IMG/VR virus record: IMGVR_UViG_3300048588_000315
Span: 1 to 63,934 of that record
Length of the DNA stretch: 63,934 nt
DNA from: a virus
Lineage: Duplodnaviria; Caudoviricetes
Strand: one strand, 5' to 3'
Shown here: piece after piece, positions 1-63,934 of the stretch
How positions within the stretch are numbered: position 1 is the stretch's first letter
Layout: the number at the start of each line of letters is the position of its first letter
Notes under the pieces: generated by a model
Databases searched by the model: none
Seen by the model: only the letters and a program-made list of their open reading frames with translations
What the model was told of the DNA's origin: nothing
Position numbers and translations under genes: made by a program

Positions 1-1359
1 CTCGGCTGTGATGACCCGTCCTTCAGCGGCTGCTCTCGCCAGTTCTTCTTCGATGGCCGCGATCATGGCCTCGGCGAGATCGACATACAGCTTTCGCTGC
101 TTCGATTGCATCTGAACTTCGTAGACGTCCCATGTCTTTTCCGGCAAGCCGAGATTCGCCTCGGCCTTCGTGATCGAGAACGAGATGCGAGCCAGTCGCT
201 CCTTGATGAGCGGGACGTTCTGGATCGCGACCAGCTTCTCGAATCCGGCCTTCGACTTCTCGTAGACGCCATGGAACGTACGGAACACTTTGTAGTTCAT
301 GAACCCCGACAGTCCGCTGTCAAGGAACTCAAGCTGCGACCAGAGGTCCATCGGATTGTTCGCGATCGGCGTTCCAGTCAGGATCAGTCTGCGATCAGCG
401 AGATCGCGGATGTTTCGGCTGTTCTTCGATCGCTTGCTGTTCGGCGCTTTGATATAGTGAGACTCATCGAGAATCATGATGTCCCACGGAATGCGACTGA
501 ACGCTTCCATCGTGGTATGCAAAGCCTCATACGAACAGACGCAAGCCGAGAAGACGCAGTCATCCTCTTGCCGAACCGCTTCCGTGAGGCCACGGATCCG
601 GCGAACCTTTCCGCCGCGGATGACGACCACCTTTCCCGGCACAGTGGAGAACCGACCGAACTCATTGGACCAGTTCATTCGCACTTGCTTCGGCGCGACG
701 ATGAGGGCGCGGTGCATACCTTTTCCGGCCTTCACCTTCTGCTGTGCCTCATAGCCGACACGAGCGATGGCGATTGGCGTCTTGCCGGTCCCTTGCTGCA
801 TGAACAGCGCGAAGTATGCCTGCTGAAGCTGGCATACGAGAGCAGTTCGCTGATACGATGAAAGCGGGAGCTCGGGATGATCGATGAAGTCAGCCGGAAG
901 TTCCGGCACGACACCGTTCACCTTGAAGTTCGCAGCAGTTACGGCCGTCTTATTCTGGCTGAAGAACCGAAGCAGCAGATACCGATACAGATTCCGAGTC
1001 GCCTCGGTCTTGAAGATCAGCCGATCACTCGGCCAAGCGTGGCGGATCAAGATCGCAGTGAAGTCAGTCCCTGCGAGGACCCACGTGTCGCCCTGAAGAT
1101 GGCCGCGTTCCGGAACCCGCTTGAACCACCTTCTCGCGTCGTAGGACGGAGTCCAGTTCACGACTTCACCGTTGCGGACCGAGATCGCCGTCGCGATGAA
1201 CCGAGTACCGTCCTCATCGAGATCGAGCAGAAGCCGATCGGAAGCAGCGAGCTGAAGCTGCTCCAGCGAGTGTCCAGTAGCGCGGCTCAGTGGCTCCAGT
1301 GTCGGGAGCATACTGAGAAGTTCGAGAGCATTGTTTTCGTTGTTCGTAGTGTCGTTCAT
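1..1359 (-). CDS. SNF2/DEAD-like helicase, allele A, N-terminal 453 codons (runs off window start)
   Basis: In frame with and highly similar to 62461-63804. Starts MNDTTNNENNALELL after TAAGGAGG; contains GTGKT Walker A and DESH box. Missing from the ORF track because it has no stop in the window. Confidence 0.9.
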   Translation of the reverse strand, partial: MNDTTNNENNALELLSMLPTLEPLSRATGHSLEQLQLAASDRLLLDLDEDGTRFIATAISVRNGEVVNWTPSYDARRWFKRVPERGHLQGDTWVLAGTDFTAILIRHAWPSDRLIFKTEATRNLYRYLLLRFFSQNKTAVTAANFKVNGVVPELPADFIDHPELPLSSYQRTALVCQLQQAYFALFMQQGTGKTPIAIARVGYEAQQKVKAGKGMHRALIVAPKQVRMNWSNEFGRFSTVPGKVVVIRGGKVRRIRGLTEAVRQEDDCVFSACVCSYEALHTTMEAFSRIPWDIMILDESHYIKAPNSKRSKNSRNIRDLADRRLILTGTPIANNPMDLWSQLEFLDSGLSGFMNYKVFRTFHGVYEKSKAGFEKLVAIQNVPLIKERLARISFSITKAEANLGLPEKTWDVYEVQMQSKQRKLYVDLAEAMIAAIEEELARAAAEGRVITAE

Positions 1360-1489
1360 GGTACGTTGCGCCTCCTTAGCGCTGTTCAGTCGACGGATCG
1401 ACCTGATCATCGTCGGGGTTGAGGAAGTTAAGATTCGCACTCTTCATCGCCTGTCGTAGCATGGCGATTTCTTCTTCGTTGAGCTTGCC
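1..1489. repeat. Diverged terminal direct repeat, copy 1 (pairs with 62461-63934)
   Basis: Identical over 1-104 and 1363-1489. The middle has many mostly third-position substitutions and is 15 bp longer than copy 2. Confidence 0.95.
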
Positions 1490-1852
1490 GTTAGCAGCGT
1501 CCTTCTCCAGACTGCGAAGCTGAGCCACGAGCTTCTTCGCCTTGTCGATCTTCGGTTGGAGCTTATGGAGCTTTTCCTCCTGACCGATCTTCTTCAGTTG
1601 TGAGACACATGACTGATAGCCTTTCTCGGCTCGTGCCTCGTGATCTTCCCACCACTCAATGTCCTCCTGAAGAACTGCTATCTTCATCTTCAGTTCGGCG
1701 ATGCGACGCTGTGCCTGACCGTTGATGAGCGACTTCCAGAAGTTCATCATGCCGATGAGCTTCGCTCGCTTCACGTACACTGCCTCAGCATCGATCTTCC
1801 TTTTCCGTGCTTTCGCTTTCGCTTCTTTCCTGCTTGCCTTTGATTTCACCAT
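1376..1852 (-). CDS. Hypothetical basic coiled-coil protein
   Basis: 158 aa ORF with strong TAAGGAGG RBS; its stop overlaps the helicase RBS. Confidence 0.85.
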   Translation of the reverse strand: MVKSKASRKEAKAKARKRKIDAEAVYVKRAKLIGMMNFWKSLINGQAQRRIAELKMKIAVLQEDIEWWEDHEARAEKGYQSCVSQLKKIGQEEKLHKLQPKIDKAKKLVAQLRSLEKDAANGKLNEEEIAMLRQAMKSANLNFLNPDDDQVDPSTEQR

Positions 1853-1898
1853 TGTCAGGCCTCCTTAGCCTGCTTCCATTGAAAACTGTTTCTGCCTG

Positions 1899-2240
1899 CT
1901 GCGGCCCTGCGGCCCTGCCTGCGGCCCTGCGGCCCTGCGGCCCTGCCTGCGGCCCTGCGGCCCTGCCTGCGGCCCTGCGGCCCTGCCTGCGGCCCTGCCT
2001 GCGGCCCTGCGGCCCTGCCTGCGGCCCTGCGGCCCTGCGGCCCTGCCTGCGGCCCTGCCTGCGGCCCTGCGGCCCTGCGGCCCTGCGGCCCTGCCTGCGG
2101 CCCTGCGGCCCTGCCTGCGGCCCTGCGGCCCTGCCTGCGGCCCTGCGGCCCTGCCTGCGGCCCTGCGGCCCTGCCTGCGGCCCTGCGACCCTGCCTGCGG
2201 CCCTGCGGCCCTGCCTGCGGCCCTGCCTGCGGCCCTGCTG
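1899..2240. repeat. GC-rich microsatellite of GCGGCCCT (8 bp) and GCGGCCCTGCCT (12 bp) units
   Basis: Directly visible tandem array of about 340 bp between two genes. Confidence 0.95.
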
Positions 2241-2241
2241 T

Positions 2242-2985
2242 TCACAGCGTCATGTCGGGCCGCATTTTCTTTTCGCCTTCGATGCCATTGGCGTGAAGAC
2301 CGACTTCACGTGCATCGGCGGCTCCCTTGTAATAGGCATCACCGACAACGTTCTTCCTGCGGACGATCGCCTTGCCGAGACCACCCGGTATGTTGGAAGT
2401 GAACCAATCGTTGATGACATCGGCCTTCCGCACTACGATCGCCGTGCATTTGTTGTCCTCGGTCTTCCGCATTTCCTTGGCACGACACACGAGCTCAGCG
2501 ACGAACCCCTCGCAGTACGATGCAGTCTCCGCCGCCTGATTCCTGCGATAGTGCTGAAGCGACATCGCACGGATTGTGGCATGGAGCGCTGTATAGAGCG
2601 ACTTCGCGACTTCCACGTCGCGCTGAAGACCGACGAAATGGATCTCGGTCTTTCCAGTCTTCCACGAACGGATGAATGACTTCGTGTCGCAGATGAGATC
2701 GACGACATACGGCAGAGACTTCCGCCACGACCGAACCGTCTTGCCCGAGAGCTCGACGTAGTCCTCAACTGCCTGGACCCGGCATTGCTGCTGATCCGCT
2801 TGACGAAACATCGCCTCGTCTTCGGCGATGCCATACTTCTGCATCAGCTTCCGGCACTGAGAAGCCGCCGTCGCAGCTTCGTCGACCGTGCATCCACGGT
2901 CGGTTGTCATGCGCATCAGCTTGGCGATCTGCCCGAGGATTCGTTCCTTTGCCGACTGTTCCTTTTCACGCTCTTGCTCTGTCAT
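2242..2985 (-). CDS. DUF2786-family protein
   Basis: N-terminal ERILGQIAKLMRM...EAATAASQCRKLMQKYGI pattern; start moved to the ATG after the TAAGGAGG RBS. Confidence 0.75.
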   Translation of the reverse strand: MTEQEREKEQSAKERILGQIAKLMRMTTDRGCTVDEAATAASQCRKLMQKYGIAEDEAMFRQADQQQCRVQAVEDYVELSGKTVRSWRKSLPYVVDLICDTKSFIRSWKTGKTEIHFVGLQRDVEVAKSLYTALHATIRAMSLQHYRRNQAAETASYCEGFVAELVCRAKEMRKTEDNKCTAIVVRKADVINDWFTSNIPGGLGKAIVRRKNVVGDAYYKGAADAREVGLHANGIEGEKKMRPDMTL

Positions 2986-3015
2986 GGTAGGCCTCCTTAG
3001 CCTATAAGGTTGACT

Positions 3016-3084
3016 GCCTGTTCTCAACGTGAGAGCAGACTGGTCTCCGGCTTACCGTAGCAAGCCGGAGTGCAGTGCGCTGTC
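3016..3084 (-). ncRNA. Structured intergenic leader motif, copy A
   Basis: GACAGC-nn-ACTG-CA-stem-AC-CAGT followed by a CTC..GAG hairpin; covaries with three other copies. Confidence 0.7.
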
Positions 3085-3310
3085 ACCAGTGAATGTCCGT
3101 CGCCGGGATGAGAAGATCGCCTCGTTCGTTAAACGGCAGGCAGATCCAAGCATCTCCGTCTATTCGCAGTTCGTCCAGCGGTCGGGCAAGTCGCGCCCAG
3201 TCATACAAGCTGTTAGATCCATACATGGTCCACAGTTCATTGGGTGAACTGCAATTGAAGTCGCGACATGGATCAGACCTGAGCCCGAACCTGATCGATG
3301 CAATCGACAT
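3083..3310 (-). CDS. Hypothetical protein
   Basis: 75 aa from MSIASI, AAGGAGG RBS. Confidence 0.7.
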   Translation of the reverse strand: MSIASIRFGLRSDPCRDFNCSSPNELWTMYGSNSLYDWARLARPLDELRIDGDAWICLPFNERGDLLIPATDIHW

Positions 3311-3321
3311 AGCGACCTCCT

Positions 3322-3801
3322 TCACAGCAGTGTCGCCGGATCGGCGATGAACTGAATCGCTTCCCATCGCCGGCGCGCATCGGCCAGTACGCGCTCCAAC
3401 GTCGGTCCGTGCATCACGCTGATCTGATCGAGATCGTAGGCCTCACGATGCTCCAAGGCGTTTTTGATGCGAAGGTGCATCTCCTCTTCGGTGATGATCT
3501 CACGATCATCGCGCATCGACCGGAGAACGCTGAACGCCATGAACTTCCATTCAGCATCGTTATGCTTGTAGATCCGGACTTCCAGATCGCCGATGTCATC
3601 CGGTCCCTTGCCCTCGTCGTAGTCGTGGTAGTCGAGGACCCACGAATGGATGCTGTTCGTGTAAGGTGTCCGTGCCGGTTCAACATGCTGACGGAGGGTC
3701 GGCACGACGCTGAAGTCCCAGTGCTTCAGATTTCCGGCTGGCTCCGCCGCTTGAAGGATGCGGGTCGCGACAGGGACGGACAAGTGCGGGTTCTTCGACA
3801 T
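3322..3801 (-). CDS. Hypothetical protein
   Basis: 159 aa from MSKNPH, TAAGGAGG RBS. Confidence 0.8.
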   Translation of the reverse strand: MSKNPHLSVPVATRILQAAEPAGNLKHWDFSVVPTLRQHVEPARTPYTNSIHSWVLDYHDYDEGKGPDDIGDLEVRIYKHNDAEWKFMAFSVLRSMRDDREIITEEEMHLRIKNALEHREAYDLDQISVMHGPTLERVLADARRRWEAIQFIADPATLL

Positions 3802-3863
3802 GGTAGGCCTCCTTAGCCTATGAGGTTGAGACTGGCTCGCTGCTACATTGCAGCGAGCCACAG

Positions 3864-3905
3864 ACAAAGGGAAAGCTCGGCGTTTCCGCCGAGCTCCCGC
3901 TTCCC
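3864..3905 (-). terminator. Probable intrinsic terminator or attenuator hairpin
   Basis: Minus strand AGCTCGGCG-GAAA-CGCCGAGCT followed by TTCCCTTTG; a second hairpin lies at 3833-3860. Confidence 0.5.
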
Positions 3906-3931
3906 GGAATGCGGACCGAGGCGCCGACGAA

Positions 3932-4405
3932 TCAGGCCTTCGCTTCCTCGCCTTCCTCCTCGCTGTCCGGCTTGGCGAGCTCCTTGAGCTGATCCATGGT
4001 GAGACCGGCTTCCTTGAGTTGCTTCTCCAGGTCGGCCAGCGCGTTGATGACGCGAAGTCCCTTCTTGACGACCTTCGCCTGCTTCTCGTCGCCCATCGCG
4101 GCGAGCTGCTTCGCCTTGGTCTCGAGCTTCCCGGCCTTCGCCGTCATCTGCTCGGCCTTGAAGCGAAGCTCAGCGGCAGTGTGTTCGAGATACGCGGCCG
4201 TCGACTTGAAGTCCTTCTTCTTCAGCGGTTTGTTGACCTTGAAGTCGAAGCCGTCGGGGATCGCCTTCTCGAACGGATAGTCCGACTTCTTCGCCGGAGT
4301 GAAGGCGACGCGCTTCTTGCTCGCCTTCTTGTCCGCCTTCTCCGAGCCGGAACCTTGCTGCTGCTGACCACCGACGCGACGCGATTCAGACTGAGACTTG
4401 GCCAT
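3932..4405 (-). CDS. Hypothetical Lys-rich protein
   Basis: 157 aa, AAGGAGG RBS, strongly biased codon use. Confidence 0.85.
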   Translation of the reverse strand: MAKSQSESRRVGGQQQQGSGSEKADKKASKKRVAFTPAKKSDYPFEKAIPDGFDFKVNKPLKKKDFKSTAAYLEHTAAELRFKAEQMTAKAGKLETKAKQLAAMGDEKQAKVVKKGLRVINALADLEKQLKEAGLTMDQLKELAKPDSEEEGEEAKA

Positions 4406-4492
4406 GATAGGCCTCCTTGTTACTGCCGCGGAATTGCGGACAGTGAATCGGCACCGAGGACGTTACTCCGCGATGCCTTTATGAATCAGTGA

Positions 4493-4714
4493 TCAGTGGA
4501 GCAGATCGTACGCTTGCTGAAGCAAGCGAGACACTTGGAGATTGATCTGGCCTCCAAGAGATTCGGATCCTCTGGCGACCGCGGACTCCTGGAAGATATC
4601 CATGAGTGCCGACACGACTTCCTTCTCGCCAGCTTCGCCGATGAGCCGGAGCAGCGCGGCTTTCACGTGATCGACACGAGCCTCGGCCTCAAGCCGGTCA
4701 CCATGCTCCGTCAT
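4493..4714 (-). CDS. Hypothetical protein
   Basis: 73 aa from MTEHGD; ATGA overlap with the upstream stop. Confidence 0.65.
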   Translation of the reverse strand: MTEHGDRLEAEARVDHVKAALLRLIGEAGEKEVVSALMDIFQESAVARGSESLGGQINLQVSRLLQQAYDLLH

Positions 4715-5064
4715 CTTCGAAGTGGCGTTGGAATCGAGAGCGTTGAAGCAGCGCGATGAGCGGCATCCACGGTACGCTCGGTGAAGTCCTCGCTGAGAGG
4801 CGGCACGGCATCGGTCAGCGCTTTCGCGATCGGCTTCAACGCTGGCGTGTAGTGCTGATCGACGCGTTCCTTCGCGTCCTTGTAGATGACGCCGACCGAC
4901 CCGTCCCACTCACCGATGGGCACGACGCCATCTTCGGTGAACGCGCTGCAGATGTCCTTGTCGCCATCCCACTTCGCTTCGAAGTCGATGGCCCGAACCG
5001 CCGCCTTCCAAGACTTGTAGTTGCTGAACTCACGCTCGCCGAGATGATTGATGCTCTTCGCCAT
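4711..5064 (-). CDS. Hypothetical protein (paralog of 5565-5771)
   Basis: 117 aa, TAAGGAGG RBS; WKAAVRAIDFEAKWDG...DG..IGEW matches the 5565 ORF. Confidence 0.8.
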   Translation of the reverse strand: MAKSINHLGEREFSNYKSWKAAVRAIDFEAKWDGDKDICSAFTEDGVVPIGEWDGSVGVIYKDAKERVDQHYTPALKPIAKALTDAVPPLSEDFTERTVDAAHRAASTLSIPTPLRR

Positions 5065-5099
5065 AGTGTAGGCCTCCTTAGCCTAGTGTTGTGAACTGT

Positions 5100-5160
5100 C
5101 CGTCTCAGCATTGAGAGCGGATCGGTCTCGGGCCCGAAGGCCCGAGTGCGATGCGCTGTC
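5100..5160 (-). ncRNA. Structured intergenic leader motif, copy B
   Basis: GACAGC-GC-ATCG-CA-CTCGGGCC-TTCG-GGCCCGAG-AC-CGAT; C(UUCG)G tetraloop on the sense strand. Confidence 0.7.
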
Positions 5161-5162
5161 GC

Positions 5163-5474
5163 TTACTTCAAACTGCCGTCGGCTCGGGCCGCACAGAACT
5201 TCTTCGCGGCCTTCTTCGCCTTGCCTTTCTTCGCCTTGCCTTTCTTCGCCTTGCGATGCTTCGGCTTGCGACGCTTGATCACGTCACCGAGGACGCTGGC
5301 GTCCATCGGCAACGTGAGCTCCTTGCTCGCCTTCGCCTTCAGGCGATCGATGCGGGACTCGATCCGCTTGACTTCCTTGTCACGCTTGCGGAGCAGCGCG
5401 ATGCACTGCTTCTGCAGCTTGCGGATTTCAGACAGGACCGAATCGAACCGACGCTTGCTGAACTGCTTCGACAT
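5163..5474 (-). CDS. Small highly basic protein with histone H1-like KAKKG repeats
   Basis: 103 aa, KAKKGKAKKGKAKKAAKK tail, TAAGGAGG RBS. Confidence 0.8.
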   Translation of the reverse strand: MSKQFSKRRFDSVLSEIRKLQKQCIALLRKRDKEVKRIESRIDRLKAKASKELTLPMDASVLGDVIKRRKPKHRKAKKGKAKKGKAKKAAKKFCAARADGSLK

Positions 5475-5505
5475 GGTAGGCCTCCTTAGCCTAGAACATT
5501 GAATG

Positions 5506-5566
5506 CCACTCTCACCTTGAGAGCGGACCGGTCTCGGGCCCGAAGGCCCGAGTGCGGTACGCTGTC
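5506..5566 (-). ncRNA. Structured intergenic leader motif, copy C
   Basis: GACAGC-GT-ACCG-CA-CTCGGGCC-TTCG-GGCCCGAG-AC-CGGT-CCGCTCTC..GAGAGTGG. Confidence 0.7.
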
Positions 5567-5771
5567 ATCGATACGTGTCAGCGATGACACGCTCGTATCC
5601 CTTCTCTGTCAGCACTGAACCGATGTTGCGCTTCCGCTTCCAGTTGCCGAGAGCGATGCATCCGTCCTTGTCGTACGCCACGATCATGTCACCGCGTCCT
5701 TCGAACTCGGCTTCCGGGTCCAGAGCACGAACTTGCTTCTTCCACGCTTCGAACTTGTTGATCCACTTCAT
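5565..5771 (-). CDS. Hypothetical protein, first gene of the putative early run
   Basis: 68 aa from MKWINK, TAAGGAGG RBS. Confidence 0.75.
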   Translation of the reverse strand: MKWINKFEAWKKQVRALDPEAEFEGRGDMIVAYDKDGCIALGNWKRKRNIGSVLTEKGYERVIADTYR

Positions 5772-5802
5772 ATAGGCCTCCTTAGCCTGATTAGAGAACA
5801 CG

Positions 5803-5871
5803 CTGCACTCAACGCGAGAGCAGTTCGGTCCCGATCCGCTATTGCATACGGATCGGGTGCGAAATGCTGTC
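5803..5871 (-). ncRNA. Structured intergenic leader motif, copy D
   Basis: GACAGC-AT-TTCG-CA-CCCGATCCG..CGGATCGGG-AC-CGAA-CTGCTCTC..GAGTGCAG. Confidence 0.7.
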
Positions 5872-6286
5872 GTTCATTTCACTGAGACCCGTTTCGGCTT
5901 CGCGCGATTCATTGGATTGAGCAGGATCCAAATTTCGCGGTTATCCAAAACGTGTAGCAAGCTACGCTGCTATCACAGCAGTGTCTCACCAGCTTGCTAA
6001 CGGCAGGAAGGATTTTCTTTCGGTGAACGGTTTTCGCCAAATTCATCACCTACGAATCCGTACCCATTTTCTTCACACGACACGATCGGGTCGCAGCAGT
6101 TCTTCACAGAACAAACCACTTTTTCAGGGACTGTTTCGTTGCCTACTTGAGAATCCGGCGGCACGTATTTTCTCGCTCGCGCCATTGCAGAATTCCCGCC
6201 CTGCTTTCCCGCACCGTTTCACGCGTCACGCGTTTTCGTGCGTCCTGCCGTCTTCACTTGTCATTTACTACAGCTATAATTTACCA

Positions 6287-6312
6287 TAACCACTTGTGAT
6301 GACAAGTGGTTA
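6287..6312. promoter_or_regulatory. Operator-like palindrome TAACCACTTGT-GATG-ACAAGTGGTTA
   Basis: Perfect 11-bp inverted repeat with an extra half-site at 6255-6264, in an AT-richer non-coding region next to a TATAAT. Confidence 0.5.
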
Positions 6313-6438
6313 GCATCATTTCTCCTCAATTTTCTTCAAATTGTTCATTTTCCGTAAACCGAGCAATTTCAACGACTTACGACGGATTCTCGCCACGTTT
6401 CGCGGTTTTCCGCCGCTGGCCCCTCTTATATAGCTTCG

Positions 6439-6487
6439 GCGGCAGGGCGGCAGGGCCAGCGGCAGGGCGGCAGGGCCAGCGGCAGGA
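6439..6487. repeat. Short GGCAGGGC/GGCAGGGCCAGC microsatellite, inverted relative to the other copies
   Basis: Reverse complement of the 8/12-bp units at 24.5-24.75 kb and 55.06-55.2 kb. Confidence 0.8.
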
Positions 6488-6494
6488 TCCATAG

Positions 6495-8474
6495 CTACCG
6501 AATTGGAGACGCCACGATTTTCCCTTCCACCGTGATCGGCTTTTCGCATCCTGCTTCGGCCCAGTTTCTGTCACTGAATCCCATGTCGATGATGATCGGC
6601 ACGAGGAACGGAGAGGAGACGGATTCCATCGTTTCACGGAAATGCCGATGCAGTCTTGGATCTCGCGCTGCTTCATGAGGAACGTAGGAATCCGTGGAGT
6701 CGTGGACGAGAGCGAAGAGACGCATCCCGAAATCGCGAGAAGTGGAGTTGTATCGCGGGGCGAGAGCGACGACTCGCTCTTTCATCACATCGGCCGCCGA
6801 AGACTGAATGACCGCGTTGAATGCTTTATGAGCCGCCTTGTCTGGAAGAGTCCTCACTCTGCCGAAGTGATTGAACACGTTCCCGCGCATCTTGATCGTG
6901 TCCATCGCCTTCCGAGACGTCGCGCGAATTCCAGGCAGTCGTTCGTGATACGTTGAGTAGACGTCATCGGCTCGCTTCTCAACGAACTCGTTGAACGCCA
7001 GCGCTCGGTTCGCTTCATCCAGTGTTCCGGCCTTGATCAGAGCCGAGACGGTCTCAGTAGCTTCAGCGATGATGTCAGGGTTCGTTACGAGACGCTTCTT
7101 CGTCGTTCGCTTTCCAGCCCCGAACGCCATCGTGAAGTTCAATGTCTTCGCAGGCTTCCGTTTGATCGTGCAGAGTTCGGCGACCCATCGATGAAAGTCC
7201 GTTCTCGGGTTCTGCCGATACGCTTCGATCGCCGTCTCGTCAACGATGTAGTGAACGATCAGGCGAAACTCGATCTGCGAATAGTCGCCACCGAAGATCG
7301 AATACCCATCAGGCGGAATGATGAGCTCCTTCGCCCGGCTGTTCAACTGCTGCGCATTAGGCTTCCGGCACGAGAGACGTCCAGTGCGAACGCATTGGTT
7401 GTATGACGGATGCAGGACTCCGTCGACGTTCAGTTCATCGTAGGTCTGCAGAAACAGTCCGTGGAACTGAGACTCCTTCTTGTACGTCGCCATCAAGTTG
7501 AGGATCTTCTTGACACGTTCATCGAAAAGCACTTTCGGGTGGACAGCGTATGCCGCCATCGCTTCCTTGTCGAAGGATGGATTGCCAGTCTTGTCGTCTC
7601 GCTTGAGGACCGGAAGGCCGAGCTGATTGACCAGAAGATCGTAGGTCTGCGGCGAAGAGTTCGGGTTCATCTCATAGCCGAGCAGCTTCGCCAGCTTCTC
7701 TTCCAGCATGATCATGTGCTGAAGCGTCTTGTAGCGCTCCATCTTCACACGGAGCCGATCCACTCTCATGCCCTCTTCTTCGATATCGAACAGGATCGGC
7801 GTGAAGAGAATCTCGGTCTCCCATACCTTGGCGCATCGTTCTGGCCTACGCCGAAGCATCTCGTGGTAGAGCTCTCTGTTACTGAGAACGTCGCCGCAAG
7901 CGTAGTGTCCGGCCAGATCGATCGGAAGATCACCATAGTCCTTCGACTTCAGTGCCGACAGGAACGCCGACACGCGGTCCTCTTCATGATCTTTCCATCC
8001 GCACCACTCTTGCCGGAGGACCTTCAATCCGTAGGAGAGCCGATCACTCTGGACCAGCTTGGCGAGAGTGTTCGTGTCAACCAATCGACCGCCGAATATC
8101 GCGCCGTCTCTCGCTGCGAAGTGCGCATCGAACAGAACGTTGTGATTGATCCAGTTCTCGCACGTAGCCAGCGTGTCTCTCAACCACGGACGGACGTTCT
8201 CTAACGGGAGATTCTTCGGGTGAGACTTCCACTCTCGCCCGGGATTCGCGTTGTGGCGGACCGGCACGAAGAAGGATCTCGGGTCGTCGTCTCGCGTGAC
8301 GGCGATGCCGCTGATCCTGTGACCGTGGAACGGCTGGAACGCTTCCACTTCGCGATTGAACGAAGTGGTCTCGAAGTCTTGGAAGAGCATCTTCGCGTTC
8401 ATCATGTCCGGTAATTCGGACGCGGACTCGACCACGAATCTGTTCTGGCCTAGTGAGATCATGGCGACGGGCAT
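6495..8474 (-). CDS. DNA polymerase family A with 3'-5' exonuclease
   Basis: Exo motifs DFETT and HNVLFD; polymerase motifs TGRLSC, DYSQIEFR, KTLNFTMAFG, VHDS. Confidence 0.95.
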   Translation of the reverse strand: MPVAMISLGQNRFVVESASELPDMMNAKMLFQDFETTSFNREVEAFQPFHGHRISGIAVTRDDDPRSFFVPVRHNANPGREWKSHPKNLPLENVRPWLRDTLATCENWINHNVLFDAHFAARDGAIFGGRLVDTNTLAKLVQSDRLSYGLKVLRQEWCGWKDHEEDRVSAFLSALKSKDYGDLPIDLAGHYACGDVLSNRELYHEMLRRRPERCAKVWETEILFTPILFDIEEEGMRVDRLRVKMERYKTLQHMIMLEEKLAKLLGYEMNPNSSPQTYDLLVNQLGLPVLKRDDKTGNPSFDKEAMAAYAVHPKVLFDERVKKILNLMATYKKESQFHGLFLQTYDELNVDGVLHPSYNQCVRTGRLSCRKPNAQQLNSRAKELIIPPDGYSIFGGDYSQIEFRLIVHYIVDETAIEAYRQNPRTDFHRWVAELCTIKRKPAKTLNFTMAFGAGKRTTKKRLVTNPDIIAEATETVSALIKAGTLDEANRALAFNEFVEKRADDVYSTYHERLPGIRATSRKAMDTIKMRGNVFNHFGRVRTLPDKAAHKAFNAVIQSSAADVMKERVVALAPRYNSTSRDFGMRLFALVHDSTDSYVPHEAARDPRLHRHFRETMESVSSPFLVPIIIDMGFSDRNWAEAGCEKPITVEGKIVASPIR

Positions 8475-8476
8475 TC

Positions 8477-8938
8477 CTACTTGAGATCATCCACGTGATA
8501 AGAGATTCCGGCCTTGCGAAGACGCTCTTCTCCGCGCTGGTCATGTTGTGTCAGCGTCTTCCATATCACAGCCATCACGATGCGTGTCTCAATGATGAGA
8601 TTCGCGCATCGTGTGCAAGGAGAGTAACTGACCAGCATGATCGGATTCCTCGCTCTCAGCTCGCTGACATCCTGCTTCATCATGGTCAGGATCATGCGCT
8701 CTTCGGCGTGAACGCATCCGCAGTTCCCGACCTCGTTGGAGCATGAAAACTCAAGCCCGGATCCCGCGTACGGAGGCCCATTGACGCTGCGATGCCACAA
8801 GATGATTCCATTTTCACTTGGAAGCCAGAGAGAGCAGCCGACTCCCTTCCGTTGACACCGAGTGAACTGCTTCGCCTCTTCTTCATCGAGCTGAATGTGC
8901 CTCAGCGCCCAGTCTTTCAATCCTGTCGGTAGCGTCAT
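8477..8938 (-). CDS. dCMP deaminase-like zinc-dependent deaminase
   Basis: HAEE and SPCTRC zinc-binding motifs. Confidence 0.85.
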   Translation of the reverse strand: MTLPTGLKDWALRHIQLDEEEAKQFTRCQRKGVGCSLWLPSENGIILWHRSVNGPPYAGSGLEFSCSNEVGNCGCVHAEERMILTMMKQDVSELRARNPIMLVSYSPCTRCANLIIETRIVMAVIWKTLTQHDQRGEERLRKAGISYHVDDLK

Positions 8939-9483
8939 GCCATTTCCCTTTCACCATTGGCGAGCCGTGCGAAGTTGACGCGATCGGCCCAGATGCCGAG
9001 CCATTCGCGCAGTTCGTTGTCATCAGTGAAGCCTCCGACGTCCACGTAGCTGATCGCGTCGTAGTGAGCGACTCGATCATCGGCTATTTCTTCGAAGCGT
9101 CGCGCAGCTTCTAGTATCCCTTCAGGCCTGAACATCTCGTGCCGTCCAGACTCGATTATGCGTTTGCGATACCAATCCATATCGCCCGGCAGGACGAGCA
9201 ATACGAACGAGCCTCGGCGCAGCAGTTCGCCTTCGATCCACCGAAGCGCTGGCTCCTTCAACGTACCTTCGGGATGGTACGCCAGCGCACCGAGATGAAA
9301 GCGATCTTGCACAGCGTAGTACGACATCATGTCGCGGTAGTGAGTGCTGAAGTTGAAGAGCGCACTCGGTTTCGACATGTGAGAGTATCGCGCCGGAAGA
9401 TTGAACTCGGTGACAGCGAGCTCTACCGCACGTTTCGCCAGTGTCGTCTTCCCCACGTTATCTGGTCCTTCGATGATGAACAT
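8935..9483 (-). CDS. dNMP (thymidylate-kinase-like) kinase
   Basis: IIEGPDNVGKTT P-loop and QDRF motif. Confidence 0.8.
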   Translation of the reverse strand: MFIIEGPDNVGKTTLAKRAVELAVTEFNLPARYSHMSKPSALFNFSTHYRDMMSYYAVQDRFHLGALAYHPEGTLKEPALRWIEGELLRRGSFVLLVLPGDMDWYRKRIIESGRHEMFRPEGILEAARRFEEIADDRVAHYDAISYVDVGGFTDDNELREWLGIWADRVNFARLANGEREMA

Positions 9484-9486
9484 GAT

Positions 9487-10530
9487 TCAGCGTTCCCTTC
9501 TTCGTTTGAGCATGTCAACGACCGCCGCGTTCCAGACGCGGTTCTTCAAGTACTTCTCGAAGTCGTTCTCGTCAGTGATCCACTTCAGTGCTGCCATGAC
9601 CATCAGTTGCCCACAGAGAGAGTTCTGGCCAACGAGATCCATTGACGGAGCGCTGATGCATTTGTGCTTTCGATTGTGCGGCTCCGACTCGACAGAGACC
9701 TTCACGGCGTGAGAGATCTTCGTTTGATGATGATCGTACTTCACGGTGCGAATGGAGTATCCGTCAACGATCGACTCTTCAGCAGCTGCTCGGTTCCTGT
9801 CGTAGAGATGCATCGAACCGACCTGATGCTGATACCATCCAACTTCGGCACGGAGAGCCTCGGCAACGAGGATCTGGATGCCGCAGAAGCAGAAGACGTC
9901 GTACGGCAGGCCGAGCCATGCGTCATTCGATCTCATCGTGCAGATGAGATTCAGCTTCCCCGCTCGCAAGATGAACTGAAGCGACAGCGTGCAAGGAATG
10001 TCGTTCTTGATTCCAGAGAGACCGTAGAGCAGATCCGACGGGTTGAATAGCGCGATCACTGCCTGCCGAGAGTCTGGCTTCTCAGTGAGCATTGAGATCA
10101 CGGCGCTGATAGCGCTGTTCGCCGGTTTGTTCTTCAGCGCTCGATGGAGCTCCTCGTCGTAGAACGGTCGCGGAGAGCCGGGATCTATTACGGCGGAGAA
10201 CCCATGATGGTCCGCCATACGATGACCGTATGCTCCATGAGCGACGCCATTGTTCACGAATCTCGTGTACTGTGGCGCATATGGAACGATGCGGTCAATC
10301 TTGTTCTCGCCACTGAGATACCACAGCAGTTCCGCAGCGGCATAGCTCGGGCACATCGCTCTCACAGGATTCTGCAGCAGGGACTCCGCTGGATACAGCA
10401 GTCGCGCCGCGAACCCCATGCGTTCTCGCGACGCTCCATCACGAGAACCAGTATCTTCGCCGCAATCGAGAATGTCTTTGATCGTGGCGAGCCACATCTC
10501 ATCAATGCACTCAAAGTTCTGTGGATACAT
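9487..10530 (-). CDS. Thymidylate synthase-family enzyme, probable pyrimidine dNMP hydroxymethylase
   Basis: DSRQA, DIPCTLSLQF, MRSND..LGLPYDV, GSMHLY motifs; start set at the ATG after AAGGAG. Confidence 0.85.
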   Translation of the reverse strand: MYPQNFECIDEMWLATIKDILDCGEDTGSRDGASRERMGFAARLLYPAESLLQNPVRAMCPSYAAAELLWYLSGENKIDRIVPYAPQYTRFVNNGVAHGAYGHRMADHHGFSAVIDPGSPRPFYDEELHRALKNKPANSAISAVISMLTEKPDSRQAVIALFNPSDLLYGLSGIKNDIPCTLSLQFILRAGKLNLICTMRSNDAWLGLPYDVFCFCGIQILVAEALRAEVGWYQHQVGSMHLYDRNRAAAEESIVDGYSIRTVKYDHHQTKISHAVKVSVESEPHNRKHKCISAPSMDLVGQNSLCGQLMVMAALKWITDENDFEKYLKNRVWNAAVVDMLKRRRER

Positions 10531-10532
10531 GC

Positions 10533-11036
10533 TCAATCTCCTTTCAGCTTCTGTTCCCATCGCCGGCGATCGAGTCCGCGCTGGATAGCTTCCGCGATGC
10601 GCGGAGGCTGATAACTCGGTCCTTTGTCTCTCATCCGCTCGTTGCCGGGAACGCGAAGCTTCTTCGTCATGTTAGAACGATGCACTTCGGCGAAGACCTC
10701 GGCAATTGGAAGACCATACGTGATCGCCGTCCCGACCACGACGTACATCAGATCGGCGAGGCCATCAGCGAACTTCTCCGGATCCTTGTTCGCCATCGCT
10801 TCGAGTGTCTCTCCAAGCTCTTCCATCATGAGGTACGCGCGATACAGGCTTTCATCTCCTGACTTCTGAGCTTCCATCGCCGTGTCCTTCATGGACTCCG
10901 CGATCTCAAGGAGACACTTCGACTCCTGCTCCAGATCCTGAGCGCACTGAGGTTGGATGGCCTCAAAGAAGATGTCCACTGGGAATCCGTACTTCCCATG
11001 GAACTCTCTCAACGCATTGTCAGCTTCGTACAGCAT
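10533..11036 (-). CDS. MazG-like all-alpha NTP pyrophosphatase
   Basis: EELGE...DGLADLMYV...EVHRSNMTK pattern. Confidence 0.85.
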   Translation of the reverse strand: MLYEADNALREFHGKYGFPVDIFFEAIQPQCAQDLEQESKCLLEIAESMKDTAMEAQKSGDESLYRAYLMMEELGETLEAMANKDPEKFADGLADLMYVVVGTAITYGLPIAEVFAEVHRSNMTKKLRVPGNERMRDKGPSYQPPRIAEAIQRGLDRRRWEQKLKGD

Positions 11037-13978
11037 TAGAACGATTCCTTTCCTGTCGACTTGCCAGTCTCAGGCAGACCTTCTGCCTTCATCTGCTTCA
11101 GTAGAACGATGAACTCATCCGTCTTGTAGTAGCATCTCTGCTTTCGGTACAGCGCATGCTTCCGAACCAACAGACTGACGAGAGTCTTCACGATATCCGA
11201 ATCTGCCTCGCACCAATCTGCTATGTCACTCGCCGTGATCTCATCGGCGAACAGCAGAGAATCCACGAAGTCTTTCGGATGCTTCGTGCCGATGATATGC
11301 TTCTTGACGATGTCAGGATCCCTGACCTGAGAGGCAAACGTCTGTGCTTGGCTGAAGTCCCGATACCCGAACGTCTGCGAGTCGTAGACTGACTGAAGAA
11401 ACTTCGCCACGAACTCCACGTGACACGGCCGAACCACGAGATCACTCCCAGTCGTCGTGCTGAACGTTCTAGCAGCCATTGCAGCTGCGAGTCTCGCCAG
11501 CTTGTGCCGCATGGTCCCTTTGTCAACGAGAGGCAGAGCCTCCGAGTACAGCCCGCACAGCTTGATTGCCTGATCCACGATCACGTCGTTCGTCTTGCTG
11601 TCAATGACCACTTCATCGACATCTCGCGTCCAACTCCACAGAACGAGACGACGGCAGAGATTCGGAGCGAACGTACAGTCGTTTTTGCTCACTTTTCTGC
11701 TCATCTCATTTATGACGCTTGAGGAGACTTGTTTCTCAGCAGCTACAAGAGCGAAATCGAACCGCCGAATGTCCTCCAATCCGCCCATCAGTTCTCGTAT
11801 CGCTTCGATGCCGAAGTTGTAGGCGGACATCGGCCTGCCGGACCGCGGATTGGAGATGAAGATCAGCCGAGTTCTGGCGTAGGCCCGTCGCTTCTCGATC
11901 TTCGGTAGCTCTGCGATGCCCGACGAACGCATGTCGGTTAGCTTCGCTAGAACCTCCGGGTCAGCGCCTTTCACTTCTTCCATGACGACAAGCCGACGGT
12001 CGTGCGTTGGAATGACTCCCCACGACACGAACCATCGGGATGTGCCGAACTGCTGCAATCCACCGAGGAGACCGGCAACGGACGCGTTCTTGCAGTCCAC
12101 GCGCTCGCCGAGGCCGTAGTGCTCCATGAGGCGGATCGCCGTTTCGGATTTCCCTTGAGAAGAGTCGCCGATGATGAGCGAGTTGATCCATCCCTTGACG
12201 GCTCGCCCATCGAACGGCAAGCTGAGGACGGAGTGGAAGGTGAGATCTATGCCAAGGTGAAGCTCTGGCCTCTTGAAGATTCTGGTTACGTTCGATGAGA
12301 AGTCTTCGTGGATCGCGTTCCACTTGTCGTTCACAGCTTCCGCCGTCCACGAAGAAGGCTGGAAGATCTTCAACTCGCTAAGCTGCTCCTCGGTCGGCTC
12401 GAACATATTCAAGCTGTCATCACCGGCCTCAGCCTCATCTAGGAGCAAGACTGCCTGCTGGCTCTTCGGCGCTGGATGCACTCGGCCGCGGAACTTGTAT
12501 GGAGAGTTCATCTCGAAGTTCTGCCCGATACAGAACGCGGGCTGCATCACGTTCTCACTGGCGCGATTGCCGATGTGAAGCTGAGGCGTGATCCTGATCT
12601 CAGTCACATTGAAGTAGCTCTCGACAGTGAGAGTGACCGCCTTGCACGGCGGGATGCGGAGAGCGTTCATGATCGCCTCTCGCTGGCCTGACTTCGGAGC
12701 ATTCACCATTTCCAGAACACCAATGGAAGTTCCCTTCACCGTGAGATGAACGAGACCGCTGTCCTTGTCAGGTGATTCGGGGAAGATCGGGCATCGTTCA
12801 CAATTGTTCTGGTCCTTCGTGCACGATGCGTTGATGTTCTTCGGTATGAGGAAAGGAGTCTGGTCCATTGCCGAGATGACGCCAGCTACTTCGATCCGCC
12901 GACCGACGTACTTCGCCAGCGTAGCTTCACTGAGAATCGGCTTCTCCGGCTCCTCTTTCTTCTCATCTTCGAACTGATCAATGTCGTCCCTGTTAGCGGG
13001 CTCCCATTTTCTGGCGTTGACCATCAAGCTCAGCAGATCCTGATCCGTCGCGCCTTCGCTCCCTACGTAGTCGTTGATGTCTCCCTTCGGGTAGACGCTG
13101 CGCTCTAGCGGCAGATCGATGATGTGAAGCGAGGATGTGAACCGCCGGAGAAATGGGGCCAGCTTGTTGATGGCGATAGTTCCACCATCGTCAATGTCCA
13201 TACATAGGTAGACGCGCTTGTCCTTGAACAGCGGCCCTGTGGACGGGTCGTAGTTACCTTCGCCTGCCGTATAGGTCGTCGCGCCGATGTTGTGCTGATT
13301 CAGCAGGGAGGCTGCAACGATCGCCTTCATTTCACCGCCGCAAAGCCAGATCGTCGGATATTCGATCTGCTTCGGCATGTAGAGCCGAACTCCGCCGTAT
13401 CCCTTCACGTTCTTCATCTTCTCAGCGCCTGGAGCGCCTGGAAGATATCGGCGAAGATTGACTATGTCTCCAGCAGCATCGTAGACCGGGATGATGATCC
13501 GGCCCTCGTGGTACCCGAGGCGAGCTCGGCGGATCATCTCATCTGTGAGGCCGCGATCGTAGAGAGCCTTGAGAAGAGGGCCAGCGGACCAGATCTGTTC
13601 GTGGTGTTTCTCAACGACGCGAGGATCGATCTTCTTCTTCGCCCTGATGCCGTACCGCGTACTGAGCTCTTCTACTACGGTGAACCGCGATACGTTAGCT
13701 ATCAGGGCGATGAGAGTGACGACATCGCCGTCCTTGCCGCATGAAGCAGCATGGCACTTCCACAGATTCTTCTTCACGTTCATCGTCGCGCTTGGCGATT
13801 CGTCCTTATGGGCCGGACAACAGAACCTGATCTCTTCCTCGCCGATCGGTTCGTACCGATAGCCGAGACGATCCAGCTCTGCAAGCGCGTTGATGAGTTC
13901 AATCTTCAATGACATACGCTGATCTACACTGTAAAACGTGCCTCGCCCGGTGGAGCGAGACACGTGTTCCGGCGGCAT
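11036..13978 (-). CDS. Primase-helicase fusion (Zn finger + TOPRIM + MCM-like AAA+)
   Basis: CPAH..WKCHAASC; GGEMK/DIDDGG/GDINDY TOPRIM; IGDSSQGKS, GLLGG, ISNP, RRFD MCM-like motifs. The true start may be the ATG at 13915. Confidence 0.85.
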   Translation of the reverse strand: MPPEHVSRSTGRGTFYSVDQRMSLKIELINALAELDRLGYRYEPIGEEEIRFCCPAHKDESPSATMNVKKNLWKCHAASCGKDGDVVTLIALIANVSRFTVVEELSTRYGIRAKKKIDPRVVEKHHEQIWSAGPLLKALYDRGLTDEMIRRARLGYHEGRIIIPVYDAAGDIVNLRRYLPGAPGAEKMKNVKGYGGVRLYMPKQIEYPTIWLCGGEMKAIVAASLLNQHNIGATTYTAGEGNYDPSTGPLFKDKRVYLCMDIDDGGTIAINKLAPFLRRFTSSLHIIDLPLERSVYPKGDINDYVGSEGATDQDLLSLMVNARKWEPANRDDIDQFEDEKKEEPEKPILSEATLAKYVGRRIEVAGVISAMDQTPFLIPKNINASCTKDQNNCERCPIFPESPDKDSGLVHLTVKGTSIGVLEMVNAPKSGQREAIMNALRIPPCKAVTLTVESYFNVTEIRITPQLHIGNRASENVMQPAFCIGQNFEMNSPYKFRGRVHPAPKSQQAVLLLDEAEAGDDSLNMFEPTEEQLSELKIFQPSSWTAEAVNDKWNAIHEDFSSNVTRIFKRPELHLGIDLTFHSVLSLPFDGRAVKGWINSLIIGDSSQGKSETAIRLMEHYGLGERVDCKNASVAGLLGGLQQFGTSRWFVSWGVIPTHDRRLVVMEEVKGADPEVLAKLTDMRSSGIAELPKIEKRRAYARTRLIFISNPRSGRPMSAYNFGIEAIRELMGGLEDIRRFDFALVAAEKQVSSSVINEMSRKVSKNDCTFAPNLCRRLVLWSWTRDVDEVVIDSKTNDVIVDQAIKLCGLYSEALPLVDKGTMRHKLARLAAAMAARTFSTTTGSDLVVRPCHVEFVAKFLQSVYDSQTFGYRDFSQAQTFASQVRDPDIVKKHIIGTKHPKDFVDSLLFADEITASDIADWCEADSDIVKTLVSLLVRKHALYRKQRCYYKTDEFIVLLKQMKAEGLPETGKSTGKESF

Positions 13979-14074
13979 TGTCCTAGGGCAGTCCGCGAAT
14001 CGCGGAGCTTAGTCTTACCTATAGCTGAGCGCCGAAGGCGATCGCCACCGAGAATTAGAAGAGAACCGATCGAA

Positions 14075-14914
14075 TCAGAAGCTGCGCTTGTCCTCGGGGC
14101 CAAGGTCGGTCTCGCCGTCGCCCTCGCGATCGGAGTGATCGACGATGAGCTTCTGCTTCGCGATCATGGCCAGAAGTTCTTCGTGGGCGGCGAGGGACTT
14201 CTCAACTTCTTCTTCCGGAATGATGCGCTCATCCTCTTCCGGCACTTCGGCGACGTCGATACCGAACCACTTCTTGTCGCCGCCGCGATCACGCCAGCCG
14301 ACCGTGATCTCCCAAAGCTGTGCCCAGAGGGGAGCCTTGATCATTGCGATGCGAGTGGCGAAGTTCCGGCCGACAGTGAATTCGCCACGAGCGAAGACCA
14401 TCGCGACCATCTCGCCGGCGAGATCGTGCTCTCCGCGGATCATGCAGATGAAGTTGAGGTGTTCGCAGAAGCGATACGTGTACTGATCCTCCTTGCCGTA
14501 CTTCTCCTTCCGGCCTTCGATGCTGCGCGCCTTCTGGGCTACTTCGCTTCCCGGATCGAAGGACCGAGTGATGATGGTCGGGCTCTGCTTGTCCTTGATG
14601 TCGGCGAACTGACAGAAGTCAGTGTAGAACACGAGAGGCTGGAGCCGAACCATGCGGTCCGACTTTCGGGTCTTCCGGTCCAGATCGGCGACGATCGCCT
14701 GATTCGGCCAGAGGATGATCGCGCCCGGCTGGAACTTCTGCTGGATCTCGGTTCCGGCCGTGCCCTGAACGATCTTGAGACGAGGAACGACGCGATACTG
14801 GTTCAAGGCGTCCTTCGACTTGTCGTTCTCGACATATTGTGCGAGGTACGACGGCACTCCGGCCGGAGGCTTGACCAGTGTCTTGTCCTGATTGGGTTCA
14901 TTCCGCTTTGCCAT
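14075..14914 (-). CDS. Probable ssDNA-binding/replication protein
   Basis: 279 aa in the replication block, with an acidic C-terminal tail ending in Phe. Confidence 0.55.
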   Translation of the reverse strand: MAKRNEPNQDKTLVKPPAGVPSYLAQYVENDKSKDALNQYRVVPRLKIVQGTAGTEIQQKFQPGAIILWPNQAIVADLDRKTRKSDRMVRLQPLVFYTDFCQFADIKDKQSPTIITRSFDPGSEVAQKARSIEGRKEKYGKEDQYTYRFCEHLNFICMIRGEHDLAGEMVAMVFARGEFTVGRNFATRIAMIKAPLWAQLWEITVGWRDRGGDKKWFGIDVAEVPEEDERIIPEEEVEKSLAAHEELLAMIAKQKLIVDHSDREGDGETDLGPEDKRSF

Positions 14915-14920
14915 TGTTGT

Positions 14921-15556
14921 TCATCCTTCGTGGTTTGATTCTTCGGACTTCTTACGTTGAAGCTTCGATAGAGCCAGTGGCTCAGCCAGCTTGTCCTTTC
15001 TTCGCCGAAACTCACAGACGAAGCTAGGCCAAGTCTTAGTGATTCCAGGAGGCATGTTCTTCGCGTCCTGCGCTCTCTTCGTCACCAGATCGCACAGTTC
15101 CTGGAACTTGAACGACAAGACGCCAGAGTCGAGAAGCTCTCTGTCGGTGATGCCGAGCCATGCCATCAGTTGAAGGTACTCCGGAGTTCCAGGTTGAGGA
15201 ATCTTCGGAATCTGCTTCACATCCGGAGTGGCAATGGAAAACCGGCCTCGCACGGAATCGACAACCTTGCTAGGGTCGGCGACGCGAGCTTGAGCAGTGA
15301 CAAAGGCGATGACCTTACCGCATAGTTCTTTTCGGGCACGAGCCTCCTTTCTTGTTTCATCCACAGACTTCTCGATCTCGCGGCAGAGAAAGCCCAGATC
15401 GGCGAGCTCCTCAAGTGTGAACTTGCGGGACTGAATCCCGTTCAGGGTATCTGCCGTGAACGTGTAGACCTCCATGAGAAGGTCCTCAACACGCACTCTC
15501 AGTTCGTCAGCCCTCTCGATTGCTTTCTGTCCTTCACTCAATTGTTTTGGCGGCAT
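14921..15556 (-). CDS. Hypothetical protein
   Basis: 211 aa from MPPKQL after GAGG. Confidence 0.75.
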   Translation of the reverse strand: MPPKQLSEGQKAIERADELRVRVEDLLMEVYTFTADTLNGIQSRKFTLEELADLGFLCREIEKSVDETRKEARARKELCGKVIAFVTAQARVADPSKVVDSVRGRFSIATPDVKQIPKIPQPGTPEYLQLMAWLGITDRELLDSGVLSFKFQELCDLVTKRAQDAKNMPPGITKTWPSFVCEFRRRKDKLAEPLALSKLQRKKSEESNHEG

Positions 15557-15896
15557 CTGCGATCCTCGCTTTCGGCACGATGTTAGAGATGTCGACTGTT
15601 CTCGCCTTATAGGACGAGTCCACAGCGTCAAACACTAGCAGTCGCACCCGACCAGAGATCTGCGAAGCCGCGAGCGTGAGAAGGGACAGGATAACAGGGT
15701 TCCCGGACATCCCGATAAAGTCTTCATCCGGCCGATACGATTGGGTATCGAGAGCCGCGCTGAGAGCTTCGAACGTAGCTTCGGCGTTCACCGGATTCAA
15801 TCTGCGATCACAGAGGATCGTGACTGACCCGAATCGCTCTGCATCGCGAGCATTCAGCTTCAGTTGTTCTGGGAAGAAGACCCGAGGGGAATGCAC
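15534..15896 (-). CDS. Hypothetical protein (paralog of 16270-16566)
   Basis: GTG start after AGAGGA; DAERFG..DF...G.....LV.D....YK..T pattern shared with 16270. Confidence 0.7.
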   Translation of the reverse strand: MHSPRVFFPEQLKLNARDAERFGSVTILCDRRLNPVNAEATFEALSAALDTQSYRPDEDFIGMSGNPVILSLLTLAASQISGRVRLLVFDAVDSSYKARTVDISNIVPKARIADAAKTIE

Positions 15897-16004
15897 TTTA
15901 TCCTCTTTCTTACACTGTAAGCGCTGCGAATCGCTGCTCGGCCCGATGCCGACGCTGCACGGAGTGCATTCTACCACAGCCGGAACTCTCGTGCTTCATT
16001 TACG

Positions 16005-16249
16005 GTACTCCAAGATGGTCCATACATGGGCCATGGAAGAGTTGCAGTAAACGCGCAGCCGCGGAGTCACCCGCACTGTATAAGGTATCGCCTATAGCTT
16101 GTAGTCTACCTTACTTACTGGCTCAGATATGAGATAAGTATAGTATAGTATGGATATGGGTATTATGGACTCGGGTAAATCCAACGGACTGCCGCTGGCG
16201 TGTCCACTGCAACTTTTCCCCGGCCCCTACTTGGACCATCTGAGAGTGC
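16005..16249. other. Palindrome-bounded AT-rich element, copy 1
   Basis: Imperfect 35-45 bp terminal inverted repeats around an AT-rich core; second copy at 47881-48112. Confidence 0.75.
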
Positions 16250-16269
16250 TGCGCGTGGAGTGCCGAGAA

Positions 16270-16566
16270 TCACAGCGTTTTATGCTTGTAAATGCGAAGA
16301 TTTGAATCGTAGACAAGAACGTTCGCGCACTTGAACCGTTCTTTCCACATGAGAATGAAGTTGACGACCATGATCGTAGGTCCGGCAAGGATGATGAAAT
16401 CGGAGCCGTTAGCAGCAGGGATGACGTCCTGAGAGAAGATCTCTCGCTGCTTTACGATGTCGTTCGGGCTCACGTGCCGGTTCATTGCGATGCAGATCTC
16501 GCCGAACCGCGCAGCGTCGGTCATATCGCGATCCTTGACGGGCCTCACAAGCCAGACAATACTCAT
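16270..16566 (-). CDS. Hypothetical protein
   Basis: 98 aa; ATGA overlap with the tail fibre stop. Confidence 0.75.
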   Translation of the reverse strand: MSIVWLVRPVKDRDMTDAARFGEICIAMNRHVSPNDIVKQREIFSQDVIPAANGSDFIILAGPTIMVVNFILMWKERFKCANVLVYDSNLRIYKHKTL

Positions 16567-17990
16567 GACAGCTTCTCCAACCAGATGATCGTATCGTAGT
16601 TCGGCGTGAACGTGAACGTCGTAGGGAACTGAACGTCGTACGTCGATCCGCTTCCACCCCTCATGCGGACAGCATACTGATGCCCAGACGAAACGAAGAT
16701 GCCTCTCAGTACCGTGACCATCCCACTCGCTTCAAATGGCCCGGCTCCATGCGCTGAGTCGTTTCGCTCGGATAGACCTTCCATGGCGACAGCCGCGCTG
16801 GACACGTTATACAGTTCGAGCTCGAGCGCTCCTGCTCCGGCCTGAGAGGACACGACGACTTCGATCTCATACGTGCCGGACGCGAGAGTGAACTTCGATC
16901 CAGACACAGTGCAATTGCCATCGGTATCAGCGACTTCAGTCAAGGAGACGTCGCCGAGCTCGAACGGTCTCGCTTGATCATCGGAGGTCTGACCGGCGAG
17001 GAGAACGTATGGGAAGCTTCCAGTGCTGACAGTCATCTCATCCCACGATGAGCCATCCGAGATGAACACACGAGGAGTGGATCCCGCGACGTCCACGACA
17101 GCCAAGCATCCTTCATACGTAGCTGCAGAAGGGAGCGCTCCGGTGTTCGCGTATGTGACGGTCGGCATCGGCTGAGTGTAGAAGCGATTCAGCCGGTCGA
17201 TGTTCGTCGCGAGAGTCGCGTCCCACGCTTGCTCTCCGGAAACGAGAGCCAGCGCAGTAGGGACGGCGGACGGAGAATCAGAAGTCGGCGCATTGTTGCC
17301 ATACTTCTTGAGAAGCAGCCGCGAGAAGACGTTCACGTTCGTGCCGTCGTTCACAGCGCCACCGAGACCGTTGGAGGACTGAGCCGACTCGATGGCATGT
17401 TGCAGTTCCACTTCCGCCGGAGCGTTGAGAGTGAACCCGCAGACTCCACGAGATTCCGTCTCTTCTGATGGACCGCCCGCGTACGAAAGAACTCCGTACC
17501 CGATGACGGAGCCAGCGGAGACGTTATACAAGCGAATCTGGTGATGCCCGGCGGCTCTCGCTCTCGCATGGAAGTGAGCGAAGTACGTTCCTACCGGGAG
17601 TGTGACTCTCTTGGATGACAGTGACACGCCGATCTCATTGAGAGAAACAGTGTTCAAGTTCCTCACGTTGCTGGACCAGCTTCCATAGGCGACGGAAGAG
17701 CCAGCCGACGCGCTGCTCGCAGTCTGCTCTTCTATGGCAGCGTATGCTGGAGTCCGGCTTCCAATCGGGAGCCACGAGTTTCCATCGCTGATCAGCATCC
17801 TTGCCGTCACTCCATCGATCATGATCGCAGACCGATGGAGTGATGGATTCGGCAACGAGGATGAATACAAGCGAAGAGGACGCCCGAAGTGTGCTTGCAG
17901 CCGATCGAAGTTGTCGTTGATCACATCTTCGGTGAGGGCCTGCTGAGGAGCGACGACCCGAAGAGCCGGTGATTGAATTGATCGCATCAT
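16563..17990 (-). CDS. Tail fibre/receptor-binding protein with two internal repeat modules
   Basis: Position at the end of the tail operon; Ser/Gly-rich beta content; LP...ISDG.SW module occurs twice. Confidence 0.7.
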   Translation of the reverse strand: MMRSIQSPALRVVAPQQALTEDVINDNFDRLQAHFGRPLRLYSSSLPNPSLHRSAIMIDGVTARMLISDGNSWLPIGSRTPAYAAIEEQTASSASAGSSVAYGSWSSNVRNLNTVSLNEIGVSLSSKRVTLPVGTYFAHFHARARAAGHHQIRLYNVSAGSVIGYGVLSYAGGPSEETESRGVCGFTLNAPAEVELQHAIESAQSSNGLGGAVNDGTNVNVFSRLLLKKYGNNAPTSDSPSAVPTALALVSGEQAWDATLATNIDRLNRFYTQPMPTVTYANTGALPSAATYEGCLAVVDVAGSTPRVFISDGSSWDEMTVSTGSFPYVLLAGQTSDDQARPFELGDVSLTEVADTDGNCTVSGSKFTLASGTYEIEVVVSSQAGAGALELELYNVSSAAVAMEGLSERNDSAHGAGPFEASGMVTVLRGIFVSSGHQYAVRMRGGSGSTYDVQFPTTFTFTPNYDTIIWLEKLS

Positions 17991-17991
17991 G

Positions 17992-18690
17992 TTATCTCCA
18001 CTTCCAGATATCAACGAGAGCGTAGATTTCCTGGACGCTCAGGTTAGACGCTCGCCCGCTGGCGTAGTTATGGCCCGCTGTCACGTTGTATTCCATCAGC
18101 TTCAGGTCTGTCTGCGCCGTGACAGTGATGACGCCAGCGCATTCCGAGATGTTCGTCGCCACGTTGCTCCCGCTCGCAGAGGCATCTCCTATGATGAGAT
18201 CCGTATCAGGAGTCCCATGTGCCACGATCTTCACCTTCTTGCTGATCGCGTACCCGACACTCCGGGCGCGAATGAAGTACTTCCCGGCTTGGATTCTCAT
18301 TCGGTTCGACGTGATCGACACTATACCGCCAGCGTCGGTGATCTCAGTATTCACTGGGCGCTGATACCATGTATTGTCGGTCGGCACGGCAGGATTCGTG
18401 TTCAGCGTAGCAGTGTGAGCGATCTGCGCGTACGACGGGCCGCTGGACATCGCGTTCCACACTCGGCCATCCGACACGTAGATGGTGACCGTCCCGCCAG
18501 AGATGACGAGGGCTGCACATGACGGGTACAGCGCGGCCGACGGCAGAGAGCCGACGAGCGTGTATGCTTTGATCGGGATCGGCGCTGCGATGAAGCCGAA
18601 CGCTGTGCTCAGTTCGGTGTTCAGCGCAGATTGCCATCCGCTCTGAGACATGTCGACGGAGTTGTGAGTAGGGTACGTTCTCTGTGCCAT
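17992..18690 (-). CDS. Tail fibre-associated protein (one copy of the same module)
   Basis: LPSAALYPSCAALV...VSDGRVW matches the modules in 16563-17990. Confidence 0.7.
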   Translation of the reverse strand: MAQRTYPTHNSVDMSQSGWQSALNTELSTAFGFIAAPIPIKAYTLVGSLPSAALYPSCAALVISGGTVTIYVSDGRVWNAMSSGPSYAQIAHTATLNTNPAVPTDNTWYQRPVNTEITDAGGIVSITSNRMRIQAGKYFIRARSVGYAISKKVKIVAHGTPDTDLIIGDASASGSNVATNISECAGVITVTAQTDLKLMEYNVTAGHNYASGRASNLSVQEIYALVDIWKWR

Positions 18691-18692
18691 GA

Positions 18693-21614
18693 TTAGACTT
18701 TCGTGATTACGATTCCTTCGCTTGGAGAAGAAAGAGATCCATCGAACTGATAGATCAACGCGAACAGACTCGACGGCTCGCTACCGAAGTCTGTGATGAC
18801 GTTGGCGTTCGTGTACGTATGCGTGACTGCTCCACCGGTCACGTCGATCGTACGCTTCAGCGTTCCGCCTTCTTCATCGTAGATTTCGATCCGGAAGAAG
18901 TCCTCGGGGTCTGGTTCACTGACGACCGGAGTTCCAGCCGGAAGCTCTCCAGCCGAACCGCCTCGGCCGATCTTGACGCGATAGTCCCATGTGAACACGA
19001 TGTCGTCGCTGGCCGAGTACACATTGAAGTCCAGTCCGTCATCGTTCGCACGGAAGTTATCCGGCTTCAGCGGGCGATTAAACCGTTCAATCAACTCTCC
19101 GTGGAACGCATTGACAGCGGATACGTCGGCTATCTCAGAAGAAGTGAACGGCTGAGTCTTCACATAGAGATCGGGTATGTTGTTCTTGTCGACCAGAACG
19201 TCGCGGATCGGGAACAGCTTGCCAATGTCTACAATGAACCCGACCGCTTCCGTCGCATGGCTCTCCTGCTCCGTATCGTATCTTGCCCTGATGAGGCCTT
19301 CCATCGCATACGTGCCGTCTCCATTTGGAGACACGGATTGCAGCAGGATGATCTCGTTGCCGATGAACAGAACTTGCCTGCCGCTTCGCCAAGTCGGTTC
19401 GTCACCACTGAGATCCTGTATCTCATCGACATCTCCGCCGTTCAGTGGCGAGAAGCTTGGACCTTCCTCGATGATCGTGTCCGTTCCAGAATCGAGAGCA
19501 GTCGTGAGCATGACAGCTACTGCCGTCGCATTCTGGAACCCGACCTGATAGTACGCTGAATCATCAACAGAGATGTGAACGACTGCTCCATCGATCTCTT
19601 CATTGGCTCTTGCTCGGAGAACGCCGATCGCAGCGACTGGCGTCATGCCGAAAGGAAGCTCTATGAACTTGAACGTCGTGTCGTTGACCGCTGGCTCAGC
19701 AGCTGTCGGGTCAGTCGGCACGAAAATGAACTGGGAGGGCTCGACGTCAAACGGCTCCGTGACACCTTGGATCTCCACCTTGCTCGTTTTAGAATCGCGC
19801 TTGACGGACAGAACTCTCATCGTGCCGAAGCCTGATCGGGCGATCAAGTCTCCGGGAATGGCCGTGATCATGCCTCTCGTGCCGGTGAACTTCACAGCGT
19901 TCGGCTTGCTCAACTCTTGCTGCATCCGGAACTCGGCGATCTTAGCAGCATTGTATGAGTCGATGACGTTCATCATGTTGACGCGATGGACACTGGGTCC
20001 GCCGCGCATGTCGGCAAGGGAGTCGTCACTCACTGCGTGATCAGTGTCTCTGAATCCGTTCGCCCTGTCCTTGTACACGAACACGATGTTGTCTGTCGTT
20101 GCTTCGGCGGTGAAGACTGTGACTTCCATGTCGGGCCCAACGATCAAGTCGTCGGTGAGAATCTTCACCTGTCCAGCTTCCGGCCTTCGATACGGATTCG
20201 CGTACAAGAGACCCGAGTTCATGACGATCGCTGTATTGCAATCGAGCAGCATTTCGGAGATGACTTTGGAAGCTTCCGATCCTTCGGTAGCTGCTGAGTT
20301 GAAGGCGAGAGTCTCGGTAGCGAACAGAGCCGCCAAGTCTTCGAACGAATCCTTGTCGAACTCTGCCTCCGCGATTCCGCATCCGTATGGATACGGGGAC
20401 GTGAGCACTTGCCAGAGAGCGTGCGCCGGATTGACTCCATCATCTTCCAGGACCGGAGTGTAGGTCACGCTCAGGTACATCGCATCGATGCGAGCCGAAG
20501 AAGCTGAAGAGGTTCCGTCGTACTCGATCTTCACTCGAACAGCGTTTATCTCGGCATACGTAGCAGGGAACAGCGACGCGTCTGAGCTGACATTGAAGGT
20601 CAGCGCCACCCATCCGTCTTCGCCAGATGAGACCGTCTGCGCGTTCGTATACGTGCTACCGATTTTCAGCTTGACAGTGTAAGAGCCGCCACCGATCGTG
20701 ACAGTGTGGATCTTCACTACTATCTGGGACACTTCATCTACGCTCTTCAAAGCGGAGAACAGGAATTCTGCATCCGCTCCTGGAACACCGGAGGTGAACA
20801 GATAGTCAGCATCGCTGGGATCGGACGGATCTTCAACCTCATCATCGATCCTGCTGTACGCTGCTGAGTTGTAAGGCTTCCAGTCAGACGAGATGTCATC
20901 AGCAGGGCGAAGGATCGCGCTGACAGCAGCCCCGACTGAAGCGGATATCCATCCATCGGCATCGACCAGAGAGGACTGCTCTTCTGCGACTATGTCGTAC
21001 GAAAGCGTCGGCCAAGTCGGCTGTCCGCCGAGCGCTTTGCCGATCCACAGAACGTAGGCGATCTTCGGCCAGCGACTAGCTACGCCGATGAACTCCGCAA
21101 GATCATCGTCAACCGGCTGATCATCCTCTCCCCAGTAGATCTTGAAAGAGCCGTGCTTCTTCACAACGACCGTCGTTCCACTGGGAGATGTCGACGGATC
21201 GAGATACGTGCCGATTGGATCATCGGCATTAGGCCAGATCTGCTTTCCAGCTTGCATGATCCTGTCCAGTCTGGACAGAGGCCCGACGGCGAGAACATGC
21301 CAAGCCGATTCTCGGTACGTCGTGGTCTCGGCGCCTCCGCCTCCGCCTCCGCCTTTCCCGCCTCCGCCTCCGCTCTTCTTCACCTTCCGGTCTCCGACCC
21401 ATGCGAAGACCGGAGCGACTCTTCTTCGGCCGATGATCAGAGGAACGAACGATCCTCTCTGCGTGAGAGGATTGGACTCTTCCGGCAACGGAGCTTCCGT
21501 CTTACGACGAAGCATAGACGCTGTGATCAAGGATGCACCGAGGGACAAGATCCCGCCGAGCGCGATCAATCCCAGAGTGCCGATGGTAGCTAGTGTGATC
21601 ATCACGATCTCCAA
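18693..21614 (-). CDS. Central tail tip / host-specificity protein
   Basis: 973 aa after NlpC/P60; VPLIIGRRRV, NPAH, GLIRARYDT motifs typical of tail-tip proteins. Confidence 0.8.
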   Translation of the reverse strand: MEIVMITLATIGTLGLIALGGILSLGASLITASMLRRKTEAPLPEESNPLTQRGSFVPLIIGRRRVAPVFAWVGDRKVKKSGGGGGKGGGGGGGAETTTYRESAWHVLAVGPLSRLDRIMQAGKQIWPNADDPIGTYLDPSTSPSGTTVVVKKHGSFKIYWGEDDQPVDDDLAEFIGVASRWPKIAYVLWIGKALGGQPTWPTLSYDIVAEEQSSLVDADGWISASVGAAVSAILRPADDISSDWKPYNSAAYSRIDDEVEDPSDPSDADYLFTSGVPGADAEFLFSALKSVDEVSQIVVKIHTVTIGGGSYTVKLKIGSTYTNAQTVSSGEDGWVALTFNVSSDASLFPATYAEINAVRVKIEYDGTSSASSARIDAMYLSVTYTPVLEDDGVNPAHALWQVLTSPYPYGCGIAEAEFDKDSFEDLAALFATETLAFNSAATEGSEASKVISEMLLDCNTAIVMNSGLLYANPYRRPEAGQVKILTDDLIVGPDMEVTVFTAEATTDNIVFVYKDRANGFRDTDHAVSDDSLADMRGGPSVHRVNMMNVIDSYNAAKIAEFRMQQELSKPNAVKFTGTRGMITAIPGDLIARSGFGTMRVLSVKRDSKTSKVEIQGVTEPFDVEPSQFIFVPTDPTAAEPAVNDTTFKFIELPFGMTPVAAIGVLRARANEEIDGAVVHISVDDSAYYQVGFQNATAVAVMLTTALDSGTDTIIEEGPSFSPLNGGDVDEIQDLSGDEPTWRSGRQVLFIGNEIILLQSVSPNGDGTYAMEGLIRARYDTEQESHATEAVGFIVDIGKLFPIRDVLVDKNNIPDLYVKTQPFTSSEIADVSAVNAFHGELIERFNRPLKPDNFRANDDGLDFNVYSASDDIVFTWDYRVKIGRGGSAGELPAGTPVVSEPDPEDFFRIEIYDEEGGTLKRTIDVTGGAVTHTYTNANVITDFGSEPSSLFALIYQFDGSLSSPSEGIVITKV

Positions 21615-22123
21615 CTATCTTTTACACAAGACCGATACACTGCTTCTACGATGCCGAGAGAATGCGCTGACGCTTTGCACACTCCGATTCCTTCTTGCGC
21701 ATGCCAGAACGTCCAGGCATCCCATCCAGCGATCGCAACGTGTCCGGGCCCGCGACCGATCCGGCACACGACGATGTCTCCGTACTGGAGATCCTTATGA
21801 ACTCTCCTCATAGGCCAAGCTCTCCGCATGATCGCCACAGTCTGGATAGCTGCGGAGCGATTGTGCATCGCAGTGGACGGATGCAACCGAGGAGAACACG
21901 TTCGCGTTCCGTGAAGCTGATCCATGACAGCTACCACGAATCGGATGCAGTCAACTCCTCCGCGCCTCCCGAGCTTCGCTCCTCCGGCGAAGTAAGGAGT
22001 TCCGATCCATGGAGCGACGGCCCGCTGAAGAGCTATTCGGGGCTCTCGTACAGAGGATTGTAGCTCGGCATCTTCAAACCAATCCCAGCAAACCGCTCTT
22101 CGTTGTCCCATTGTTCGCGGCAT
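21602..22123 (-). CDS. NlpC/P60 tail-associated peptidase
   Basis: WIGTPY...GVDC...GHVAI..HA catalytic motifs; start uncertain. Confidence 0.85.
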   Translation of the reverse strand: MPRTMGQRRAVCWDWFEDAELQSSVREPRIALQRAVAPWIGTPYFAGGAKLGRRGGVDCIRFVVAVMDQLHGTRTCSPRLHPSTAMHNRSAAIQTVAIMRRAWPMRRVHKDLQYGDIVVCRIGRGPGHVAIAGWDAWTFWHAQEGIGVCKASAHSLGIVEAVYRSCVKDSWRS

Positions 22124-22845
22124 GTCTCAAGCGCCTTATCACATCCTGGAGTCAGCTCTGCCTCTTCATTCAGCCACGAGGCCGGAGGAGCTTTGATCAG
22201 ATCGAGAGTCGTCCCAGAAGCATGGGTCCTTATGAGAAGTCGCACGCCATCCCGCTCTATCCATCCACGATGCCAATAGGCGGATGAAGTGGTTATGCCG
22301 GATACGATGATCGTCGATCCTGATATGGAAGTCACTGTGCCGGTCTCTTTCAACGCATCAGTATCGACTTGACAGTTCGCATCACCGAAAGTCCAAGCGC
22401 ATGATCCGGTAGCGATGATCCCTAGTGGGATATTCGCTTTCGCTTTATGGCTCGCGAACGTCATGCGAACCAGATCGCTTCTCCCCTGCGATCGCGAGAC
22501 AGACTTCATCAAGAACCCGCGGAACACTTGTCGCCATGTTCCTGCTATGTCGGCAGGGTCGCACTCTCCTACGACCACAGAGACCGGAGCATGCGGATCT
22601 CCGGTGAGCATCGTGTTAGCTGGCGCGTATCCTTTCCACATTGTGATATCGATCGGCGCATCCTTGATTGACCCGTCAAACGCTTTGAAGTCCACTTCAA
22701 TTCTTGGAGCAGCAGTGTATAGAAGGCTGTCCACAGTCACGCTGTCAGTGTGAACAGCGAGCCGAGAAGTGTCACTTCCCCATGAGAAGGCTAGTGTCAT
22801 CACATAGCGAGACGATGCCACAGTGTCCAGAGTGTTTTCAGCCAT
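22033..22845 (-). CDS. DUF2163/BR0599-like tail hub protein
   Basis: CAWTFGDANC and PGCDKALETC..W.N..RFAG cysteine motifs. Confidence 0.85.
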   Translation of the reverse strand: MAENTLDTVASSRYVMTLAFSWGSDTSRLAVHTDSVTVDSLLYTAAPRIEVDFKAFDGSIKDAPIDITMWKGYAPANTMLTGDPHAPVSVVVGECDPADIAGTWRQVFRGFLMKSVSRSQGRSDLVRMTFASHKAKANIPLGIIATGSCAWTFGDANCQVDTDALKETGTVTSISGSTIIVSGITTSSAYWHRGWIERDGVRLLIRTHASGTTLDLIKAPPASWLNEEAELTPGCDKALETCREQWDNEERFAGIGLKMPSYNPLYESPE

Positions 22846-24128
22846 TAGACAAGTCCGATTTCTACTTCGCCATCATTCAGCACTTGAACGATGGAGAAGT
22901 TCATGCTGACCGCGTTATCCGTCAACCATTCTTCCTGAAGCTCATCTGAGTCAAACCGGCTGAGCGCAGCGGGCCCGACATGTGATACATGAGACGGCAC
23001 GGAGATGGATTCTGCGAGGGCCAGCGTGTCCACCCCATCCGTAGTGCTGACTGAATCTACCTCAGCGATCTGCAGTCCGTCTTCGCCTCTAACATACACG
23101 TGTCCGAGCCATGACCAATCACACGTCTGCTCCGTGGACTCGAAGTCTATCTCGTCTTCTCGAACTTCGATGAGCGAGCCAAGCCGATACGGATACGCGA
23201 ACCAAAATGGAAACGCGCGGCCCGCGCGGCTGTCCCAGAACTTCAGCGTTCTCATGGCCTCGGTGCGGTCAAGGTTGAGAACGTTGATCTCGCAGGCCAG
23301 ACGCGCTTTCGGGCCGAGAGCATCTAGCACGTACCCGAACCCGAGATCGGAGGTCTCGCCATCACGCATGATCGCTAACGTGGGGCCATTGGACCAGTTG
23401 ATGGTCGGGCTGAATATCGGATGGTCTTCGTACTCATCTTCGCCAGATGGAGTTGTTCCGGCAGTGATCAATGGATCGAGAGCGACAACCCCGACATCTT
23501 CCAACGCTTGCATCGTGCCGCTGACGAACGATCTAGTTCTCAGTGCTCCAGAACCATTCAACAAGAGGCGGCTCTCCATCAGCGGCATCGCGCGAACAGT
23601 TCCAGAGACAGCTGCTCCAACGAACGTATTCGCAGTTGTCCCATCCACCGTTATGGTTGATCCACTGATGGACTCGATGTACGTGACGATGAAGCTTCCG
23701 GCACGGGAAGGAGTCGGCGTGTGAAGGAGAACCCATCCGTACTGATGAAAGCGAAAGTCGGCCGCTGGTCTGCTAAGCGTGAGAACGGAGTCTCCAGATG
23801 AAGTCGTTGATCCAGTCACATGGGCACGATCGCAGTACAGAGGAGTCAGCGTCCGTGCCGTAGATCGCCTGATCAGCTGATGAAGGAAGAATCCGGGAGT
23901 CTCTGTGCTCTCTACCAGCCGAAAATCCACCGACCGATACGGTTTTCCGATCAGCGCTCGGCGCTTCTCTGACGACGATCTGGCTCCAACGATGTCCGTC
24001 AGCCATGAAGACCGCACGATCAGGCGCTCGCTCCAGTCGTGCGATGCGAAAGAAGACGGACACCACAGATCCGAAGGAACCGTCGGCAGTGAATTAGCAG
24101 CAACTAAGGTAGATCGTGCTATGGTCAT
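22845..24128 (-). CDS. Distal tail-like protein
   Basis: 427 aa between tape measure and hub genes; FWDSRAGRAFPFW motif. Confidence 0.7.
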   Translation of the reverse strand: MTIARSTLVAANSLPTVPSDLWCPSSFASHDWSERLIVRSSWLTDIVGARSSSEKRRALIGKPYRSVDFRLVESTETPGFFLHQLIRRSTARTLTPLYCDRAHVTGSTTSSGDSVLTLSRPAADFRFHQYGWVLLHTPTPSRAGSFIVTYIESISGSTITVDGTTANTFVGAAVSGTVRAMPLMESRLLLNGSGALRTRSFVSGTMQALEDVGVVALDPLITAGTTPSGEDEYEDHPIFSPTINWSNGPTLAIMRDGETSDLGFGYVLDALGPKARLACEINVLNLDRTEAMRTLKFWDSRAGRAFPFWFAYPYRLGSLIEVREDEIDFESTEQTCDWSWLGHVYVRGEDGLQIAEVDSVSTTDGVDTLALAESISVPSHVSHVGPAALSRFDSDELQEEWLTDNAVSMNFSIVQVLNDGEVEIGLV

Positions 24129-25097
24129 TTCTGTCCTTCCTGTCCGCTGGCCCCGACCATTACAGAGTCCGGGTCGCGCCTAGACCGCATACTGGCCCGA
24201 CCCGGACGCTGTAGTAGCCCTGCCGCTGGCCCTGCCGCTGGCGGTCTTTCCAAGGCGGAGCCCTGCCGCCCTGCCGCTCTTTCCAAGGCGGAGCCCTGCC
24301 GCCCTGCCGCTCTTTCCAAGGCGGAGCCCTGCTCCGAGGGCCAGTTTTCCAAGGCGGAGCCCCATTCAGAGGGCCAGTTTTCCAAGGCGGAGCCCCATTC
24401 AGAGGGCCAGTTTTCCAAGGCGGAGCCCCATTCAGAGGGCCAGTTTTCCAAGGCGGAGCCCTGCTCCGAGGGCCAATTTTCCAAGGCGGGAGCCCGCTCA
24501 GAGGGCCCATTTTCCAAGGCGGAGCCCTGCCGCTGGCCCTGCCGCTGGCCCTGCCGCTGGCCCTGCCGCTGGCCCTGCCGCCCTGCCGCCCTGCCGCTGG
24601 CCCTGCCGCTGGCGTATCCGTCCGCTGGAGCGTTTCAGCCGCTATACCCTGCCGCTGTGCCCTGCCGCCCTGCCGCCCTGCCGCTGGCCCTGCCGCTGGC
24701 CCTGCCGCTGGCCCTGCCGCTGGCGCTGGCCCTGCCGCCCTGCCGCTGGCGGTCTTTCCAAGGCGGAGCCCCATTCGGAGGGCCCAATTTCCAAGGCGGG
24801 AGCCCGCTCCGAGGGCCCGATTTCCAAGGCGGGAGCCCGCTCCGAGGGCCCGATTTCCAAGGCGGGAGCCCGCTCCGAGGGCCCGATTTCCAAGGTGGGA
24901 GCCCGCTCCGAGGGCCCAATTTCCAAGGCGGGAGCCCGCTCCGAGGGCCCGATTTCCAAGGTGGGAGCCCGCTCCGAGGGCCCAATTTCCAAGGTGGGAG
25001 CCCGCTCCGAGGGCCCAATTTCCAAGGCGGGAGCCCGCTCCGAGGGCCCAATTTCCAAGGCGGGAGCCCGCTCCGAGGGCCCAATTTCCAAGGCGGA
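24126..25097. repeat. Composite repeat element, copy 1 (hairpin/RBS module + 9x33 bp + 8/12-bp microsatellite + 11x33 bp)
   Basis: TTTCCAAGG heads every 33 bp at 24247-24511 and 24755-25085; about 110 bp unique module shared with 54701-54810. Confidence 0.95.
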
Positions 25098-25104
25098 TAG
25101 CTGC

Positions 25105-28100
25105 TCAGCGCTGGCCGAGCACAGCGGAGAGCTGAGACGCATGTTCCTCCATCCAGCGCATCATGGAATTTGTTCCGCCGGACAGCAGTCGCTCAAGCGA
25201 CTGCTCATCGGGCACGACGAATGCGACAGCAGGAGAGCCGGAAGACCCTGTCCCGTAAGCACGACCGCCATCGGCAAACCCGTTTCCTAGAACGGCCGAA
25301 GAGCTCGTGCCGAACGGCAGAAGCATGGATCTCGGGATGAGCCTGTTGTTCAGCGCACTCATGATCGCATCACCGTAGTAGCGAGAAGCATCGCGCCGAA
25401 TGACCCATTCATTCGGCATCAACATCGCCGGGATAACGTCACGACGAACGTCTGGTCCAGGGACCGGACCGCCAGATGCCAGACCCATCCCAGATCCGAA
25501 CGCTCCTCCTGCTCCGGGTATGATCCCCGCTCCTCCTGCTCCACCGGAGAATGCGCCGATCGCGGCCGAGATGGCGCGGAACACGAGCATCTTGATGATC
25601 ATGGAAGCCAGATCCGACAGAAGCGAGGCAGCGAACTGCTTGAAAGCTGTCTTCGCATTCGCCGATCCGCTGATGATCGACTGGAAGAAGTTCTCAATTC
25701 CACCAGTGAGAGAAGACCCGACTGTCTCGCCGAGCCGTGTTCCAGCGACGGCGAGATCATCGAAGTCATCCACAGCTTGCCGCAATCCAGTGGAGAAGCC
25801 GGTGGAGAAAGTTCCCTTCACCTTGTCTTGGACGGACCTCAGGACTTCATCGATCTCAAGCAGCTTCAGCTTCAGTTCCGGAGACAGATCATCTCCTTCG
25901 AGAAGAAGCTTCAACGCTTCCTTCGCCTCGACTGCCGCATCTCTGGTCCGCAGAACAGCTGCTTTCGCTCTCTCTTGGGATTCGGTAAAGGTGATGACGC
26001 CAGAATCGTACAAGTCTTTTGCCTCTTGCACAGCTTCGGCTGTCTTCGACCTCTGCTCGTTCAGCCCAGAGATCACATCTTCGGCCAGCCGCCGGCGCGC
26101 ATCGAGAGTGGACTTCTCGAGATCGGCGATGAACTTATTCACCTCCTCCGTTCTGTTCTTCAGATCGTTTGCGAACTCTGGATCGGCAAGGAGGGAAGAC
26201 AGCAGTCCTTTCGCTTTCTGCGCCTCTTCCTTCGCAGCAGCTATGGTCGCGTCCAAGCGAGCGTCGGCCACAGAAGCAGTGATGGCTCTGACCGAAGACA
26301 GCTGCTGGACCTTCTCAATCGTGTCCGAAATCTTCTCGGACTGCTTGTTGAGATCAGAAATCACCTCTCGGCCCAGCGATCGACGGGCCTCCACCAGAGC
26401 TTGATCAGTGGCGAGGACTTGTGTAGCTATCTCCTGCTCCTGCCTTCTCAGTTGGATCAGTTGCTCAAGCTGAAGTCGAACGTCGACGAATCCTTCCTTG
26501 CCCTCCTTCATCTGCCGGATCTGATCTTCGACCAGCTTTATCTGCTCGCGTGTGCTCGCCAGAATCGGTTCCACTCCAGCGAGTTCCAGCTCTCGGCGCT
26601 GTTTCAGGTACTCTTCAAACGAGATCAGCCTTGCGTCGAGAGAGCTATCCAGTGCCTTCAACTTGATCTCGGCATCGGATCGAATCGCTGCTTCATTCCT
26701 GCGAGCGATGAGGTTCGCGAGAGACTCTTCCAGCCGCGCTTGCTCCCTGATGGCCCGGGAGAGATCCTCTTTCTTCTCCTTTTGGTTTTCCCGGAACTTG
26801 TCTATGTCAGCCTTCTGTCTGGCTGCATCCCGCGCAGCGAGCCGAGCCGCCAGTGCTTTCTCCTCATTGTCGATCTCGATCATCGTGTTCTTGAACGCTG
26901 CTTTGCCCTCTTCCAGCGCAATCGTAAACGAGTTCTTCACGCTGGAGAAGGACTGCGAGATATCCTTCTCTGCCTGCTTCGCGTTAGCTACTGCCGCCTT
27001 GAATCCCTCGTTCGTATCGGCCGACAAGGAAGTCCTGACAGCGTTCGCAGTCTCCACTGAGACGCCTGGAATCTTCGCCAGGAAATCGGCAACGAGACCC
27101 GTGACAGTGTCAATCACTCCGCGAATCGCGAACTCGATAACGTTCACGATGTACTTGACTACATTGGCAACGATGCGAAGGATCTCCAGCCCTGATGTAC
27201 CGACTACACTGCCGAGACCGATAATGAAGTTGGCGACCGGCTCGAACAGATACCCTCTCAAGTAGAGATAGACTTGCTTCGCCTTCGTAAGGATGATATC
27301 AAACAGATCCGAGAAGTCTATGGATCCAGTTGAGAGAGCCTTCGCTATGTCCTTCACTGAACCAGAAACAGTAGCGAACGCTCCTTCGATGCCCTCAACT
27401 TTCTCTTTCGTGCCGTCGAGAGACGTATTGATGTCCCCAATGCCGGAGTTCGTGTCCGCTACGGTCTCGTAGATCGCCTTGATTCCGGCACCGATGAGAT
27501 AGATGCCTGCTGTGATAGCAGCTACCTTCGTCGCGAAGATGAGGAACGGATAGAGGAACATCGACAGCTTGATGCCGCCGATGACGAGACCGAGCTTCAC
27601 GAAGAACGGAATCAGCTTGGAGAGTCCTTCGATGGTTCCTTCGATGGCCCTGAAGACCACTCGCCCGAACGTGCCGTCCATGGAACGAGACAGCTGATCA
27701 ACAGCGCTCGTCAGTCCTTTGAACACAAGCTCCTTGATCCGGACGAACTTGAATCCTTGAACTTCCGCAGCGTCGCCCAGAGCGTTGACAGCTTGTGTAG
27801 CTCGGCCGAACGGAGTAGCTGCGACCGCCCTGCCGACGCCAGAGAACTTCTCTGAGAGAAGATCCAGTCCGTTAGCTGCGAGGCGGCCGGACTCTTCCAG
27901 ATCCCGTAGCTCCGGCACGAGACGAGCCAGAAGTCCGGCTCGTCCCTGCTCGAACTGAGCGATGGACTTCGCAACGGATTCCATCGGCTGATCGAGCGCT
28001 GTAGCAGTGTCCACCGTTGCGCGCATCGCCTTCTCTAGCTTATTGGCGGACACGCCAGCGTTCACCAGAAGTGCAGCGATCTCGATCATCTCCTCGTCGC

Positions 28101-28545
28101 CGCGGATCGTCAAGTTCTGGATATCGGTGGCGACGATCTTGATCCGTTCGAGCTCGGTTCTGCTTCCTTTCAACGCTTGAAGAAGCCTCTGTTCGGCGTT
28201 CACCTGCCGTTCCGCAGCTGCGATGGCTCCCTTGAATGCGGCCGCGCTGGCGACTACGGCAACGAGACCGGCGAACTGCCTCGTCAACGGAGTCAGTTTG
28301 TTGCTGAGATTCCCCGCCTCATTCTTCAGCCCGCGGAATCCGCCGAGAACGCTGGCGAAAGATCGCCCAACTGCCGCCATCTGCACGTTGCCGAGCGCGG
28401 CGAGCCTGACGCCGAGAGGAACTACCTTCGCACTGAGAGCAGTCACTCTCGCTTCGATCGAAGCGAACAATCGAGCGAAGCCTGACATCGGCTTCGTCAA
28501 GCGATCATCGATTGTCGCTACTATGGATACAGTTTCCTCAGCCAT
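25105..28545 (-). CDS. Tape measure protein
   Basis: 1146 aa helical Ala-rich protein with hydrophobic segments; C-terminal ASGG.V.GP....D.IPAML...EWV motif. Confidence 0.92.
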   Translation of the reverse strand: MAEETVSIVATIDDRLTKPMSGFARLFASIEARVTALSAKVVPLGVRLAALGNVQMAAVGRSFASVLGGFRGLKNEAGNLSNKLTPLTRQFAGLVAVVASAAAFKGAIAAAERQVNAEQRLLQALKGSRTELERIKIVATDIQNLTIRGDEEMIEIAALLVNAGVSANKLEKAMRATVDTATALDQPMESVAKSIAQFEQGRAGLLARLVPELRDLEESGRLAANGLDLLSEKFSGVGRAVAATPFGRATQAVNALGDAAEVQGFKFVRIKELVFKGLTSAVDQLSRSMDGTFGRVVFRAIEGTIEGLSKLIPFFVKLGLVIGGIKLSMFLYPFLIFATKVAAITAGIYLIGAGIKAIYETVADTNSGIGDINTSLDGTKEKVEGIEGAFATVSGSVKDIAKALSTGSIDFSDLFDIILTKAKQVYLYLRGYLFEPVANFIIGLGSVVGTSGLEILRIVANVVKYIVNVIEFAIRGVIDTVTGLVADFLAKIPGVSVETANAVRTSLSADTNEGFKAAVANAKQAEKDISQSFSSVKNSFTIALEEGKAAFKNTMIEIDNEEKALAARLAARDAARQKADIDKFRENQKEKKEDLSRAIREQARLEESLANLIARRNEAAIRSDAEIKLKALDSSLDARLISFEEYLKQRRELELAGVEPILASTREQIKLVEDQIRQMKEGKEGFVDVRLQLEQLIQLRRQEQEIATQVLATDQALVEARRSLGREVISDLNKQSEKISDTIEKVQQLSSVRAITASVADARLDATIAAAKEEAQKAKGLLSSLLADPEFANDLKNRTEEVNKFIADLEKSTLDARRRLAEDVISGLNEQRSKTAEAVQEAKDLYDSGVITFTESQERAKAAVLRTRDAAVEAKEALKLLLEGDDLSPELKLKLLEIDEVLRSVQDKVKGTFSTGFSTGLRQAVDDFDDLAVAGTRLGETVGSSLTGGIENFFQSIISGSANAKTAFKQFAASLLSDLASMIIKMLVFRAISAAIGAFSGGAGGAGIIPGAGGAFGSGMGLASGGPVPGPDVRRDVIPAMLMPNEWVIRRDASRYYGDAIMSALNNRLIPRSMLLPFGTSSSAVLGNGFADGGRAYGTGSSGSPAVAFVVPDEQSLERLLSGGTNSMMRWMEEHASQLSAVLGQR

Positions 28546-28852
28546 CGCTCAGTTCTTTCTTTATCTCTGCGTTCAGCTTTTGAGAAGCTTCTTTGTCGAA
28601 GCAAGCTGCGATGGCGGACCTCATCACGCTTGCTGCTTGGATCTGCTCTAGCCTCTTCGTCTTCGCAGCTTGCTCAACGAAGAACAGATACTGAGGAAGC
28701 GTCCATCCTACGTAGGGGATTCCGTCTTGCTGTCGGCCGGTGATGTCTGCGATTGAGTGCCCGGCTGAGAGAAGAAGCTGGAGAGAGCGGTCGAGGTCTC
28801 CTTGTCGCTGATGCCGAGGCGGCGGCCGACCTCCACTGCCGCCTCCATCCAA
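28538..28852 (-). CDS. Tail assembly chaperone, second (gpT-like) frame
   Basis: Overlaps the chaperone gene in the -1 frame just before the tape measure gene; how it is initiated is unclear. Confidence 0.55.
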   Translation of the reverse strand: MDGGGSGGRPPPRHQRQGDLDRSLQLLLSAGHSIADITGRQQDGIPYVGWTLPQYLFFVEQAAKTKRLEQIQAASVMRSAIAACFDKEASQKLNAEIKKELSDG

Positions 28853-29244
28853 GGGGACAGCTTATCCGCGCCGATGAAGGACTCTTCAATCCACGCGACG
28901 GCGAGCTTCGGGATGCAGTAGTGCGGAAGATCTTCGACGGTGACTTCACTGTTGTCAAAGCGAACGCACTCGGCGAAGACAGTCAGAAGGTCAGTCATCA
29001 CGACGGGGAGCAGAACCTGAGTGACGATCTTCCCGGCTTGAGCCCAGTCCTGCTTGATGGCAGCTTCACGAAACGACGGCATCGACATCATGGAGTCGAT
29101 GATCCGGAGAACTGACCCCCGGAGTGCTTTGACATGCTTGAACCCGACAGGGTAGACTCGTGCTGAGAGCTTCCCTTCGATGATAACGATCTCTCTTCCA
29201 GGAAAGAGAACGTCAACAGCAGAAACCTTTTCCTTCTTCGCCAT
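28708..29244 (-). CDS. Tail assembly chaperone (gpG-like)
   Basis: Position between tail tube and tape measure genes. Confidence 0.65.
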   Translation of the reverse strand: MAKKEKVSAVDVLFPGREIVIIEGKLSARVYPVGFKHVKALRGSVLRIIDSMMSMPSFREAAIKQDWAQAGKIVTQVLLPVVMTDLLTVFAECVRFDNSEVTVEDLPHYCIPKLAVAWIEESFIGADKLSPWMEAAVEVGRRLGISDKETSTALSSFFSQPGTQSQTSPADSKTESPT

Positions 29245-29257
29245 GTGAACCTACTCC

Positions 29258-29300
29258 AAGGCCGAGACTCTCGGGAGCGAACGAGAGTCCCGGCCTTCTT
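29258..29300. terminator. Hairpin after the major tail gene
   Basis: GGCCG-A-GACTCTCG...CGAGAGTC-C-CGGCC inverted repeat. Confidence 0.4.
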
Positions 29301-29334
29301 CAAAATGAGAATCGCTCCTACGAGTTGAACGCAA

Positions 29335-30372
29335 TTAGCTGACGGTCGGCAGATCGCCCACCCACTGAACGAGACGTCCGGCCGGATTCGCAGCCGTGCG
29401 ATCGGCGAGGACGGTGAAGTCCAGCGTCATGGTGGAATAGTTATCCACCGAGAAAGCGCCGGACGCGGGAGTGACGGAGACCCGGCACTCGCGGACGGTC
29501 TGCCGCGTGTTTCCTTCGCGCGACCAGATGAGAGCGACGTCTCCCTTGATGGCGCCGACGGAGTTCTGCGGATAGAGGATGCGATTGCCGGTGATGGCGC
29601 GAGGAGTCATCACAACGTAGATCGCGCCGTCGGCATCGAAAGCTCCGCCGTCGATCATGCGGATCATGCCACGTTCCAGCGAGGCGACTTCCCAGTCCGT
29701 GTCCTCCACGAGGACATCCTTGTTGATACTGCCTCCCGTGCTATTCGATCCGGCGATCGCTTCATCGACCACGATGTTCGTGTGATCCGTGTCGAAGGTC
29801 GCCGACGCGACCGTCAACGTGAGGCCCTGCTGCGCAGCGTCGCTGGTCCCCCAGAGAAGGATCGTGTCGCCATCGCTGTAGTTCGCAGCGACGTTGCCCG
29901 GAACGACGATCGTCTTCGTGCCGGTCGTCACCGAAGTGATGGCGACAGCCGCGCCGGTCGTGACGCCGAGAACGGCGGACAGGCCGAAGATGAAGTTGAC
30001 CGTCGCCGCGTCGTAGTCCGCATCGAGCAGCTTCAGCAGACGGCCGACGTGAGCGTAGTGCTTCTTGCTGATCTTCGTCGCCGCCTGAGTGAACGCTCCG
30101 GCCGGATTGGCGAGGAACATGAGCGCAAGGTTGTCCAGATTCAAGTTCGAGCAGACGATGCTGTACTTCTCGGTGATGGCGATCACCTGCTCATCGGCAA
30201 TGACCTTGATGCCGCCGTCGGCATCCTGAAGCGTGATCTTCTCCGGCTCCAGCGTGGGAGACGCGACTTCGATGATGCCGAGGTCGACGATCGGCTGGCG
30301 CACGGCGCTGATGGGATCGCGGCGGAAGTAGAGACGCGATCCGGTGATCCACGGATCCTGGAATCCAAGCAT
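29335..30372 (-). CDS. Major tail tube protein
   Basis: 345 aa with highly biased codons, upstream of the chaperones, with an inserted beta-rich domain. Confidence 0.8.
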   Translation of the reverse strand: MLGFQDPWITGSRLYFRRDPISAVRQPIVDLGIIEVASPTLEPEKITLQDADGGIKVIADEQVIAITEKYSIVCSNLNLDNLALMFLANPAGAFTQAATKISKKHYAHVGRLLKLLDADYDAATVNFIFGLSAVLGVTTGAAVAITSVTTGTKTIVVPGNVAANYSDGDTILLWGTSDAAQQGLTLTVASATFDTDHTNIVVDEAIAGSNSTGGSINKDVLVEDTDWEVASLERGMIRMIDGGAFDADGAIYVVMTPRAITGNRILYPQNSVGAIKGDVALIWSREGNTRQTVRECRVSVTPASGAFSVDNYSTMTLDFTVLADRTAANPAGRLVQWVGDLPTVS

Positions 30373-30384
30373 GAGAGAGCTCCT

Positions 30385-30834
30385 TTAGAATTCGATCTTC
30401 ACATTCGTTACGAGACCCTGGACTCCACGATCGGAGTCAGAGACTTCTACTGCCTTATTCAAGTCGCGAAATCTTCGCGTGATCAACGGCATCTGTGACT
30501 CTTCATCAATCGAACTTGAAGCGACCCGAATCACATGTCTCACATCGAAGAACATTTCATCCAAGAGACCATCGTCAATATCGTTGCCTGATATAGCAGC
30601 CATCAGCTCGAAACCGACTATCGCTACGCTCTTGCCGTTCTCATCCGGAAAGAGATCGCACTCATCGAACATGAAGCAGACGGCAAACGGGAACGCCTGA
30701 AAGTCGTGCTTCGCCCAGACGACCGGTCCGCGCTTGACGAACTTATAGCGGCCTCCGTGGACGCGCTTGAACTCGTCGCGTATCGCCACTACGATCTTAG
30801 CGCGGATTGACTCTGGATTTCGTATTGTCGCCAC
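30385..30834 (-). CDS. Tail terminator-like protein
   Basis: Size and position directly before the tail tube gene. Confidence 0.6.
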   Translation of the reverse strand: MATIRNPESIRAKIVVAIRDEFKRVHGGRYKFVKRGPVVWAKHDFQAFPFAVCFMFDECDLFPDENGKSVAIVGFELMAAISGNDIDDGLLDEMFFDVRHVIRVASSSIDEESQMPLITRRFRDLNKAVEVSDSDRGVQGLVTNVKIEF

Positions 30835-31480
30835 GTATCAGTTCCTTCACGAACGATGCAATGTCGGCCGCGATCTGCGGCAGAAACTCTTTCACAGGAT
30901 CACTGAGCCAGTGATACGCTGGAATCTGAACTCGCTTCACGAGGAGATACAGCGTAGCTACATCCCTGAGTTCCAGACCCTGCTCCATCGCTGCTTCATA
31001 CTCTCCAGCGTCCACCAGTCTACCTACTGCTACGCGGCCTCCGCGAAACGGAATGAACCGGAGCTCTCCGGGATAGTTTCGTGGTCCGCCATATCTGTCC
31101 ACGCCAGCGGGAGTCATCGCCTTCTCTTGTGGGATGGCGAGTGCCTTCGCATTCTTCGGCTCGATCGTGCCTCCTCGTTCCAGTATTCCGGCGTAGGCGA
31201 GGCTAGGACCGCGCAGTACTCCAACTCGTATAACCGGCAGGCCTCGCATACGTTCAGCCTTGCCGATCACCGACCGGGCCAGTCCACCGGTCCGCCTCTT
31301 CAGCCGATTGCCGGACAGCGTAGTCTTGATCACGTACGATGCAGTCTTCAACGCGAGAACTTCTAATCGCTGAAACAGCAACGACTGAAGTTGATTGAAC
31401 TCCAGTTGCGTCTTGAGGCGCGCGATCTCCTTTCTGGATGCAGCAGTTATCTTGATCTCCACTACAGCCTCCTCGCCCAT
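30797..31480 (-). CDS. Neck/tail-completion protein (HK97 gp10-like)
   Basis: RTGGLARS...YAGILERGG.I.PK..KAL motif. Confidence 0.7.
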   Translation of the reverse strand: MGEEAVVEIKITAASRKEIARLKTQLEFNQLQSLLFQRLEVLALKTASYVIKTTLSGNRLKRRTGGLARSVIGKAERMRGLPVIRVGVLRGPSLAYAGILERGGTIEPKNAKALAIPQEKAMTPAGVDRYGGPRNYPGELRFIPFRGGRVAVGRLVDAGEYEAAMEQGLELRDVATLYLLVKRVQIPAYHWLSDPVKEFLPQIAADIASFVKELIRGDNTKSRVNPR

Positions 31481-32022
31481 CTCTGCGCAGCTGCTTTGAA
31501 CGCGTCATGATGGAGAGACGACTTGAAGCTCGTCGATCCGCCTTGAAATCCTTGAGACGCGATATGGATCAGAGAATCCGTGTCTCTCGCAAGGCGGAAC
31601 TGGACCTCCGTCAGCAGGGCGAGCCGAATATCGGCAAGGGACTGGACGGAGCTCAGCGCCTCGAGCCCACAATCGTACGTCACGCGAACGTACCGCGTGA
31701 AGTAGTCGTTCAACCTGCGGACGGAGTGCCGTGTCAACGAGAACTTCCTCAGCACGAACTCGCTCTCTTCCAACTCGACAGCGTCAGCCGGATCGTTCTC
31801 CCACACTTCCACTTTGGAGATGGTCGGTTCATAGGCGAAGATGTGAATCTCATCCTGCTGCTCTTCGAGCATGAACTCTTCGATCTCGTCTTCTCGTACG
31901 GACCACTTGACGCCAGTCGCTCGTTCGAAATCGGCGACGACAGCTGCACTGAGGACCGCTACGCGAGCCTCGTTCTTCACCGGTCCGCCGAGGAAGGCGC
32001 GCACTTCAGCTATACTGATCAT
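31462..32022 (-). CDS. Head-tail connector (gp6/gp15-like)
   Basis: ISIAEVRAFL...VRVTYDCG...DIRLAL pattern and position. Confidence 0.7.
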   Translation of the reverse strand: MISIAEVRAFLGGPVKNEARVAVLSAAVVADFERATGVKWSVREDEIEEFMLEEQQDEIHIFAYEPTISKVEVWENDPADAVELEESEFVLRKFSLTRHSVRRLNDYFTRYVRVTYDCGLEALSSVQSLADIRLALLTEVQFRLARDTDSLIHIASQGFQGGSTSFKSSLHHDAFKAAAQRWARRL

Positions 32023-32024
32023 GA

Positions 32025-32393
32025 TCAGGCTCCTTCAGCGGACAGAGGCAGAGAGCAGTTGACATAGAAGCGATCAGTGTAGACCCAATCACCGCCTCGC
32101 TTCAAAGCAACATCGGCGAGGTAGATGCCGGGAGTGAGGTCCTCGATCTCCTCTTCTGTCGGCGGATCGATGACCAGCTTGTCATTGACAGCGTCGATCG
32201 AGATACCGTCGGCGTCCGTTCGCTCGACCAGAGCAGCAGAGTTCTCTGTCGCCTTGATGACGAACCGCGCTTCCGTCACAGTCGACATGTCCTCGTTGTC
32301 ACCGTTCTCGTCGACGACGATCACAACGATCGGCTGCGCAGACCCGAGAATGACGTTGAGAGTAGATGGAACGCTATCTGTCATCGACTGCAC
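32025..32393 (-). CDS. Small acidic virion-associated protein (BppU-N-like)
   Basis: Beta-rich 122 aa ORF with LTPGIYLADV motif. Confidence 0.5.
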   Translation of the reverse strand: MQSMTDSVPSTLNVILGSAQPIVVIVVDENGDNEDMSTVTEARFVIKATENSAALVERTDADGISIDAVNDKLVIDPPTEEEIEDLTPGIYLADVALKRGGDWVYTDRFYVNCSLPLSAEGA

Positions 32394-32560
32394 CTTTGCT
32401 TTGATATCTCACGATGACTGTCGGCTGTCTTAGCATCACGATCACAGTGTTCGTTGTCGGCACTTCAGGCGTCGGCACTGGATCCGGGTCGCCGAAAGTT
32501 CTTTTTCTGAAGTCTTCCATAATAGAGAACGGCGACCGTTGAGTCGCCGCCTCGTTGAGA

Positions 32561-33061
32561 TTAGGCGTTCACGAAGTCGATCTGCTTCGCCAGCAGGTCT
32601 TCCAGCGCCTCGTTCGTGCTGTCCGGCTCGGCGATGAGATCGCCGATGGCATAGACGGCACCGACGATGACGTTCTGCGCGGCGGCATTCACGGCGGAGA
32701 TGCGGACCGCGTCGTACTCATACGACGAAGACGGCCGCTGAAGGCGAGAGAGATCCAGCTCGCCATGGAGCATGCCGTTCTCGAGGACGCCAGTGTCGGA
32801 GGTCTTCGCGACGGTGAAGGTGAGATCGGTGGAGCCGTCGGCCTTCTTCGCCGCGTCCCACGTGCTCGTCCCCTTCCGGCGCATCTGAACGGTGACGGTG
32901 AGAGCGTCGTTCGTGGTCATCGCTGCACCGATCAGGCACAGAATGAGACGGCGACCTTTCTCCCACGGACGGACGATGCTCTCGCCATTGATGGCCGAGT
33001 TGTTGATGTTCTGGGGCTTGAGAGCGAGGCCCCAGACCATTCGCTGATGCAGAGGAACCAT
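32561..33061 (-). CDS. Head decoration/cement-like protein
   Basis: Follows the capsid gene; GGAG RBS before MVPLHQ; capsid-like codon bias. Confidence 0.65.
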   Translation of the reverse strand: MVPLHQRMVWGLALKPQNINNSAINGESIVRPWEKGRRLILCLIGAAMTTNDALTVTVQMRRKGTSTWDAAKKADGSTDLTFTVAKTSDTGVLENGMLHGELDLSRLQRPSSSYEYDAVRISAVNAAAQNVIVGAVYAIGDLIAEPDSTNEALEDLLAKQIDFVNA

Positions 33062-33196
33062 GATTGTCTCCAAAGTGAAACGTGTTTGTTGATGAACCGT
33101 AACGACCCGGAATTCCGCTGCGAAAAGTAGCGGATCGCCCGCCCTGCTGCAAGCGAGCGACCCGCTCAAGGAGGCCGATGACTGAGCAGCAGTGGA

Positions 33197-34609
33197 TCAG
33201 GCCCGCATCTTCGCGTCGGGGCAGATCACGATGCTTTCCTCGTGACGGTAGCCGACGTCGGCGAACATGCGGAGCTTGACGAAGCCCTGATCCTTGATGA
33301 AGCCGGTTCCCTTCCCGGCGTCATCTTCGATCTCGATGCCGCCCCATCGGGCGAGGAGAACTTCGGACCAGTTCCCGTAGAAGACGTCGCCGTACTTCTC
33401 GTTCGTGCTGTCCGTCGTGCCGCCGATGGAAGCTCCAGGCTTCGCAGTGGTCGGGATCTGGGTGGACTTGTCGAACGCGCCGATGAGACCGCGCAGCGTT
33501 TCGTCCTTCAGCATGGGAGCGCCGAGGAGGTAGGGCTGACCCGAGGTCTGGCTGGAGTAGTTCTCCACCTTGATCTTCTTGAGGCGGCGGAAGTAGCGAG
33601 GCGCCGAGATGATCGCAGCGCTGGCGTCTTCCACGATGTTGGCGTCTTCGAGCGCTCCCTTCATTTCGTCGAGATCGTCGAAGTCCAGTTCGCCGCCGTC
33701 CCAGTCGGAGACGGCGAGGGCCGCCGTCCGCGTGAGGACCGTGCCATCCTCGGCGCGATAGTACTTCGCACCGGGGAGATTCACGAGTCCCTTCGGCTGG
33801 TTCTCGGTCCCCTTCCCGTAGGCGACCGTGTAGTCCAGCTTGAGAGCGGAAGCGCGAGTCATGTCGGATCGGAGGAGAGTCTCGAATCCGTACGAGCTGA
33901 ACCGCCGCATCTCATCGGTGATGCGGATGAGAACGCCCATCTTCTTCGGCGTGATGCTGACGTTGCCGGTCGACGCGACCGATTCAACGTAGGCATCTTC
34001 TTCGCCGATCCAGTAGGCGATGACGCCACCGTTGAACTTCGGGATGCGGGTCGTGCCGCCGACGAGACCGTCGAGAACCGAAACGCGGGTCGCTCCGCCG
34101 GGAAGAAGCGAAACGAAGACCGAGCGCCCGTAGATGGGAGCGATCACGTCGGCGATCACCTGATCCGGCACGAAGAAACCGCCCTGAGTGCCGATGCCGA
34201 CGACGTGACCGGTGGAGGAGGCCTTCGCCATCGCCGCCTGGATGACTTCCCATTCGAAGCCAGCGCCAGCTTTCTCGAACGCCGCCTTGTCCGAGCCCAT
34301 CTTCACGGCGCAGCAAGCGCGGAGCAGAGAGAACTTCTCCGCCTCGTCTTCCAGGCCGGGAATGAAGAGCGCGTTCTTGTTCGTCCGGATCTTCGCCTTC
34401 ACCTGCTCCATGCCAGTGTGAAGCTGATCCAGCTTCGCGAGAACGCTCTTCGGGTCGATGTCCTTGAACCGTTCGTCGAACGTCTCAAGCGCCTTGATGC
34501 GCTCGAGCAGCTTCGGCTGGCCTTCCGCGAGAGTCTTCATCTGAGTGAAGAGCTCGCGAGCCGCCATCAGCTCCTTCATCATCTTTTCCTGATCAGTCGT
34601 GAGAGCCAT
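33197..34609 (-). CDS. Major capsid protein (HK97 fold)
   Basis: Coiled-coil delta domain, GGFFVP, YWIGEE, GKGTENQPKGL, YGNWS motifs. Confidence 0.93.
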   Translation of the reverse strand: MALTTDQEKMMKELMAARELFTQMKTLAEGQPKLLERIKALETFDERFKDIDPKSVLAKLDQLHTGMEQVKAKIRTNKNALFIPGLEDEAEKFSLLRACCAVKMGSDKAAFEKAGAGFEWEVIQAAMAKASSTGHVVGIGTQGGFFVPDQVIADVIAPIYGRSVFVSLLPGGATRVSVLDGLVGGTTRIPKFNGGVIAYWIGEEDAYVESVASTGNVSITPKKMGVLIRITDEMRRFSSYGFETLLRSDMTRASALKLDYTVAYGKGTENQPKGLVNLPGAKYYRAEDGTVLTRTAALAVSDWDGGELDFDDLDEMKGALEDANIVEDASAAIISAPRYFRRLKKIKVENYSSQTSGQPYLLGAPMLKDETLRGLIGAFDKSTQIPTTAKPGASIGGTTDSTNEKYGDVFYGNWSEVLLARWGGIEIEDDAGKGTGFIKDQGFVKLRMFADVGYRHEESIVICPDAKMRA

Positions 34610-34697
34610 GATAGTTCATCTCCTATGGGTTCGTTTGAATGGAGGCTAACGTCGCCTTCTAATCTCTGTTCAATCACTGTTCCACTCTGTGGTATGT

Positions 34698-35933
34698 TCA
34701 AGCGCTGGAGCAGCTGTTCGCTGCTCTCAATGCCGCCGTGAGGTCCTCAATGAATTCCATGTCCTTACCTTCCTGCTCCTCCTGCTCTTCCTGTTCCTCC
34801 TCTTCGCCAGCTTTCGCTTCCGTTTCGGCCTTGTCCTCGATCAAAGACCGGATGTCCTTGATCGCCTCTCCCATGGACGAGAGCGATTCCTTCAGTTCGG
34901 TGATCTCGCCGCGGATCGCTTCCAGTTCCTTCTTGCCCTCCTCATTCGTGGGCGCGGTCGTGCCCTCGGAGTTGAGCTCGATCTCCTGCTCCGTCGGCAG
35001 AATCGGCTCATCCAAGTTCTTGTGGACGCTGAGCTCCAGCTTGGACTTCGGAAACAGCGCCTTCCACATTGCGATGACGCCAGCGTCCTTGGACCGGAAG
35101 CCGTCGGCAGTGAAGCCGGACCGGAGGCACTCCTGCCGCGTCAGTTCTCGTACAACTGCTGCATCGCCCGGCCGCAGCATGTTGCTAGCCTTCGCCGATC
35201 GCAGAAGGCTGAACGCTCCGGTGTTCGCCGGGATGGTCGTCGGCGAATGCTCAACGAGAACGCACGCTTCGAGAACCACTCCCCATCGGCCGAGACCGAG
35301 CTCTTCCCGCTCCTTCTCATCCTTGATGTCAAGGATGATTCCGGGATAGAACCCGACGGAAGAGGTTCGCAAGAAGCCCGACTTCACGAGGCGATAGACC
35401 GTATCGCCCCATGCGTAGACGTCGCCCGGCACGAAGAGATTGAGAAGGAACAGCGCGGGGCCCTCGTACTCCTTGTCCTTCCGGTCGACGACTTCCCACT
35501 TCAGAGAGTTGCCGATCGGCGGCATGTCCCACTGATGAGAGTAGGCGACGACGGGATTGTTGGCGAAGTCCTTGAAGTTCCAGTTCTGCCGCACGATGTC
35601 GCCGTGCCGGTCGACGCGCTCATCGCTGCCGAAATACGGGATGACGCGCTCTTCGAATCCGGCTCTCCACTCGATGCCGAGCTTCTCGGCCAGCTTGCGG
35701 AGATCCTCGGTCGGCGGCATCTCGAAGCCTGACGCGATGGAGTTCGTGACGCGCTTCTCCACGAACATCCGTCCGGTGGCGTCCTCGCCGACGACCGTCT
35801 GCGCGTCGTGCTTTGCTTCCTGCGTCGCTTCACGAATCTTCGTGTCGCGATCCTTGAGGAGCGCTTCGATCTTCGCCGGATCGGATACTTGCTCCACCGA
35901 CTTCAGTCCCTTGATACGTTCTTCAAGTTTCAT
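34698..35933 (-). CDS. HK97-type prohead protease with acidic C-terminal extension
   Basis: VDRHGDIV, NPVVAYSH, SSVGF, LVEHSPTTIPAN motifs. Confidence 0.88.
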   Translation of the reverse strand: MKLEERIKGLKSVEQVSDPAKIEALLKDRDTKIREATQEAKHDAQTVVGEDATGRMFVEKRVTNSIASGFEMPPTEDLRKLAEKLGIEWRAGFEERVIPYFGSDERVDRHGDIVRQNWNFKDFANNPVVAYSHQWDMPPIGNSLKWEVVDRKDKEYEGPALFLLNLFVPGDVYAWGDTVYRLVKSGFLRTSSVGFYPGIILDIKDEKEREELGLGRWGVVLEACVLVEHSPTTIPANTGAFSLLRSAKASNMLRPGDAAVVRELTRQECLRSGFTADGFRSKDAGVIAMWKALFPKSKLELSVHKNLDEPILPTEQEIELNSEGTTAPTNEEGKKELEAIRGEITELKESLSSMGEAIKDIRSLIEDKAETEAKAGEEEEQEEQEEQEGKDMEFIEDLTAALRAANSCSSA

Positions 35934-35934
35934 G

Positions 35935-36117
35935 TCACGCTCCTTCAGCGCGTATCTGGCCGACACGTTCGGCCAGAGCTTTCTTGATCTGCTTCAGTTC
36001 TTCGACAGTTCCGCCGCACGACGAAGCCAGCTTGCGAATGCCGGTCTTCGTTCTCATTTCTACTTCGATGATGGTACGACCACCTTCGGTTCGAGTTGTC
36101 CACTTGTCCCTCATCAT
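35935..36117 (-). CDS. Small hypothetical protein
   Basis: Fills the portal-protease gap with an ATGA overlap. Confidence 0.5.
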   Translation of the reverse strand: MMRDKWTTRTEGGRTIIEVEMRTKTGIRKLASSCGGTVEELKQIKKALAERVGQIRAEGA

Positions 36118-38516
36118 ACCGGAATGATCCTCACGCAACGGCAGTTCGCCACTTCACCGATCGGCGCGTCCGGATCGCCCGGGAACTTCAGCTCTCCCTC
36201 GCCAGACCGCCCGAGCGCCGACAGATAGTTATATCCCATCTTCTGAGGAGCCATCCCGCCGAAGACCTTATGTGATTCGCGAACATGCTCATCACCTGCT
36301 GTCACCCACTCCAGTTCTTCCACGCCAGTAGCTTCGAACATTCCTTCGCGAACGCTGTTCATGAACGACGCCGATTCGGTGCGAGCGATGGCGAGCGTCT
36401 TCGGCGTAGACACTGCTACGTTGAACACGTGCGCCACTCGCTCACGTATCTGGCCGATGGTCTCAGCCGCCTTGATCCCTTCCACAAGCTGCTTCTTCAA
36501 TCGCTTCTGCAGCGTCTTCGGTGCCGACGTACTGAGAGCGGTCAGTCTCCGCGTCATCTTATCAATGATGCGCGGGTCGTCGATCTCGAACGTAACGATG
36601 CCGCCGAGTTCCTCAGTTGTCAGGTTGTAAGTCGCTTCAAGAGCCGAGGAGTATTTCGGTTGGAACTTTCCTTTGATCCGGCTCGTCATCTCCGGCAACG
36701 GGATGAGGATGTTCGCGGCGATCTCAGCGACAGAGGCCTTCGCCCGCTTGCCGAGAACCTCCTGGATCCGCTTCAGTTGCAGCTTGCGTTCGCCCTCGAC
36801 CCAATCTCGCCACGACAGCTTCATTCCTTTCTCGATGGTCGTCTGTACCGCCAAGAACCTCTTCCACTGATTCGCCTTGGACAGCTTGCGTCGCGGCAGA
36901 AGCAGATTGACCGCGCCTCGCATCAGCTTCTTTGCCTCCTCGTCCTCGTCCTCATCCTCTTCCTTCGGCTTCTCTTCTTCCTCCGGCTCCTCCTCGTCTT
37001 CCTCTTCCTCATCATCAACATTCGGCGGAGTCTCGGACGGCGCGACCTCCGGTTCTTCTTCCGCTGCTTCCTCGTCTTCGAGCAGCTTCTCCACAGACAC
37101 GTTAAGAGGAGCAACGAAACACGTATCGCTTCCAGGATACTCCGGCACTTCGAGACCGACCATTTCGAAAGCGAGAACCGGCGGCATGTGAGCATCGACA
37201 GCCATCAATTTCTTCGCCGCGTCAATCTGCTCGGCGAGGCCTTGCTTCAGCGCTTCGATGTTGCTGAGGTCAAACGCGATCGTCACGTTGTCCTGCACGT
37301 TGCCGAGGACCGAAGTGTCAATCGTGTCTTCGATCAGGCGAACATCGGGCAGAAGACCTTTGTCCCAGAGATTCTTGTCCTGTCCAAGCTGAGTGGCGTA
37401 GTTCACAGATTCAGTCACGCCAGCGGTCGTCTTCGGCACACGAAGGACAGCGAAGATCTCATCGCGATCCCACTTCAGTGTCTCGAGATGCTGGAGATCA
37501 GCGGGCGACAGTCCGGTCTTCAAATACTTCCATGATCCCCAGAGGATCCCGACCTTGCTCACGTTCGTCGGTCCCTTGTGACGGTTCTCCCATCGTGACC
37601 GGACTGCTTCTTCTTCCTGCGGATCGAGCATCTCGCCTTCATAGGTGAGAACGCCGCCCGGATCACTGCCGTTCGCCATGATGGCGCGGTTCATCTCCTT
37701 CGCCATGAGATCCAGATTGATGCTGGAAGCAGCGGCCGCGATCGGGCTCAGTCCGCGGAACGGATTTACCGGATTGGGATACTTGAAGTGTGCAACCTCA
37801 TGCATCTCCAACGGGATCCGCTGTCCGCGATGGCCCATCGGGTCGTTCTCTTCCGTGCGATAGAACCATCCAAGCTGGCGACCGCCTCCGGGCTCGAAGA
37901 CCTCTTCAAAGCGATCCGGGTTCGCAGGCCAGATCTCGCCGATCGGCGTAGTGTCGGTGAGAAGACGCTCTCCGTTCTCATCGAAGAAGACCCAGAACGC
38001 TTCGCCGCGAAGACAGAGCCACAACTCGAGAAGCTGCACGAGCTGAGACTTCGTCATGAACGGATTGGGTCTGTCGAGCACAGCGGACAGCGGATGCTCG
38101 GGCATCGGCTCAAGCTTCTTCATCCGCTCACCGCGGAAGCGAGCCGGATTGGCTGCGCGTGTGAGATGCCGCTGTACTGCTGCTCGGCGACGGCCGGACT
38201 GAGGGCCATCCCATCGACCGAGGCGCTTGAGCGAAGCCTCCTGCCGGGACTTCTCAGTTTCCTCGGTCTCGCGGAACAGCGTGAGAGGCGCTTGGCTGAT
38301 GTTCGTCGCACGGATCATCGCCGCGGCGAATACCCATGCGTGATTCGCCATCGGGTCTCGGGCCCTCGCCAGCGACGGAGCGCTGAGGGAGACCAGAGAT
38401 GACAGGAACGAAGAGACCGGAGAGAACGACTTGGTGAGCGCAGCCGCTTTCTTCTCATCTTCGATCGGCGCGAACGGCCTGCCGAACTTATCAAGAATGT
38501 GAGTTCCGGTCTTCAT
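36114..38516 (-). CDS. Portal protein fused to a Mu gpF-like head morphogenesis domain
   Basis: Portal motifs LCLRGEAFW, RGLSPI, NGSDPGGVL; acidic linker; C-terminal IARTES..W....D.HVR.SH..NCRC. Confidence 0.9.
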   Translation of the reverse strand: MKTGTHILDKFGRPFAPIEDEKKAAALTKSFSPVSSFLSSLVSLSAPSLARARDPMANHAWVFAAAMIRATNISQAPLTLFRETEETEKSRQEASLKRLGRWDGPQSGRRRAAVQRHLTRAANPARFRGERMKKLEPMPEHPLSAVLDRPNPFMTKSQLVQLLELWLCLRGEAFWVFFDENGERLLTDTTPIGEIWPANPDRFEEVFEPGGGRQLGWFYRTEENDPMGHRGQRIPLEMHEVAHFKYPNPVNPFRGLSPIAAAASSINLDLMAKEMNRAIMANGSDPGGVLTYEGEMLDPQEEEAVRSRWENRHKGPTNVSKVGILWGSWKYLKTGLSPADLQHLETLKWDRDEIFAVLRVPKTTAGVTESVNYATQLGQDKNLWDKGLLPDVRLIEDTIDTSVLGNVQDNVTIAFDLSNIEALKQGLAEQIDAAKKLMAVDAHMPPVLAFEMVGLEVPEYPGSDTCFVAPLNVSVEKLLEDEEAAEEEPEVAPSETPPNVDDEEEEDEEEPEEEEKPKEEDEDEDEEAKKLMRGAVNLLLPRRKLSKANQWKRFLAVQTTIEKGMKLSWRDWVEGERKLQLKRIQEVLGKRAKASVAEIAANILIPLPEMTSRIKGKFQPKYSSALEATYNLTTEELGGIVTFEIDDPRIIDKMTRRLTALSTSAPKTLQKRLKKQLVEGIKAAETIGQIRERVAHVFNVAVSTPKTLAIARTESASFMNSVREGMFEATGVEELEWVTAGDEHVRESHKVFGGMAPQKMGYNYLSALGRSGEGELKFPGDPDAPIGEVANCRCVRIIPV

Positions 38517-38761
38517 TATTCGTCCATCATGTTGAGCAATTCTTCAACCATCTGCTTCAGTGCGGTTTGCCGTTCCGATAAGATGTTCACGTCCTTCTCA
38601 AGGCCGACCATCTTCTCGCGGACCGCCGCTATCTCCTGAGCCGCCGCCTTCTCCTTCTTCAATGCGAAGATGAAGACCGTGACGACAACACCGAGAGCGC
38701 CGGTAATGATGCCGAACAGAGTCAGTATGTCCTGCGTTGATATTGCCGTTTGTGAGAGCAT
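38516..38761 (-). CDS. Small membrane protein (one TM + coiled coil)
   Basis: Hydrophobic ILTLFGIITGALGVVVTVFIFAL followed by heptad repeats. Confidence 0.7.
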   Translation of the reverse strand: MLSQTAISTQDILTLFGIITGALGVVVTVFIFALKKEKAAAQEIAAVREKMVGLEKDVNILSERQTALKQMVEELLNMMDE

Positions 38762-38764
38762 TGA

Positions 38765-39223
38765 TCATCCGCAACATGTGAGGGGCCTCTTCATAGCAGG
38801 ATGGTCCGCCAATCGTTCCATCATCCGCCGGACAGTGCTCCGCTTTTTCCGTTTCTCCTCGTGAATCGTTTCCGCAAGGCCGATCGCGTGATAGATCGCG
38901 CAGATCCCGGCACTCGAAGACAGCATGTCCACCGGGATGTAGCTGGCTGACTTCATGCGACCGGCTTCTCGTGCGACCTCCGGGTCGGGCGCTCCAGTGG
39001 CGACGACCACTGGAACGTCGCCAGCGCGGCCGAATATCCGTTCACTCAGCGGGCCGCAATCAACACTGAGGACGATGACGTCGATCTCAACCTCCGATAG
39101 AAGAACAACTGCTGCTTCATCTTCGCTTGAGACCACGATCACTTCGACGTCGTTCTGCCGTTGGAGTGCATTCTTCAATGCACTGTGCTTCTCGTTTCCG
39201 TCGACATAGAGTACCGTGATCAT
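38765..39223 (-). CDS. Stand-alone atypical receiver (REC-like) domain protein
   Basis: VLYVDG, IDVIVLSV, PVVVATG, ASYIP reproduce the CheY-fold strand pattern. Confidence 0.7.
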   Translation of the reverse strand: MITVLYVDGNEKHSALKNALQRQNDVEVIVVSSEDEAAVVLLSEVEIDVIVLSVDCGPLSERIFGRAGDVPVVVATGAPDPEVAREAGRMKSASYIPVDMLSSSAGICAIYHAIGLAETIHEEKRKKRSTVRRMMERLADHPAMKRPLTCCG

Positions 39224-39331
39224 TTCAGTTCCTCTTGTGCGAGCTAATAGGTGCGATCCACGCAATCGCAGCTATCAGCTCGCACGCGCGAGCGCGTGCG
39301 AGCCTTCTCGTCACCCCTGACGAGGAGCATG

Positions 39332-39949
39332 TCACTGGGAAGTCGGACTTCCCCCGCCGCCCGAATTGGAAGACCCGGAGTCAGTCGTGCCCGACGGACC
39401 AGTGGATCCAGGCGCGGCGTTATCCGTTCGCATGTTGACGGAGGCCGATGATCCAGGAGCAGCGTTGATCGTGACCGGCACGGTGACTGGCGTACTCTGC
39501 GATGCGTCGGTCTTCGTGTCAGCCCGCTGTGCAGCGTTCGCAGATGCGGACGCGCTCGTGGAGCCGCTGAGATCCAGCCATACTTGGAAGCTGTTCCCGA
39601 TCATGTTCAGCGGTCCGGACGGCGAGCCAGCTTTCATCGCGTCGACTTCGCTCTTCGGAATGGAAGCGATGACTGTGCCGTCGTCGGCCTTCTTGACGAG
39701 ACCGCCTTTCCCGTCCGGCTTGAATCCGGCGGCGAGCAGCGAAGTCGTGGCATCGATGGTCTTGTTCGGGTCGGTGGACACGCCGGATCCGTTGTTCAGC
39801 GGAACGGCGAGAACGAGATTGATCGGCCCGATGTTGTCAGCCGTGTTCTTCTGGAGAGCGCTTTGAGGCGTCTCCGTCTTCTGGTCCTGACAGCCGGTCA
39901 GGGCCATCGGCGCAACGAGCGCCAAGATGCAGATGGGTATCTTCTTCAC
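39332..39949 (-). CDS. Lipoprotein
   Basis: GTG start after AAGGAG; KK-hydrophobic signal with lipobox LTG-C; Ser/Gly-rich tail. Confidence 0.75.
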   Translation of the reverse strand: MKKIPICILALVAPMALTGCQDQKTETPQSALQKNTADNIGPINLVLAVPLNNGSGVSTDPNKTIDATTSLLAAGFKPDGKGGLVKKADDGTVIASIPKSEVDAMKAGSPSGPLNMIGNSFQVWLDLSGSTSASASANAAQRADTKTDASQSTPVTVPVTINAAPGSSASVNMRTDNAAPGSTGPSGTTDSGSSNSGGGGSPTSQ

Positions 39950-40203
39950 GATTCGGTCTCCTTGTCTTTCTGTGCCCGATCCTTTCGGGCCTTGATCACG
40001 CCGGACGCCATCAGCACGATGCCGATGCCGCCGACGAGTTGTTCCACGTATCCTTGAGCGTCCCCCCATCCTTCGATGGTCGTCGTGTCAATGCCGATCT
40101 TCGTGGCGAAGACAGACAGCAGGATCATGGTCAACCCTGCGATAGCACGGCGCACTCCGGGAATGGAGAGCAGCGACCCCACGATTCTCCACGCCTTTGA
40201 CAT
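39946..40203 (-). CDS. Holin-like two-TM protein
   Basis: 85 aa, two hydrophobic helices, charged C-terminus. Confidence 0.6.
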   Translation of the reverse strand: MSKAWRIVGSLLSIPGVRRAIAGLTMILLSVFATKIGIDTTTIEGWGDAQGYVEQLVGGIGIVLMASGVIKARKDRAQKDKETES

Positions 40204-43200
40204 CAGGTTCCTTTCGCCTTTTCATCGACAGTGTCGTTCGGGATCAGCTCCGAAAGCAGATCATGAACGTAGTCCGGTGAGAGGATCGGGAAGAACTTCC
40301 GCTTCACGCGAATGTTCGACTTCGCAGAGTTCCCGCCGCCGCCAGAAACAGGAGCGACGCCAGTTCCACTGAGAGCGAACGTGTATGTGCCCTCGTCCTC
40401 ATCATCGCTCGTGATGGTCAGCGTTCCAGTCTTCGCTTCGGCAGAGGAAGGAGTGAACCGGACCACGACGAGTGCCGATTCTCCGGCCGGAATGACCTGA
40501 GCGCCCGCGCCGTGAACGACTGCGAAGTCGCCCGATCCTTCCGCCATCGTGACACTGAGATCGCCGGATCCATCGTTCGTGATGCGATACGTTCTCTCCG
40601 CATACGTGTTCGTGTAGACGTTCCCGAACGCGGTCCAATCTCCGCTGCTCGGCGTCGCGTCGGCATCGACGATCTCCACGCCATTGCCTGTCACCGTGAT
40701 TTCCGGCGCGACGACGCCAGTCGCCGTGATGTCAAACGTGAACGGCGAATCGGGGCCGCTGTGCGGGATGGACACGGTAGCAGTCACCACTCCTGCTATG
40801 GTCGGGTCCACGGACACTACGAGGTCCGTAGCAGCGTCCGGGGCCAGCGGGTCGGTAGTGGGCTGACCGGTTATGGTGAACGCATATGCGCCATCCCCGC
40901 TCAGTGTAGCTGGCCCTGTCACGTTGCCCGACGCCTCGCCCGCATTGGTGATGGTGAACGTATGCTCACTGCCGCCAGCGTGAACGATGACATCACCGAA
41001 GTCCGTGCCGTCTTCAGTGCTCGGCGTGTCATCGCCATTCGCGATCGACACTTCAAGCGTCTCATCGGCGACTTCCGGCACGAACGCTCGTCCGGTCCCT
41101 TGAATCGCAAACGTGAACGGAGAGGCGGGATCGTTGCTCGCGATCGTCACCGTCGCTGATCGAACGCCGACTGCGCTCGGCGTGAAGCGAATCGTGAACG
41201 TGTCGCCGCCGAACGCTTCAATCGGGCTCGTCGGCTGATCGGTCACTTCAAAGTCGGCCGCGTTCGCGCCACTGAGAACGACCTTCGGCGTTCCAGTGAG
41301 AGTCAGCTCAAGGCCAGCGGCCTCGTTCAACTCGAATACGACATCAGTGTTATTGCCGAAGTCAACGTTCCCGAAGTCAGTGTCGTCCGCAGGATCCGGC
41401 GTCGCGTCGCCCGACGTGATGAGAACGTCGTTCCCGTAGACTTCCAGTTCCGGATCGGAAGGGACAGGAACGCAATCGCCCGCGATATCAAACTCGAAAT
41501 CGCCAGCGATCGGAGTACCATTCTCATCGGTGCGATTCATCGGGATGACAACGGTCGCGACCTTCGCGCCCTCGCTTGTCGGCGAGAAGCGAATCGTGAA
41601 CGTCGTGGTCTCCTCGGCGTCCAGCGTCGCGTCGCCAACCTGAGCGTGAACTTCGAACTGATCGGCGTCATCGCCTTCGATGGTGATTGTGCCGATACTC
41701 AGTGCAGCTTCGTTGTCCACTCCGGCTTCGATCGTATACGTTCGGTCCTCGGTGAGATCGACGATACACTCTTCGAAGTCAGTGTGATCGGCAACGGACG
41801 GAGTCGTGTCGCCGCTGTCGATCTCAACTCCGTTCCCCGACACGATAGCTTCGCGGATCGTGACCTGAGCCGTGCCGGTGATGTCGAACGTGTAAGTCGA
41901 CGGGTTCCCGCCAGCGTCAAACGAGACCGTCGCGGTCTTCACGCCAGCAGACGTCGGATTGAACGTGACAGTGAAGGTCTCGCTGCTGATGCTCTCGGTC
42001 GTCTCAGGCTGAGTGATGGAGAACTGATCGGCGTTCGCACCACTGAGCTCGATGTCACCTGAGATAGTGATGGTCCCGCCATCGACTTCGATGGTGAACT
42101 CATGAGCAACCGGAGCCCCAGTGTCCGTCGTCCCGAAGTCCGTGTCATCAGTCACGCTCGGCGTCGTGTCACCACTCTCGATGACGACCGCGTTCCCCGA
42201 GACCGTGTAATCAGCCAGTCCGGGAGCGAGTGAAGCCCAGTATGAGTAGCGCGCGTCGACCTCAAACGTCGTGACGTTGAGACACGTATTGTTCCCACCC
42301 GGCTCAATGAGCACGTGGATATCCGCGAGGTCACTGAGCGCGTCGAGCTCCGGATCGGCGGGGAAGTTAGAAAGGTCCGGCGTGAGCCATCTCGTGCAGT
42401 CTTGTCCTCCAGATTCGAGATTGAACGGATACTCGCCACCGATGTTCGATCCGCCGCTGCCAAACTTCATCTTCGCAGCGCCGGAGTAGCTGCCTGCGAT
42501 GGTAGTGATCTGACCGCGAGTGCGGAGAGCCAGCAACGTGCGATCCTGTCCGGTCAACGCTTCAGGCTCGTCGAACACGATGCCGACGTTCAGCGCTCCG
42601 TCTGTGAACGGATCGCTTCCGGGCCACGGATCGCGGAAGACGATCTTCAGGTGGCCCGGACTGGTCCCTTGAACGACGTCCAGCGCCGTCTCGCCCGGAT
42701 CCTCACCGACTACGCCAGTATCCGCGACCCACTCATCAAACTGATAGATGGACAACGGCGGGAGAGCAGCAGTCGTGTACCCGAACTCCCATGCGTTCAC
42801 TGCGAAGACATCTCCGTCCCATCCGCCGTCAGGCTCCCATCCTCCGGCCATCGACGGGATACCGCCGTCATCGAGACAGTGGGCCAGCAGTGTCCCGGCG
42901 AAAGCTGTCACGCCAGTGCGCAGCTCCCATTGTCCGCTTTGATACGCGACGTGATACCCATTGCCGTCCGCAATGAAGACAGCGTAGTCGTTCGCCATGT
43001 CCTTCCATCGGAACAGGAGACCGGTCGGGTCCGGCGTTCCGCCGCACGACAGCACGAGACCGCGCTTGTTCTCTTCGATATCCACCGTGCAGATATCGGG
43101 GATCGCGGTCTCGCTGTTGTGCGCCGTCCAGCCGAACTTCGGCGGAACATTTTCATTATCCGGATCGGCCGGAGCGCGGAGATACTCACTGTCCGGTCCG

Positions 43201-43418
43201 CCGAAGAAAACATCAAACGCGGTCGTGGACTTCGACGAGATCCAGTACTTCTCGCCGTCGATGAACATGTCACTGCTGTCATCGTGGAACCAGATCCAGA
43301 AGTCCTGACCCGTATTGTTGCGAGTCCACTTCTGCTTGCCGTTCTTGGTTCCGTCGACAGTGTGATCGCCGTTCTTTCGCGTATCACCAGCGCCGGACAT
43401 GACGATTTTCGTACTCAT
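40203..43418 (-). CDS. Large acidic protein with tandem Ig-like (choice-of-anchor D / ASH-like) repeats
   Basis: Five repeats of V.GN.V.I..GD.TPS..D.TDFG ... F.P...G...ATV.I ... FTF.I.G. Confidence 0.85.
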   Translation of the reverse strand: MSTKIVMSGAGDTRKNGDHTVDGTKNGKQKWTRNNTGQDFWIWFHDDSSDMFIDGEKYWISSKSTTAFDVFFGGPDSEYLRAPADPDNENVPPKFGWTAHNSETAIPDICTVDIEENKRGLVLSCGGTPDPTGLLFRWKDMANDYAVFIADGNGYHVAYQSGQWELRTGVTAFAGTLLAHCLDDGGIPSMAGGWEPDGGWDGDVFAVNAWEFGYTTAALPPLSIYQFDEWVADTGVVGEDPGETALDVVQGTSPGHLKIVFRDPWPGSDPFTDGALNVGIVFDEPEALTGQDRTLLALRTRGQITTIAGSYSGAAKMKFGSGGSNIGGEYPFNLESGGQDCTRWLTPDLSNFPADPELDALSDLADIHVLIEPGGNNTCLNVTTFEVDARYSYWASLAPGLADYTVSGNAVVIESGDTTPSVTDDTDFGTTDTGAPVAHEFTIEVDGGTITISGDIELSGANADQFSITQPETTESISSETFTVTFNPTSAGVKTATVSFDAGGNPSTYTFDITGTAQVTIREAIVSGNGVEIDSGDTTPSVADHTDFEECIVDLTEDRTYTIEAGVDNEAALSIGTITIEGDDADQFEVHAQVGDATLDAEETTTFTIRFSPTSEGAKVATVVIPMNRTDENGTPIAGDFEFDIAGDCVPVPSDPELEVYGNDVLITSGDATPDPADDTDFGNVDFGNNTDVVFELNEAAGLELTLTGTPKVVLSGANAADFEVTDQPTSPIEAFGGDTFTIRFTPSAVGVRSATVTIASNDPASPFTFAIQGTGRAFVPEVADETLEVSIANGDDTPSTEDGTDFGDVIVHAGGSEHTFTITNAGEASGNVTGPATLSGDGAYAFTITGQPTTDPLAPDAATDLVVSVDPTIAGVVTATVSIPHSGPDSPFTFDITATGVVAPEITVTGNGVEIVDADATPSSGDWTAFGNVYTNTYAERTYRITNDGSGDLSVTMAEGSGDFAVVHGAGAQVIPAGESALVVVRFTPSSAEAKTGTLTITSDDEDEGTYTFALSGTGVAPVSGGGGNSAKSNIRVKRKFFPILSPDYVHDLLSELIPNDTVDEKAKGT

Positions 43419-43442
43419 CTCAAGCTCTCACTCTATGCGTTT

Positions 43443-43670
43443 TCAGATGTCCACTTCGAGCGTCTGTTCAACGTACTCGAGAACAGATTCGCTGATGATG
43501 GCGAGAGGCGCGGTCTTGATGCCGTCCTTCTGAGCCCGACGGATCGCGGCCTTCCGTGCAGCTTTCGTTCGCTCCGCCTGCGACCGCCGTCGTGCTTTGC
43601 GGTTCGGCATGATCGCCGATCGTTCTTCGCGAAAAGCCTTCAGTGTCTTATCTTCGTTCATGATCCTCAT
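43443..43670 (-). CDS. Small basic hypothetical protein
   Basis: ATGA overlap with the terminase stop. Confidence 0.55.
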   Translation of the reverse strand: MRIMNEDKTLKAFREERSAIMPNRKARRRSQAERTKAARKAAIRRAQKDGIKTAPLAIISESVLEYVEQTLEVDI

Positions 43671-45949
43671 CCAGTAGTGAACGTCGCCTTTGCAATGTTG
43701 ATCTTCCGCATCTGGTTCGCGATTCCCCACTTGAAGACCGTATCATCATGACAGCCGGGATCGGCTTCGAAGTTCCCGTTCTTCTGCAGCTTGAACGTCG
43801 TGCACTCTCGCATGAACTCCCGGTCTCGACAAAGATCAGCGATCGTATCCACTTCGAACCATTCATATAGATCATCGAGGAGAAGCGGTCGCGTCACAAC
43901 GTCCGTCGGCCATCCGGCCCGACCCGCGTCCTTCATCGTCGCGCCGTGATGATAGAGCCGACCGCCGTGAAGCTGATCGGTGCGATACCGCGATCCGCCG
44001 TGCTCCTTCACCCACTGGATCACCGAGTGACCGTGATTGTTTCGCTCGATTCCCCACAGCGCTTCGTTGTATCGCTTCACCAGCTTCAGCGAGTGCTCGC
44101 CGAGTTTGTCGGGCCGCCATCGACCGTGGATCGCCGCGACCTGACGACCGTTGTCCTTCCGCATGATTCCCGTACCGTTCAGGTCTCCGCCCGGAAGACC
44201 TTCGCTCGTGTCGGATCCGGCAACGTACTGAACGTTCGGCGACGGCGGCTCCCACTCCACCACGTATCCGCCCGGAAGCTGCTTCACATCTTCAACGAAA
44301 CTCCATCGCTCAAGAAGGATGAGCAGCAGATCATTGTTGTAGAACGGAGTGCCGCTGGTGATGAAGCACGATACGTCGTCCTCCGGATACTCTTGCACGA
44401 ACAGACGGCCGAACTCTCGCTTCGTGCGACGACGCCATGCGATCTCCTCGGCGCCGATACGACGACCGTAGTCTCGCTTCGCACGCTCGATGATCGCCTT
44501 CTCTTCATCGCTGAGATGCGACATGATGTCGCGTCGCTCTTCGGCGCTGTCGACAAGAACGCGGTTCAGCGGATCCATGTACCACGGAAGGAATAGAGGA
44601 ATCCAATCGTTGACTCCGTTCTTCGCTTCCTTGTACGTGTGAGCGAACCACTCGTATCCGTTCGGCGTCGTCTCAAGCACGACTTCGCCGTTCGAAGCTG
44701 CTCCCAACAGACCGGCAACGAGATCCTCCACGCGCTCCATCGATCCATCGCACCACTTCGATACCTCAGATCCATGAACGCGCTGAAGCGTATCACCACG
44801 AGAGAAGCCGCGTCCGCCCGCCGTGCCGATGAAGAACGTCGACCCGCTGTCTGCGAAATCAAGCGACGACTTGCTGTCGTTCGCGAGTCGAGGCTTCCGT
44901 GGATCCTTCTCATGGAAGATACTCACCATGCGGAAGATTCGGTTCGTTGACTCGCGGGTCTGCGCGAGCGTGACCGCCTGAGCATGCGATGACGAGACGC
45001 ACAGCCGATACGACTGCGCTTGCTCCAACGTGGTGAATCCGCCCCGACGGTACTTCAGCAGCAGGAAGCGTGGACGCTTGCCCTGCTTGATGGCCAGACG
45101 CTTCATGGCGAGGTACCGCCGTTGCAGCTTACTAAGGTAGAACGGCAGTACGGGCGACCCCTCAATGCGAGCATCGACCATCGCCTGCTGCTCAGGCGAC
45201 AGCAGTGCGACGGGCTTGTCGGTGCGAATCCACAGCCGACGCTTCGCAAAGCGCGTGATCGGCGGCGTCGTGACAACGACATCGGGCCGCACTTCAACGA
45301 ATCGCTGGATCTCGGCTCTCGACAGATCAGCCAGAAGTTCTTCTTGCTTCGATCGCTGATCAGGGTACGCTGCGACAACGTCGGCCGCAGAAACACACTT
45401 CTTCTCAGGCAGATCCATCGTCCAGTGATTCAACGTTCGCGGGACTTCACTCACTGCGATGAACGCCGAGCCTTCAGTAGCTTGCCGGAAGCGATTCGCA
45501 ATCTCGTAGGAGACGGAGTGAGCCTCGCAGATCACCGCGCAATCCAGCGAGGTGAAGGGAAGATCCTCCATCTGCAGATCTTTCGCAGCGCCGATCCACA
45601 GCGTGTATCGCTGAAGCTTGACCGCCGACAGACCGCCGACGTTCCGCTTCCCAGCGTACGGAATTCGCAGTTTCTCGATCCAGTCGAGCGCTGTGCGATA
45701 GGTCTTGTTCGCGCTGTGCGTGATGAGAACCGCGTCGGCCTCGTTCTCGAAGACCCCACGTTCCATCGCCCGCGACAGAAGACCGGCAAGGAATGAAGAC
45801 GCTGCTCTCGCGTTCAACGGCGGAAGGAAGACCGCGAGATCGCACTCGCGCTGAAGAGGGATGATTCCCTTCCAGCAGCGGGCGACGCGGATCGCTCCGG
45901 ATGCCGCTGATTCAGTGCTGACCGAACTGATCGCGTGTATCGTTGTCAT
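43667..45949 (-). CDS. Terminase large subunit with N-terminal extension
   Basis: LLKYRRGGFTT, VHGSEV, ETTPNG ATPase motifs; GSDTSEG, IERNNHG, HDDTV nuclease motifs. Confidence 0.92.
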   Translation of the reverse strand: MTTIHAISSVSTESAASGAIRVARCWKGIIPLQRECDLAVFLPPLNARAASSFLAGLLSRAMERGVFENEADAVLITHSANKTYRTALDWIEKLRIPYAGKRNVGGLSAVKLQRYTLWIGAAKDLQMEDLPFTSLDCAVICEAHSVSYEIANRFRQATEGSAFIAVSEVPRTLNHWTMDLPEKKCVSAADVVAAYPDQRSKQEELLADLSRAEIQRFVEVRPDVVVTTPPITRFAKRRLWIRTDKPVALLSPEQQAMVDARIEGSPVLPFYLSKLQRRYLAMKRLAIKQGKRPRFLLLKYRRGGFTTLEQAQSYRLCVSSSHAQAVTLAQTRESTNRIFRMVSIFHEKDPRKPRLANDSKSSLDFADSGSTFFIGTAGGRGFSRGDTLQRVHGSEVSKWCDGSMERVEDLVAGLLGAASNGEVVLETTPNGYEWFAHTYKEAKNGVNDWIPLFLPWYMDPLNRVLVDSAEERRDIMSHLSDEEKAIIERAKRDYGRRIGAEEIAWRRRTKREFGRLFVQEYPEDDVSCFITSGTPFYNNDLLLILLERWSFVEDVKQLPGGYVVEWEPPSPNVQYVAGSDTSEGLPGGDLNGTGIMRKDNGRQVAAIHGRWRPDKLGEHSLKLVKRYNEALWGIERNNHGHSVIQWVKEHGGSRYRTDQLHGGRLYHHGATMKDAGRAGWPTDVVTRPLLLDDLYEWFEVDTIADLCRDREFMRECTTFKLQKNGNFEADPGCHDDTVFKWGIANQMRKINIAKATFTTG

Positions 45950-46157
45950 GAGAGCGCAGTGTCTTCGGCGGTGGACAGGGCGGAGGCTTCGGCTTGCTCG
46001 TTCCTGATGAACCGCGTCGGTAGCGATACGATCCCGATGATCCGGGATTCTGGCTCTGTCCACCGAAGATCAACCACAGAATGAACACTGTGATGAGAAG
46101 TCCGGTGAATGACACTGCTGCTCTCTGTCTCTGTCTTGAAAGGAAAGGCTGATGCAA
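45912..46157 (-). CDS. Small membrane protein
   Basis: One TM segment followed by a Gly/Pro-rich tail; start uncertain. Confidence 0.45.
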   Translation of the reverse strand: MHQPFLSRQRQRAAVSFTGLLITVFILWLIFGGQSQNPGSSGSYRYRRGSSGTSKPKPPPCPPPKTLRSHDNDTRDQFGQH

Positions 46158-46232
46158 GGCGGCACGAACGGATCGGGTGACGGCAATCGCGACATGGTCC
46201 GACCGGCTGTGCCTCCTCGTATCAGTCCTTCA

Positions 46233-46469
46233 CTACTTGATCACGCTCGGCGCTGTCGCCGTGTTCATCGCTCCAACGTACATCGTCTCGCGACCGACGC
46301 GAGGAGCGGCCTTCGGTCCGCAGTCATAGATCGGCTCAGGAAAGCCGATGGGCCGACGAGACAGATCCACTCGTTCCACTGCCTCGTGGAACATCGTGCC
46401 GAAGCGAACCGGCACACGACCGACTCGCTTCTCGTTCTTCGATCCTTCAGTCGACGGAGATTGTGACAT
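46233..46469 (-). CDS. Hypothetical protein
   Basis: 78 aa overlapping the end of the TerS candidate. Confidence 0.5.
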   Translation of the reverse strand: MSQSPSTEGSKNEKRVGRVPVRFGTMFHEAVERVDLSRRPIGFPEPIYDCGPKAAPRVGRETMYVGAMNTATAPSVIK

Positions 46470-47154
46470 TCGCTTTCCCTTCCTTGCCGATGACCTTGAT
46501 ATTGTTCAGGTCAGTCATGATCTTGTCGAACAGCGCTGGCGAGTCCTCGCGAAGGTGACGGGCTATCACCAGTCCCACTTCGCTGATCACCCAGTCAACG
46601 TTCTTCGCATCCAACGTACTCGCCGAAAGCGCCTTCGCCTTATGAGAAGCGAGAACCAGCGAAGCTACATGGTTCAAGGCCTCTCGCAGCGTGATCGTCG
46701 CCTGAGCCTTCAGGCGAGACACGTGGTCCTCATCGAGATTCTTTCCCTTCAGGCCGTCTTCAATAACGACCTTGTCGTACATCTCAATCGCACGAAGAGC
46801 CATGACCCGAGCAACATCGCACTCCTGTTCCAACGCCAGTCGTGCGTCGCCCTCGGCTTCCGCCTCGGCGAGCAGCTGCTTGAGCTTCGGTCCCAGTCGC
46901 TTACTATAGTACATCAGTTCCTGTCTCAGTCCAGCGTGTCGGCCCGATGCGATCCGTTGAGCCGTGCGACCTCCGTGCCTCGCACAGAAGTTCGTTCCTC
47001 GCAGGGCCCATCGGCCGCATTGAAGACCGAGGAAGTTGTGAGACTGACATCGCTGAGGATGTCCTTCGGGCGGAGGTCCGCCGCATCCCACTTTCTTCAC
47101 GGATGGATCTATCCGCCACTCGCGGAGTTTTCTGCTTTTCCTTCGCTTCGCCAC
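46447..47154 (-). CDS. Probable terminase small subunit
   Basis: RCQ...QC...A..G...CARHGG zinc motif, helical C-terminus, upstream of TerL. Confidence 0.7.
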   Translation of the reverse strand: MAKRRKSRKLREWRIDPSVKKVGCGGPPPEGHPQRCQSHNFLGLQCGRWALRGTNFCARHGGRTAQRIASGRHAGLRQELMYYSKRLGPKLKQLLAEAEAEGDARLALEQECDVARVMALRAIEMYDKVVIEDGLKGKNLDEDHVSRLKAQATITLREALNHVASLVLASHKAKALSASTLDAKNVDWVISEVGLVIARHLREDSPALFDKIMTDLNNIKVIGKEGKANVTISVD

Positions 47155-47234
47155 ATTTCAACTTTTCTCGGGTCGCCTTATTAGGATCTCACAAAATCCA
47201 TGTGGATTCCGCGATGTCCCCCTCAACCCGCGTA

Positions 47235-47903
47235 TTATACCATAGATCGATGCCTGACGATGGCCCCACATTGGGCCATCACGTTCTCTGCGAATTCAGT
47301 GACATAGTCTGGCGTATCCAGCTTCGCTTCGCTGAGGACTACGAGAATCGTCTCGGCCGTGTCGACAGTCACTGTAGCTACGATGCCATCCTCAATCTTT
47401 CGCTGATAGGATCGGCTCCATCCGGCGCGACGAGCGAATTCGCTCTGCGTCAGCCCGGCTTCCTCTCTCGCTGCGAGGAATGCGAGCCGATCGATACTGC
47501 ACCGAATATCCGGCCGAAAGATCAATCGGCTGAACTGCTTCGGCTTCTCGATCGCCTGAGACTTCTTATTCCTGTCCCAGCATGATCGGCAACATGCTGA
47601 CTTCTCGCTCTTCGAAACGACCCATCTGCTGAGCTCCATCACGAGACGAGAACATGATGGGCACTTCCTGTCCGGAGCAACCGACAGGATGATCTTCTCC
47701 CGCTCCTCGTATCGCTGATCTTTCCGGTACTCGGCAACGTCGGCAAGATCCTTCCAGTCACACTTCCTGGATCTCCGTCTTTCTTCATACTGCTCGATGC
47801 GTTTCGCCTCATCCAGTATGCTCTTCGCGTCCTTGAAGATGTTCACGCAAGCTGTCCTTTCTCTTCGTGTTTGCAGCAGGGTACTCTCAGATGGTCCATA
47901 CAT
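47235..47903 (-). CDS. Zn-ribbon + XRE-type HTH regulator
   Basis: CPSC/CRSC pairs; AREEAGLTQSEFARRAGWSRSYQRKIEDG HTH; the true start may be downstream. Confidence 0.8.
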   Translation of the reverse strand: MYGPSESTLLQTRRERTACVNIFKDAKSILDEAKRIEQYEERRRSRKCDWKDLADVAEYRKDQRYEEREKIILSVAPDRKCPSCSRLVMELSRWVVSKSEKSACCRSCWDRNKKSQAIEKPKQFSRLIFRPDIRCSIDRLAFLAAREEAGLTQSEFARRAGWSRSYQRKIEDGIVATVTVDTAETILVVLSEAKLDTPDYVTEFAENVMAQCGAIVRHRSMV

Positions 47904-48112
47904 GGGCCATACAAGAGTTGTAATGTGTCACCTGTATATAGCTTGTACGATTCCGCTGAGTGTACCCTAATACTGATTACTGGGCATTTGAATAAATACA
48001 ATAATGGGCTATACGTGGTAGATATTTGCGAATCTTATATCTTCTGCCGGTTCAAGCCGACTGCCGCCAGCGCGCTCACTGCAACTCTTCCCCGGCCCAT
48101 ACTTGGACCATT
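47881..48112. other. Palindrome-bounded AT-rich element, copy 2
   Basis: Arms AGATGGTCCATACATGGGCCAT..AAGAGTTG and CACTGCAACTCTTCCCCGGCCCATACTTGGACCAT match copy 1. Confidence 0.75.
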
Positions 48113-48138
48113 TCCGACCGCCGAGAAATGCCCGTTTC

Positions 48139-48579
48139 TCATCTTTTCTCCGCTGTGCCGTCCTCCGGTCGTCGTGTTCTACGCGGATCGCCATCAATGT
48201 TCGTCCATTTGTGGATGGCCCACAGCGATGCTCTCGTCTGTATGTCCATGTCAAACGACTCGAGAGTCAGCTTCCCGAGACCGACGATCTCATACCGTTT
48301 GTCCACGTACGAGACTTCAATGACATGACGAGCCGAGTCCAGCCGCATGACGATCGCATTATCCCCGCGAATGTTCAGATCACCGATGAACTTCAACTGA
48401 AGTGGCGTGAGTTTCCTCGATCCAACCTTGAACTCCACCCATCCTCTCCAGTTCCAATGAGAGACATACGTGTCGGGCCATCCGGCCGCTTGCATCGCGT
48501 GTCCGTGGAGCTTGAGAACCTTCGCGCCAGCTGTCTTCAGTGCCGACCCGATGTACGATGAGAATTGTGATTCGTTCAT
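48139..48579 (-). CDS. VRR-NUC / PD-(D/E)XK nuclease (resolvase-like)
   Basis: GWPD...WVEFK....LTPLQ motif. Confidence 0.8.
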   Translation of the reverse strand: MNESQFSSYIGSALKTAGAKVLKLHGHAMQAAGWPDTYVSHWNWRGWVEFKVGSRKLTPLQLKFIGDLNIRGDNAIVMRLDSARHVIEVSYVDKRYEIVGLGKLTLESFDMDIQTRASLWAIHKWTNIDGDPRRTRRPEDGTAEKR

Positions 48580-48622
48580 GATTCCTCTATCAGAGAAAGC
48601 GTGAAGGAAGAACAGTACTTGA

Positions 48623-48901
48623 TCACATCTTGACTATCTTCGTAGCGTAGCCTTTCCGCACCGAGAACTTGACGTCCTCATTATCCTTGACTATCGCCAT
48701 GCGTTCGCCATCCTTGAGCCCGAGATCCATCCGTGCTTTCTTCTCCTGCAGATCGAGGACTCTGTTCGCCCTGCGAACCAGCGACACGACGTGGAACGCC
48801 ATCACCACGATGCACAGCGTGATGATGAGCATGAAGCCGAACGTGCAGCCACTTGAGAACTCGGCGACCTGAGATGGTGATGGTATTGCTTCTGCGGTCA
48901 T
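48623..48901 (-). CDS. Small membrane protein
   Basis: 92 aa, one TM, ATGA overlap. Confidence 0.65.
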   Translation of the reverse strand: MTAEAIPSPSQVAEFSSGCTFGFMLIITLCIVVMAFHVVSLVRRANRVLDLQEKKARMDLGLKDGERMAIVKDNEDVKFSVRKGYATKIVKM

Positions 48902-49149
48902 GACTTCCTCGCCTTCTCTTCCAGCTTCTTCGCAGCGTACCGGAGAGCCGAGACCACGTTATGCGGCGAAGGGAAGTTCGCGCGGTCGCCGAGCACGATA
49001 GCGTCGGCCATCTTGCGGAGACCCGTTGGAACATCCAGCGGCCTCCTGTCCTCCGGCGAAGGGAGGTCTCCATGTTGCCATCTGAACAGTTCGACTTCGG
49101 CCCAGTCGTCGTTCGGGTCGTGAGTGATATGAGTGTGCTTCGGGCTCAT
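48898..49149 (-). CDS. Hypothetical protein
   Basis: 83 aa with overlaps on both sides. Confidence 0.65.
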   Translation of the reverse strand: MSPKHTHITHDPNDDWAEVELFRWQHGDLPSPEDRRPLDVPTGLRKMADAIVLGDRANFPSPHNVVSALRYAAKKLEEKARKS

Positions 49150-49544
49150 TCGTAGGATCCTCTCAGAGAATGGAAGGTCGTATCGGCGAACGACGATGAT
49201 GAGCTCTTTGGCTCCGGAGCCGACGGAGCGACCGACGGAGCGACGGGATCATCCGGATCCGGCTCCAGTTCGTATTCATCGCCGAACAGCTCATGCTGAT
49301 GGATCGGCTTGATGTATCCAAGCCTCAGCGCCAGCACGAACAGATGGTCTCTGTTCTTCGCGCCCAGCTTCCTGCGACAGCTGTCCAACTGACTCTGTAG
49401 AGTCTTGTCGCTCTTGCCGATCTTCTTCAGAGCGCCTTCGATCGAATACGGCGGTCCGCCGTATCGCGCTATGAGCGCGGCCTTCTCAGCAGCAGTGAGA
49501 TGACCTTTGGGAACGTTCGGGCCTCGTGGACCTCTCCTTGGCAT
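49146..49544 (-). CDS. Stand-alone LuxR/GerE-type HTH protein
   Basis: LTAAEK...IGKSDKTLQSQLDSCRRKLGAKNR..L...ALRLG. Confidence 0.75.
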   Translation of the reverse strand: MPRRGPRGPNVPKGHLTAAEKAALIARYGGPPYSIEGALKKIGKSDKTLQSQLDSCRRKLGAKNRDHLFVLALRLGYIKPIHQHELFGDEYELEPDPDDPVAPSVAPSAPEPKSSSSSFADTTFHSLRGSYE

Positions 49545-49583
49545 GGTTGACTCCTCGTGTATGAGAAACGATTCTACGATGTT

Positions 49584-49637
49584 CTACGGACACTACGGAC
49601 ACTACGGACACTACGGACACTACGGACACTACGGATA
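49584..49637. repeat. 9-bp tandem repeat (CTACGGACA)x5 plus one variant
   Basis: Directly visible, intergenic, upstream of the LuxR-type gene. Confidence 0.95.
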
Positions 49638-49638
49638 C

Positions 49639-51021
49639 TTAGTTCTTCGGCTTGACCTCAATGCCATCCGGCTCCCCGCCGACTTCCAGCCTCGTCACCA
49701 TCTTCCCGCCGGTCTTCGGCACGACGGTGACGAACTTCGTGCCCGGGATCTCGTGAACATCGACGAGACCGGCGGCGTTCATGCGAACGTCCTGTCCACG
49801 ACAGATGGTCCCGCCTTCCTTCTCGATGAGAAGCAGTGCTTTGACGATGGCGCTCGATCCGCTGTTGAGATACGCCAGCTTCGACTGCGCGGTAGCGAGA
49901 TCGCGGCGGAGACTGAGAACGTGGTCTTTCAGTTCGGTTGGCCCCATCCCTCCAATGACATCTCTGAAGCTTTCCAAGATCATCTTCAAGTGTTTCCACT
50001 CGCACCCGAGAACGTTGACCATCTGCGAGACGGTATACGACTTCTCCTCGGCGTTCGGCGCACGGAAGTTCGCGACCAGCGACTTCCATATCAGCTTCAC
50101 TTCGGTCGTATCCCCGACGCGCAGCTTGTAGTCGGCAATAAGGCAGGAGAGCTCTCGCACGGCGCGGTTGGGTTCGCGCTCGCCGTGGAAAGACGGAACG
50201 TCCGCTTCATTGAGCTTGTCTAGCATCTTCACATACGCTGCCGACTGATTGCACGTTCGCACGAGAGCGACGTCGATATCCTGCCCGCGCGAGTGGACCG
50301 ACATGTCGAGCATCTTGCAAGTCAGGTCACAGATGCGAATCCGGCGAGCAAGTTCTTCCAGCAGGCTCTCGTCGGTGACGTCACTCATCGCGCTCAGCCT
50401 GGAGCGCAGCTGCGACCTCACGTCCAGCGCCGATTTCACTACGCCGAGGACTTGCTCGGAAGTCAGCACTCCCTTGTCGCCGACTTCCAGAGAGCAGACC
50501 CATGCGAAGACCGTGTCGAAGAGCCTGACTTTATTCGGTATCTCCTGGAGATTCGGAGCCGACTTGAAATCCGCCGCTGTCGCTGGAACCGCCGGAACGC
50601 GAATCCGGCCGAAGATCTTCAGCTCCTCATCCACAGCGTGCATGATGTTGTCGGCGATGCGATCGGCAATGAGGACGGTTCCTTTCGTTGATGACATCTC
50701 GAACGCCATATGCCGCAAGCTGACCTTCGCAATGCGGCCGTTGACACAGTTCGGCATCGCTTCGCAGACCGACTGAATGAAGAACGCTAGCTCACTCATC
50801 AAGACCGCATTGTCTTTCGTGAGCTTCGGGCGAAGCCTCAGCCGCTCGCGCTCATCGTAGATCGCCTGCTGCTCCTTCGACTTCTCGGCGGCCCATCGGG
50901 CGACGCGTTCAACGGCGCTCTTGCCGACGATGAGGATCACCTTGATCGTGATCCAAGCTAACGGAGCAGTGACAGCGAGCAGCAGGGTGAACAGCAGAAC
51001 GAATGGGATCGTAGACGACAT
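49639..51021 (-). CDS. Hypothetical protein with N-terminal TM segment
   Basis: 460 aa ORF, GAGGAAGG RBS. Confidence 0.75.
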   Translation of the reverse strand: MSSTIPFVLLFTLLLAVTAPLAWITIKVILIVGKSAVERVARWAAEKSKEQQAIYDERERLRLRPKLTKDNAVLMSELAFFIQSVCEAMPNCVNGRIAKVSLRHMAFEMSSTKGTVLIADRIADNIMHAVDEELKIFGRIRVPAVPATAADFKSAPNLQEIPNKVRLFDTVFAWVCSLEVGDKGVLTSEQVLGVVKSALDVRSQLRSRLSAMSDVTDESLLEELARRIRICDLTCKMLDMSVHSRGQDIDVALVRTCNQSAAYVKMLDKLNEADVPSFHGEREPNRAVRELSCLIADYKLRVGDTTEVKLIWKSLVANFRAPNAEEKSYTVSQMVNVLGCEWKHLKMILESFRDVIGGMGPTELKDHVLSLRRDLATAQSKLAYLNSGSSAIVKALLLIEKEGGTICRGQDVRMNAAGLVDVHEIPGTKFVTVVPKTGGKMVTRLEVGGEPDGIEVKPKN

Positions 51022-51023
51022 GC

Positions 51024-51485
51024 TTATATCCTTCCTCTCATGAGATTATGGTTTGTCCACTTGTGAATCAACAAACTCGCCAGTTCGATCTGTGACCATC
51101 GGTCTCCTTCACTGATGGTCAGGCAGGCGAACTCGGCGAACACGACGACACAATCAGTCTTCACGTACGCGCACCGAAGATCGTACTGACCGATCCACGG
51201 ACCGTACCTCATCTTTGACAAGCGATAGCTGTCCACTCCTTTCAACCATGCGGACAGCGTGCATCCTAGATCATACGTGCCCACTCCGGGTCCGGTTTTG
51301 AGCATGATGATCGGCTCGGTGTGAACATACACGTTCCCATCGACGCCGCGAGAACACGCGCGCCGAACGATCACCGTTTTCGTTTGGAGATCTTGCTCGC
51401 AGATCCACGATTCTTCGCCGACGCATTGCGTGTAGTCGGGCGTTTCCGTCCTTGTGACACGACTTCGGATCGCTGTAGCTTGCAT
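51024..51485 (-). CDS. Hypothetical protein
   Basis: 153 aa ORF in the co-oriented gene run. Confidence 0.55.
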   Translation of the reverse strand: MQATAIRSRVTRTETPDYTQCVGEESWICEQDLQTKTVIVRRACSRGVDGNVYVHTEPIIMLKTGPGVGTYDLGCTLSAWLKGVDSYRLSKMRYGPWIGQYDLRCAYVKTDCVVVFAEFACLTISEGDRWSQIELASLLIHKWTNHNLMRGRI

Positions 51486-52063
51486 ACGTCAGCCTGTTCC
51501 CGCCGTTGAAGGCGAATCAATCGTTCAATCTCCGCGATGATCAATGCTCCGGCCTTCACGAGATCGTGGATCCGCATGTGACGAGGAAGATGCATCGTGC
51601 TTCCAGGGCACTGAGGCTTCCACCATGATTCGTCCCAAGGCCATAGAGTACGACGAAGATTCCCGCCGCCAGCCCCGACCAGCAGCGCGCGGAAGTGACC
51701 CGGCATCGCGTAGCAAGCGGCCGCGCGAGCGAGATCCTCGAACGTATGCTTGTCATCGTGCCGGTCATTGAAGCCTTCCGTCTTCAGTTGCCGAACACGC
51801 TCGTCGGACAGCAGAGCGAGAACGCGGAACGTATCGCCCGAGACGACGCGACCCGGTCCGGCTCCGTACGCTCGCGCGAACTCTTCATTCTTGCGCGAAT
51901 TGTAAGCATCGGCGGCAGGAGCCGGAGTCACGCGAGCCACGATCGGCACACGAATGTATCCGTCCAGTGAATACGCTCTCGCGTTCTCAATGTCATCTCG
52001 GCTTAGAGCGCCGAGCATCTGGGCCGCCATTTTCTTGGACAGCTTCTCGATGTCTTCAGTCAT
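51371..52063 (-). CDS. Conserved phage hypothetical protein
   Basis: ER.RQ...EGF...HDD.H...LA.AAACYA...WPW...WWKP...LVKAGALIIAEIERL pattern common in phages. Confidence 0.7.
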   Translation of the reverse strand: MTEDIEKLSKKMAAQMLGALSRDDIENARAYSLDGYIRVPIVARVTPAPAADAYNSRKNEEFARAYGAGPGRVVSGDTFRVLALLSDERVRQLKTEGFNDRHDDKHTFEDLARAAACYAMPGHFRALLVGAGGGNLRRTLWPWDESWWKPQCPGSTMHLPRHMRIHDLVKAGALIIAEIERLIRLQRREQADVCKLQRSEVVSQGRKRPTTRNASAKNRGSASKISKRKR

Positions 52064-52643
52064 CCTGTCTTTCTGCGGAGAGCCGCCGGATCCGCGAGAT
52101 CGGGTCGATGGTTTCCGCTTCGTCCGCTTCACTGACTTTCTGCGCTTCATGTTCTGGCCTTTCTGTGAGAACCCGCTGGAGTTCTACGCTGTCGATGTTC
52201 TTCACTACGGATTCCAGCGATCCGTAGGCATCGGTCGCCTGCTGCGCCAATGCTTTGTAATTCTCAATGAGTTCACTCAGGTCGCTCAGGTGATACGCCA
52301 GTGTTTCCAGCACGTGGACCTGATGAAGATCGAGATCCAACTTGCTTCCGTTGCTCAGTGCAATCTCGTGGAGCAGCTTCTCGGCTGAGAGCAGTGAGAG
52401 CCGATGCCATTCATCGTCGGGCCGGATCAGGATCGGCACGTCGCTCTTGTCCCGCACGATCGCGGTGAAGTGCAGCTTCTTGCCGGACAGCCCTGGAATG
52501 TCACCGCGACGGCATCTCTCCTTGAATTCCTTGACCACGTCCCATAGATCGGCGTGATCGGAATCGTATGCGGCCTCGGCGTAGTATTTTCCGGAGGCCT
52601 TGAAGTATTCGACTCGAACGGTGTTAGCAGCCATCGCTGTCAT
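52056..52643 (-). CDS. Hypothetical protein
   Basis: 195 aa with YFKASGKYY motif. Confidence 0.7.
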   Translation of the reverse strand: MTAMAANTVRVEYFKASGKYYAEAAYDSDHADLWDVVKEFKERCRRGDIPGLSGKKLHFTAIVRDKSDVPILIRPDDEWHRLSLLSAEKLLHEIALSNGSKLDLDLHQVHVLETLAYHLSDLSELIENYKALAQQATDAYGSLESVVKNIDSVELQRVLTERPEHEAQKVSEADEAETIDPISRIRRLSAERQDD

Positions 52644-52896
52644 CCTTCTGTTTCTTCAAAATGGTGATTGCATTGTTGATCGCCGCGAACAGGCTCGGGC
52701 TAGACGAACCGATCTGCCTGTTATCTTTCCACACTGACCATTCTTCCTCCACGGGGAAGTAGGTCGCACGCGCTCCGGGATCCACGGCTCTCAGCTCTTC
52801 ATGCGCTTTTCTCTTAGCGTCCAGCAGCGCTTGGAGGGCCGAATCCGGGCATCCGTTGTAGCATCTCATTTCAGCCTTTCCCTTATGTCGACCCAT
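52624..52896 (-). CDS. Hypothetical protein
   Basis: 90 aa overlapping both neighbours. Confidence 0.6.
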   Translation of the reverse strand: MGRHKGKAEMRCYNGCPDSALQALLDAKRKAHEELRAVDPGARATYFPVEEEWSVWKDNRQIGSSSPSLFAAINNAITILKKQKDDSDGC

Positions 52897-53228
52897 CGCG
52901 GATCTTCCGGCGAATAGTTTCTCAGTTGCCGGAGCTTGATCCGTTCAGGAGCCTCTATTGCGAACCGAACTAAGTGATCATGTAACGCATGAACACGAAC
53001 GGTGAAGTTCACACCGTCCAAGTGAAACGTCTTCACTTCGCCTACGTCGATCTCTATGATGCGACGGAGAACGCTGACATACACGCATACGTACCGCGTC
53101 GCTCCGTTAGATCGGTACCGCACTGCTACAACAGCGAAGATGCAGCAGGACGAGTTCCGTGGATCGTCGGGCGCGAGCGGGATGTACGCCATGATGCGGC
53201 CGCGAAGTGTGACGTCACGTGTGAGCAT
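52866..53228 (-). CDS. Hypothetical protein with degenerate CsrA-like C-terminal half
   Basis: IEIDVGE..T......TVRV.......VRFAIEAPERIKL resembles the CsrA beta-strand pattern; start uncertain. Confidence 0.45.
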   Translation of the reverse strand: MLTRDVTLRGRIMAYIPLAPDDPRNSSCCIFAVVAVRYRSNGATRYVCVYVSVLRRIIEIDVGEVKTFHLDGVNFTVRVHALHDHLVRFAIEAPERIKLRQLRNYSPEDPRWVDIRERLK

Positions 53229-53523
53229 GTAAATCCCTATGCTGCTGTCTCGCAGCCTTCATCACTCTCCGCCACTCTTCGATCTTGTTGGAGAGCAGTT
53301 CGATCTCGATGGCTCCGGCTTCCACTGCTTGCTCGCGCCTGGAAGTTGTGAGATCGTAGTGGCATCCGCTCGGCTTGTCTTGGAACCACGGCCTTCGCAG
53401 GCCGATCGTGTCCGCCATCTTGTGGAGCTCTTCCAAGGTATCGGCCATCATGTGACACGATGGCACGAGACGACCGCGGATGGCGAAGCCCCACGAGCGC
53501 AGATTGTCTACGTAGACCGGCAT
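53215..53523 (-). CDS. DUF4031-family protein
   Basis: VYVD...CHMMADTLEELH..A..IGL...WFQ...HYDL....R..AV.AGA. Confidence 0.8.
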   Translation of the reverse strand: MPVYVDNLRSWGFAIRGRLVPSCHMMADTLEELHKMADTIGLRRPWFQDKPSGCHYDLTTSRREQAVEAGAIEIELLSNKIEEWRRVMKAARQQHRDLHAHT

Positions 53524-53533
53524 CGCAGTCCTC

Positions 53534-53953
53534 TCACGTGGGAGCACGTTCAAAGCCGGACATGACCACGACCTGAGACAGCTTGCCTGCTATCTCATCG
53601 CGACCAGAAAGCCGATCGGCCGAAATGTCGTCGATGAGTTGCACGAGGAGGCCGATAGCCTTCCAGTGCTCCCGCCGAAGCCGGTCGTACTTCCGCTGAG
53701 AGATACGCTTTCGCTTCGGGGCCTTCGCGATCTGGTGAGAGAACAGATCGCAGTGATCTTCCCTCATTTTCCGCCCGGTCCACTTCTTGCCGTCGTGGAT
53801 GCGAACGTGGATGTACTGCTCGCCTACGTTGATGAACCGATCCAGTGAACTACCGTGCCCCTGATGATCGAGACAGTTATCACACTGACAGCAGAACCCG
53901 TACCTCGCCTTGCGATACTCGCCTCTTCGTAGCTGAGATCCCATGACAGACAC
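53534..53953 (-). CDS. Hypothetical Cys/His-containing protein
   Basis: RKAR...C.CD.C...I..GE.Y pattern; AGGAG RBS. Confidence 0.65.
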   Translation of the reverse strand: MSVMGSQLRRGEYRKARYGFCCQCDNCLDHQGHGSSLDRFINVGEQYIHVRIHDGKKWTGRKMREDHCDLFSHQIAKAPKRKRISQRKYDRLRREHWKAIGLLVQLIDDISADRLSGRDEIAGKLSQVVVMSGFERAPT

Positions 53954-54035
53954 TCCTCTTCAAGTTGTTCACTTCACTGTAAGATCACCTTCATCACGCT
54001 GATGAAGATCATTGTTGTCGTTGCGCCGAGCACAG

Positions 54036-54344
54036 CTATGATCCCGACGAGCACAGCGGTCTCAACCCATTCATTCCTTTTTGCGGTTCATAGCCATCGG
54101 CTCCTTCCGAGCTTCTCATGAAGACATACGCTGTGTCGGTTTGCAAACAGATGCTGACGCTGATGGGAGTGTATTCTACCACTTCCGGCAACTGAAGACA
54201 ACCTAATAGTTGATCAAAGAACATCTCCGGATCGTTGCAAGTCAGCACGGCATCTTGACAGACGAAGCCGTCAATGATGCGGACGACACGACCAGCGAGA
54301 ACGTCGTTTTTGAAAGTACGCCAGCAGTTCCATGATGCACTCAA
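54036..54344 (-). CDS. Hypothetical protein
   Basis: 102 aa ORF overlapping the GNAT stop. Confidence 0.5.
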   Translation of the reverse strand: MSASWNCWRTFKNDVLAGRVVRIIDGFVCQDAVLTCNDPEMFFDQLLGCLQLPEVVEYTPISVSICLQTDTAYVFMRSSEGADGYEPQKGMNGLRPLCSSGS

Positions 54345-54703
54345 GCCTTTCTTGTCCAGTTGATGTGAGCGATGAACTCAGTCACGCACTCCTCCGGTCC
54401 GTAGTGCGAGATCATTTCCTCTAAGCTGATTCCAAGAGACCCGAAAGCGCCGAGCTTCCGCATCTCCTCTTCCATGGTGAAGAACATCGTCGTGCCGATC
54501 TTCCGTCGGCGCATACGTTCGTTGACGGAGATTCTCCGCACGAACCCGAAGTCGAAGTATGGCCCGCTGTCGATGATCATGAAACCGACAGGTCTCTTCT
54601 CGGCGTGCGCGATGACCGTCGTTCTCCACGTAGAGCAGCGGTACCGAATAGCAAGTTCGCCGACGACTACCGTTTTCTCAACCGCATTTCCGTATAGCAG
54701 CAT
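54341..54703 (-). CDS. GNAT-family acetyltransferase-like protein
   Basis: PVGFM...VRRISVNERMRRRKIGTTM (acetyl-CoA-binding motif A); RBS supplied by the repeat element. Confidence 0.7.
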   Translation of the reverse strand: MLLYGNAVEKTVVVGELAIRYRCSTWRTTVIAHAEKRPVGFMIIDSGPYFDFGFVRRISVNERMRRRKIGTTMFFTMEEEMRKLGAFGSLGISLEEMISHYGPEECVTEFIAHINWTRKA

Positions 54704-55481
54704 TTTCTGTCCTTCCTGTCCGCTGGCCCCGACCATTACAGAGTCCGGGTCGCGCCTAGACCGCATACTGGCCCGACCCGGACGCTGTAATAGCCCTGCC
54801 GCTGGCGGTCTTTCCAAGGCGGAGCCCCATTCGGAGGGGCCAATTTCCAAGGCGGGAGCCCGCTCGGAGGGCTCATTTTCCAAGGCGGAGCCCCATTCAG
54901 AGGGGCCAATTTCCAAGGCGGGAGCCCGCTCGGAGGGCTCATTTTCCAAGGCGGAGCCCCATTCGGAGGGACCAATTTCCAAGGCGGAGCCCCATTCAGA
55001 GGGCCCATTTTCCAAGGCGGAGCCCCATTCGGAGGGGCCAATTTCCAAGGCGGGAGCCCTGCCGCTGGCCCTGCCGCCCTGCCGCTGGCCCTGCCGCCCT
55101 GCCGCTGGCCCTGCCGCCCTGCCGCTGGCCCTGCCGCCCTGCCGCCCTGCCGCTGGCCCTGCCGCCCTGCCGCTGGCCCTGCCGCCCTGCCGCTGGCCAG
55201 CGGTCTTTCCAAGGCGGAGCCCTGCCGCCCTGCCGCTCTTTCCAAGGCGGGAGCCCGCTCCGAGGGCCCAATTTCCAAGGCGGGAGCCCGCTCCGAGGGC
55301 CCAATTTCCAAGGCGGGAGCCCGCTCCGAGGGCCCAATTTCCAAGGCGGGAGCCCGCTCGGAGGCCTGAATTTCCAAGGCGGGAGCCCGCTCCGAGGGCC
55401 CAATTTCCAAGGCGGGAGCCCGCTCGGAGGCCGGTCTTTCAAACGCCAGCGGCAGGGCGGACCATCGTCTTTCAAACGCCG
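54701..55481. repeat. Composite repeat element, copy 2 (hairpin/RBS module + 8x33 bp + microsatellite + 7x33 bp + 2 degenerate units)
   Basis: Heads every 33 bp at 54811-55042 and 55206-55404; degenerate TTTCAAACGCC heads at 55437 and 55470 stay in register. Confidence 0.95.
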
Positions 55482-56251
55482 GACCGCTGAACCGTCATCA
55501 TGAACGTTTCAGCCGCAAGCGCGTTCCTCAGTTCATCGATGGACGCGTACTCGGCCGCGATGCCCGAAGCGTAGTGGAACACTTGTTCGCGCGGACCGAC
55601 GAGGAAGACCGGCTTCTTGAGAGCGAGCGCAATACCGACTTCGCTGTGCCTTCCGCCTTTAGTTTCTGTATCGCCAGTCAACACCACGACGAAATCCACA
55701 CCGACAATATCTTCCAGATCATGGTCGGCCATCTCCTGCTTCGTGAAGCGTGGATGCTCAGCGTACCCTGAACCCTGTTCCTTCGCCAGATCTATCCATC
55801 GCGCCGTCACCCGGATTCCAGCGCTGCGAAGAGCCGACGCGATCGCCTCGGCTTCATGACGACGAGGAAAGCTGGCGGCGACATACGCCGACAAGGCTTC
55901 TCGCCCTGCCGTTCGCTGGCCGAAGACTTGATACTCGGCGACCGACGCACGATGCTCGCTGACGCCGAGATGCATCAGCGTTTCCTTGAAGTTCCGCCGG
56001 GACGGATCGATGATGCGTGCGCAGATCGCCGGACCGGACTTGACGACAACGGCTCTCACTGAACCGGTATCATCCGTCCGCGTGCCGATCACGCGAACGA
56101 CGTTACCGTCATCCGTCGGGGCCATCCAGACCTGATCCGGCACGAGACCTTTCCCGCCGTCTCGCGTGCGCAGTACTTCACACGCTTTCTCGAACTCGCT
56201 CAGTCCGTACTGATCGATCAGTCTCAACGCTTCTTGAAGCTTTGCTCTCAT
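55472..56251 (-). CDS. Nucleoside 2-deoxyribosyltransferase/hydrolase-like domain protein
   Basis: C-terminal YVAASF...DLEDI...D.VV...GGRHSEVGIALALKKPVFLVG. Confidence 0.75.
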   Translation of the reverse strand: MRAKLQEALRLIDQYGLSEFEKACEVLRTRDGGKGLVPDQVWMAPTDDGNVVRVIGTRTDDTGSVRAVVVKSGPAICARIIDPSRRNFKETLMHLGVSEHRASVAEYQVFGQRTAGREALSAYVAASFPRRHEAEAIASALRSAGIRVTARWIDLAKEQGSGYAEHPRFTKQEMADHDLEDIVGVDFVVVLTGDTETKGGRHSEVGIALALKKPVFLVGPREQVFHYASGIAAEYASIDELRNALAAETFMMTVQRSGV

Positions 56252-56254
56252 GGA

Positions 56255-56920
56255 TCATTTCGCCTTTCCACAGATAAAGAGGTGACGCTTTCGTGAGATA
56301 CCGCCGCTGTCACCACAGCCGAGGTGATCAGCGTAACCGAACGCCGACGACAGGAGACCTTGGATCTCATCAGTGTCCATCTTCGCGCCTTGAATGTTGG
56401 ACTCGAAGAAACACCGACCGCCTTTCGCCACGAGCGAGGCTAGCCATCCGTAGAACGTCGGCAGATAATCAACGTCGAAGTAGTCATCAACCGAACAGCA
56501 GAAGACCACGCTCGCCTTGCCGATCTTCGGCAGGCTGACCCTGAAGTCTGCCTGCCGAAAGTCAACGTGCCCGGACTTGTTCATGCCGTGGAATTCGGCA
56601 ACGTCCCTGCAGAACTGAATCCGTTCATCGTTGAATTCCATGCCGAGGATGTTCCGGCATCCGCGACGCCATGCTTCCCAGCAGAGAGCGCCGACGTTCG
56701 AGCCGACGTCGAACATGGTTTCTTTCGCCAGCGCCGATGGGCTGTCATCGAAGCCAAAGTCGTCGAACCGCTTGATCGTATCCCGAACGTACTCCTCGTT
56801 CTCGAACGGCGGTATGGTCAGCCGAGAGTAGAGACCGTGCGATCGGGTCGTAGACAGACGCTTCCCGCCGCCGCTGAGACGATGGGCCTCGTGGATAAGT
56901 TCGCTCGCAGACTTCATCAT
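56255..56920 (-). CDS. Class I SAM-dependent methyltransferase
   Basis: FDVGSNVG motif I, GMEFN, QADF. Confidence 0.8.
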   Translation of the reverse strand: MMKSASELIHEAHRLSGGGKRLSTTRSHGLYSRLTIPPFENEEYVRDTIKRFDDFGFDDSPSALAKETMFDVGSNVGALCWEAWRRGCRNILGMEFNDERIQFCRDVAEFHGMNKSGHVDFRQADFRVSLPKIGKASVVFCCSVDDYFDVDYLPTFYGWLASLVAKGGRCFFESNIQGAKMDTDEIQGLLSSAFGYADHLGCGDSGGISRKRHLFICGKAK

Positions 56921-57993
56921 GTCCTCGCTTTCTTGGAACTGACAGTGAGCGGAATGAAGGAAGGCTGACCGTACCCGATGTCGTCAGCTGAGAGCCAGTC
57001 TTCCGCTAAGATGGCCTCGTCGGCTTCCGGAGAACCGAACGTAATATTCGGCACGTTCCACCGATAGAAGCCTCCGTGATAGTTGCATTGACGGCACAGG
57101 GGAGACCGCCGGTCCTTGTTCTGCAGCTTCAGTCGCAGCTTGTGATATCGCTCATCGTTCCACAGCTCGACGAGAGAGCGCTCAGCCACGTTGCCGGGAG
57201 ATCCGGCTCCGTAGTAGTCGTCGCAGCATTGGATCATGCTTCCTTTCCAGTTGATGATCATGCTGCGGAACGGCCTCACGCACGAGGCCTTCAGCGGCTC
57301 GGCCAGCGGCTTGGAGAACCACGGGATCGCTCCAGCCCGATTGTCGATGGCGTACCGCATCGACTCCTCGTGCTTCTTCTTGCCGAGATGGATCGACTTG
57401 TCGGCATCACCCGGCTGATATCCGTACCATGGAACGGCTTTCACGGTACGGTAGTCAGCGCCACAGTGTTGGAAGATGTTCCCGCCGATGTGAAGGCGAT
57501 CTACCTTCCGCTGCACTTCGTCGAACCATGCCTTGAACTTCTCGTGTCGCTCCCGTGCTTCGGCGATCCCGCCAGCGATGAGATCCGCATCGCCGGTCCC
57601 GTCGTGCTTGCTGTAGACGTTGATCTGGAACTGATTCAGTCCTGCTTCGAACAACGACACGATGTCCTCCGGTCCGCGAAGCAGATCGCCGTTCGACAAC
57701 ACTGCGATCGACGTTCGCGGGAGAACCTCTCGCACGTGCCGGATGCGATGGCGGATCAGCGGATCGAGTAGCGGTTCGTTGTACGAGTACAGATGCACTC
57801 GGCCTTTGAACTTCAGTTCGGCCAGCTCGAGGATGATCTTGTTCCAGATCGCCTCGTCCATCATCTCCTTCGGTCGCGGCGCATGGCTCTCAGGGCAGAA
57901 CGTGCATCGGCGATTGCAGTGTCCGCATGTCTCAATGCCGATGATGCTGAACAGTCTCGTGTTCTCTTTGGATACGTCGTATGTCTGCGGCAT
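56917..57993 (-). CDS. Radical SAM enzyme with SPASM/Twitch domain
   Basis: CNRRCTFC, NEPLL, SNGDL; C-terminal C.RPF....I...G....CC.D...GNV....L.ELWN...C..C. Confidence 0.9.
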   Translation of the reverse strand: MPQTYDVSKENTRLFSIIGIETCGHCNRRCTFCPESHAPRPKEMMDEAIWNKIILELAELKFKGRVHLYSYNEPLLDPLIRHRIRHVREVLPRTSIAVLSNGDLLRGPEDIVSLFEAGLNQFQINVYSKHDGTGDADLIAGGIAEARERHEKFKAWFDEVQRKVDRLHIGGNIFQHCGADYRTVKAVPWYGYQPGDADKSIHLGKKKHEESMRYAIDNRAGAIPWFSKPLAEPLKASCVRPFRSMIINWKGSMIQCCDDYYGAGSPGNVAERSLVELWNDERYHKLRLKLQNKDRRSPLCRQCNYHGGFYRWNVPNITFGSPEADEAILAEDWLSADDIGYGQPSFIPLTVSSKKART

Positions 57994-58001
57994 TCAGCCT
58001 C

Positions 58002-58598
58002 CTACTGGACGGACTTGATCCGCCCGAAAATTTCGTTGGCGATGTACTGGAACGAGCCCCGGATCACGGTGATGTCTCGCTTCTCATCGCCACGAGCGAT
58101 GGAAGCGATCAGGTCTTCATGCTGCTTCAGCAGCTTGTGGTATCTGTCCTTGAGAATCCGGTTGTCACCTTCTCGGAACAGCATCCGCCCGTGTCTCTGC
58201 CGGCGCGCAGAACGATTCTTGATGCACTCGTTCAATGGCGTACCGAGAAACGCGAAGACGACTGGCCCGCGATCAGCGAGACGGAGCCATCTCGGCAACG
58301 AGTCGCTGACTGCTCCACCTTCGAACAGAACGATGCGATAGAGATCGCGCAGTTCATCGACAGCTTCATAGATGCGATGGATCGGCCTGATGCCGTCGCA
58401 TCCTCCAGTCGGCCTGTCGTAGCGTCCAACGATGGCGACCTTGCCGTCATCGTCGGCAATGAACGGAACGGCCCATCGCTCCTTCTCCACCTGGAGCAGC
58501 TTCAGTTCGCCTTTGATCACTTCGGCGAGCTCGACCATCATCGTGGTCTTCCCTGCTCCGTTCGTTCCTCTCACGTTGATCACTGTCCCGAGCGTCAT
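58002..58598 (-). CDS. P-loop kinase of the 5-hydroxymethylpyrimidine DNA kinase type
   Basis: INVRGTNGAGKTT, GRY....GGCDGI, LFEG; start at MTLGTV (the longer ORF is a shadow over the GT gene). Confidence 0.75.
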   Translation of the reverse strand: MTLGTVINVRGTNGAGKTTMMVELAEVIKGELKLLQVEKERWAVPFIADDDGKVAIVGRYDRPTGGCDGIRPIHRIYEAVDELRDLYRIVLFEGGAVSDSLPRWLRLADRGPVVFAFLGTPLNECIKNRSARRQRHGRMLFREGDNRILKDRYHKLLKQHEDLIASIARGDEKRDITVIRGSFQYIANEIFGRIKSVQ

Positions 58599-59575
58599 AG
58601 CTTCTCCTTTCCTGTCACTCCGGTCCACAGTTCGCGGACGCGAGCAGCGAGGATCGAAGTGAAATCCTTCTTCCATGCCTGCTGCTCCTGCCGTATCTCC
58701 TCGCTCATCGGCAGAAGCTTCGCAACATCGGCGGCAGACGCGACAGTGTAGCGATCCACGTTGTATCCGGCGGTCTGGAACGTGCCGACGGCCGACCGAT
58801 CGAAGAACAGCGGTACGCCAGCGGAGAGGCACTCGTAGAACCGGTTCGCCGGAGAGTTGTACGTCGAGTGAGTGAACTCGTCTTCGATGTAGATGCTCGC
58901 CTGATAGCTGGCGATCTCGGACAGTGAGAGAAACTTCGGCACGGCGGTGAAGTTGCATCCGGCGTCGCGGAACTTCAGCACAGCGCCATCGGAAGTCGTG
59001 GAGAGCAGCGTCGGGTACAGATCGGAGGAGAAGTAGCGCTTGAAGTACTGGACACGATCCTGACGGAACGCTCCGTAGTAGAACAGGCCCGGGACCGGGT
59101 CCGGCCTCGGCCTCTTCGCCTCCGCCATCTCCGAGAACGTCACCATGTTGAGATCGACATAGTCGATCGGAGGGAGGAGCATGTGACGATAGGTCTTGCG
59201 AGAGGCGAAGTTCGGCGGCATCTTCGGAATGTTCGCCCACGTGAACAGCCTCGGCAGATCGCCCTTCGCTTCGCGCTCGAACAGCGCTGTCCTCAGTTGC
59301 GTCGGCGTGTAGAGCGTGTAGTCATTCATCACGTACACGAAATTCTTGCACTCGTTCACTGCTCCGGCCAGATCATCGAGCCACGTGCAGAAGGCGCTCG
59401 GGCTGTTGACGAGGATGATCGTGTCGATGAAAACATCCTCCATCACCTTCGCCAGTTTGTCCTCAGTGTCGACAAGCGGAAGGTTGAGAGTATGCGAAAG
59501 GAACTTCGCGATACGAGCCGACGCCTGAATGCTCGTATCACTGCACTTCGTCATATGGACTACGATACTGTTCAT
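58595..59575 (-). CDS. GT-B fold glycosyltransferase (DNA beta-glucosyltransferase-like)
   Basis: FYYGAFRQDR and PANRFYECLSAGVPLFFD resemble GT-B C-terminal domain motifs. Confidence 0.7.
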   Translation of the reverse strand: MNSIVVHMTKCSDTSIQASARIAKFLSHTLNLPLVDTEDKLAKVMEDVFIDTIILVNSPSAFCTWLDDLAGAVNECKNFVYVMNDYTLYTPTQLRTALFEREAKGDLPRLFTWANIPKMPPNFASRKTYRHMLLPPIDYVDLNMVTFSEMAEAKRPRPDPVPGLFYYGAFRQDRVQYFKRYFSSDLYPTLLSTTSDGAVLKFRDAGCNFTAVPKFLSLSEIASYQASIYIEDEFTHSTYNSPANRFYECLSAGVPLFFDRSAVGTFQTAGYNVDRYTVASAADVAKLLPMSEEIRQEQQAWKKDFTSILAARVRELWTGVTGKEKL

Positions 59576-59599
59576 GGTTCTCCTTGATGATTGAAGATC

Positions 59600-59647
59600 A
59601 AAACAGTCTCAGCCCGATGCGACAACGAGCCGCATCGGGCTGGACTG
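59600..59647 (-). terminator. Intrinsic terminator
   Basis: Minus strand CAGTC-CAGCCCGATGCG-loop-CGCATCGGGCTG-A-GACTG followed by TTTT. Confidence 0.65.
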
Positions 59648-59660
59648 CTAACTGGTGATG

Positions 59661-60623
59661 TCATGCGTTCGGAGAGCCGACGCCATCGTATTTCTGGCGA
59701 GGCTTGCCTTGACCGAGCCGAACCCGTTCGTACTTGTCGAACTCGCACAGCGAGTGCTCGATCTCGCGCAGCTCGAACGGAGGCCAGATCTCACACTGCG
59801 CATCGAACGAACCGAGTGAGTCCTTGTACTGCCGCCGGTCGGCGATCCGCTTCTTCTTCCACAGATGCGGATGATGCCATCGCACGTTATCCGGCAACTG
59901 ATGGACAGCGGCATGGTTCCACAGCGAGAACATGGAGGACAGCGTCGGCTCCTTGCCGATACGACGCAATCCACGCTTCGCTCCCGGGCCGACGTTCGCC
60001 CACGTGTCAACGTCGCACGGATCGGTGATGAAGATGCTTCGCTGGAACCGCATGTCGCATACCATTTCGTATGCGATGAACGGGCCGACGAAGTGCGTCT
60101 TCCGCAGGGCATGGAACATCGCTTCCATGCTGTTCTCCGTGTGAGCGAGAAGCAGCAGTTCGCCGGATCGCTGAAGCAATTCTCGAACCGAGTTCTTGTA
60201 CGAGATGAACTTCGGTATGCCAGCTTCGCCGCCGGTCATGTGCGCTGAGGTGAAGATCTTATCGCCAGCGCGATACTTGACCTCCAGCGCATCGAGAACT
60301 TCTTTCGCCGTGTAGCAGTACCCTGGAGTCTCGGCGTGTTCGTAGTGGTTGAACAGCCGATACCAACAGATGTTGAACACGTCGAGCATCGGCATGTATC
60401 GCGTGTCCTTCTGTCCACGCTCGAGCATGTCCAGCAGTGCGACGGTTCCCTTGTCGAGCTGACGGAACACGTTTGTGAACTTGTACTGCTGCATGATCTT
60501 GTCCGTGGTCCACGGCCTCGGATTTCCGGCGTCACGCGATTGCCAAATCGCGTGACGCCGACCGATCCACGTGAAGAACCGGCTCACTGTTGAGGAGCCG
60601 TCTTCGAAATCGCGCTTTCCCAT
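59661..60623 (-). CDS. aGPT-Pplase1-like (amino acid:DNA transferase) base-hypermodification enzyme
   Basis: R..IW...PWT.D.I...YKFTNV.R..D.GT, GPFIAYE...D, N.GPGA.RGL, EIEHSLCEFDKY. Confidence 0.88.
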   Translation of the reverse strand: MGKRDFEDGSSTVSRFFTWIGRRHAIWQSRDAGNPRPWTTDKIMQQYKFTNVFRQLDKGTVALLDMLERGQKDTRYMPMLDVFNICWYRLFNHYEHAETPGYCYTAKEVLDALEVKYRAGDKIFTSAHMTGGEAGIPKFISYKNSVRELLQRSGELLLLAHTENSMEAMFHALRKTHFVGPFIAYEMVCDMRFQRSIFITDPCDVDTWANVGPGAKRGLRRIGKEPTLSSMFSLWNHAAVHQLPDNVRWHHPHLWKKKRIADRRQYKDSLGSFDAQCEIWPPFELREIEHSLCEFDKYERVRLGQGKPRQKYDGVGSPNA

Positions 60624-60823
60624 TGCTTCGCCTTTCTGTCCACTTCCTTGAGCAACTCTTCACTGAGCAACTCTTCGCGGTGGACGAGTATGTTTGGATC
60701 GAACTCCGACAGAACGGTCATGTTCTTGCCATTGAACCGGCACGTGAACCGACCGAGGATGTTTCCATCCTTGTCCCGAACGATGATTCGCTGACCTTGT
60801 TTTCGGTGGACTTCAAGCGCCAT
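60584..60823 (-). CDS. CsrA/RsmA-like RNA-binding protein
   Basis: MALEVHRKQGQRIIV ... FDPNILVHREELL aligns with CsrA MLILTRRVGETLMI ... NAPKEVSVHREEIY; AAGGAG RBS. Confidence 0.7.
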   Translation of the reverse strand: MALEVHRKQGQRIIVRDKDGNILGRFTCRFNGKNMTVLSEFDPNILVHREELLSEELLKEVDRKAKQWESAISKTAPQQ

Positions 60824-61718
60824 TGATCTGCTCCTTCTTGCATTCGTTCGGGGTCTTGTCATCACGGAAGCGGATGAAGCGAGGGAACTCCAAACCGCCT
60901 TTCGCGAGGACGGACTGATACTCGACTTCGATCACCTTGCCGAGAACGTCGGCCGACTTGAGATGCCGCCGAAGTTCATCGCTCAGGCCAGTGCCGACGC
61001 GGCCGATGCCGACCAGCTTCTTGCCATCGTACAAGCCGATGCCGAGAGCGCCGAGTTCGCCGAAGTACTTCCCAGTCCCGGGGATGAACTCGGTCACCAC
61101 GACATCGCACGTTGCCCGGACCTTGATGCGATACCATCGATCCCAGTGAGCATCCTTGATCACGATGCCCTCCCACTTGCGATCGAGACAGACCTTCCGC
61201 ACGACCTCGGTCAGCATGGAAGCGATCCCGCGACTGGAGTCCCAGATGGCCCGCTGCTCGTTGATGAACTCATCAACGTAGAAGGCCGGGATGAACGGGA
61301 TCCCCCATTCCTTCATCATGGACTCGACGGCATCGAGATCCCATTCAGTGCGATCGCGTCCGGCCCAGAGCGGATTCGCGAAGACATTGAACGCGACCGT
61401 CTCCGGCGTGTTGATCATCGCCTGAATCACGTTGCTGGCCCGGTCTTCGGTGGTCGCTAGCTCGCCGTCGAGCACTGTGGACTTCGGCAGATCGAGAGCC
61501 ATCTTGTAGATGGCCGGGATCTCCTTCATGCGATCCCAGTAGTCGGTCTTCCCGGCGATCGCGTTGATCGTGCCTCGCTCGTTCTTCACAAGCGTAACGC
61601 GATGACCGTTACGCTTCCGCTGGCCCCATATCACCGACTCGCCTTTATAGTCGGTAGGCTTCGGGCGGTTGATGGCGTACTCAAGAGGCTTCATTGCTTG
61701 CTTTCCAAACGCTGTCAT
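60813..61718 (-). CDS. ATP-dependent DNA ligase
   Basis: KRNGHR (motif I), LDGEL, EGIVIK, RVGTG, FPRF.RFRDDK. Confidence 0.92.
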   Translation of the reverse strand: MTAFGKQAMKPLEYAINRPKPTDYKGESVIWGQRKRNGHRVTLVKNERGTINAIAGKTDYWDRMKEIPAIYKMALDLPKSTVLDGELATTEDRASNVIQAMINTPETVAFNVFANPLWAGRDRTEWDLDAVESMMKEWGIPFIPAFYVDEFINEQRAIWDSSRGIASMLTEVVRKVCLDRKWEGIVIKDAHWDRWYRIKVRATCDVVVTEFIPGTGKYFGELGALGIGLYDGKKLVGIGRVGTGLSDELRRHLKSADVLGKVIEVEYQSVLAKGGLEFPRFIRFRDDKTPNECKKEQINGA

Positions 61719-61776
61719 GATCCTAGCTCCTTACTAGAAAGTGTAACGGATCCTGCCTCACACGAGGACAGGATTC

Positions 61777-63804
61777 TCATTCATCCTCTTCGAGTTCCGA
61801 CTCGACGAGGCGGCTCATCATTTCCCTGATGTCTTGGATCTCCATCGCCATCTTCCGTTTGCCGACAACTCGCTTGCGGATTTCTTCATCGATGGTTCCC
61901 GGCACGGTGAGATCGGTGATGCGAACGTTCCGTCTCGTGCCGCGACGGTGAGCTCGGTCCTCGGCCTGCGAACGCTTGACCGCGCTCCAGTCGCACGACA
62001 TGAAGATTTCATGATCGCAGTACATGTCCGAATCGCTCGGGTTCGCAGGATCGTAGCCGAGCAAGTTCAGGCCCTCAGCCGCCGAAGCCGGATTGCCGAG
62101 GAAGATGGTGACGTCCTTGTCCTGATTGAAGATCCGTGCAGCTTCATGGACTTCCTTCACTCGATACTTCGGGTGAGTGAGAGGATGATAGGACACGTGG
62201 TTGATACCTTCCTTGGCAAGCGCTTCCGACACGACGCGGATGTCTTCCACGAAGTGGCACCAGATGATCCGCTTCGACTTCGGATCGGCTTCCGTGTCTT
62301 CGCGATGGATGTCAAGGATGGCCTGGACCTTCGGGTTTCCGCCGGGGATCTGCTCCACTCGCGGATTGTTCATCGTTGATCCGTCTTCACCATGCTGAGC
62401 ATCCCACCGAACGTGTCCGCTCGTGATCTGCGCCAGTCGCAGCAGTCGCGTCAGCACGTGCTCGGCTGTGATGACCCGTCCTTCAGCGGCTGCTCTCGCC
62501 AGTTCTTCTTCGATGGCCGCGATCATGGCCTCGGCGAGATCGACATACAGCTTTCGCTGCTTCGGTTGCATCGTAACTTCATAGACGTCCCATGTCTTCT
62601 CCGGCAGACCGAGATTCGCTTCGGCCTTCGTGATGGAGAATGAGATGCGAGCCAAGCGCTCCTTGATGAGAGGCACGTTCTGGAGGGCGACCAGCTTCTC
62701 GAATCCGCCTTTCGACTTCTCATAGACGCCATGGAAAGTACGGAACACTTTGTAGCTCATGAACCCGGACAATCCGCTGTCCAGGAACTCAAGCTGCGAC
62801 CAGAGGTCCATCGGGTTGTTCGCGATCGGGGTTCCCGTCAGGATCAAGCGGCGATCGGCGAGATCGCGGATGTTCCGGCTGTTCTTCGAGCGCTTGCTGT
62901 TCGGCGCTTTGATGTAGTGGGACTCGTCAAGGATCATGATGTCCCACGGGATCCGGCTGAAGGCCTCCATCGTATTGTGCAAGGCCTCGTACGAACAGAC
63001 GCAAGCTGAGAACGCACAGTCATCCTCTTGCCGGACAGCTTCCGTCAACCCGCGGATCCGCCTCACCTTTCCACCGCGAATGACCACGACCTTTCCCGGC
63101 ACGGTGGAGAAGCGACCGAACTCGTTCGCCCAGTTCATTCGCACTTGCTTCGGCGCTACGATGAGAGCACGATACATTCCTTTTCCGGCTTGCATCTTCT
63201 GCTGTGCCTCGTAGCCGACGCGAGCGATGGCGATCGGCGTCTTGCCGGTCCCTTGCTGCATGAACAGCGCGAAGTACGACTGCTGTAGCTGACAGAGCAG
63301 CGCGGTTCGCTGATAGCCTGACAGCGGCAGTTCGGGGTGATCGATGAAGTCCTTCGGAAGTTCCGGCACGATGTTATTGATCTTGAAGTTCGCGGCCGTC
63401 ACTGCCGTCTTGTTCTGGCTGAAGAACCGAAGCAGGAGATAGCGGTACAGATTCTTCGCTGCTTCGGTCTTGAAGATCAGCCGATCGGCAGGCCATGCGT
63501 GACGGATCAGGATCGCGGTGAAATCCGTTCCGGCCAGCTTCCACGTGTCGCCATCAAGATGGTCTCGTTCCGGCACTCGCTTGAACCACTTCCTCGCGTC
63601 GTAGGACGGAGTCCAGTTCACCATCTCTCCGTTGCGAACACAGATCGCCGTCGCGATGAACCGAGTACCGTCTTCATCGAGATCGAGCAGCAGTCGATCC
63701 GTGTCAGTCAGGCGAAGCTGCTCCAGCGTGTGACCGGTCGCCCGACTTAGTGGCTCCAACGTGGGGAGCATGCCGAGAAGTTCTAATGCGTTATCGTTTT
63801 CCAT
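61777..63804 (-). CDS. SNF2/DEAD-like helicase, allele B (complete, 675 aa)
   Basis: QGTGKT, ILDESH, LTGTP, EGLNL, QAEDRAHR motifs; start MENDNA after TAAGGAGG. Confidence 0.93.
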   Translation of the reverse strand: MENDNALELLGMLPTLEPLSRATGHTLEQLRLTDTDRLLLDLDEDGTRFIATAICVRNGEMVNWTPSYDARKWFKRVPERDHLDGDTWKLAGTDFTAILIRHAWPADRLIFKTEAAKNLYRYLLLRFFSQNKTAVTAANFKINNIVPELPKDFIDHPELPLSGYQRTALLCQLQQSYFALFMQQGTGKTPIAIARVGYEAQQKMQAGKGMYRALIVAPKQVRMNWANEFGRFSTVPGKVVVIRGGKVRRIRGLTEAVRQEDDCAFSACVCSYEALHNTMEAFSRIPWDIMILDESHYIKAPNSKRSKNSRNIRDLADRRLILTGTPIANNPMDLWSQLEFLDSGLSGFMSYKVFRTFHGVYEKSKGGFEKLVALQNVPLIKERLARISFSITKAEANLGLPEKTWDVYEVTMQPKQRKLYVDLAEAMIAAIEEELARAAAEGRVITAEHVLTRLLRLAQITSGHVRWDAQHGEDGSTMNNPRVEQIPGGNPKVQAILDIHREDTEADPKSKRIIWCHFVEDIRVVSEALAKEGINHVSYHPLTHPKYRVKEVHEAARIFNQDKDVTIFLGNPASAAEGLNLLGYDPANPSDSDMYCDHEIFMSCDWSAVKRSQAEDRAHRRGTRRNVRITDLTVPGTIDEEIRKRVVGKRKMAMEIQDIREMMSRLVESELEEDE

Positions 63805-63934
63805 AGGACGTTGCGCCTCCTTAGCGCTGTTCAGTCGACGGATCGACCTGATCATCGTCGGGGTTGAGGAAGTTAAGATTCGCACTCTTCATCGCCTGTC
63901 GTAGCATGGCGATTTCTTCTTCGTTGAGCTTGCC
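62461..63934. repeat. Diverged terminal direct repeat, copy 2
   Basis: Matches 1-1489; the last 127 bp are identical to 1363-1489. Confidence 0.95.
63821..63934 (-). CDS. 3' end of the 1376-1852 gene (duplicate, partial)
   Basis: Identical to 1376-1489. Confidence 0.85.
   Translation of the reverse strand, partial: GKLNEEEIAMLRQAMKSANLNFLNPDDDQVDPSTEQR

Follow-up and report, generated by a model that had tools for sequence, protein, structure and literature searches.

A conserved, structured RNA element occurs four times on the minus strand of an uncultured phage, between small genes within the 63,934 nt stretch of DNA analysed here (the window). Its copies occupy the slot in which related phages carry self-cutting hammerhead RNAs, and the repeat is therefore probably a novel signal at which a long phage transcript is divided. 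We place the probability that it acts as an intercistronic mRNA processing element at about 0.5.

A scan of the window with the pattern GACAGC-N6-CA-N16-40-AC-N5-YGCTCTC returned four matches on the minus strand and none on the plus strand, and the reversed control of this pattern had no match in the window. A covariance model derived from the copies gave them scores of 74–87 bits, against 15.5 bits for the next sense-strand match in the window and 13.5–25 bits for the antisense copies. Fold energies were well below those of shuffled sequences (z −3.6 to −4.7), with 0, 1, 0 and 0 of 200 shuffles as good for copies A to D, respectively. The copies lie at the four minus-strand positions at which an earlier note, made from the sequence alone, had placed the repeat (Table 1). 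GACAGC and the CA/AC internal loop are invariant in all four copies, also as first described, and so is C-GCUCUC, whilst the stems around these blocks covary freely. Apical cUNCGg loops cap three of the four copies; the C(UUCG)G loops previously seen in B and C are joined by a variant in copy A. Copies B and C are 94 % identical over 50 nt. Copies A, B and C start at a stop codon or 2 nt past one. The overlap with stop codons that had been described for A and C is present in both: TGA 3085-3083 is included in the UGA:UCA base of the copy A hairpin, and TGA 5567-5565 lies inside the extended hairpin of copy C. In copy B the upstream stop, TAA 5165-5163, sits 2 nt ahead of GACAGC, and no ORF of at least 30 aa terminates at copy D, the first in array order. 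The 3′ end of each copy lies 31–35 nt ahead of an ATG, which an invariant SD module precedes.

Table 1. Positions of the repeat copies and of neighbouring features in the window
Feature	Position	Strand	Details
Copy A	3018..3086	-	Pattern match 3084-3018; extended hairpin 3085-3030; P2 alternative 3038-3018; loop C(UACG)G; 87.4 bits
Copy B	5100..5162	-	Pattern match 5160-5100; extended hairpin 5160-5113; P2 alternative 5120-5100; apical C(UUCG)G; 74.1 bits
Copy C	5506..5568	-	Pattern match 5566-5506; extended hairpin 5567-5518; P2 alternative 5526-5506; apical C(UUCG)G; 83.9 bits
Copy D	5803..5873	-	Pattern match 5871-5803; extended hairpin 5872-5815; P2 alternative 5823-5803; 10 nt apical loop; 81.3 bits
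SD module TAGGCTAAGGAGGCCTA with ATG 2985-2983	2983..3004	-	Gene following copy A
SD module with ATG 5064-5062	5062..5085	-	Following copy B
SD module with ATG 5474-5472	5472..5493	-	Following copy C
SD module (1 mismatch) with ATG 5771-5769	5769..5789	-	Following copy D
SD module without motif	3804..3820	-	Different hairpin ahead; spacer like that of copy A
Sixth SD module, diverged (2 mismatches), without motif	1856..1872	-	
Promoter-like site (TTGTCA, 16 nt, TAAATT, with TG)	6278..6310	-	Overlaps 22 nt palindrome 6310-6289
Terminator-like hairpin, canonical, U-rich tail	3871..3898	-	Inside array
Array of ~10 small genes, mostly ORFans	1376..5771	-	Downstream of DNA polymerase
g1	5771-5565	-	Paralogue of g3
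g3	5064-4711	-	Paralogue of g1
g4	4405-3932	-	Family present in equivalent arrays of relatives
g7	2985-2242	-	DUF2786/DUF7168

The copies can adopt two mutually exclusive folds. The structure set out in the earlier note consists of helices P1, P1b and P2, for all of which it claimed covariation. This was clearest for P1 and P1b, whose 13 pairs were formed in 100 % of cells, nine of them with both sides changed; P2 was the least well paired helix, at 83 % of cells, in part owing to misalignment of copy B by MAFFT. Over the whole structure 93.2 % of cells were paired, compared with 81.1 % after shuffling (0/500 shuffles reached the observed value) and 24–47 % with the partner strand slid. A possible pairing of AGC with the GCU that opens P2 had also been pointed out, and proved to be part of something larger: GACAGC pairs with GCUCUC to produce an extended irregular hairpin of 20 aligned pairs, 98.8 % of cells being paired and 11 pairs changed on both sides (0/500 shuffles as good; 21–44 % when slid). 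Individual copies have 19–22 pairs interrupted by four mismatched layers, with C·C, Y·C and CA/AC as fixed mismatches. The lower stem joins GA-AGCR to YGCU-UC and prolongs P1; its five core pairs never vary between copies, which puts them beyond covariation testing, and its two variable pairs argue weakly for a predicted helix here. All of this covariation is confined to paralogues, as the four copies come from one genome and no homologue was found.

The fold with the extended hairpin and the one with P2 have approximately equal predicted energies (within ~4 kcal/mol), and alignment column 52 fits both alternative partners in 4/4 copies. The suggestion that the element is a switch therefore holds as far as two exclusive folds of similar energy are concerned, but predicted SD accessibility is 0.60–0.61 in either fold, and a switch that works by SD occlusion was accordingly rejected. 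A three-way junction, in which the 5′ UGAC would pair with a stretch lying 3 nt beyond P2, appeared in the minimum-energy fold of copy A only, was by eye unconserved in B, C and D, and was likewise discarded.

The element had been described as matching no recognised family, and covariance-model searches of Rfam 15 agree with this. There were no matches in the whole window at the gathering score, and at E<=10 over positions 2900–6500 there were three weak matches, none of which overlapped the copies or belonged to a ribozyme family. Viral contigs contained no match to a strict pattern and no exact copy of the SD module, and a single scan of metagenome contigs with a stricter pattern was also empty. 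A relaxed pattern gave 71 single, chance-like matches in genome contigs (best model score 19 bits), and a loose pattern gave 118 single matches in viral contigs, the best of the 100 that were model-scored reaching 24 bits and pairing poorly. The covariance model (R1) had no match in MW202657, the nearest phage in GenBank, and one chance-level match (12.8 bits, E 9.9) among 80 polymerase-linked loci; nothing was found in the 50 related records searched whole, whilst for the remaining 30 the search covered 10 kb around the polymerase.

The genes of the array all lie on one strand, with one promoter-like site upstream and one terminator-like site within, and are bracketed by inverted G+C-rich tandem repeats. 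The promoter-like site falls ~400 nt upstream of copy D in a ~620 nt non-coding stretch that begins at the DNA polymerase stop. It is likely to be the start of the array transcript and would make these putative early genes, a label taken solely from that site. A consensus promoter scan indicated sites near 6253–6305 and 449–477 and none at the copies; a TGAGA-N16-17-TAGGCT promoter discerned by eye is unlikely, as its RNA would begin inside the SD. Within the SD module that follows copy A, AGGC and GCCU could form a small hairpin that displays the SD in its loop. The products of g1, which follows copy D, and g3, which follows copy B, are 37 % identical over 41 aa (E 2e-10), so at least one unit of motif plus gene has been duplicated. 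Several of the small proteins are basic, with a Lys-rich tail in g2 and Lys-rich sequences in g4 and g9; none of the proteins encoded nearby had a recognisable RNA-binding domain. Neither RNase III nor a dsRBD is encoded by the phage. ARAGORN detected no tRNA, which disposes of tRNA-like punctuation, and mimicry of a CRISPR repeat was dropped because stem sequence differs among copies.

Related phages lend contextual support to the processing reading. The best homologue of the DNA polymerase among 5.8 billion proteins is 50–51 % identical, and a single-protein search of viral contigs yielded no close relative; the related phages considered here have polymerases 35–48 % identical to that of this phage. 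Its array is syntenic with arrays in these relatives that bear type II hammerhead ribozymes in the same position between stop codon and SD. Matches to the type II hammerhead model RF02276 at E<=0.01 were present in 22/80 records, exceeding the Rfam cut-off in 9/80, compared with 0/14 control genomes; one locus (L138) had two matches at the gathering score. A descriptor of the hammerhead core matched 35 times on the polymerase strand and never on the opposite strand, with a stop triplet, counted irrespective of reading frame, within 16 nt upstream in 30/35 cases and an SD and start downstream in 32/35 (median 35 nt). In another locus (L192), hammerheads were seen by eye in four of five gaps. 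In 31/81 related loci there were 34 homologues of g4, every one of them downstream of the DNA polymerase, and a hammerhead core signature occurred within 140 nt ahead of 11 of the 34, as against 50 of 1700 random windows. In this phage, by comparison, RF02276 had no match at E<=10 and the core descriptor none on either strand of the window. No ribozyme class besides hammerhead II reached the Rfam gathering score in 14 related loci.

Type II hammerheads are thought to give each cassette its own message in the related phages. In the sections of Perreault et al. (2011; PMC3088659) drawn on here, clustered hammerheads flank prophage genes and imply that long phage transcripts are processed. The earlier note had offered a processing signal, a protein-binding or antitermination element, a switch, a ribozyme and a cassette-shuffling homology as candidate roles. 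By this analogy, together with the RNase III-substrate size and irregularity of the extended hairpin, the proposal of an mRNA processing signal gains ground as regards position and shape, whilst cleavage itself stays a prediction. The slot in relatives does not always hold a cleavage element, which weighs against a processing role: various features stand ahead of the remaining 23/34 g4 homologues, among them promoter-like sites and hairpins both plain and terminator-like.

A processing element of this kind could work as follows. The sense (minus-strand) transcript of the array would start from the promoter-like site, and GACAGC-nn-P1-CA-P1b would be the first part of each copy to fold in the nascent RNA. 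GCUCUC would then pair back to GACAGC, completing the 19–22-pair hairpin with its fixed mismatches and the upstream stop codon in its base. An RNase III-type enzyme of the host, specific for double-stranded RNA, might cut this irregular helix, chiefly on the 3′ strand since mismatches favour one-strand cuts. Passages of PMC3867540 describe such mismatches as leading to one-strand RNase III cuts that leave stabilizing 3′ hairpins, and the polycistronic early RNA of T7 as containing five RNase III signals of this one-strand-cut kind. The stable UNCG-capped hairpin would remain as the 3′ end of the upstream message, and in the freed downstream message GCUCUC could re-pair with UGAGRG, forming P2 at the new 5′ end, 31–35 nt ahead of the standard SD module and ATG. 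Every cassette would thereby be carried on a separate message, and the leaders of these messages would be uniform. A host RNase III-type enzyme is the likeliest cutter among the candidates, yet possible rather than probable: the strict invariance of GACAGC, CA/AC and GCUCUC exceeds generic RNase III recognition, as would be expected if a partner read the sequence itself or if the RNA were catalytic.

The element may instead be a cis-regulatory structure that stays intact, which we consider doubtful. It could be the site of a sequence-specific protein of phage or host (a translational operator or stability factor), or a translation-coupled insulator with two states, in which a ribosome terminating at the stop codon would melt the lower stem and allow P2 to form. 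The invariant sequence blocks, the fixed distance to the ATG, the stop codon within the lower stem of A and C, two folds of similar energy and the basic small proteins of the array are all in keeping with such regulation. However, the identical SD accessibility of the two folds leaves a simple occlusion switch unsupported, the neighbouring proteins show no recognised RNA-binding domain, copy D has no upstream ORF for coupling, and the ribozymes at the relatives' slot are left unexplained.

Catalysis would mean that, in a single phage lineage, cutting between cistrons passed from type II hammerheads to a self-cleaving ribozyme of an undescribed class; we regard this as unlikely. GACAGC, the CA/AC loop and C-GCUCUC/UGAG would constitute the active site, the covarying stems would be scaffolds, and fold switching might control activity. 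The slot shared with hammerheads in syntenic arrays, in a phage that has no hammerhead itself, fits this reading, and unpaired or mismatched invariant nucleotides between freely covarying helices are ribozyme-like. By eye, the layout, in which a conserved 5′ segment is followed by a pair of neighbouring hairpins, resembles stem III plus stem I of a type II hammerhead, and a cut between the two hairpins would give hammerhead-like products. New ribozyme classes have been discovered by searching beside hammerheads and twisters. Very small ribozymes made of a stem plus internal loop and cutting at a CA step do exist, according to those parts of PMC11620745 consulted for this comparison, yet the 1×1 and 2×2 loops found here are far below the 5 and 6 nt catalytic loops given there for twister-sister-like RNAs. 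No junction, pseudoknot or conserved loop hints at a tertiary fold, the apical loops being UNCG or variable; the closing helix of a three-way arrangement is supported in copy A only, no ribozyme family gave even a weak Rfam match at E<=10, and four paralogues fall short of the wider distribution usual for real ribozyme classes.

It is improbable that the repeat is a DNA-level element or relic, that is, homology arising from or serving cassette duplication and shuffling, as in T4-type PeSL elements or integron attC sites, with no RNA function. The paralogues behind copies D and B, the near identity of B and C (suggestive of recent conversion), the SD modules repeated without the motif and the inverted tandem repeats around the array would suit this origin. 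Selection on structure is nonetheless needed to account for compensatory changes that hold 98.8 % of cells paired despite diverging stems. The cUNCGg loops and G·U pairs are strand-specific, GACAGC, CA/AC and GCUCUC are unaltered next to paralogous proteins just 37 % identical, and the tyrosine recombinase family PF00589 matched in 14/14 control genomes but nowhere in the phage at E<=1. An intrinsic terminator or attenuator grading expression along the array is very improbable: a stable G+C-rich hairpin does stand directly past the stop codon in each copy, but no U tract follows either hairpin, and the terminator scan flagged 0/4 copies and picked out the canonical site at 3898-3871, whose different appearance shows that terminators in this array are of another kind than the motif.

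What the repeat would mean depends on how it acts. The relatives punctuate a small, fast-evolving gene array with hammerheads, and this phage has a different conserved structured RNA there. If a host nuclease cuts it, this would be a natural case in which a ribozyme and a protein-dependent site are interchangeable for cutting a polycistronic message, and also a compact modular 'insulator' part consisting of hairpin, cut, 5′ hairpin and standard SD. Self-cleavage would make the element a new ribozyme class, arrived at through guilt-by-association, a logic that has yielded earlier ribozyme classes.

Amongst known systems, the five intercistronic RNase III sites of T7 early mRNA are likewise repeated irregular hairpins of about two turns between cistrons whose copies share sequence, and the 19–22 pairs of the extended hairpin agree with the irregular helix of ~20 bp expected of such sites. 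T7 sites have one larger asymmetric loop, whereas the phage element has 1×1 and 2×2 mismatches and a competing downstream hairpin, P2, and its cleavage is a prediction. Internal loops or mismatches of the kind that favours a one-strand cut and a 3′ hairpin would be a further likeness, as far as the relevant portion of PMC3867540 describes them. Type II hammerheads share the slot from the upstream stop codon to ~35 nt before SD and ATG, in small-gene arrays downstream of DNA polymerase in the same phage family, and also have two adjacent hairpins. Their core (CUGANGA, GAAA) is absent from the phage element, and a hammerhead, even a degenerate one, was ruled out by the lack of RF02276 matches at E<=10 and of descriptor matches. 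Twister-sister and 'lantern' ribozymes similarly combine stems with conserved internal loops and a CA step in the loop, although the catalytic loops are of 5 and 6 nt in the extracts of PMC11620745 used here, against 2×2 in the phage; with that loop size and no Rfam match of the RF02681 type at E<=10, we judged the likeness superficial. T4-type PeSL elements are also repeated intergenic stem-loop modules flanking small ORFan genes. Such promoter-early stem-loop modules include an early promoter, unlike the phage copies, which have no promoter-like site and in which the covariation, together with mismatches that never change, points to selection acting on the fold itself. Integron attC sites, finally, also form imperfect hairpins in which unpaired bases are conserved, and likewise mark the 3′ end of each cassette in an ORFan array; the phage differs in having no tyrosine recombinase and in its strand-specific RNA tetraloops, which argue for RNA rather than folded single-stranded DNA as the form in which the repeat acts.

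Four copies of the element (A to D) were located between small genes, as the earlier note had proposed, its consensus pattern matching exactly these sites on the minus strand with no match on the plus strand and none for the reversed pattern. In a MAFFT alignment of the four copies (A2), the blocks GACAGC, G-CA-C, G-AC-C and C-GCUCUC were unchanged throughout. The C(UUCG)G loop ascribed to two copies was present in B and C, but that description left out copy A, which carries C(UACG)G; the apical loop of D comprised 10 nt. The upstream stop codon overlaps GACAGC in A and C, where the motif had correctly been said to begin within it; in B the stop lies 2 nt before GACAGC, and no ORF of at least 30 aa ended at copy D. 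All four copies end 31–35 nt before an ATG, and each ATG is preceded by an SD module, TAGGCTAAGGAGGCCTA, which occurred six times in the window against 0.03 expected.

Coordinates of the element copies and of features around them
Feature	Position	Strand	Remarks
Copy A	3084-3018	minus	
Copy B	5160-5100	minus	
Copy C	5566-5506	minus	
Copy D	5871-5803	minus	
Family A DNA polymerase	8474-6495	minus	
Palindrome, 22 nt	6310-6289		in the ~620-nt stretch before copy D
Promoter-like site (TTGTCA, 16 nt, TAAATT)	6305-6278	minus	in the ~620-nt stretch before copy D
g4	3932-4405	minus	157 aa, weak phrog_4405 match, function unknown
Terminator-like hairpin	3898-3871	minus	canonical, U-rich tail; in one array gap

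The predicted fold of each copy was 3.6–4.7 standard deviations more favourable than the folds of its dinucleotide-shuffled versions. Across these four paralogous copies from one phage, on which all covariation reported here rests, the proposed helices P1 and P1b were fully upheld (13 pairs, 100 % of cells paired, nine changed on both sides), and the whole structure of the earlier note was paired in 93.2 % of cells, as opposed to 81.1 % in shuffles (0/500 equal) and 24–47 % with slid partners. P2 was the weaker helix, with 83 % of cells paired, in part owing to misalignment of B. An alternative pairing of AGC with the GCU that starts P2 had also been suggested; it exists, but is wider than stated, as the whole 5′ block joins the start of P2. 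The resulting lower stem (GA·AGCR with YGCU·UC) lengthens P1 downwards into an extended hairpin that is mutually exclusive with P2. Its lowest 2–4 bp (UGA:UCA in copies A and C) are separated by a C·C mismatch from the next 4 bp; above a second mismatch, either C·C or U·C, come the 4 bp of P1, then CA/AC, 8–11 bp of P1b and the loop. Its 20 pairs were formed in 98.8 % of cells, 11 having changed on both sides (0/500 shuffles as good; slid partners 21–44 %).

The two variable pairs of the lower stem were altered on both sides (columns 9–52: G-C, G-C, G·U and A-U; columns 2–59: U-A, U-A, C-G and one mismatch), and its five core pairs showed no change at all. By our own arithmetic, invariance of at least five of the seven pairs has a probability of ~0.03 if they varied like those of P1 and P1b (9/13). 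P2 pair 52–70 was Watson–Crick in all four copies (C-G twice, U-A twice), so that column 52 fits both of its partners; this and the unvarying core pairs form the pattern that two alternative pairings would show. Predicted energies of the core sequences were close for the extended and two-hairpin forms (A, −37.3 vs −33.5 kcal/mol; B, −29.9 vs −34.0; C, −32.8 vs −36.1; D, −35.8 vs −31.9), and with the full leader included the extended form was equal or better in three of the four. The UNCG loops, a small number of G·U pairs and the low antisense scores of a covariance model built from the four copies (R1; 13.5–25 bits vs 74–87 bits for the sense strand) place the predicted structure in the sense-strand RNA.

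The motif had not been recognised as a known family, and Rfam bore this out: the whole window gave no match reaching a gathering score, and none at E≤10 overlapped any of the four copies. R1 matched only A to D in the window, and gave no match in MW202657, the nearest GenBank phage. In 80 IMG/VR loci (1.35 Mb), each reaching 10 kb to either side of a related polymerase, its best score was 12.8 bits, and 50 whole related records held nothing at E≤0.1. Strict pattern scans returned no match in viral contigs and none in metagenome contigs, while looser patterns gave single matches only, rejected by R1, in viral contigs (best 24 bits among 100 of 118 loci) and in genome contigs (best 19 bits among 71 loci). 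Lacking both an Rfam match and a homologue in these searches, the element is new as an RNA family, and as far as such limited searches reach it appears specific to this phage.

The 63,934 bp window is a complete IMG/VR virus record (CheckV completeness 100 %) whose long ORFs all lie on the minus strand. Besides the DNA polymerase, these encode portal, tape measure and tail proteins, a primase-like protein, thymidylate synthase and an SNF2 helicase; the record belongs to a tailed phage whose structural module is siphovirus-like. Its ends (1-1489 and 62461-63934) were 87 % identical over ~1.49 kb with 19 gaps, each spanning the 5′ portion of the gene for the SNF2 helicase. This probably reflects a circular or terminally redundant genome whose assembly joined two strain variants, rather than a true linear end. 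Among 5.8 billion proteins, the closest homologue of the DNA polymerase was 50–51 % identical, and the polymerase of MW202657 was 41 % identical; by these comparisons the phage is isolated. An Ig-like domain of the DUF1573/ASH type lies at the C terminus of a 1071-aa protein (40203-43418, minus strand). This protein may be a tail component that binds the host, and its domain might give a clue to the host group.

On the coding strand, the small-gene array that contains the copies lies between the polymerase and the SNF2 helicase. The ~620 nt from the polymerase stop to copy D have low coding potential and also include a 20-nt tandem repeat; downstream follow approximately ten small genes, most of them without a family match. 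The genes after copies D and B (g1 and g3) are paralogous (37 % identity over 41 residues, E 2e-10), indicating an ancient duplication of a motif-plus-gene unit. That the GACAGC, CA/AC and GCUCUC blocks remained unaltered despite the divergence of g1 and g3 argues for selection on these blocks. After copy B, ORFs 4711-5064 (117 aa) and 4493-4909 (138 aa) overlap in different frames on the minus strand, which may reflect a frameshift, an assembly error or a single real gene; the paralogy to g1 (5771-5565) falls within the N-terminal 41 residues of the former. Two further array gaps hold different hairpins instead of the element. The gap before g5 (3804-3930, minus strand) contains a terminator-like hairpin and a different 11-bp hairpin, followed by a spacer and SD module resembling those of copy A, and looks as if P2 had been exchanged for another hairpin. 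The array is flanked on both sides by G+C-rich tandem repeats of 20-nt period, whose units are similar but inverted (1926-2226, 15.6 copies; 6439-6486, 2.4 copies), the former inside g8 (2245-1865), a low-complexity ORF rich in A, G, R, Q and P. These could be iterons, recombination sites or the product of simple slippage.

Downstream of the polymerase, several of the 80 related loci displayed repeated intergenic words with CTGATGAG or CTGACGAG, which by their sequence are type II hammerhead ribozymes; in one locus (L138), two reached the Rfam gathering score (57.2 and 46.0 bits). RF02276 matched 22/80 related records at E≤0.01 (16/50 and 6/30), frequently in clusters of 3–5 copies per 1–2 kb, and exceeded the Rfam cut-off in nine of the 80 and in 8/18 records at least 90 % complete; none of 14 control genomes matched. 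A descriptor of the core plus two hairpins found 35 sites on the polymerase strand in 17/80 loci and none on the opposite strand. Copies obvious on inspection escape both methods (e.g. in L145 and L192), and many with a visibly intact core fall below the gathering cut-off; by eye, L192 carries a hammerhead in four of five gaps inspected. Arrays of 3–5 hammerheads between small genes downstream of the polymerase were seen in the relatives, in L138 (15190-15256 and 16293-16364), L124 (~12486-13650), L145 (~13160-14230), L163 (~5100-7230) and L192 (~12880-14000).

A stop triplet lay within 16 nt upstream of 30/35 predicted hammerheads (typically TAA/TAG + GUC + GAAAC; reading frame unchecked), and 32/35 were followed by an SD and start codon at a median of 35 nt, a placement that matches that of the element. 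Locus-specific repeated SD modules were common in the related arrays. Of the array genes, g4 alone was conserved throughout this family of phages; it is often present twice per phage, with 34 tblastn matches in 31/81 related loci, every one downstream of the polymerase. In 11/34 cases a hammerhead core signature lay no more than 140 nt before the predicted g4 start, versus 50/1700 for random windows. The other 23 were preceded by a mix including promoter-like sites, plain hairpins and terminator-like hairpins, a caution that the slot before g4 is not always a cutter. On this comparison the arrays of this phage and its relatives are homologous; the phage itself has no hammerhead by RF02276 at E≤10, by the descriptor or by Rfam. 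The post-polymerase region of L167 (~12640-15340) holds a run of tRNA-like repeats with a T-arm word occurring five times, and L156 encodes a tmRNA and three tRNAs at 18261-19426, with a fourth tRNA at 9918-10000, which suggests that this region gathers RNA elements that undergo processing.

Given this hammerhead and array context, the best-supported function of the element would be cutting of the polycistronic RNA between cassettes, to which we assign a probability of about 0.5. Perreault et al. (2011, PMC3088659) describe multiple hammerheads on either side of individual genes or short runs of genes in prophages, with native polycistronic fragments cleaving in vitro, and infer that processing turns long phage transcripts into mRNAs of gene length. 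As the agent of cutting we favour a host enzyme of the RNase III type that would act on the extended hairpin, a tentative proposal with the odds somewhat against it. The hairpin spans about two helical turns, as RNase III requires, and the phage has no gene for RNase III or a dsRBD protein, so the enzyme would be the host's. The fixed mismatches of the element are distortions of the type that confines RNase III to one strand, leaving a stabilising hairpin on the upstream product; the T7 early transcript, with five such intercistronic signals, is the textbook case (Nicholson review, PMC3867540). A cut placed on the 3′ strand of the extended hairpin would free GCUCUC and let P2 form at the new 5′ end, which would account for the conservation of both exclusive folds. 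Against RNase III, its generic recognition would not require unpaired and mismatched nucleotides to be so strictly invariant.

That invariance, the fixed spacing to the ATG and the stop codon within the lower stem would also suit a protein-binding or translation-coupled element that is not cleaved. We regard this as unlikely, though the strongest alternative, as predicted SD accessibility was identical in both folds (0.60–0.61) and no recognisable RNA-binding domain is encoded nearby. Self-cleavage by an undescribed ribozyme shares the contextual support of the RNase III proposal, and the conservation pattern is ribozyme-like; it is nevertheless improbable, since the loops are UNCG caps or variable, nothing hints at a tertiary fold and a closing helix appears only in copy A. 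The internal loops are also well below the size of those in the smallest stem-loop ribozymes known (PMC11620745). A 2015 survey reportedly introduced twister-sister, hatchet and pistol. All of Rfam, run on 14 related loci, returned no ribozyme class besides hammerhead. The g1/g3 duplication would fit a relic of recombination or duplication, or a site acting at the DNA level, yet the chance of this is slim: the compensatory changes and strand-specific loops argue for selection on an RNA fold, and no recombinase was found in the phage. A terminator or attenuator is the least credible reading, with no U tract at the copies and none of the four flagged in a terminator scan.

If the element does serve inter-cassette cutting, it would be of the same kind as the intercistronic processing hairpins of phage operons, though unusual among them in its built-in alternative 5′ hairpin and its periodic C·C mismatches. 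The products of the proposed 3′-strand cut would have the architecture left by a hammerhead that cleaves between its stems III and I, and in the homologous array the element apparently substitutes for hammerhead ribozymes.

Follow-up and report, generated by a model that had tools for sequence, protein, structure and literature searches.

The analysis of the window (the whole stretch of phage DNA studied, 63,934 nucleotides, virus record IMGVR_UViG_3300048588_000315) confirmed a set of RNA hairpins that hold the SD sequences of eight genes, are confined to one early operon and are shaped like a textbook CsrA/RsmA ligand. A CsrA-family protein may use the hairpins as operators, and the phage's own candidate, the predicted protein P0001, is the likeliest one; we consider this reading possible, at somewhat below even likelihood. 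The wider proposal of a phage with a self-contained translational timer, in which an ultra-divergent CsrA-family protein would shut off the eight genes with AAGGA-loop hairpins, is put forward more tentatively.

Organisation of the early operon

The early operon forms one unit with a promoter-like site at its head and a terminator-like hairpin at its end. Its main features are listed below.

6278..6305, minus strand: sigma-70-like promoter candidate (TTGTCA, 16 nt, TAAATT, with TG) from a consensus scan, function putative
5772..6272, minus strand: leader of about 500 nt without coding signal, strongly structured (RNAfold MFE -179.7 kcal/mol)
2985..2242, minus strand: DUF2786/DUF7168 protein gene
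63804..61777, minus strand: SNF2 helicase gene
61718..60813, minus strand: ATP-dependent ligase gene
60584..60823, minus strand: P0001 (79 aa), candidate CsrA-like protein, the penultimate gene of the operon
59661..60623, minus strand: 5-hmdU DNA kinase gene (Pfam PF18723, E=1.9e-40), the final gene of the operon
59610..59642, minus strand: terminator-like hairpin closing the operon, with 14 stem pairs, 10 of them G-C, and a T-rich tail behind the stem

The promoter candidate sits in an AT-rich gap, which is flanked by the DNA polymerase gene and the first small gene. When GGA hairpin decoys were looked for in the leader, only the GGA of the SD was found in a short hairpin loop, and Rfam gave no match in this region at the gathering score or at E<=1; neither approach revealed a sponge RNA. 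The genes of the kinase and P0001 overlap by 40 nt, and the terminator expected one gene after the CsrA-like ORF was recovered as the terminator-like hairpin at 59642-59610. A gene encoding an HTH regulator lies elsewhere in the genome (47846..47235).

Hairpins at the ribosome binding sites

The motif TAAGGAG occurs ten times in the window, compared with a mean of 2.97 (sd 1.66) in shuffled sequences, none of which (0/100) reached ten copies. Nine copies are minus-strand ones, located in the two intervals 61727-63823 and 1372-5784; each of the nine precedes an ATG and has complementary arms on either side, the ATG following 2-8 nt past the 3' arm. The hairpin sites, together with one decayed copy, are as follows.

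5774..5788, minus strand: SD hairpin AGGC-UAAGGAG-GCCU, before gene 5771..5565
5477..5493, minus strand: SD hairpin UAGGC-UAAGGAG-GCCUA, before gene 5474..5163
5069..5085, minus strand: SD hairpin UAGGC-UAAGGAG-GCCUA, before gene 5064..4711
4408..4418, minus strand: decayed copy with the 3' half AAGGAGGCCUA kept and the 5' arm lost, before gene 4405..3932
3804..3820, minus strand: SD hairpin UAGGC-UAAGGAG-GCCUA, before gene 3801..3322
2988..3004, minus strand: SD hairpin UAGGC-UAAGGAG-GCCUA, before gene 2985..2242
1856..1872, minus strand: SD hairpin CAGGC-UAAGGAG-GCCUG, outer pair compensated from U-A to C-G, before gene 1852..1376
1368..1382, minus strand: the helicase hairpin a second time, where the window ends overlap at 87% identity
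63813..63827, minus strand: SD hairpin GCGC-UAAGGAG-GCGC, preceding the SNF2 helicase gene, with a UAA that is also the stop of the gene upstream
61721..61739, minus strand: SD hairpin UUCUAG-UAAGGAG-CUAGGA with one U.G pair, before the ATP-dependent ligase gene

Positions 1-1489 and 62461-63934 are 86.9% identical in an alignment of the window ends. Since the ends overlap at about 87% identity, the two helicase sites are copies of one site, and the number of genes is eight. The original prediction had named eight genes with a UAAGGAG-loop hairpin at the SD, and all nine copies, with the helicase site occurring twice, have the arms it described. The exception concerns the stem placed at 1857-1871, where the hairpin is present but its extent is one pair longer (CAGGC/GCCTG, 1856-1872). 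The consensus in the window is TAGGCTAAGGAGGCCTA. The stem is absent from the RBSs of the genes starting at 3310, 4405, 4714, 60823 and 60623, the first two of which had been predicted to lack it.

The stems also differ between sites in a compensated manner, as previously claimed. In the covariation set (nine rows, six of them distinct), 93.3% of the stem cells are paired compared with 66.4% in shuffles, all five stem pairs (5/5) change on both sides, and the covariation score was reached by 0/500 shuffles; in slid controls the covariation collapses. As one invariant loop is carried on three unrelated stem sequences, the element is better understood as an RNA hairpin than as a DNA half-site.

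RNAfold applied to the region -40..+15 placed the hairpin in the minimum-energy fold at 8/9 sites, the ligase site being the exception; folded in isolation, the hairpins, that of the ligase included, gave -5.9 to -9.1 kcal/mol. At seven of the eight positive sites the GGA of the GGAG core is unpaired with a probability of about 0.97-1.0 and the final G is paired, while the loop pairing of g1852 was not read, as the script took an upstream GGAA. The predicted fold is an AAGGA pentaloop with a U.G closing pair.

In start lists hand-curated from the ORF heuristics of this analysis, from which the duplicate helicase copy and ORF 2245-1865 (in a tandem repeat, without coding signal) were dropped, a GGA hairpin is found at 8/13 early-operon starts and at 1/56 others (Fisher p=1.3e-6), so that the enrichment check suggested earlier gave a clear result. 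The lone hairpin among the 56 other starts is a different motif and none of the identified virion genes has a hairpin, in line with the former statement that late-gene RBSs lack the stem. Likewise, an SD match of at least 7 nt is present at 10/13 early-operon starts vs 0/56 others (p=8e-10). Within the operon, the hairpin is present at 8/9 starts that have a real intergenic gap and absent where starts overlap or are coupled. An ORF-free hairpin count was also made, giving 44 in the window vs 19.5±5.0 simulated and 20 vs 14.0±3.9 in phage phi297; it was set aside because the window count is inflated by tandem repeats and the measure is too noisy.

The repeated intergenic module

An intergenic module about 95 nt long is repeated and includes six of the hairpin copies, the stems at the helicase and ligase genes being independent of it.

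2983..3088, minus strand: repeated module; further copies by alignment at 5769-5875, 5472-5570 and 5062-5170, with a looser one at 3799-3905

The module starts at a stop codon, followed by a conserved stretch and a hairpin A with covarying stems; then come an inverted repeat GCUCUCA/UGAGA(G), a CAGUnCAA stretch, the SD hairpin and the ATG. The consensus scan detected no promoter-like site inside the modules. Read by eye, four modules have a TGAGA element 16-18 nt upstream of TAGGCT, which is a weak pattern.

Sequence analysis of P0001

P0001 is a coding sequence, with a codon score of +0.31 vs -0.41 and -0.51 in the other frames. Its conserved part terminates in ..VHREEL, and the β1 and VHREE motifs are retained. 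The search of 60584-60823 against the CsrA profile PF02599, proposed earlier as a check, went against the prediction: in the hmmscan of Pfam this family was absent at E<=10 and its gathering score of 27 bits was not reached. The six-frame search of the whole record with PF02599 likewise gave 0 matches at E<=10 (one candidate scored), and the PDB sequence search returned SoxZ alone (E=1.6). BLASTP against E. coli CsrA aligned six residues at E=0.035, pairing VHREEL (47-52) with VHREEI (42-47) and placing R49 opposite the critical R44, in an alignment that is statistically weak; hhalign, also weak at a probability of 2.4%, placed V5 opposite the critical L4.

A homologue search from E. coli CsrA returned near-identical CsrAs only, and seven phage CsrAs were taken instead for our own profile of eight sequences. 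P0001 scored 4.5 bits with it, a value matched by 12/2000 shuffles, and ranked third of 874 window segments, two unrelated segments scoring higher. No RegA or RegB family was matched by P0001 in Pfam or PHROGs.

In the search for relatives, the word-index search found P0001 itself only (1/2 candidates), none of 77 pattern matches in viral contigs was confirmed, and tblastn against phages gave one chance match (E=9). The full phmmer search listed 38 other proteins at E<=0.001, all of them long and with multi-stretch matches around a DKDGN(I/V)LG hairpin. They were rejected as repeat-inflated chance, since 6/6 scanned are Big_6 Ig-repeat proteins.

Structure models of P0001

The ESMFold2 homodimer of P0001 scored 0.63 (runs 0.59, 0.67 and 0.63), compared with 0.00 for the best control, and showed 195-209 contacts, of which the runs had at least 83% in common, with a partner pLDDT that did not fall below 73. 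The mark used for such models is reached by 21/30 proteins solved as one-chain pairs and by 0/23 solved single-chain proteins. The contacts with the least error link residues 12-17 with 45-50' (antiparallel) and 36-37 with 5-6'. They fit the β2-β5' and β4-β1' pairing of RsmA, whose sheet order is described in the available part of the source as β5A-β2B-β3B-β4B-β1A, and are in register with the hhalign alignment. The pass denotes likeness rather than binding, as the model may remember solved CsrA dimers.

The structural neighbours of P0001 in the protein atlas are viral clusters with PF02599 in 96% and 88% of members, at TM 0.55-0.69 over residues 1-57; the atlas feature scores of 0.82-0.84 are under the tool's own bar. 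The evidence in favour of the fold stems entirely from a single family of language models. The AlphaFold2 monomer has a pLDDT of 53, with three strands and a helix only. Foldseek of this monomer against the PDB gave 0 matches at E<=0.001 and the wide VIA-align search a best Z of 3.0 (START-like), and because the model is too poor these monomer searches carry no meaning.

The dimer model, the atlas neighbours and the VHREE motif speak for the CsrA-like character assigned to ORF 60823..60584, while no profile or sequence test supports it; P0001 is most likely a highly divergent strand-swapped CsrA-like dimer, judging from these models. The same holds for the CsrA-type repressor originally proposed, of which the hairpin set proved real and ligand-shaped but no sequence test was significant for P0001.

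Proposed function of the hairpins

We propose that each hairpin is a translational operator at the RNA level. Its stem of 4-6 bp, with a closing U.G, would display the central part of an exceptionally long SD (UAAGGAG[G]) in a pentaloop, AAGGA, 2-8 nt before the AUG. Almost all genes with an initiation of their own in one early operon, transcribed by the host RNA polymerase, would carry this mark. As P0001 accumulates, it may occupy the loops in competition with the 30S subunit and lower the expression of the upstream early genes, and the hairpin-free P0001 and kinase genes would escape repression. Host CsrA/RsmA may also bind these loops.

Such loops agree with CsrA SELEX and with the RsmE/RsmN structures, in which, in the available parts of the reports, A(N)GGA is recognised where a hairpin loop covers the SD; for RsmZ-2 they give a loop AAGGAU on a 5-bp stem. 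As csrA genes are rare in phages, a chance pairing of csrA with such sites would be uncommon, if P0001 is CsrA-like. Against the proposal, each leader has a single GGA site, although full CsrA repression is described in the accessible text as often needing two, and the invariant loop can also be explained by pairing with 16S rRNA alone.

If the proposal is true, this would be the first function for a phage CsrA-type gene, a structured-RNA counterpart of T4 RegA and an early-gene shut-off mechanism outside the T4 group. It would also mean that CsrA-like proteins reach far past detection by profile searches, and would suggest a role for hairpin-type start-associated sequences in general. The case is compact: the natural variants of the putative operator, eight in number, include stem-compensated forms and a decayed half-site, and a 79-aa candidate regulator lies next to them. 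If the link with P0001 fails, the hairpins would be a clear standardised, structure-insulated RBS cassette.

Comparison with known systems

The sites resemble those of CsrA/RsmA in having A(N)GGA in a short hairpin loop that overlaps the SD, as in the portions of the literature available, and P0001 is modelled as a small strand-swapped homodimer with β2-β5' and β4-β1' pairing; the VHREE motif is kept, and statistically weak alignments give it an equivalent of R44. In contrast to that family, P0001 fails the Pfam CsrA profile and all sequence tests, its β2-β3 region is five residues longer, and the conserved AP in the β4-β5 loop is missing. Moreover, there is one site per leader here, and the candidate regulator and its putative targets lie in one phage operon.

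Searches easily find csrA genes in phages: they turned up in 88/50,697 records, with 48-100% identity to E. coli CsrA across the matched part. A 2020 survey, as far as its accessible text goes, reports phage csrA in 30/2517 genomes and calls its role untested. Phage csrA alleles are listed in Table S7 of PMC7366521, which might show whether forms as divergent as P0001 are known. Carrying a CsrA-family gene would be shared with such phages (e.g., the RsmM type in Pseudomonas phages), and the CsrA-bearing phi297 likewise has its csrA gene in an early leftward operon. Unlike the present phage, phi297 has no hairpin-RBS set (5/68 starts). The phrases phage-encoded CsrA, phage CsrA and viral CsrA did not appear among the matches listed in the literature search.

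Start-associated RBS motifs of mycobacteriophages have been known since 2011 and were still described in 2025, in the text available, as of unverified function. According to the accessible descriptions, the SAS of cluster K mycobacteriophages (GGG-AUAGGAG-CCC, 3-7 bp before the ATG) and the ESAS share with the present set a repeated short motif, symmetric on the outside, whose 7-nt centre holds AGGAG, a position a few nt before the start (mostly ATG), one orientation and restriction to non-structural genes, often with an inverted repeat directly upstream. All nine copies here precede ATG starts of the early operon in one orientation, a placement like that of the SASs. However, the SAS consensus GGGATAGGAGCCC (at most two departures) does not cover the window's TAGGCTAAGGAGGCCTA, the two having in common the AGGAG core and the symmetric layout. 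The stems here are also longer (4-6 bp) and compensated, which the accessible parts of the SAS descriptions do not report, the host type is presumably another, and a CsrA-like candidate partner is present.

Phage-encoded shut-down of early genes at the ribosome binding site is likewise known, from the portions of the sources available, for T4 RegA and RegB: RegA acts as a competitor of the ribosome on some 30 mRNAs, and RegB cuts the GGAG of early SDs. They differ from the present case in that RegA sites are described there as AU-rich and unstructured, and RNA structure as protecting against RegB. The PeSL cassettes of T4-like phages, as far as the available text describes them, are similarly repeated between small early ORFs and have a stem-loop followed by SD and start; the modules here differ in that no sigma-70 promoter was detected and the SD itself is inside a hairpin.

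Alternative explanations

Nearly as likely as operators for a CsrA-family protein is a standard RBS cassette that acts in cis only, because mycobacteriophages have start-associated, hairpin-like RBS motifs for which the accessible descriptions name no partner. P0001 would then be an unrelated small ORFan, and the stem would both insulate a very strong SD from highly structured intergenic RNA and keep it open in the loop, letting the early genes win ribosomes, with no dedicated reader protein. This is consistent with the SDs of the early operon, strong even without the stem, with the lack of hairpins at overlapping, coupled starts, and with the six copies of a module that carries two further hairpins. 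The CsrA sequence tests on P0001 at noise level, the identical inner hairpin in unrelated metagenome contigs and the similar SASs of cluster K, whose accessible descriptions name no partner protein, point the same way. Translation should, however, be lowered when the last SD bases are paired in a stem of -6 to -9 kcal/mol, and such a cassette leaves unexplained an operon protein modelled as a CsrA-type swapped dimer with viral CsrA neighbours in the atlas.

It is improbable that host CsrA/RsmA, rather than a phage protein, reads the hairpins, whether by tying early expression to the Csr state or by being soaked up on the abundant early transcript: the leader has no extra GGA hairpins, and intervals of 300-1200 nt separate the sites, whereas known sponge RNAs pack theirs densely. 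Such a role would suit the ligand shape of the sites and the patch of similarity to Pseudomonas phage PaMx74, which hints at a proteobacterial host; proteobacterial hosts usually possess CsrA/RsmA. A composite mobile cassette (terminator-like stem-loop, possible promoter or RNase site, SD and start) serving mRNA processing or stability and gene shuffling is quite improbable. It would account for modules that run from the upstream stop codon via hairpin A to the ATG, for the TGAGA element seen by eye, and for the resemblance to PeSLs, whose order between small early ORFs is stem-loop, promoter, SD and start codon in the available text. No promoter site was found within the modules by the scan, though, a transcript starting at TAGGCT would lose the SD, and the helicase and ligase hairpins persist without the remaining module. 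Hardly any credence can be given to DNA operators for a dimeric phage repressor, even if a 5 bp, 7 bp, 5 bp palindrome is of classic operator size and the genome encodes the HTH regulator mentioned above, as the three arm sequences are unrelated, their common part is an asymmetric centre only, and every copy has a fixed place relative to a start codon, on the same strand throughout. Antitermination hairpins of the lambda boxB type, which occur once or twice per operon and not at every RBS, were dropped. T7-type promoters were dropped as well, a phage RNA polymerase being absent among the proteins scanned.

Occurrence in other sequences

These searches revealed no relative of P0001 or of the phage. 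The blastn search with the early 8 kb for phage relatives yielded four records whose patches cover 1-5% of the query, and the helicase protein gave no locus in viral contigs. A DNA patch of 100 nt is 73% identical to Pseudomonas phage PaMx74. The hairpin 15-mer was found at 95 viral loci, with at least two hairpin sites in 1/190 strand-loci (L070). This locus was rejected: arms of 4 bp flank only two of its ten TAAGGAG RBSs, in many of which the TAA doubles as the stop of the preceding gene, no protein is common with the window, and PF02599 was not matched. The hairpin 18-mer occurs in four short metagenome contigs, and the inner hairpin is identical in unrelated metagenome contigs.

Genome organisation and the presumed early operon

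The 63,934-base IMG/VR virus record is rated complete and has a G+C content of 57.6%. All convincing genes lie on the minus strand, and the tRNA search detected no tRNA genes in the window. The first 1,489 bases (1-1489) and the last 1,474 bases (62461-63934) align at 86.9% identity; the record is therefore closed by overlapping ends that have diverged and contains the start of the helicase gene in two copies. The overlap of ~1.49 kb comprises the end of gene 1852 (genes are named here by their start positions) and ~450 codons from the start of the helicase gene, and the two helicase N-termini diverge directly after their common ribosome binding site. Rather than a true terminal repeat, this looks like a circular genome whose closure joins two strain variants.

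The transcription unit analysed below reads as follows:

6305-6278, minus strand, sigma-70-like promoter candidate, upstream boundary
5771, 5474, 5064, 4714, 4405, 3801, 3310, 2985 and 1852, minus strand, nine mostly small genes
helicase, ligase, P0001 and 5-hydroxymethyl-dU (hmdU) kinase genes, minus strand, following in this order
59642-59610, minus strand, strong terminator-like hairpin, downstream boundary

Judging by their location behind the sole promoter-like site and by the gene content, these are presumably early genes. The terminator-like hairpin lies one gene after the candidate CsrA-like reading frame, as originally noted.

Hairpin ribosome binding sites

The heptamer TAAGGAG occurs 10 times in the window against 2.97 expected. 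Nine of them lie on the coding strand, confined to the run from 5784 to 1372 plus 63823 and 61733; each has an ATG downstream and complementary arms on both sides, at the positions originally listed. As the two helicase hairpins are one site present in both copies of the overlap, eight genes carry the element, in agreement with the original prediction, which had also described stems that differ with compensation. The latter was upheld by a covariation analysis of every coding-strand TAAGGAG copy, in whose choice the presence of a stem played no part: 93.3% of stem cells were paired versus 66.4% in shuffles, two-sided changes were found at all five stem positions, and the covariation score was reached by none of 500 shuffles. 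Sliding the partner by one column, used as a control, abolished the signal.

RNAfold placed the hairpin within the minimum-energy structure at eight of the nine sites (55-nt context) and added a U.G pair closing the loop, which leaves an AAGGA pentaloop. At seven of those eight sites the GGAG core had its GGA unpaired, with a probability of about 0.97-1.0 for these three bases, and its last G paired; the site left out of this reading is that of gene 1852, for which the script took an upstream GGAA instead. The ligase hairpin forms in isolation only (-5.9 kcal/mol), the remaining hairpins having energies of -6.0 to -9.1 kcal/mol. The hairpin ribosome binding sites are confirmed and statistically strong. 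An extra imperfect hairpin (AUCCUG.CCUC ... GAGG.CAGGAU, ~61750-61774) was seen by eye in the gap that separates the helicase stop codon from the ligase hairpin.

The expected concentration of the hairpins in the early run was borne out genome-wide: they precede 8 of the 13 starts of the unit versus 1 of the 56 elsewhere (p=1.3e-6; start lists hand-curated from our own ORF heuristics), and Shine-Dalgarno (SD) matches of at least 7 nt occur at 10/13 and 0/56 starts, respectively. Of the nine starts in the unit that follow a real intergenic gap, eight have the hairpin; the exception, 4405, is a decayed copy that keeps the 3' half only. The hairpin is missing at 4714, 3310, 60823 and 60623, starts that overlap the upstream gene or lie 11 nt after it. 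The sites before 3310 and 4405 had already been recognised as stemless.

Six of the hairpins have (U/C)AGGC arms in common. Four of these, and a fifth more loosely, form the 3' end of a ~95-nt intergenic module repeated after successive genes, which comprises, in this order, the stop codon, a conserved segment, a G+C-rich hairpin with stems that vary among copies with compensation, an inverted repeat GCUCUCA/UGAGAG, a CAGUnCAA stretch and the SD hairpin. Duplication therefore accounts for part of the hairpin uniformity. The helicase (GCGC) and ligase (UUCUAG) stems occur without the rest of the module, and the outer pair at 1852 is compensated; thus, the hairpin itself is under selection.

The candidate CsrA-like protein

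P0001 is the 79-aa product of the reading frame 60823..60584 (minus strand). It is preceded by the SD sequence AAGGAG and shares 11 nt with the ligase gene and 40 nt with the kinase gene. Its codon score is positive in its own frame alone; we take it to be a real gene.

The proposed CsrA identity found no support at the sequence level. The CsrA family profile PF02599 matched neither P0001 nor any of the six frames of the record at E<=10, and CsrA was absent among the PDB sequence matches of P0001. The BLASTP alignment with Escherichia coli CsrA covers VHREE(L/I) alone (E=0.035). A custom profile of eight sequences, E. coli CsrA plus seven from phages, gave 4.5 bits, which was equalled or exceeded by 12 of 2000 shuffles and outscored by two unrelated segments among 874 from the window, and hhalign returned a probability of 2.4%. 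The sole database matches, to giant proteins with Ig repeats, were repeat-inflated and rejected. The AlphaFold2 monomer was poor (pLDDT 53), and fold searches with it yielded nothing relevant.

Other lines speak for a likeness to CsrA. The two pieces aligned by HMMER, at a noise-level score, follow each other as they do in CsrA and correspond to β1-β2 and β5, the strands with which CsrA binds RNA. In the weak hhalign alignment, the whole core aligns to CsrA given a 5-residue insertion, at a place where some phage CsrAs also carry insertions, with V5 at CsrA L4 and R49 at R44, residues named in a review as the most critical of CsrA. Viral clusters carrying PF02599 were among the nearest to P0001 in the protein atlas, with feature scores of 0.82-0.84, under the tool's own bar, and by structure with TM 0.55-0.69 over residues 1-57. 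The homodimer model scored 0.63 versus 0.00 for three controls, with ~200 contacts and pLDDT up to 74-78. The contacts that the model defines best join residues 12-17 of one chain to 45-50 of its partner, and 36-37 to 5-6; they fit the strand swap known from the RsmA sandwich (β2-β5' and β4-β1'). These positive lines come from one family of language models throughout and may reflect memory of CsrA, so they indicate likeness and fall short of proof; on balance, P0001 somewhat probably has the CsrA fold.

The product of the second early gene (5163-5474) is 103 aa long and has a lysine-rich tail, which a 15-bp tandem repeat (5212-5269) underlies. It could be nucleic-acid-binding, hence another candidate trans factor.

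Possible function of the hairpins

The hairpins resemble two known kinds of element, CsrA-type operators and start-associated sequences. CsrA-family proteins are described as binding A(N)GGA where the loop of a short hairpin displays it over the SD sequence, blocking the 30S subunit. Reported SELEX winners have mostly 6-nt loops and four or fewer contiguous pairs, and hairpin 2 of RsmZ presents AAGGAU on a stem of five G-C pairs; the window's AAGGA loops on 4-6 pairs fit this ligand shape. P0001 would be a repressor encoded at the far end of the ~10-kb operon, with its operator on upstream genes; its own gene and the last gene (kinase) being without operator, it would exert delayed negative feedback on the upstream genes. 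Such feedback from this layout is plausible, and T4 is reported to reach a similar end through RegA and RegB. True csrA genes are described as rare in phages, so P0001, if really CsrA-like, is unlikely to accompany such sites by chance.

The main rival, which we consider nearly as probable as the main reading, is a ribosome binding cassette acting only in cis. Pairing with 16S rRNA explains the invariant loop in full, and each leader has one GGA, whereas CsrA is reported often to need two. Among described elements, the nearest counterpart is the start-associated sequence of cluster K mycobacteriophages; it shares this layout and, in the published account, has no assigned partner or function. 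Moreover, in phi297, the sole CsrA-bearing phage checked, any such hairpin occurs at only 5 of 68 starts. Sensing or titration of host CsrA/RsmA through the hairpins and a PeSL-like composite cassette are lesser possibilities, as is a DNA operator, against which stand three unrelated arm sequences round one asymmetric centre, on one strand throughout.

That the hairpins are operators of a CsrA-family protein, most likely the phage's own P0001, with binding and repression as predicted, is plausible but hinges on the predicted fold of an orphan protein; for this whole chain we put the chances slightly short of even.

Similar elements in other genomes

The exact element is rare: among 95 viral loci with the 15-mer, just one has two hairpin sites. 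In the contig concerned, an unrelated viral one of 54 kb (L070, 3658-7222), ten TAAGGAG ribosome sites precede small ORFs within 3.6 kb. There the heptamer mainly supplies both a stop codon and an SD where small genes are coupled, TAA being the stop of the upstream ORF in several; 4-bp arms occur at two of the ten sites only, and no CsrA profile match was found in that record. No Rfam family matched.

Three short metagenome contigs (L111, ~875-945; L112, minus strand; L113, ~732-802) carry the window's inner hairpin unchanged (UAGGCUAAGGAGGCCUA), nested within a second stem of 10-11 bp that buries the AUG of a small ORF (about -24 to -26 kcal/mol) and varies between contigs with compensation. 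This ORF is conserved, basic and Cys-rich, with 54-58 aa. In Pseudomonas phage phi297, isolated hairpin ribosome binding sites with arms resembling those of the window precede the replication protein (19252, AGGCC-GAAGGA-GGCCU) and a CI-like repressor (17558, AAUAA-GGAGGC-UUAUU).

Other features of the genome

The identified genes encode the SNF2 helicase, ATP-dependent ligase, 5-hmdU DNA kinase, a radical-SAM protein, a methyltransferase, family A DNA polymerase, a thymidylate-synthase-like protein, a primase zinc finger, and terminase, portal, capsid and tape-measure proteins. The window proteins scanned included no phage RNA polymerase; the phage collection searched contained no close relative, and a search of viral contigs with the helicase protein found none either. 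In view of the following set, the phage may hypermodify the thymidine of its DNA:

59661-60623, minus strand, 5-hmdU DNA kinase
56917-57993, minus strand, radical-SAM/SPASM protein
56255-56917, minus strand, methyltransferase
55472-56251, minus strand, nucleoside deoxyribosyltransferase-like protein
9487-10530, minus strand, thymidylate-synthase-like protein

Four places in the genome carry tandem repeats, which belong to two families (24229-25096 and 54811-55430; also 1899-2226, 6439-6486, 24524-24750 and 55056-55198). One family has a 33-bp unit, repeated 3 to 10 times per array (periods 33, 66, 99), the other a G+C-rich unit of 8-20 bp (GGGCCGCAG type, coding strand) with ~46 copies at 1899-2214. 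The ORF 2245-1865, over a repeat array, is without coding signal. One array lies within the early operon and another just upstream of its promoter candidate; the repeats could be iterons or protein-binding arrays.
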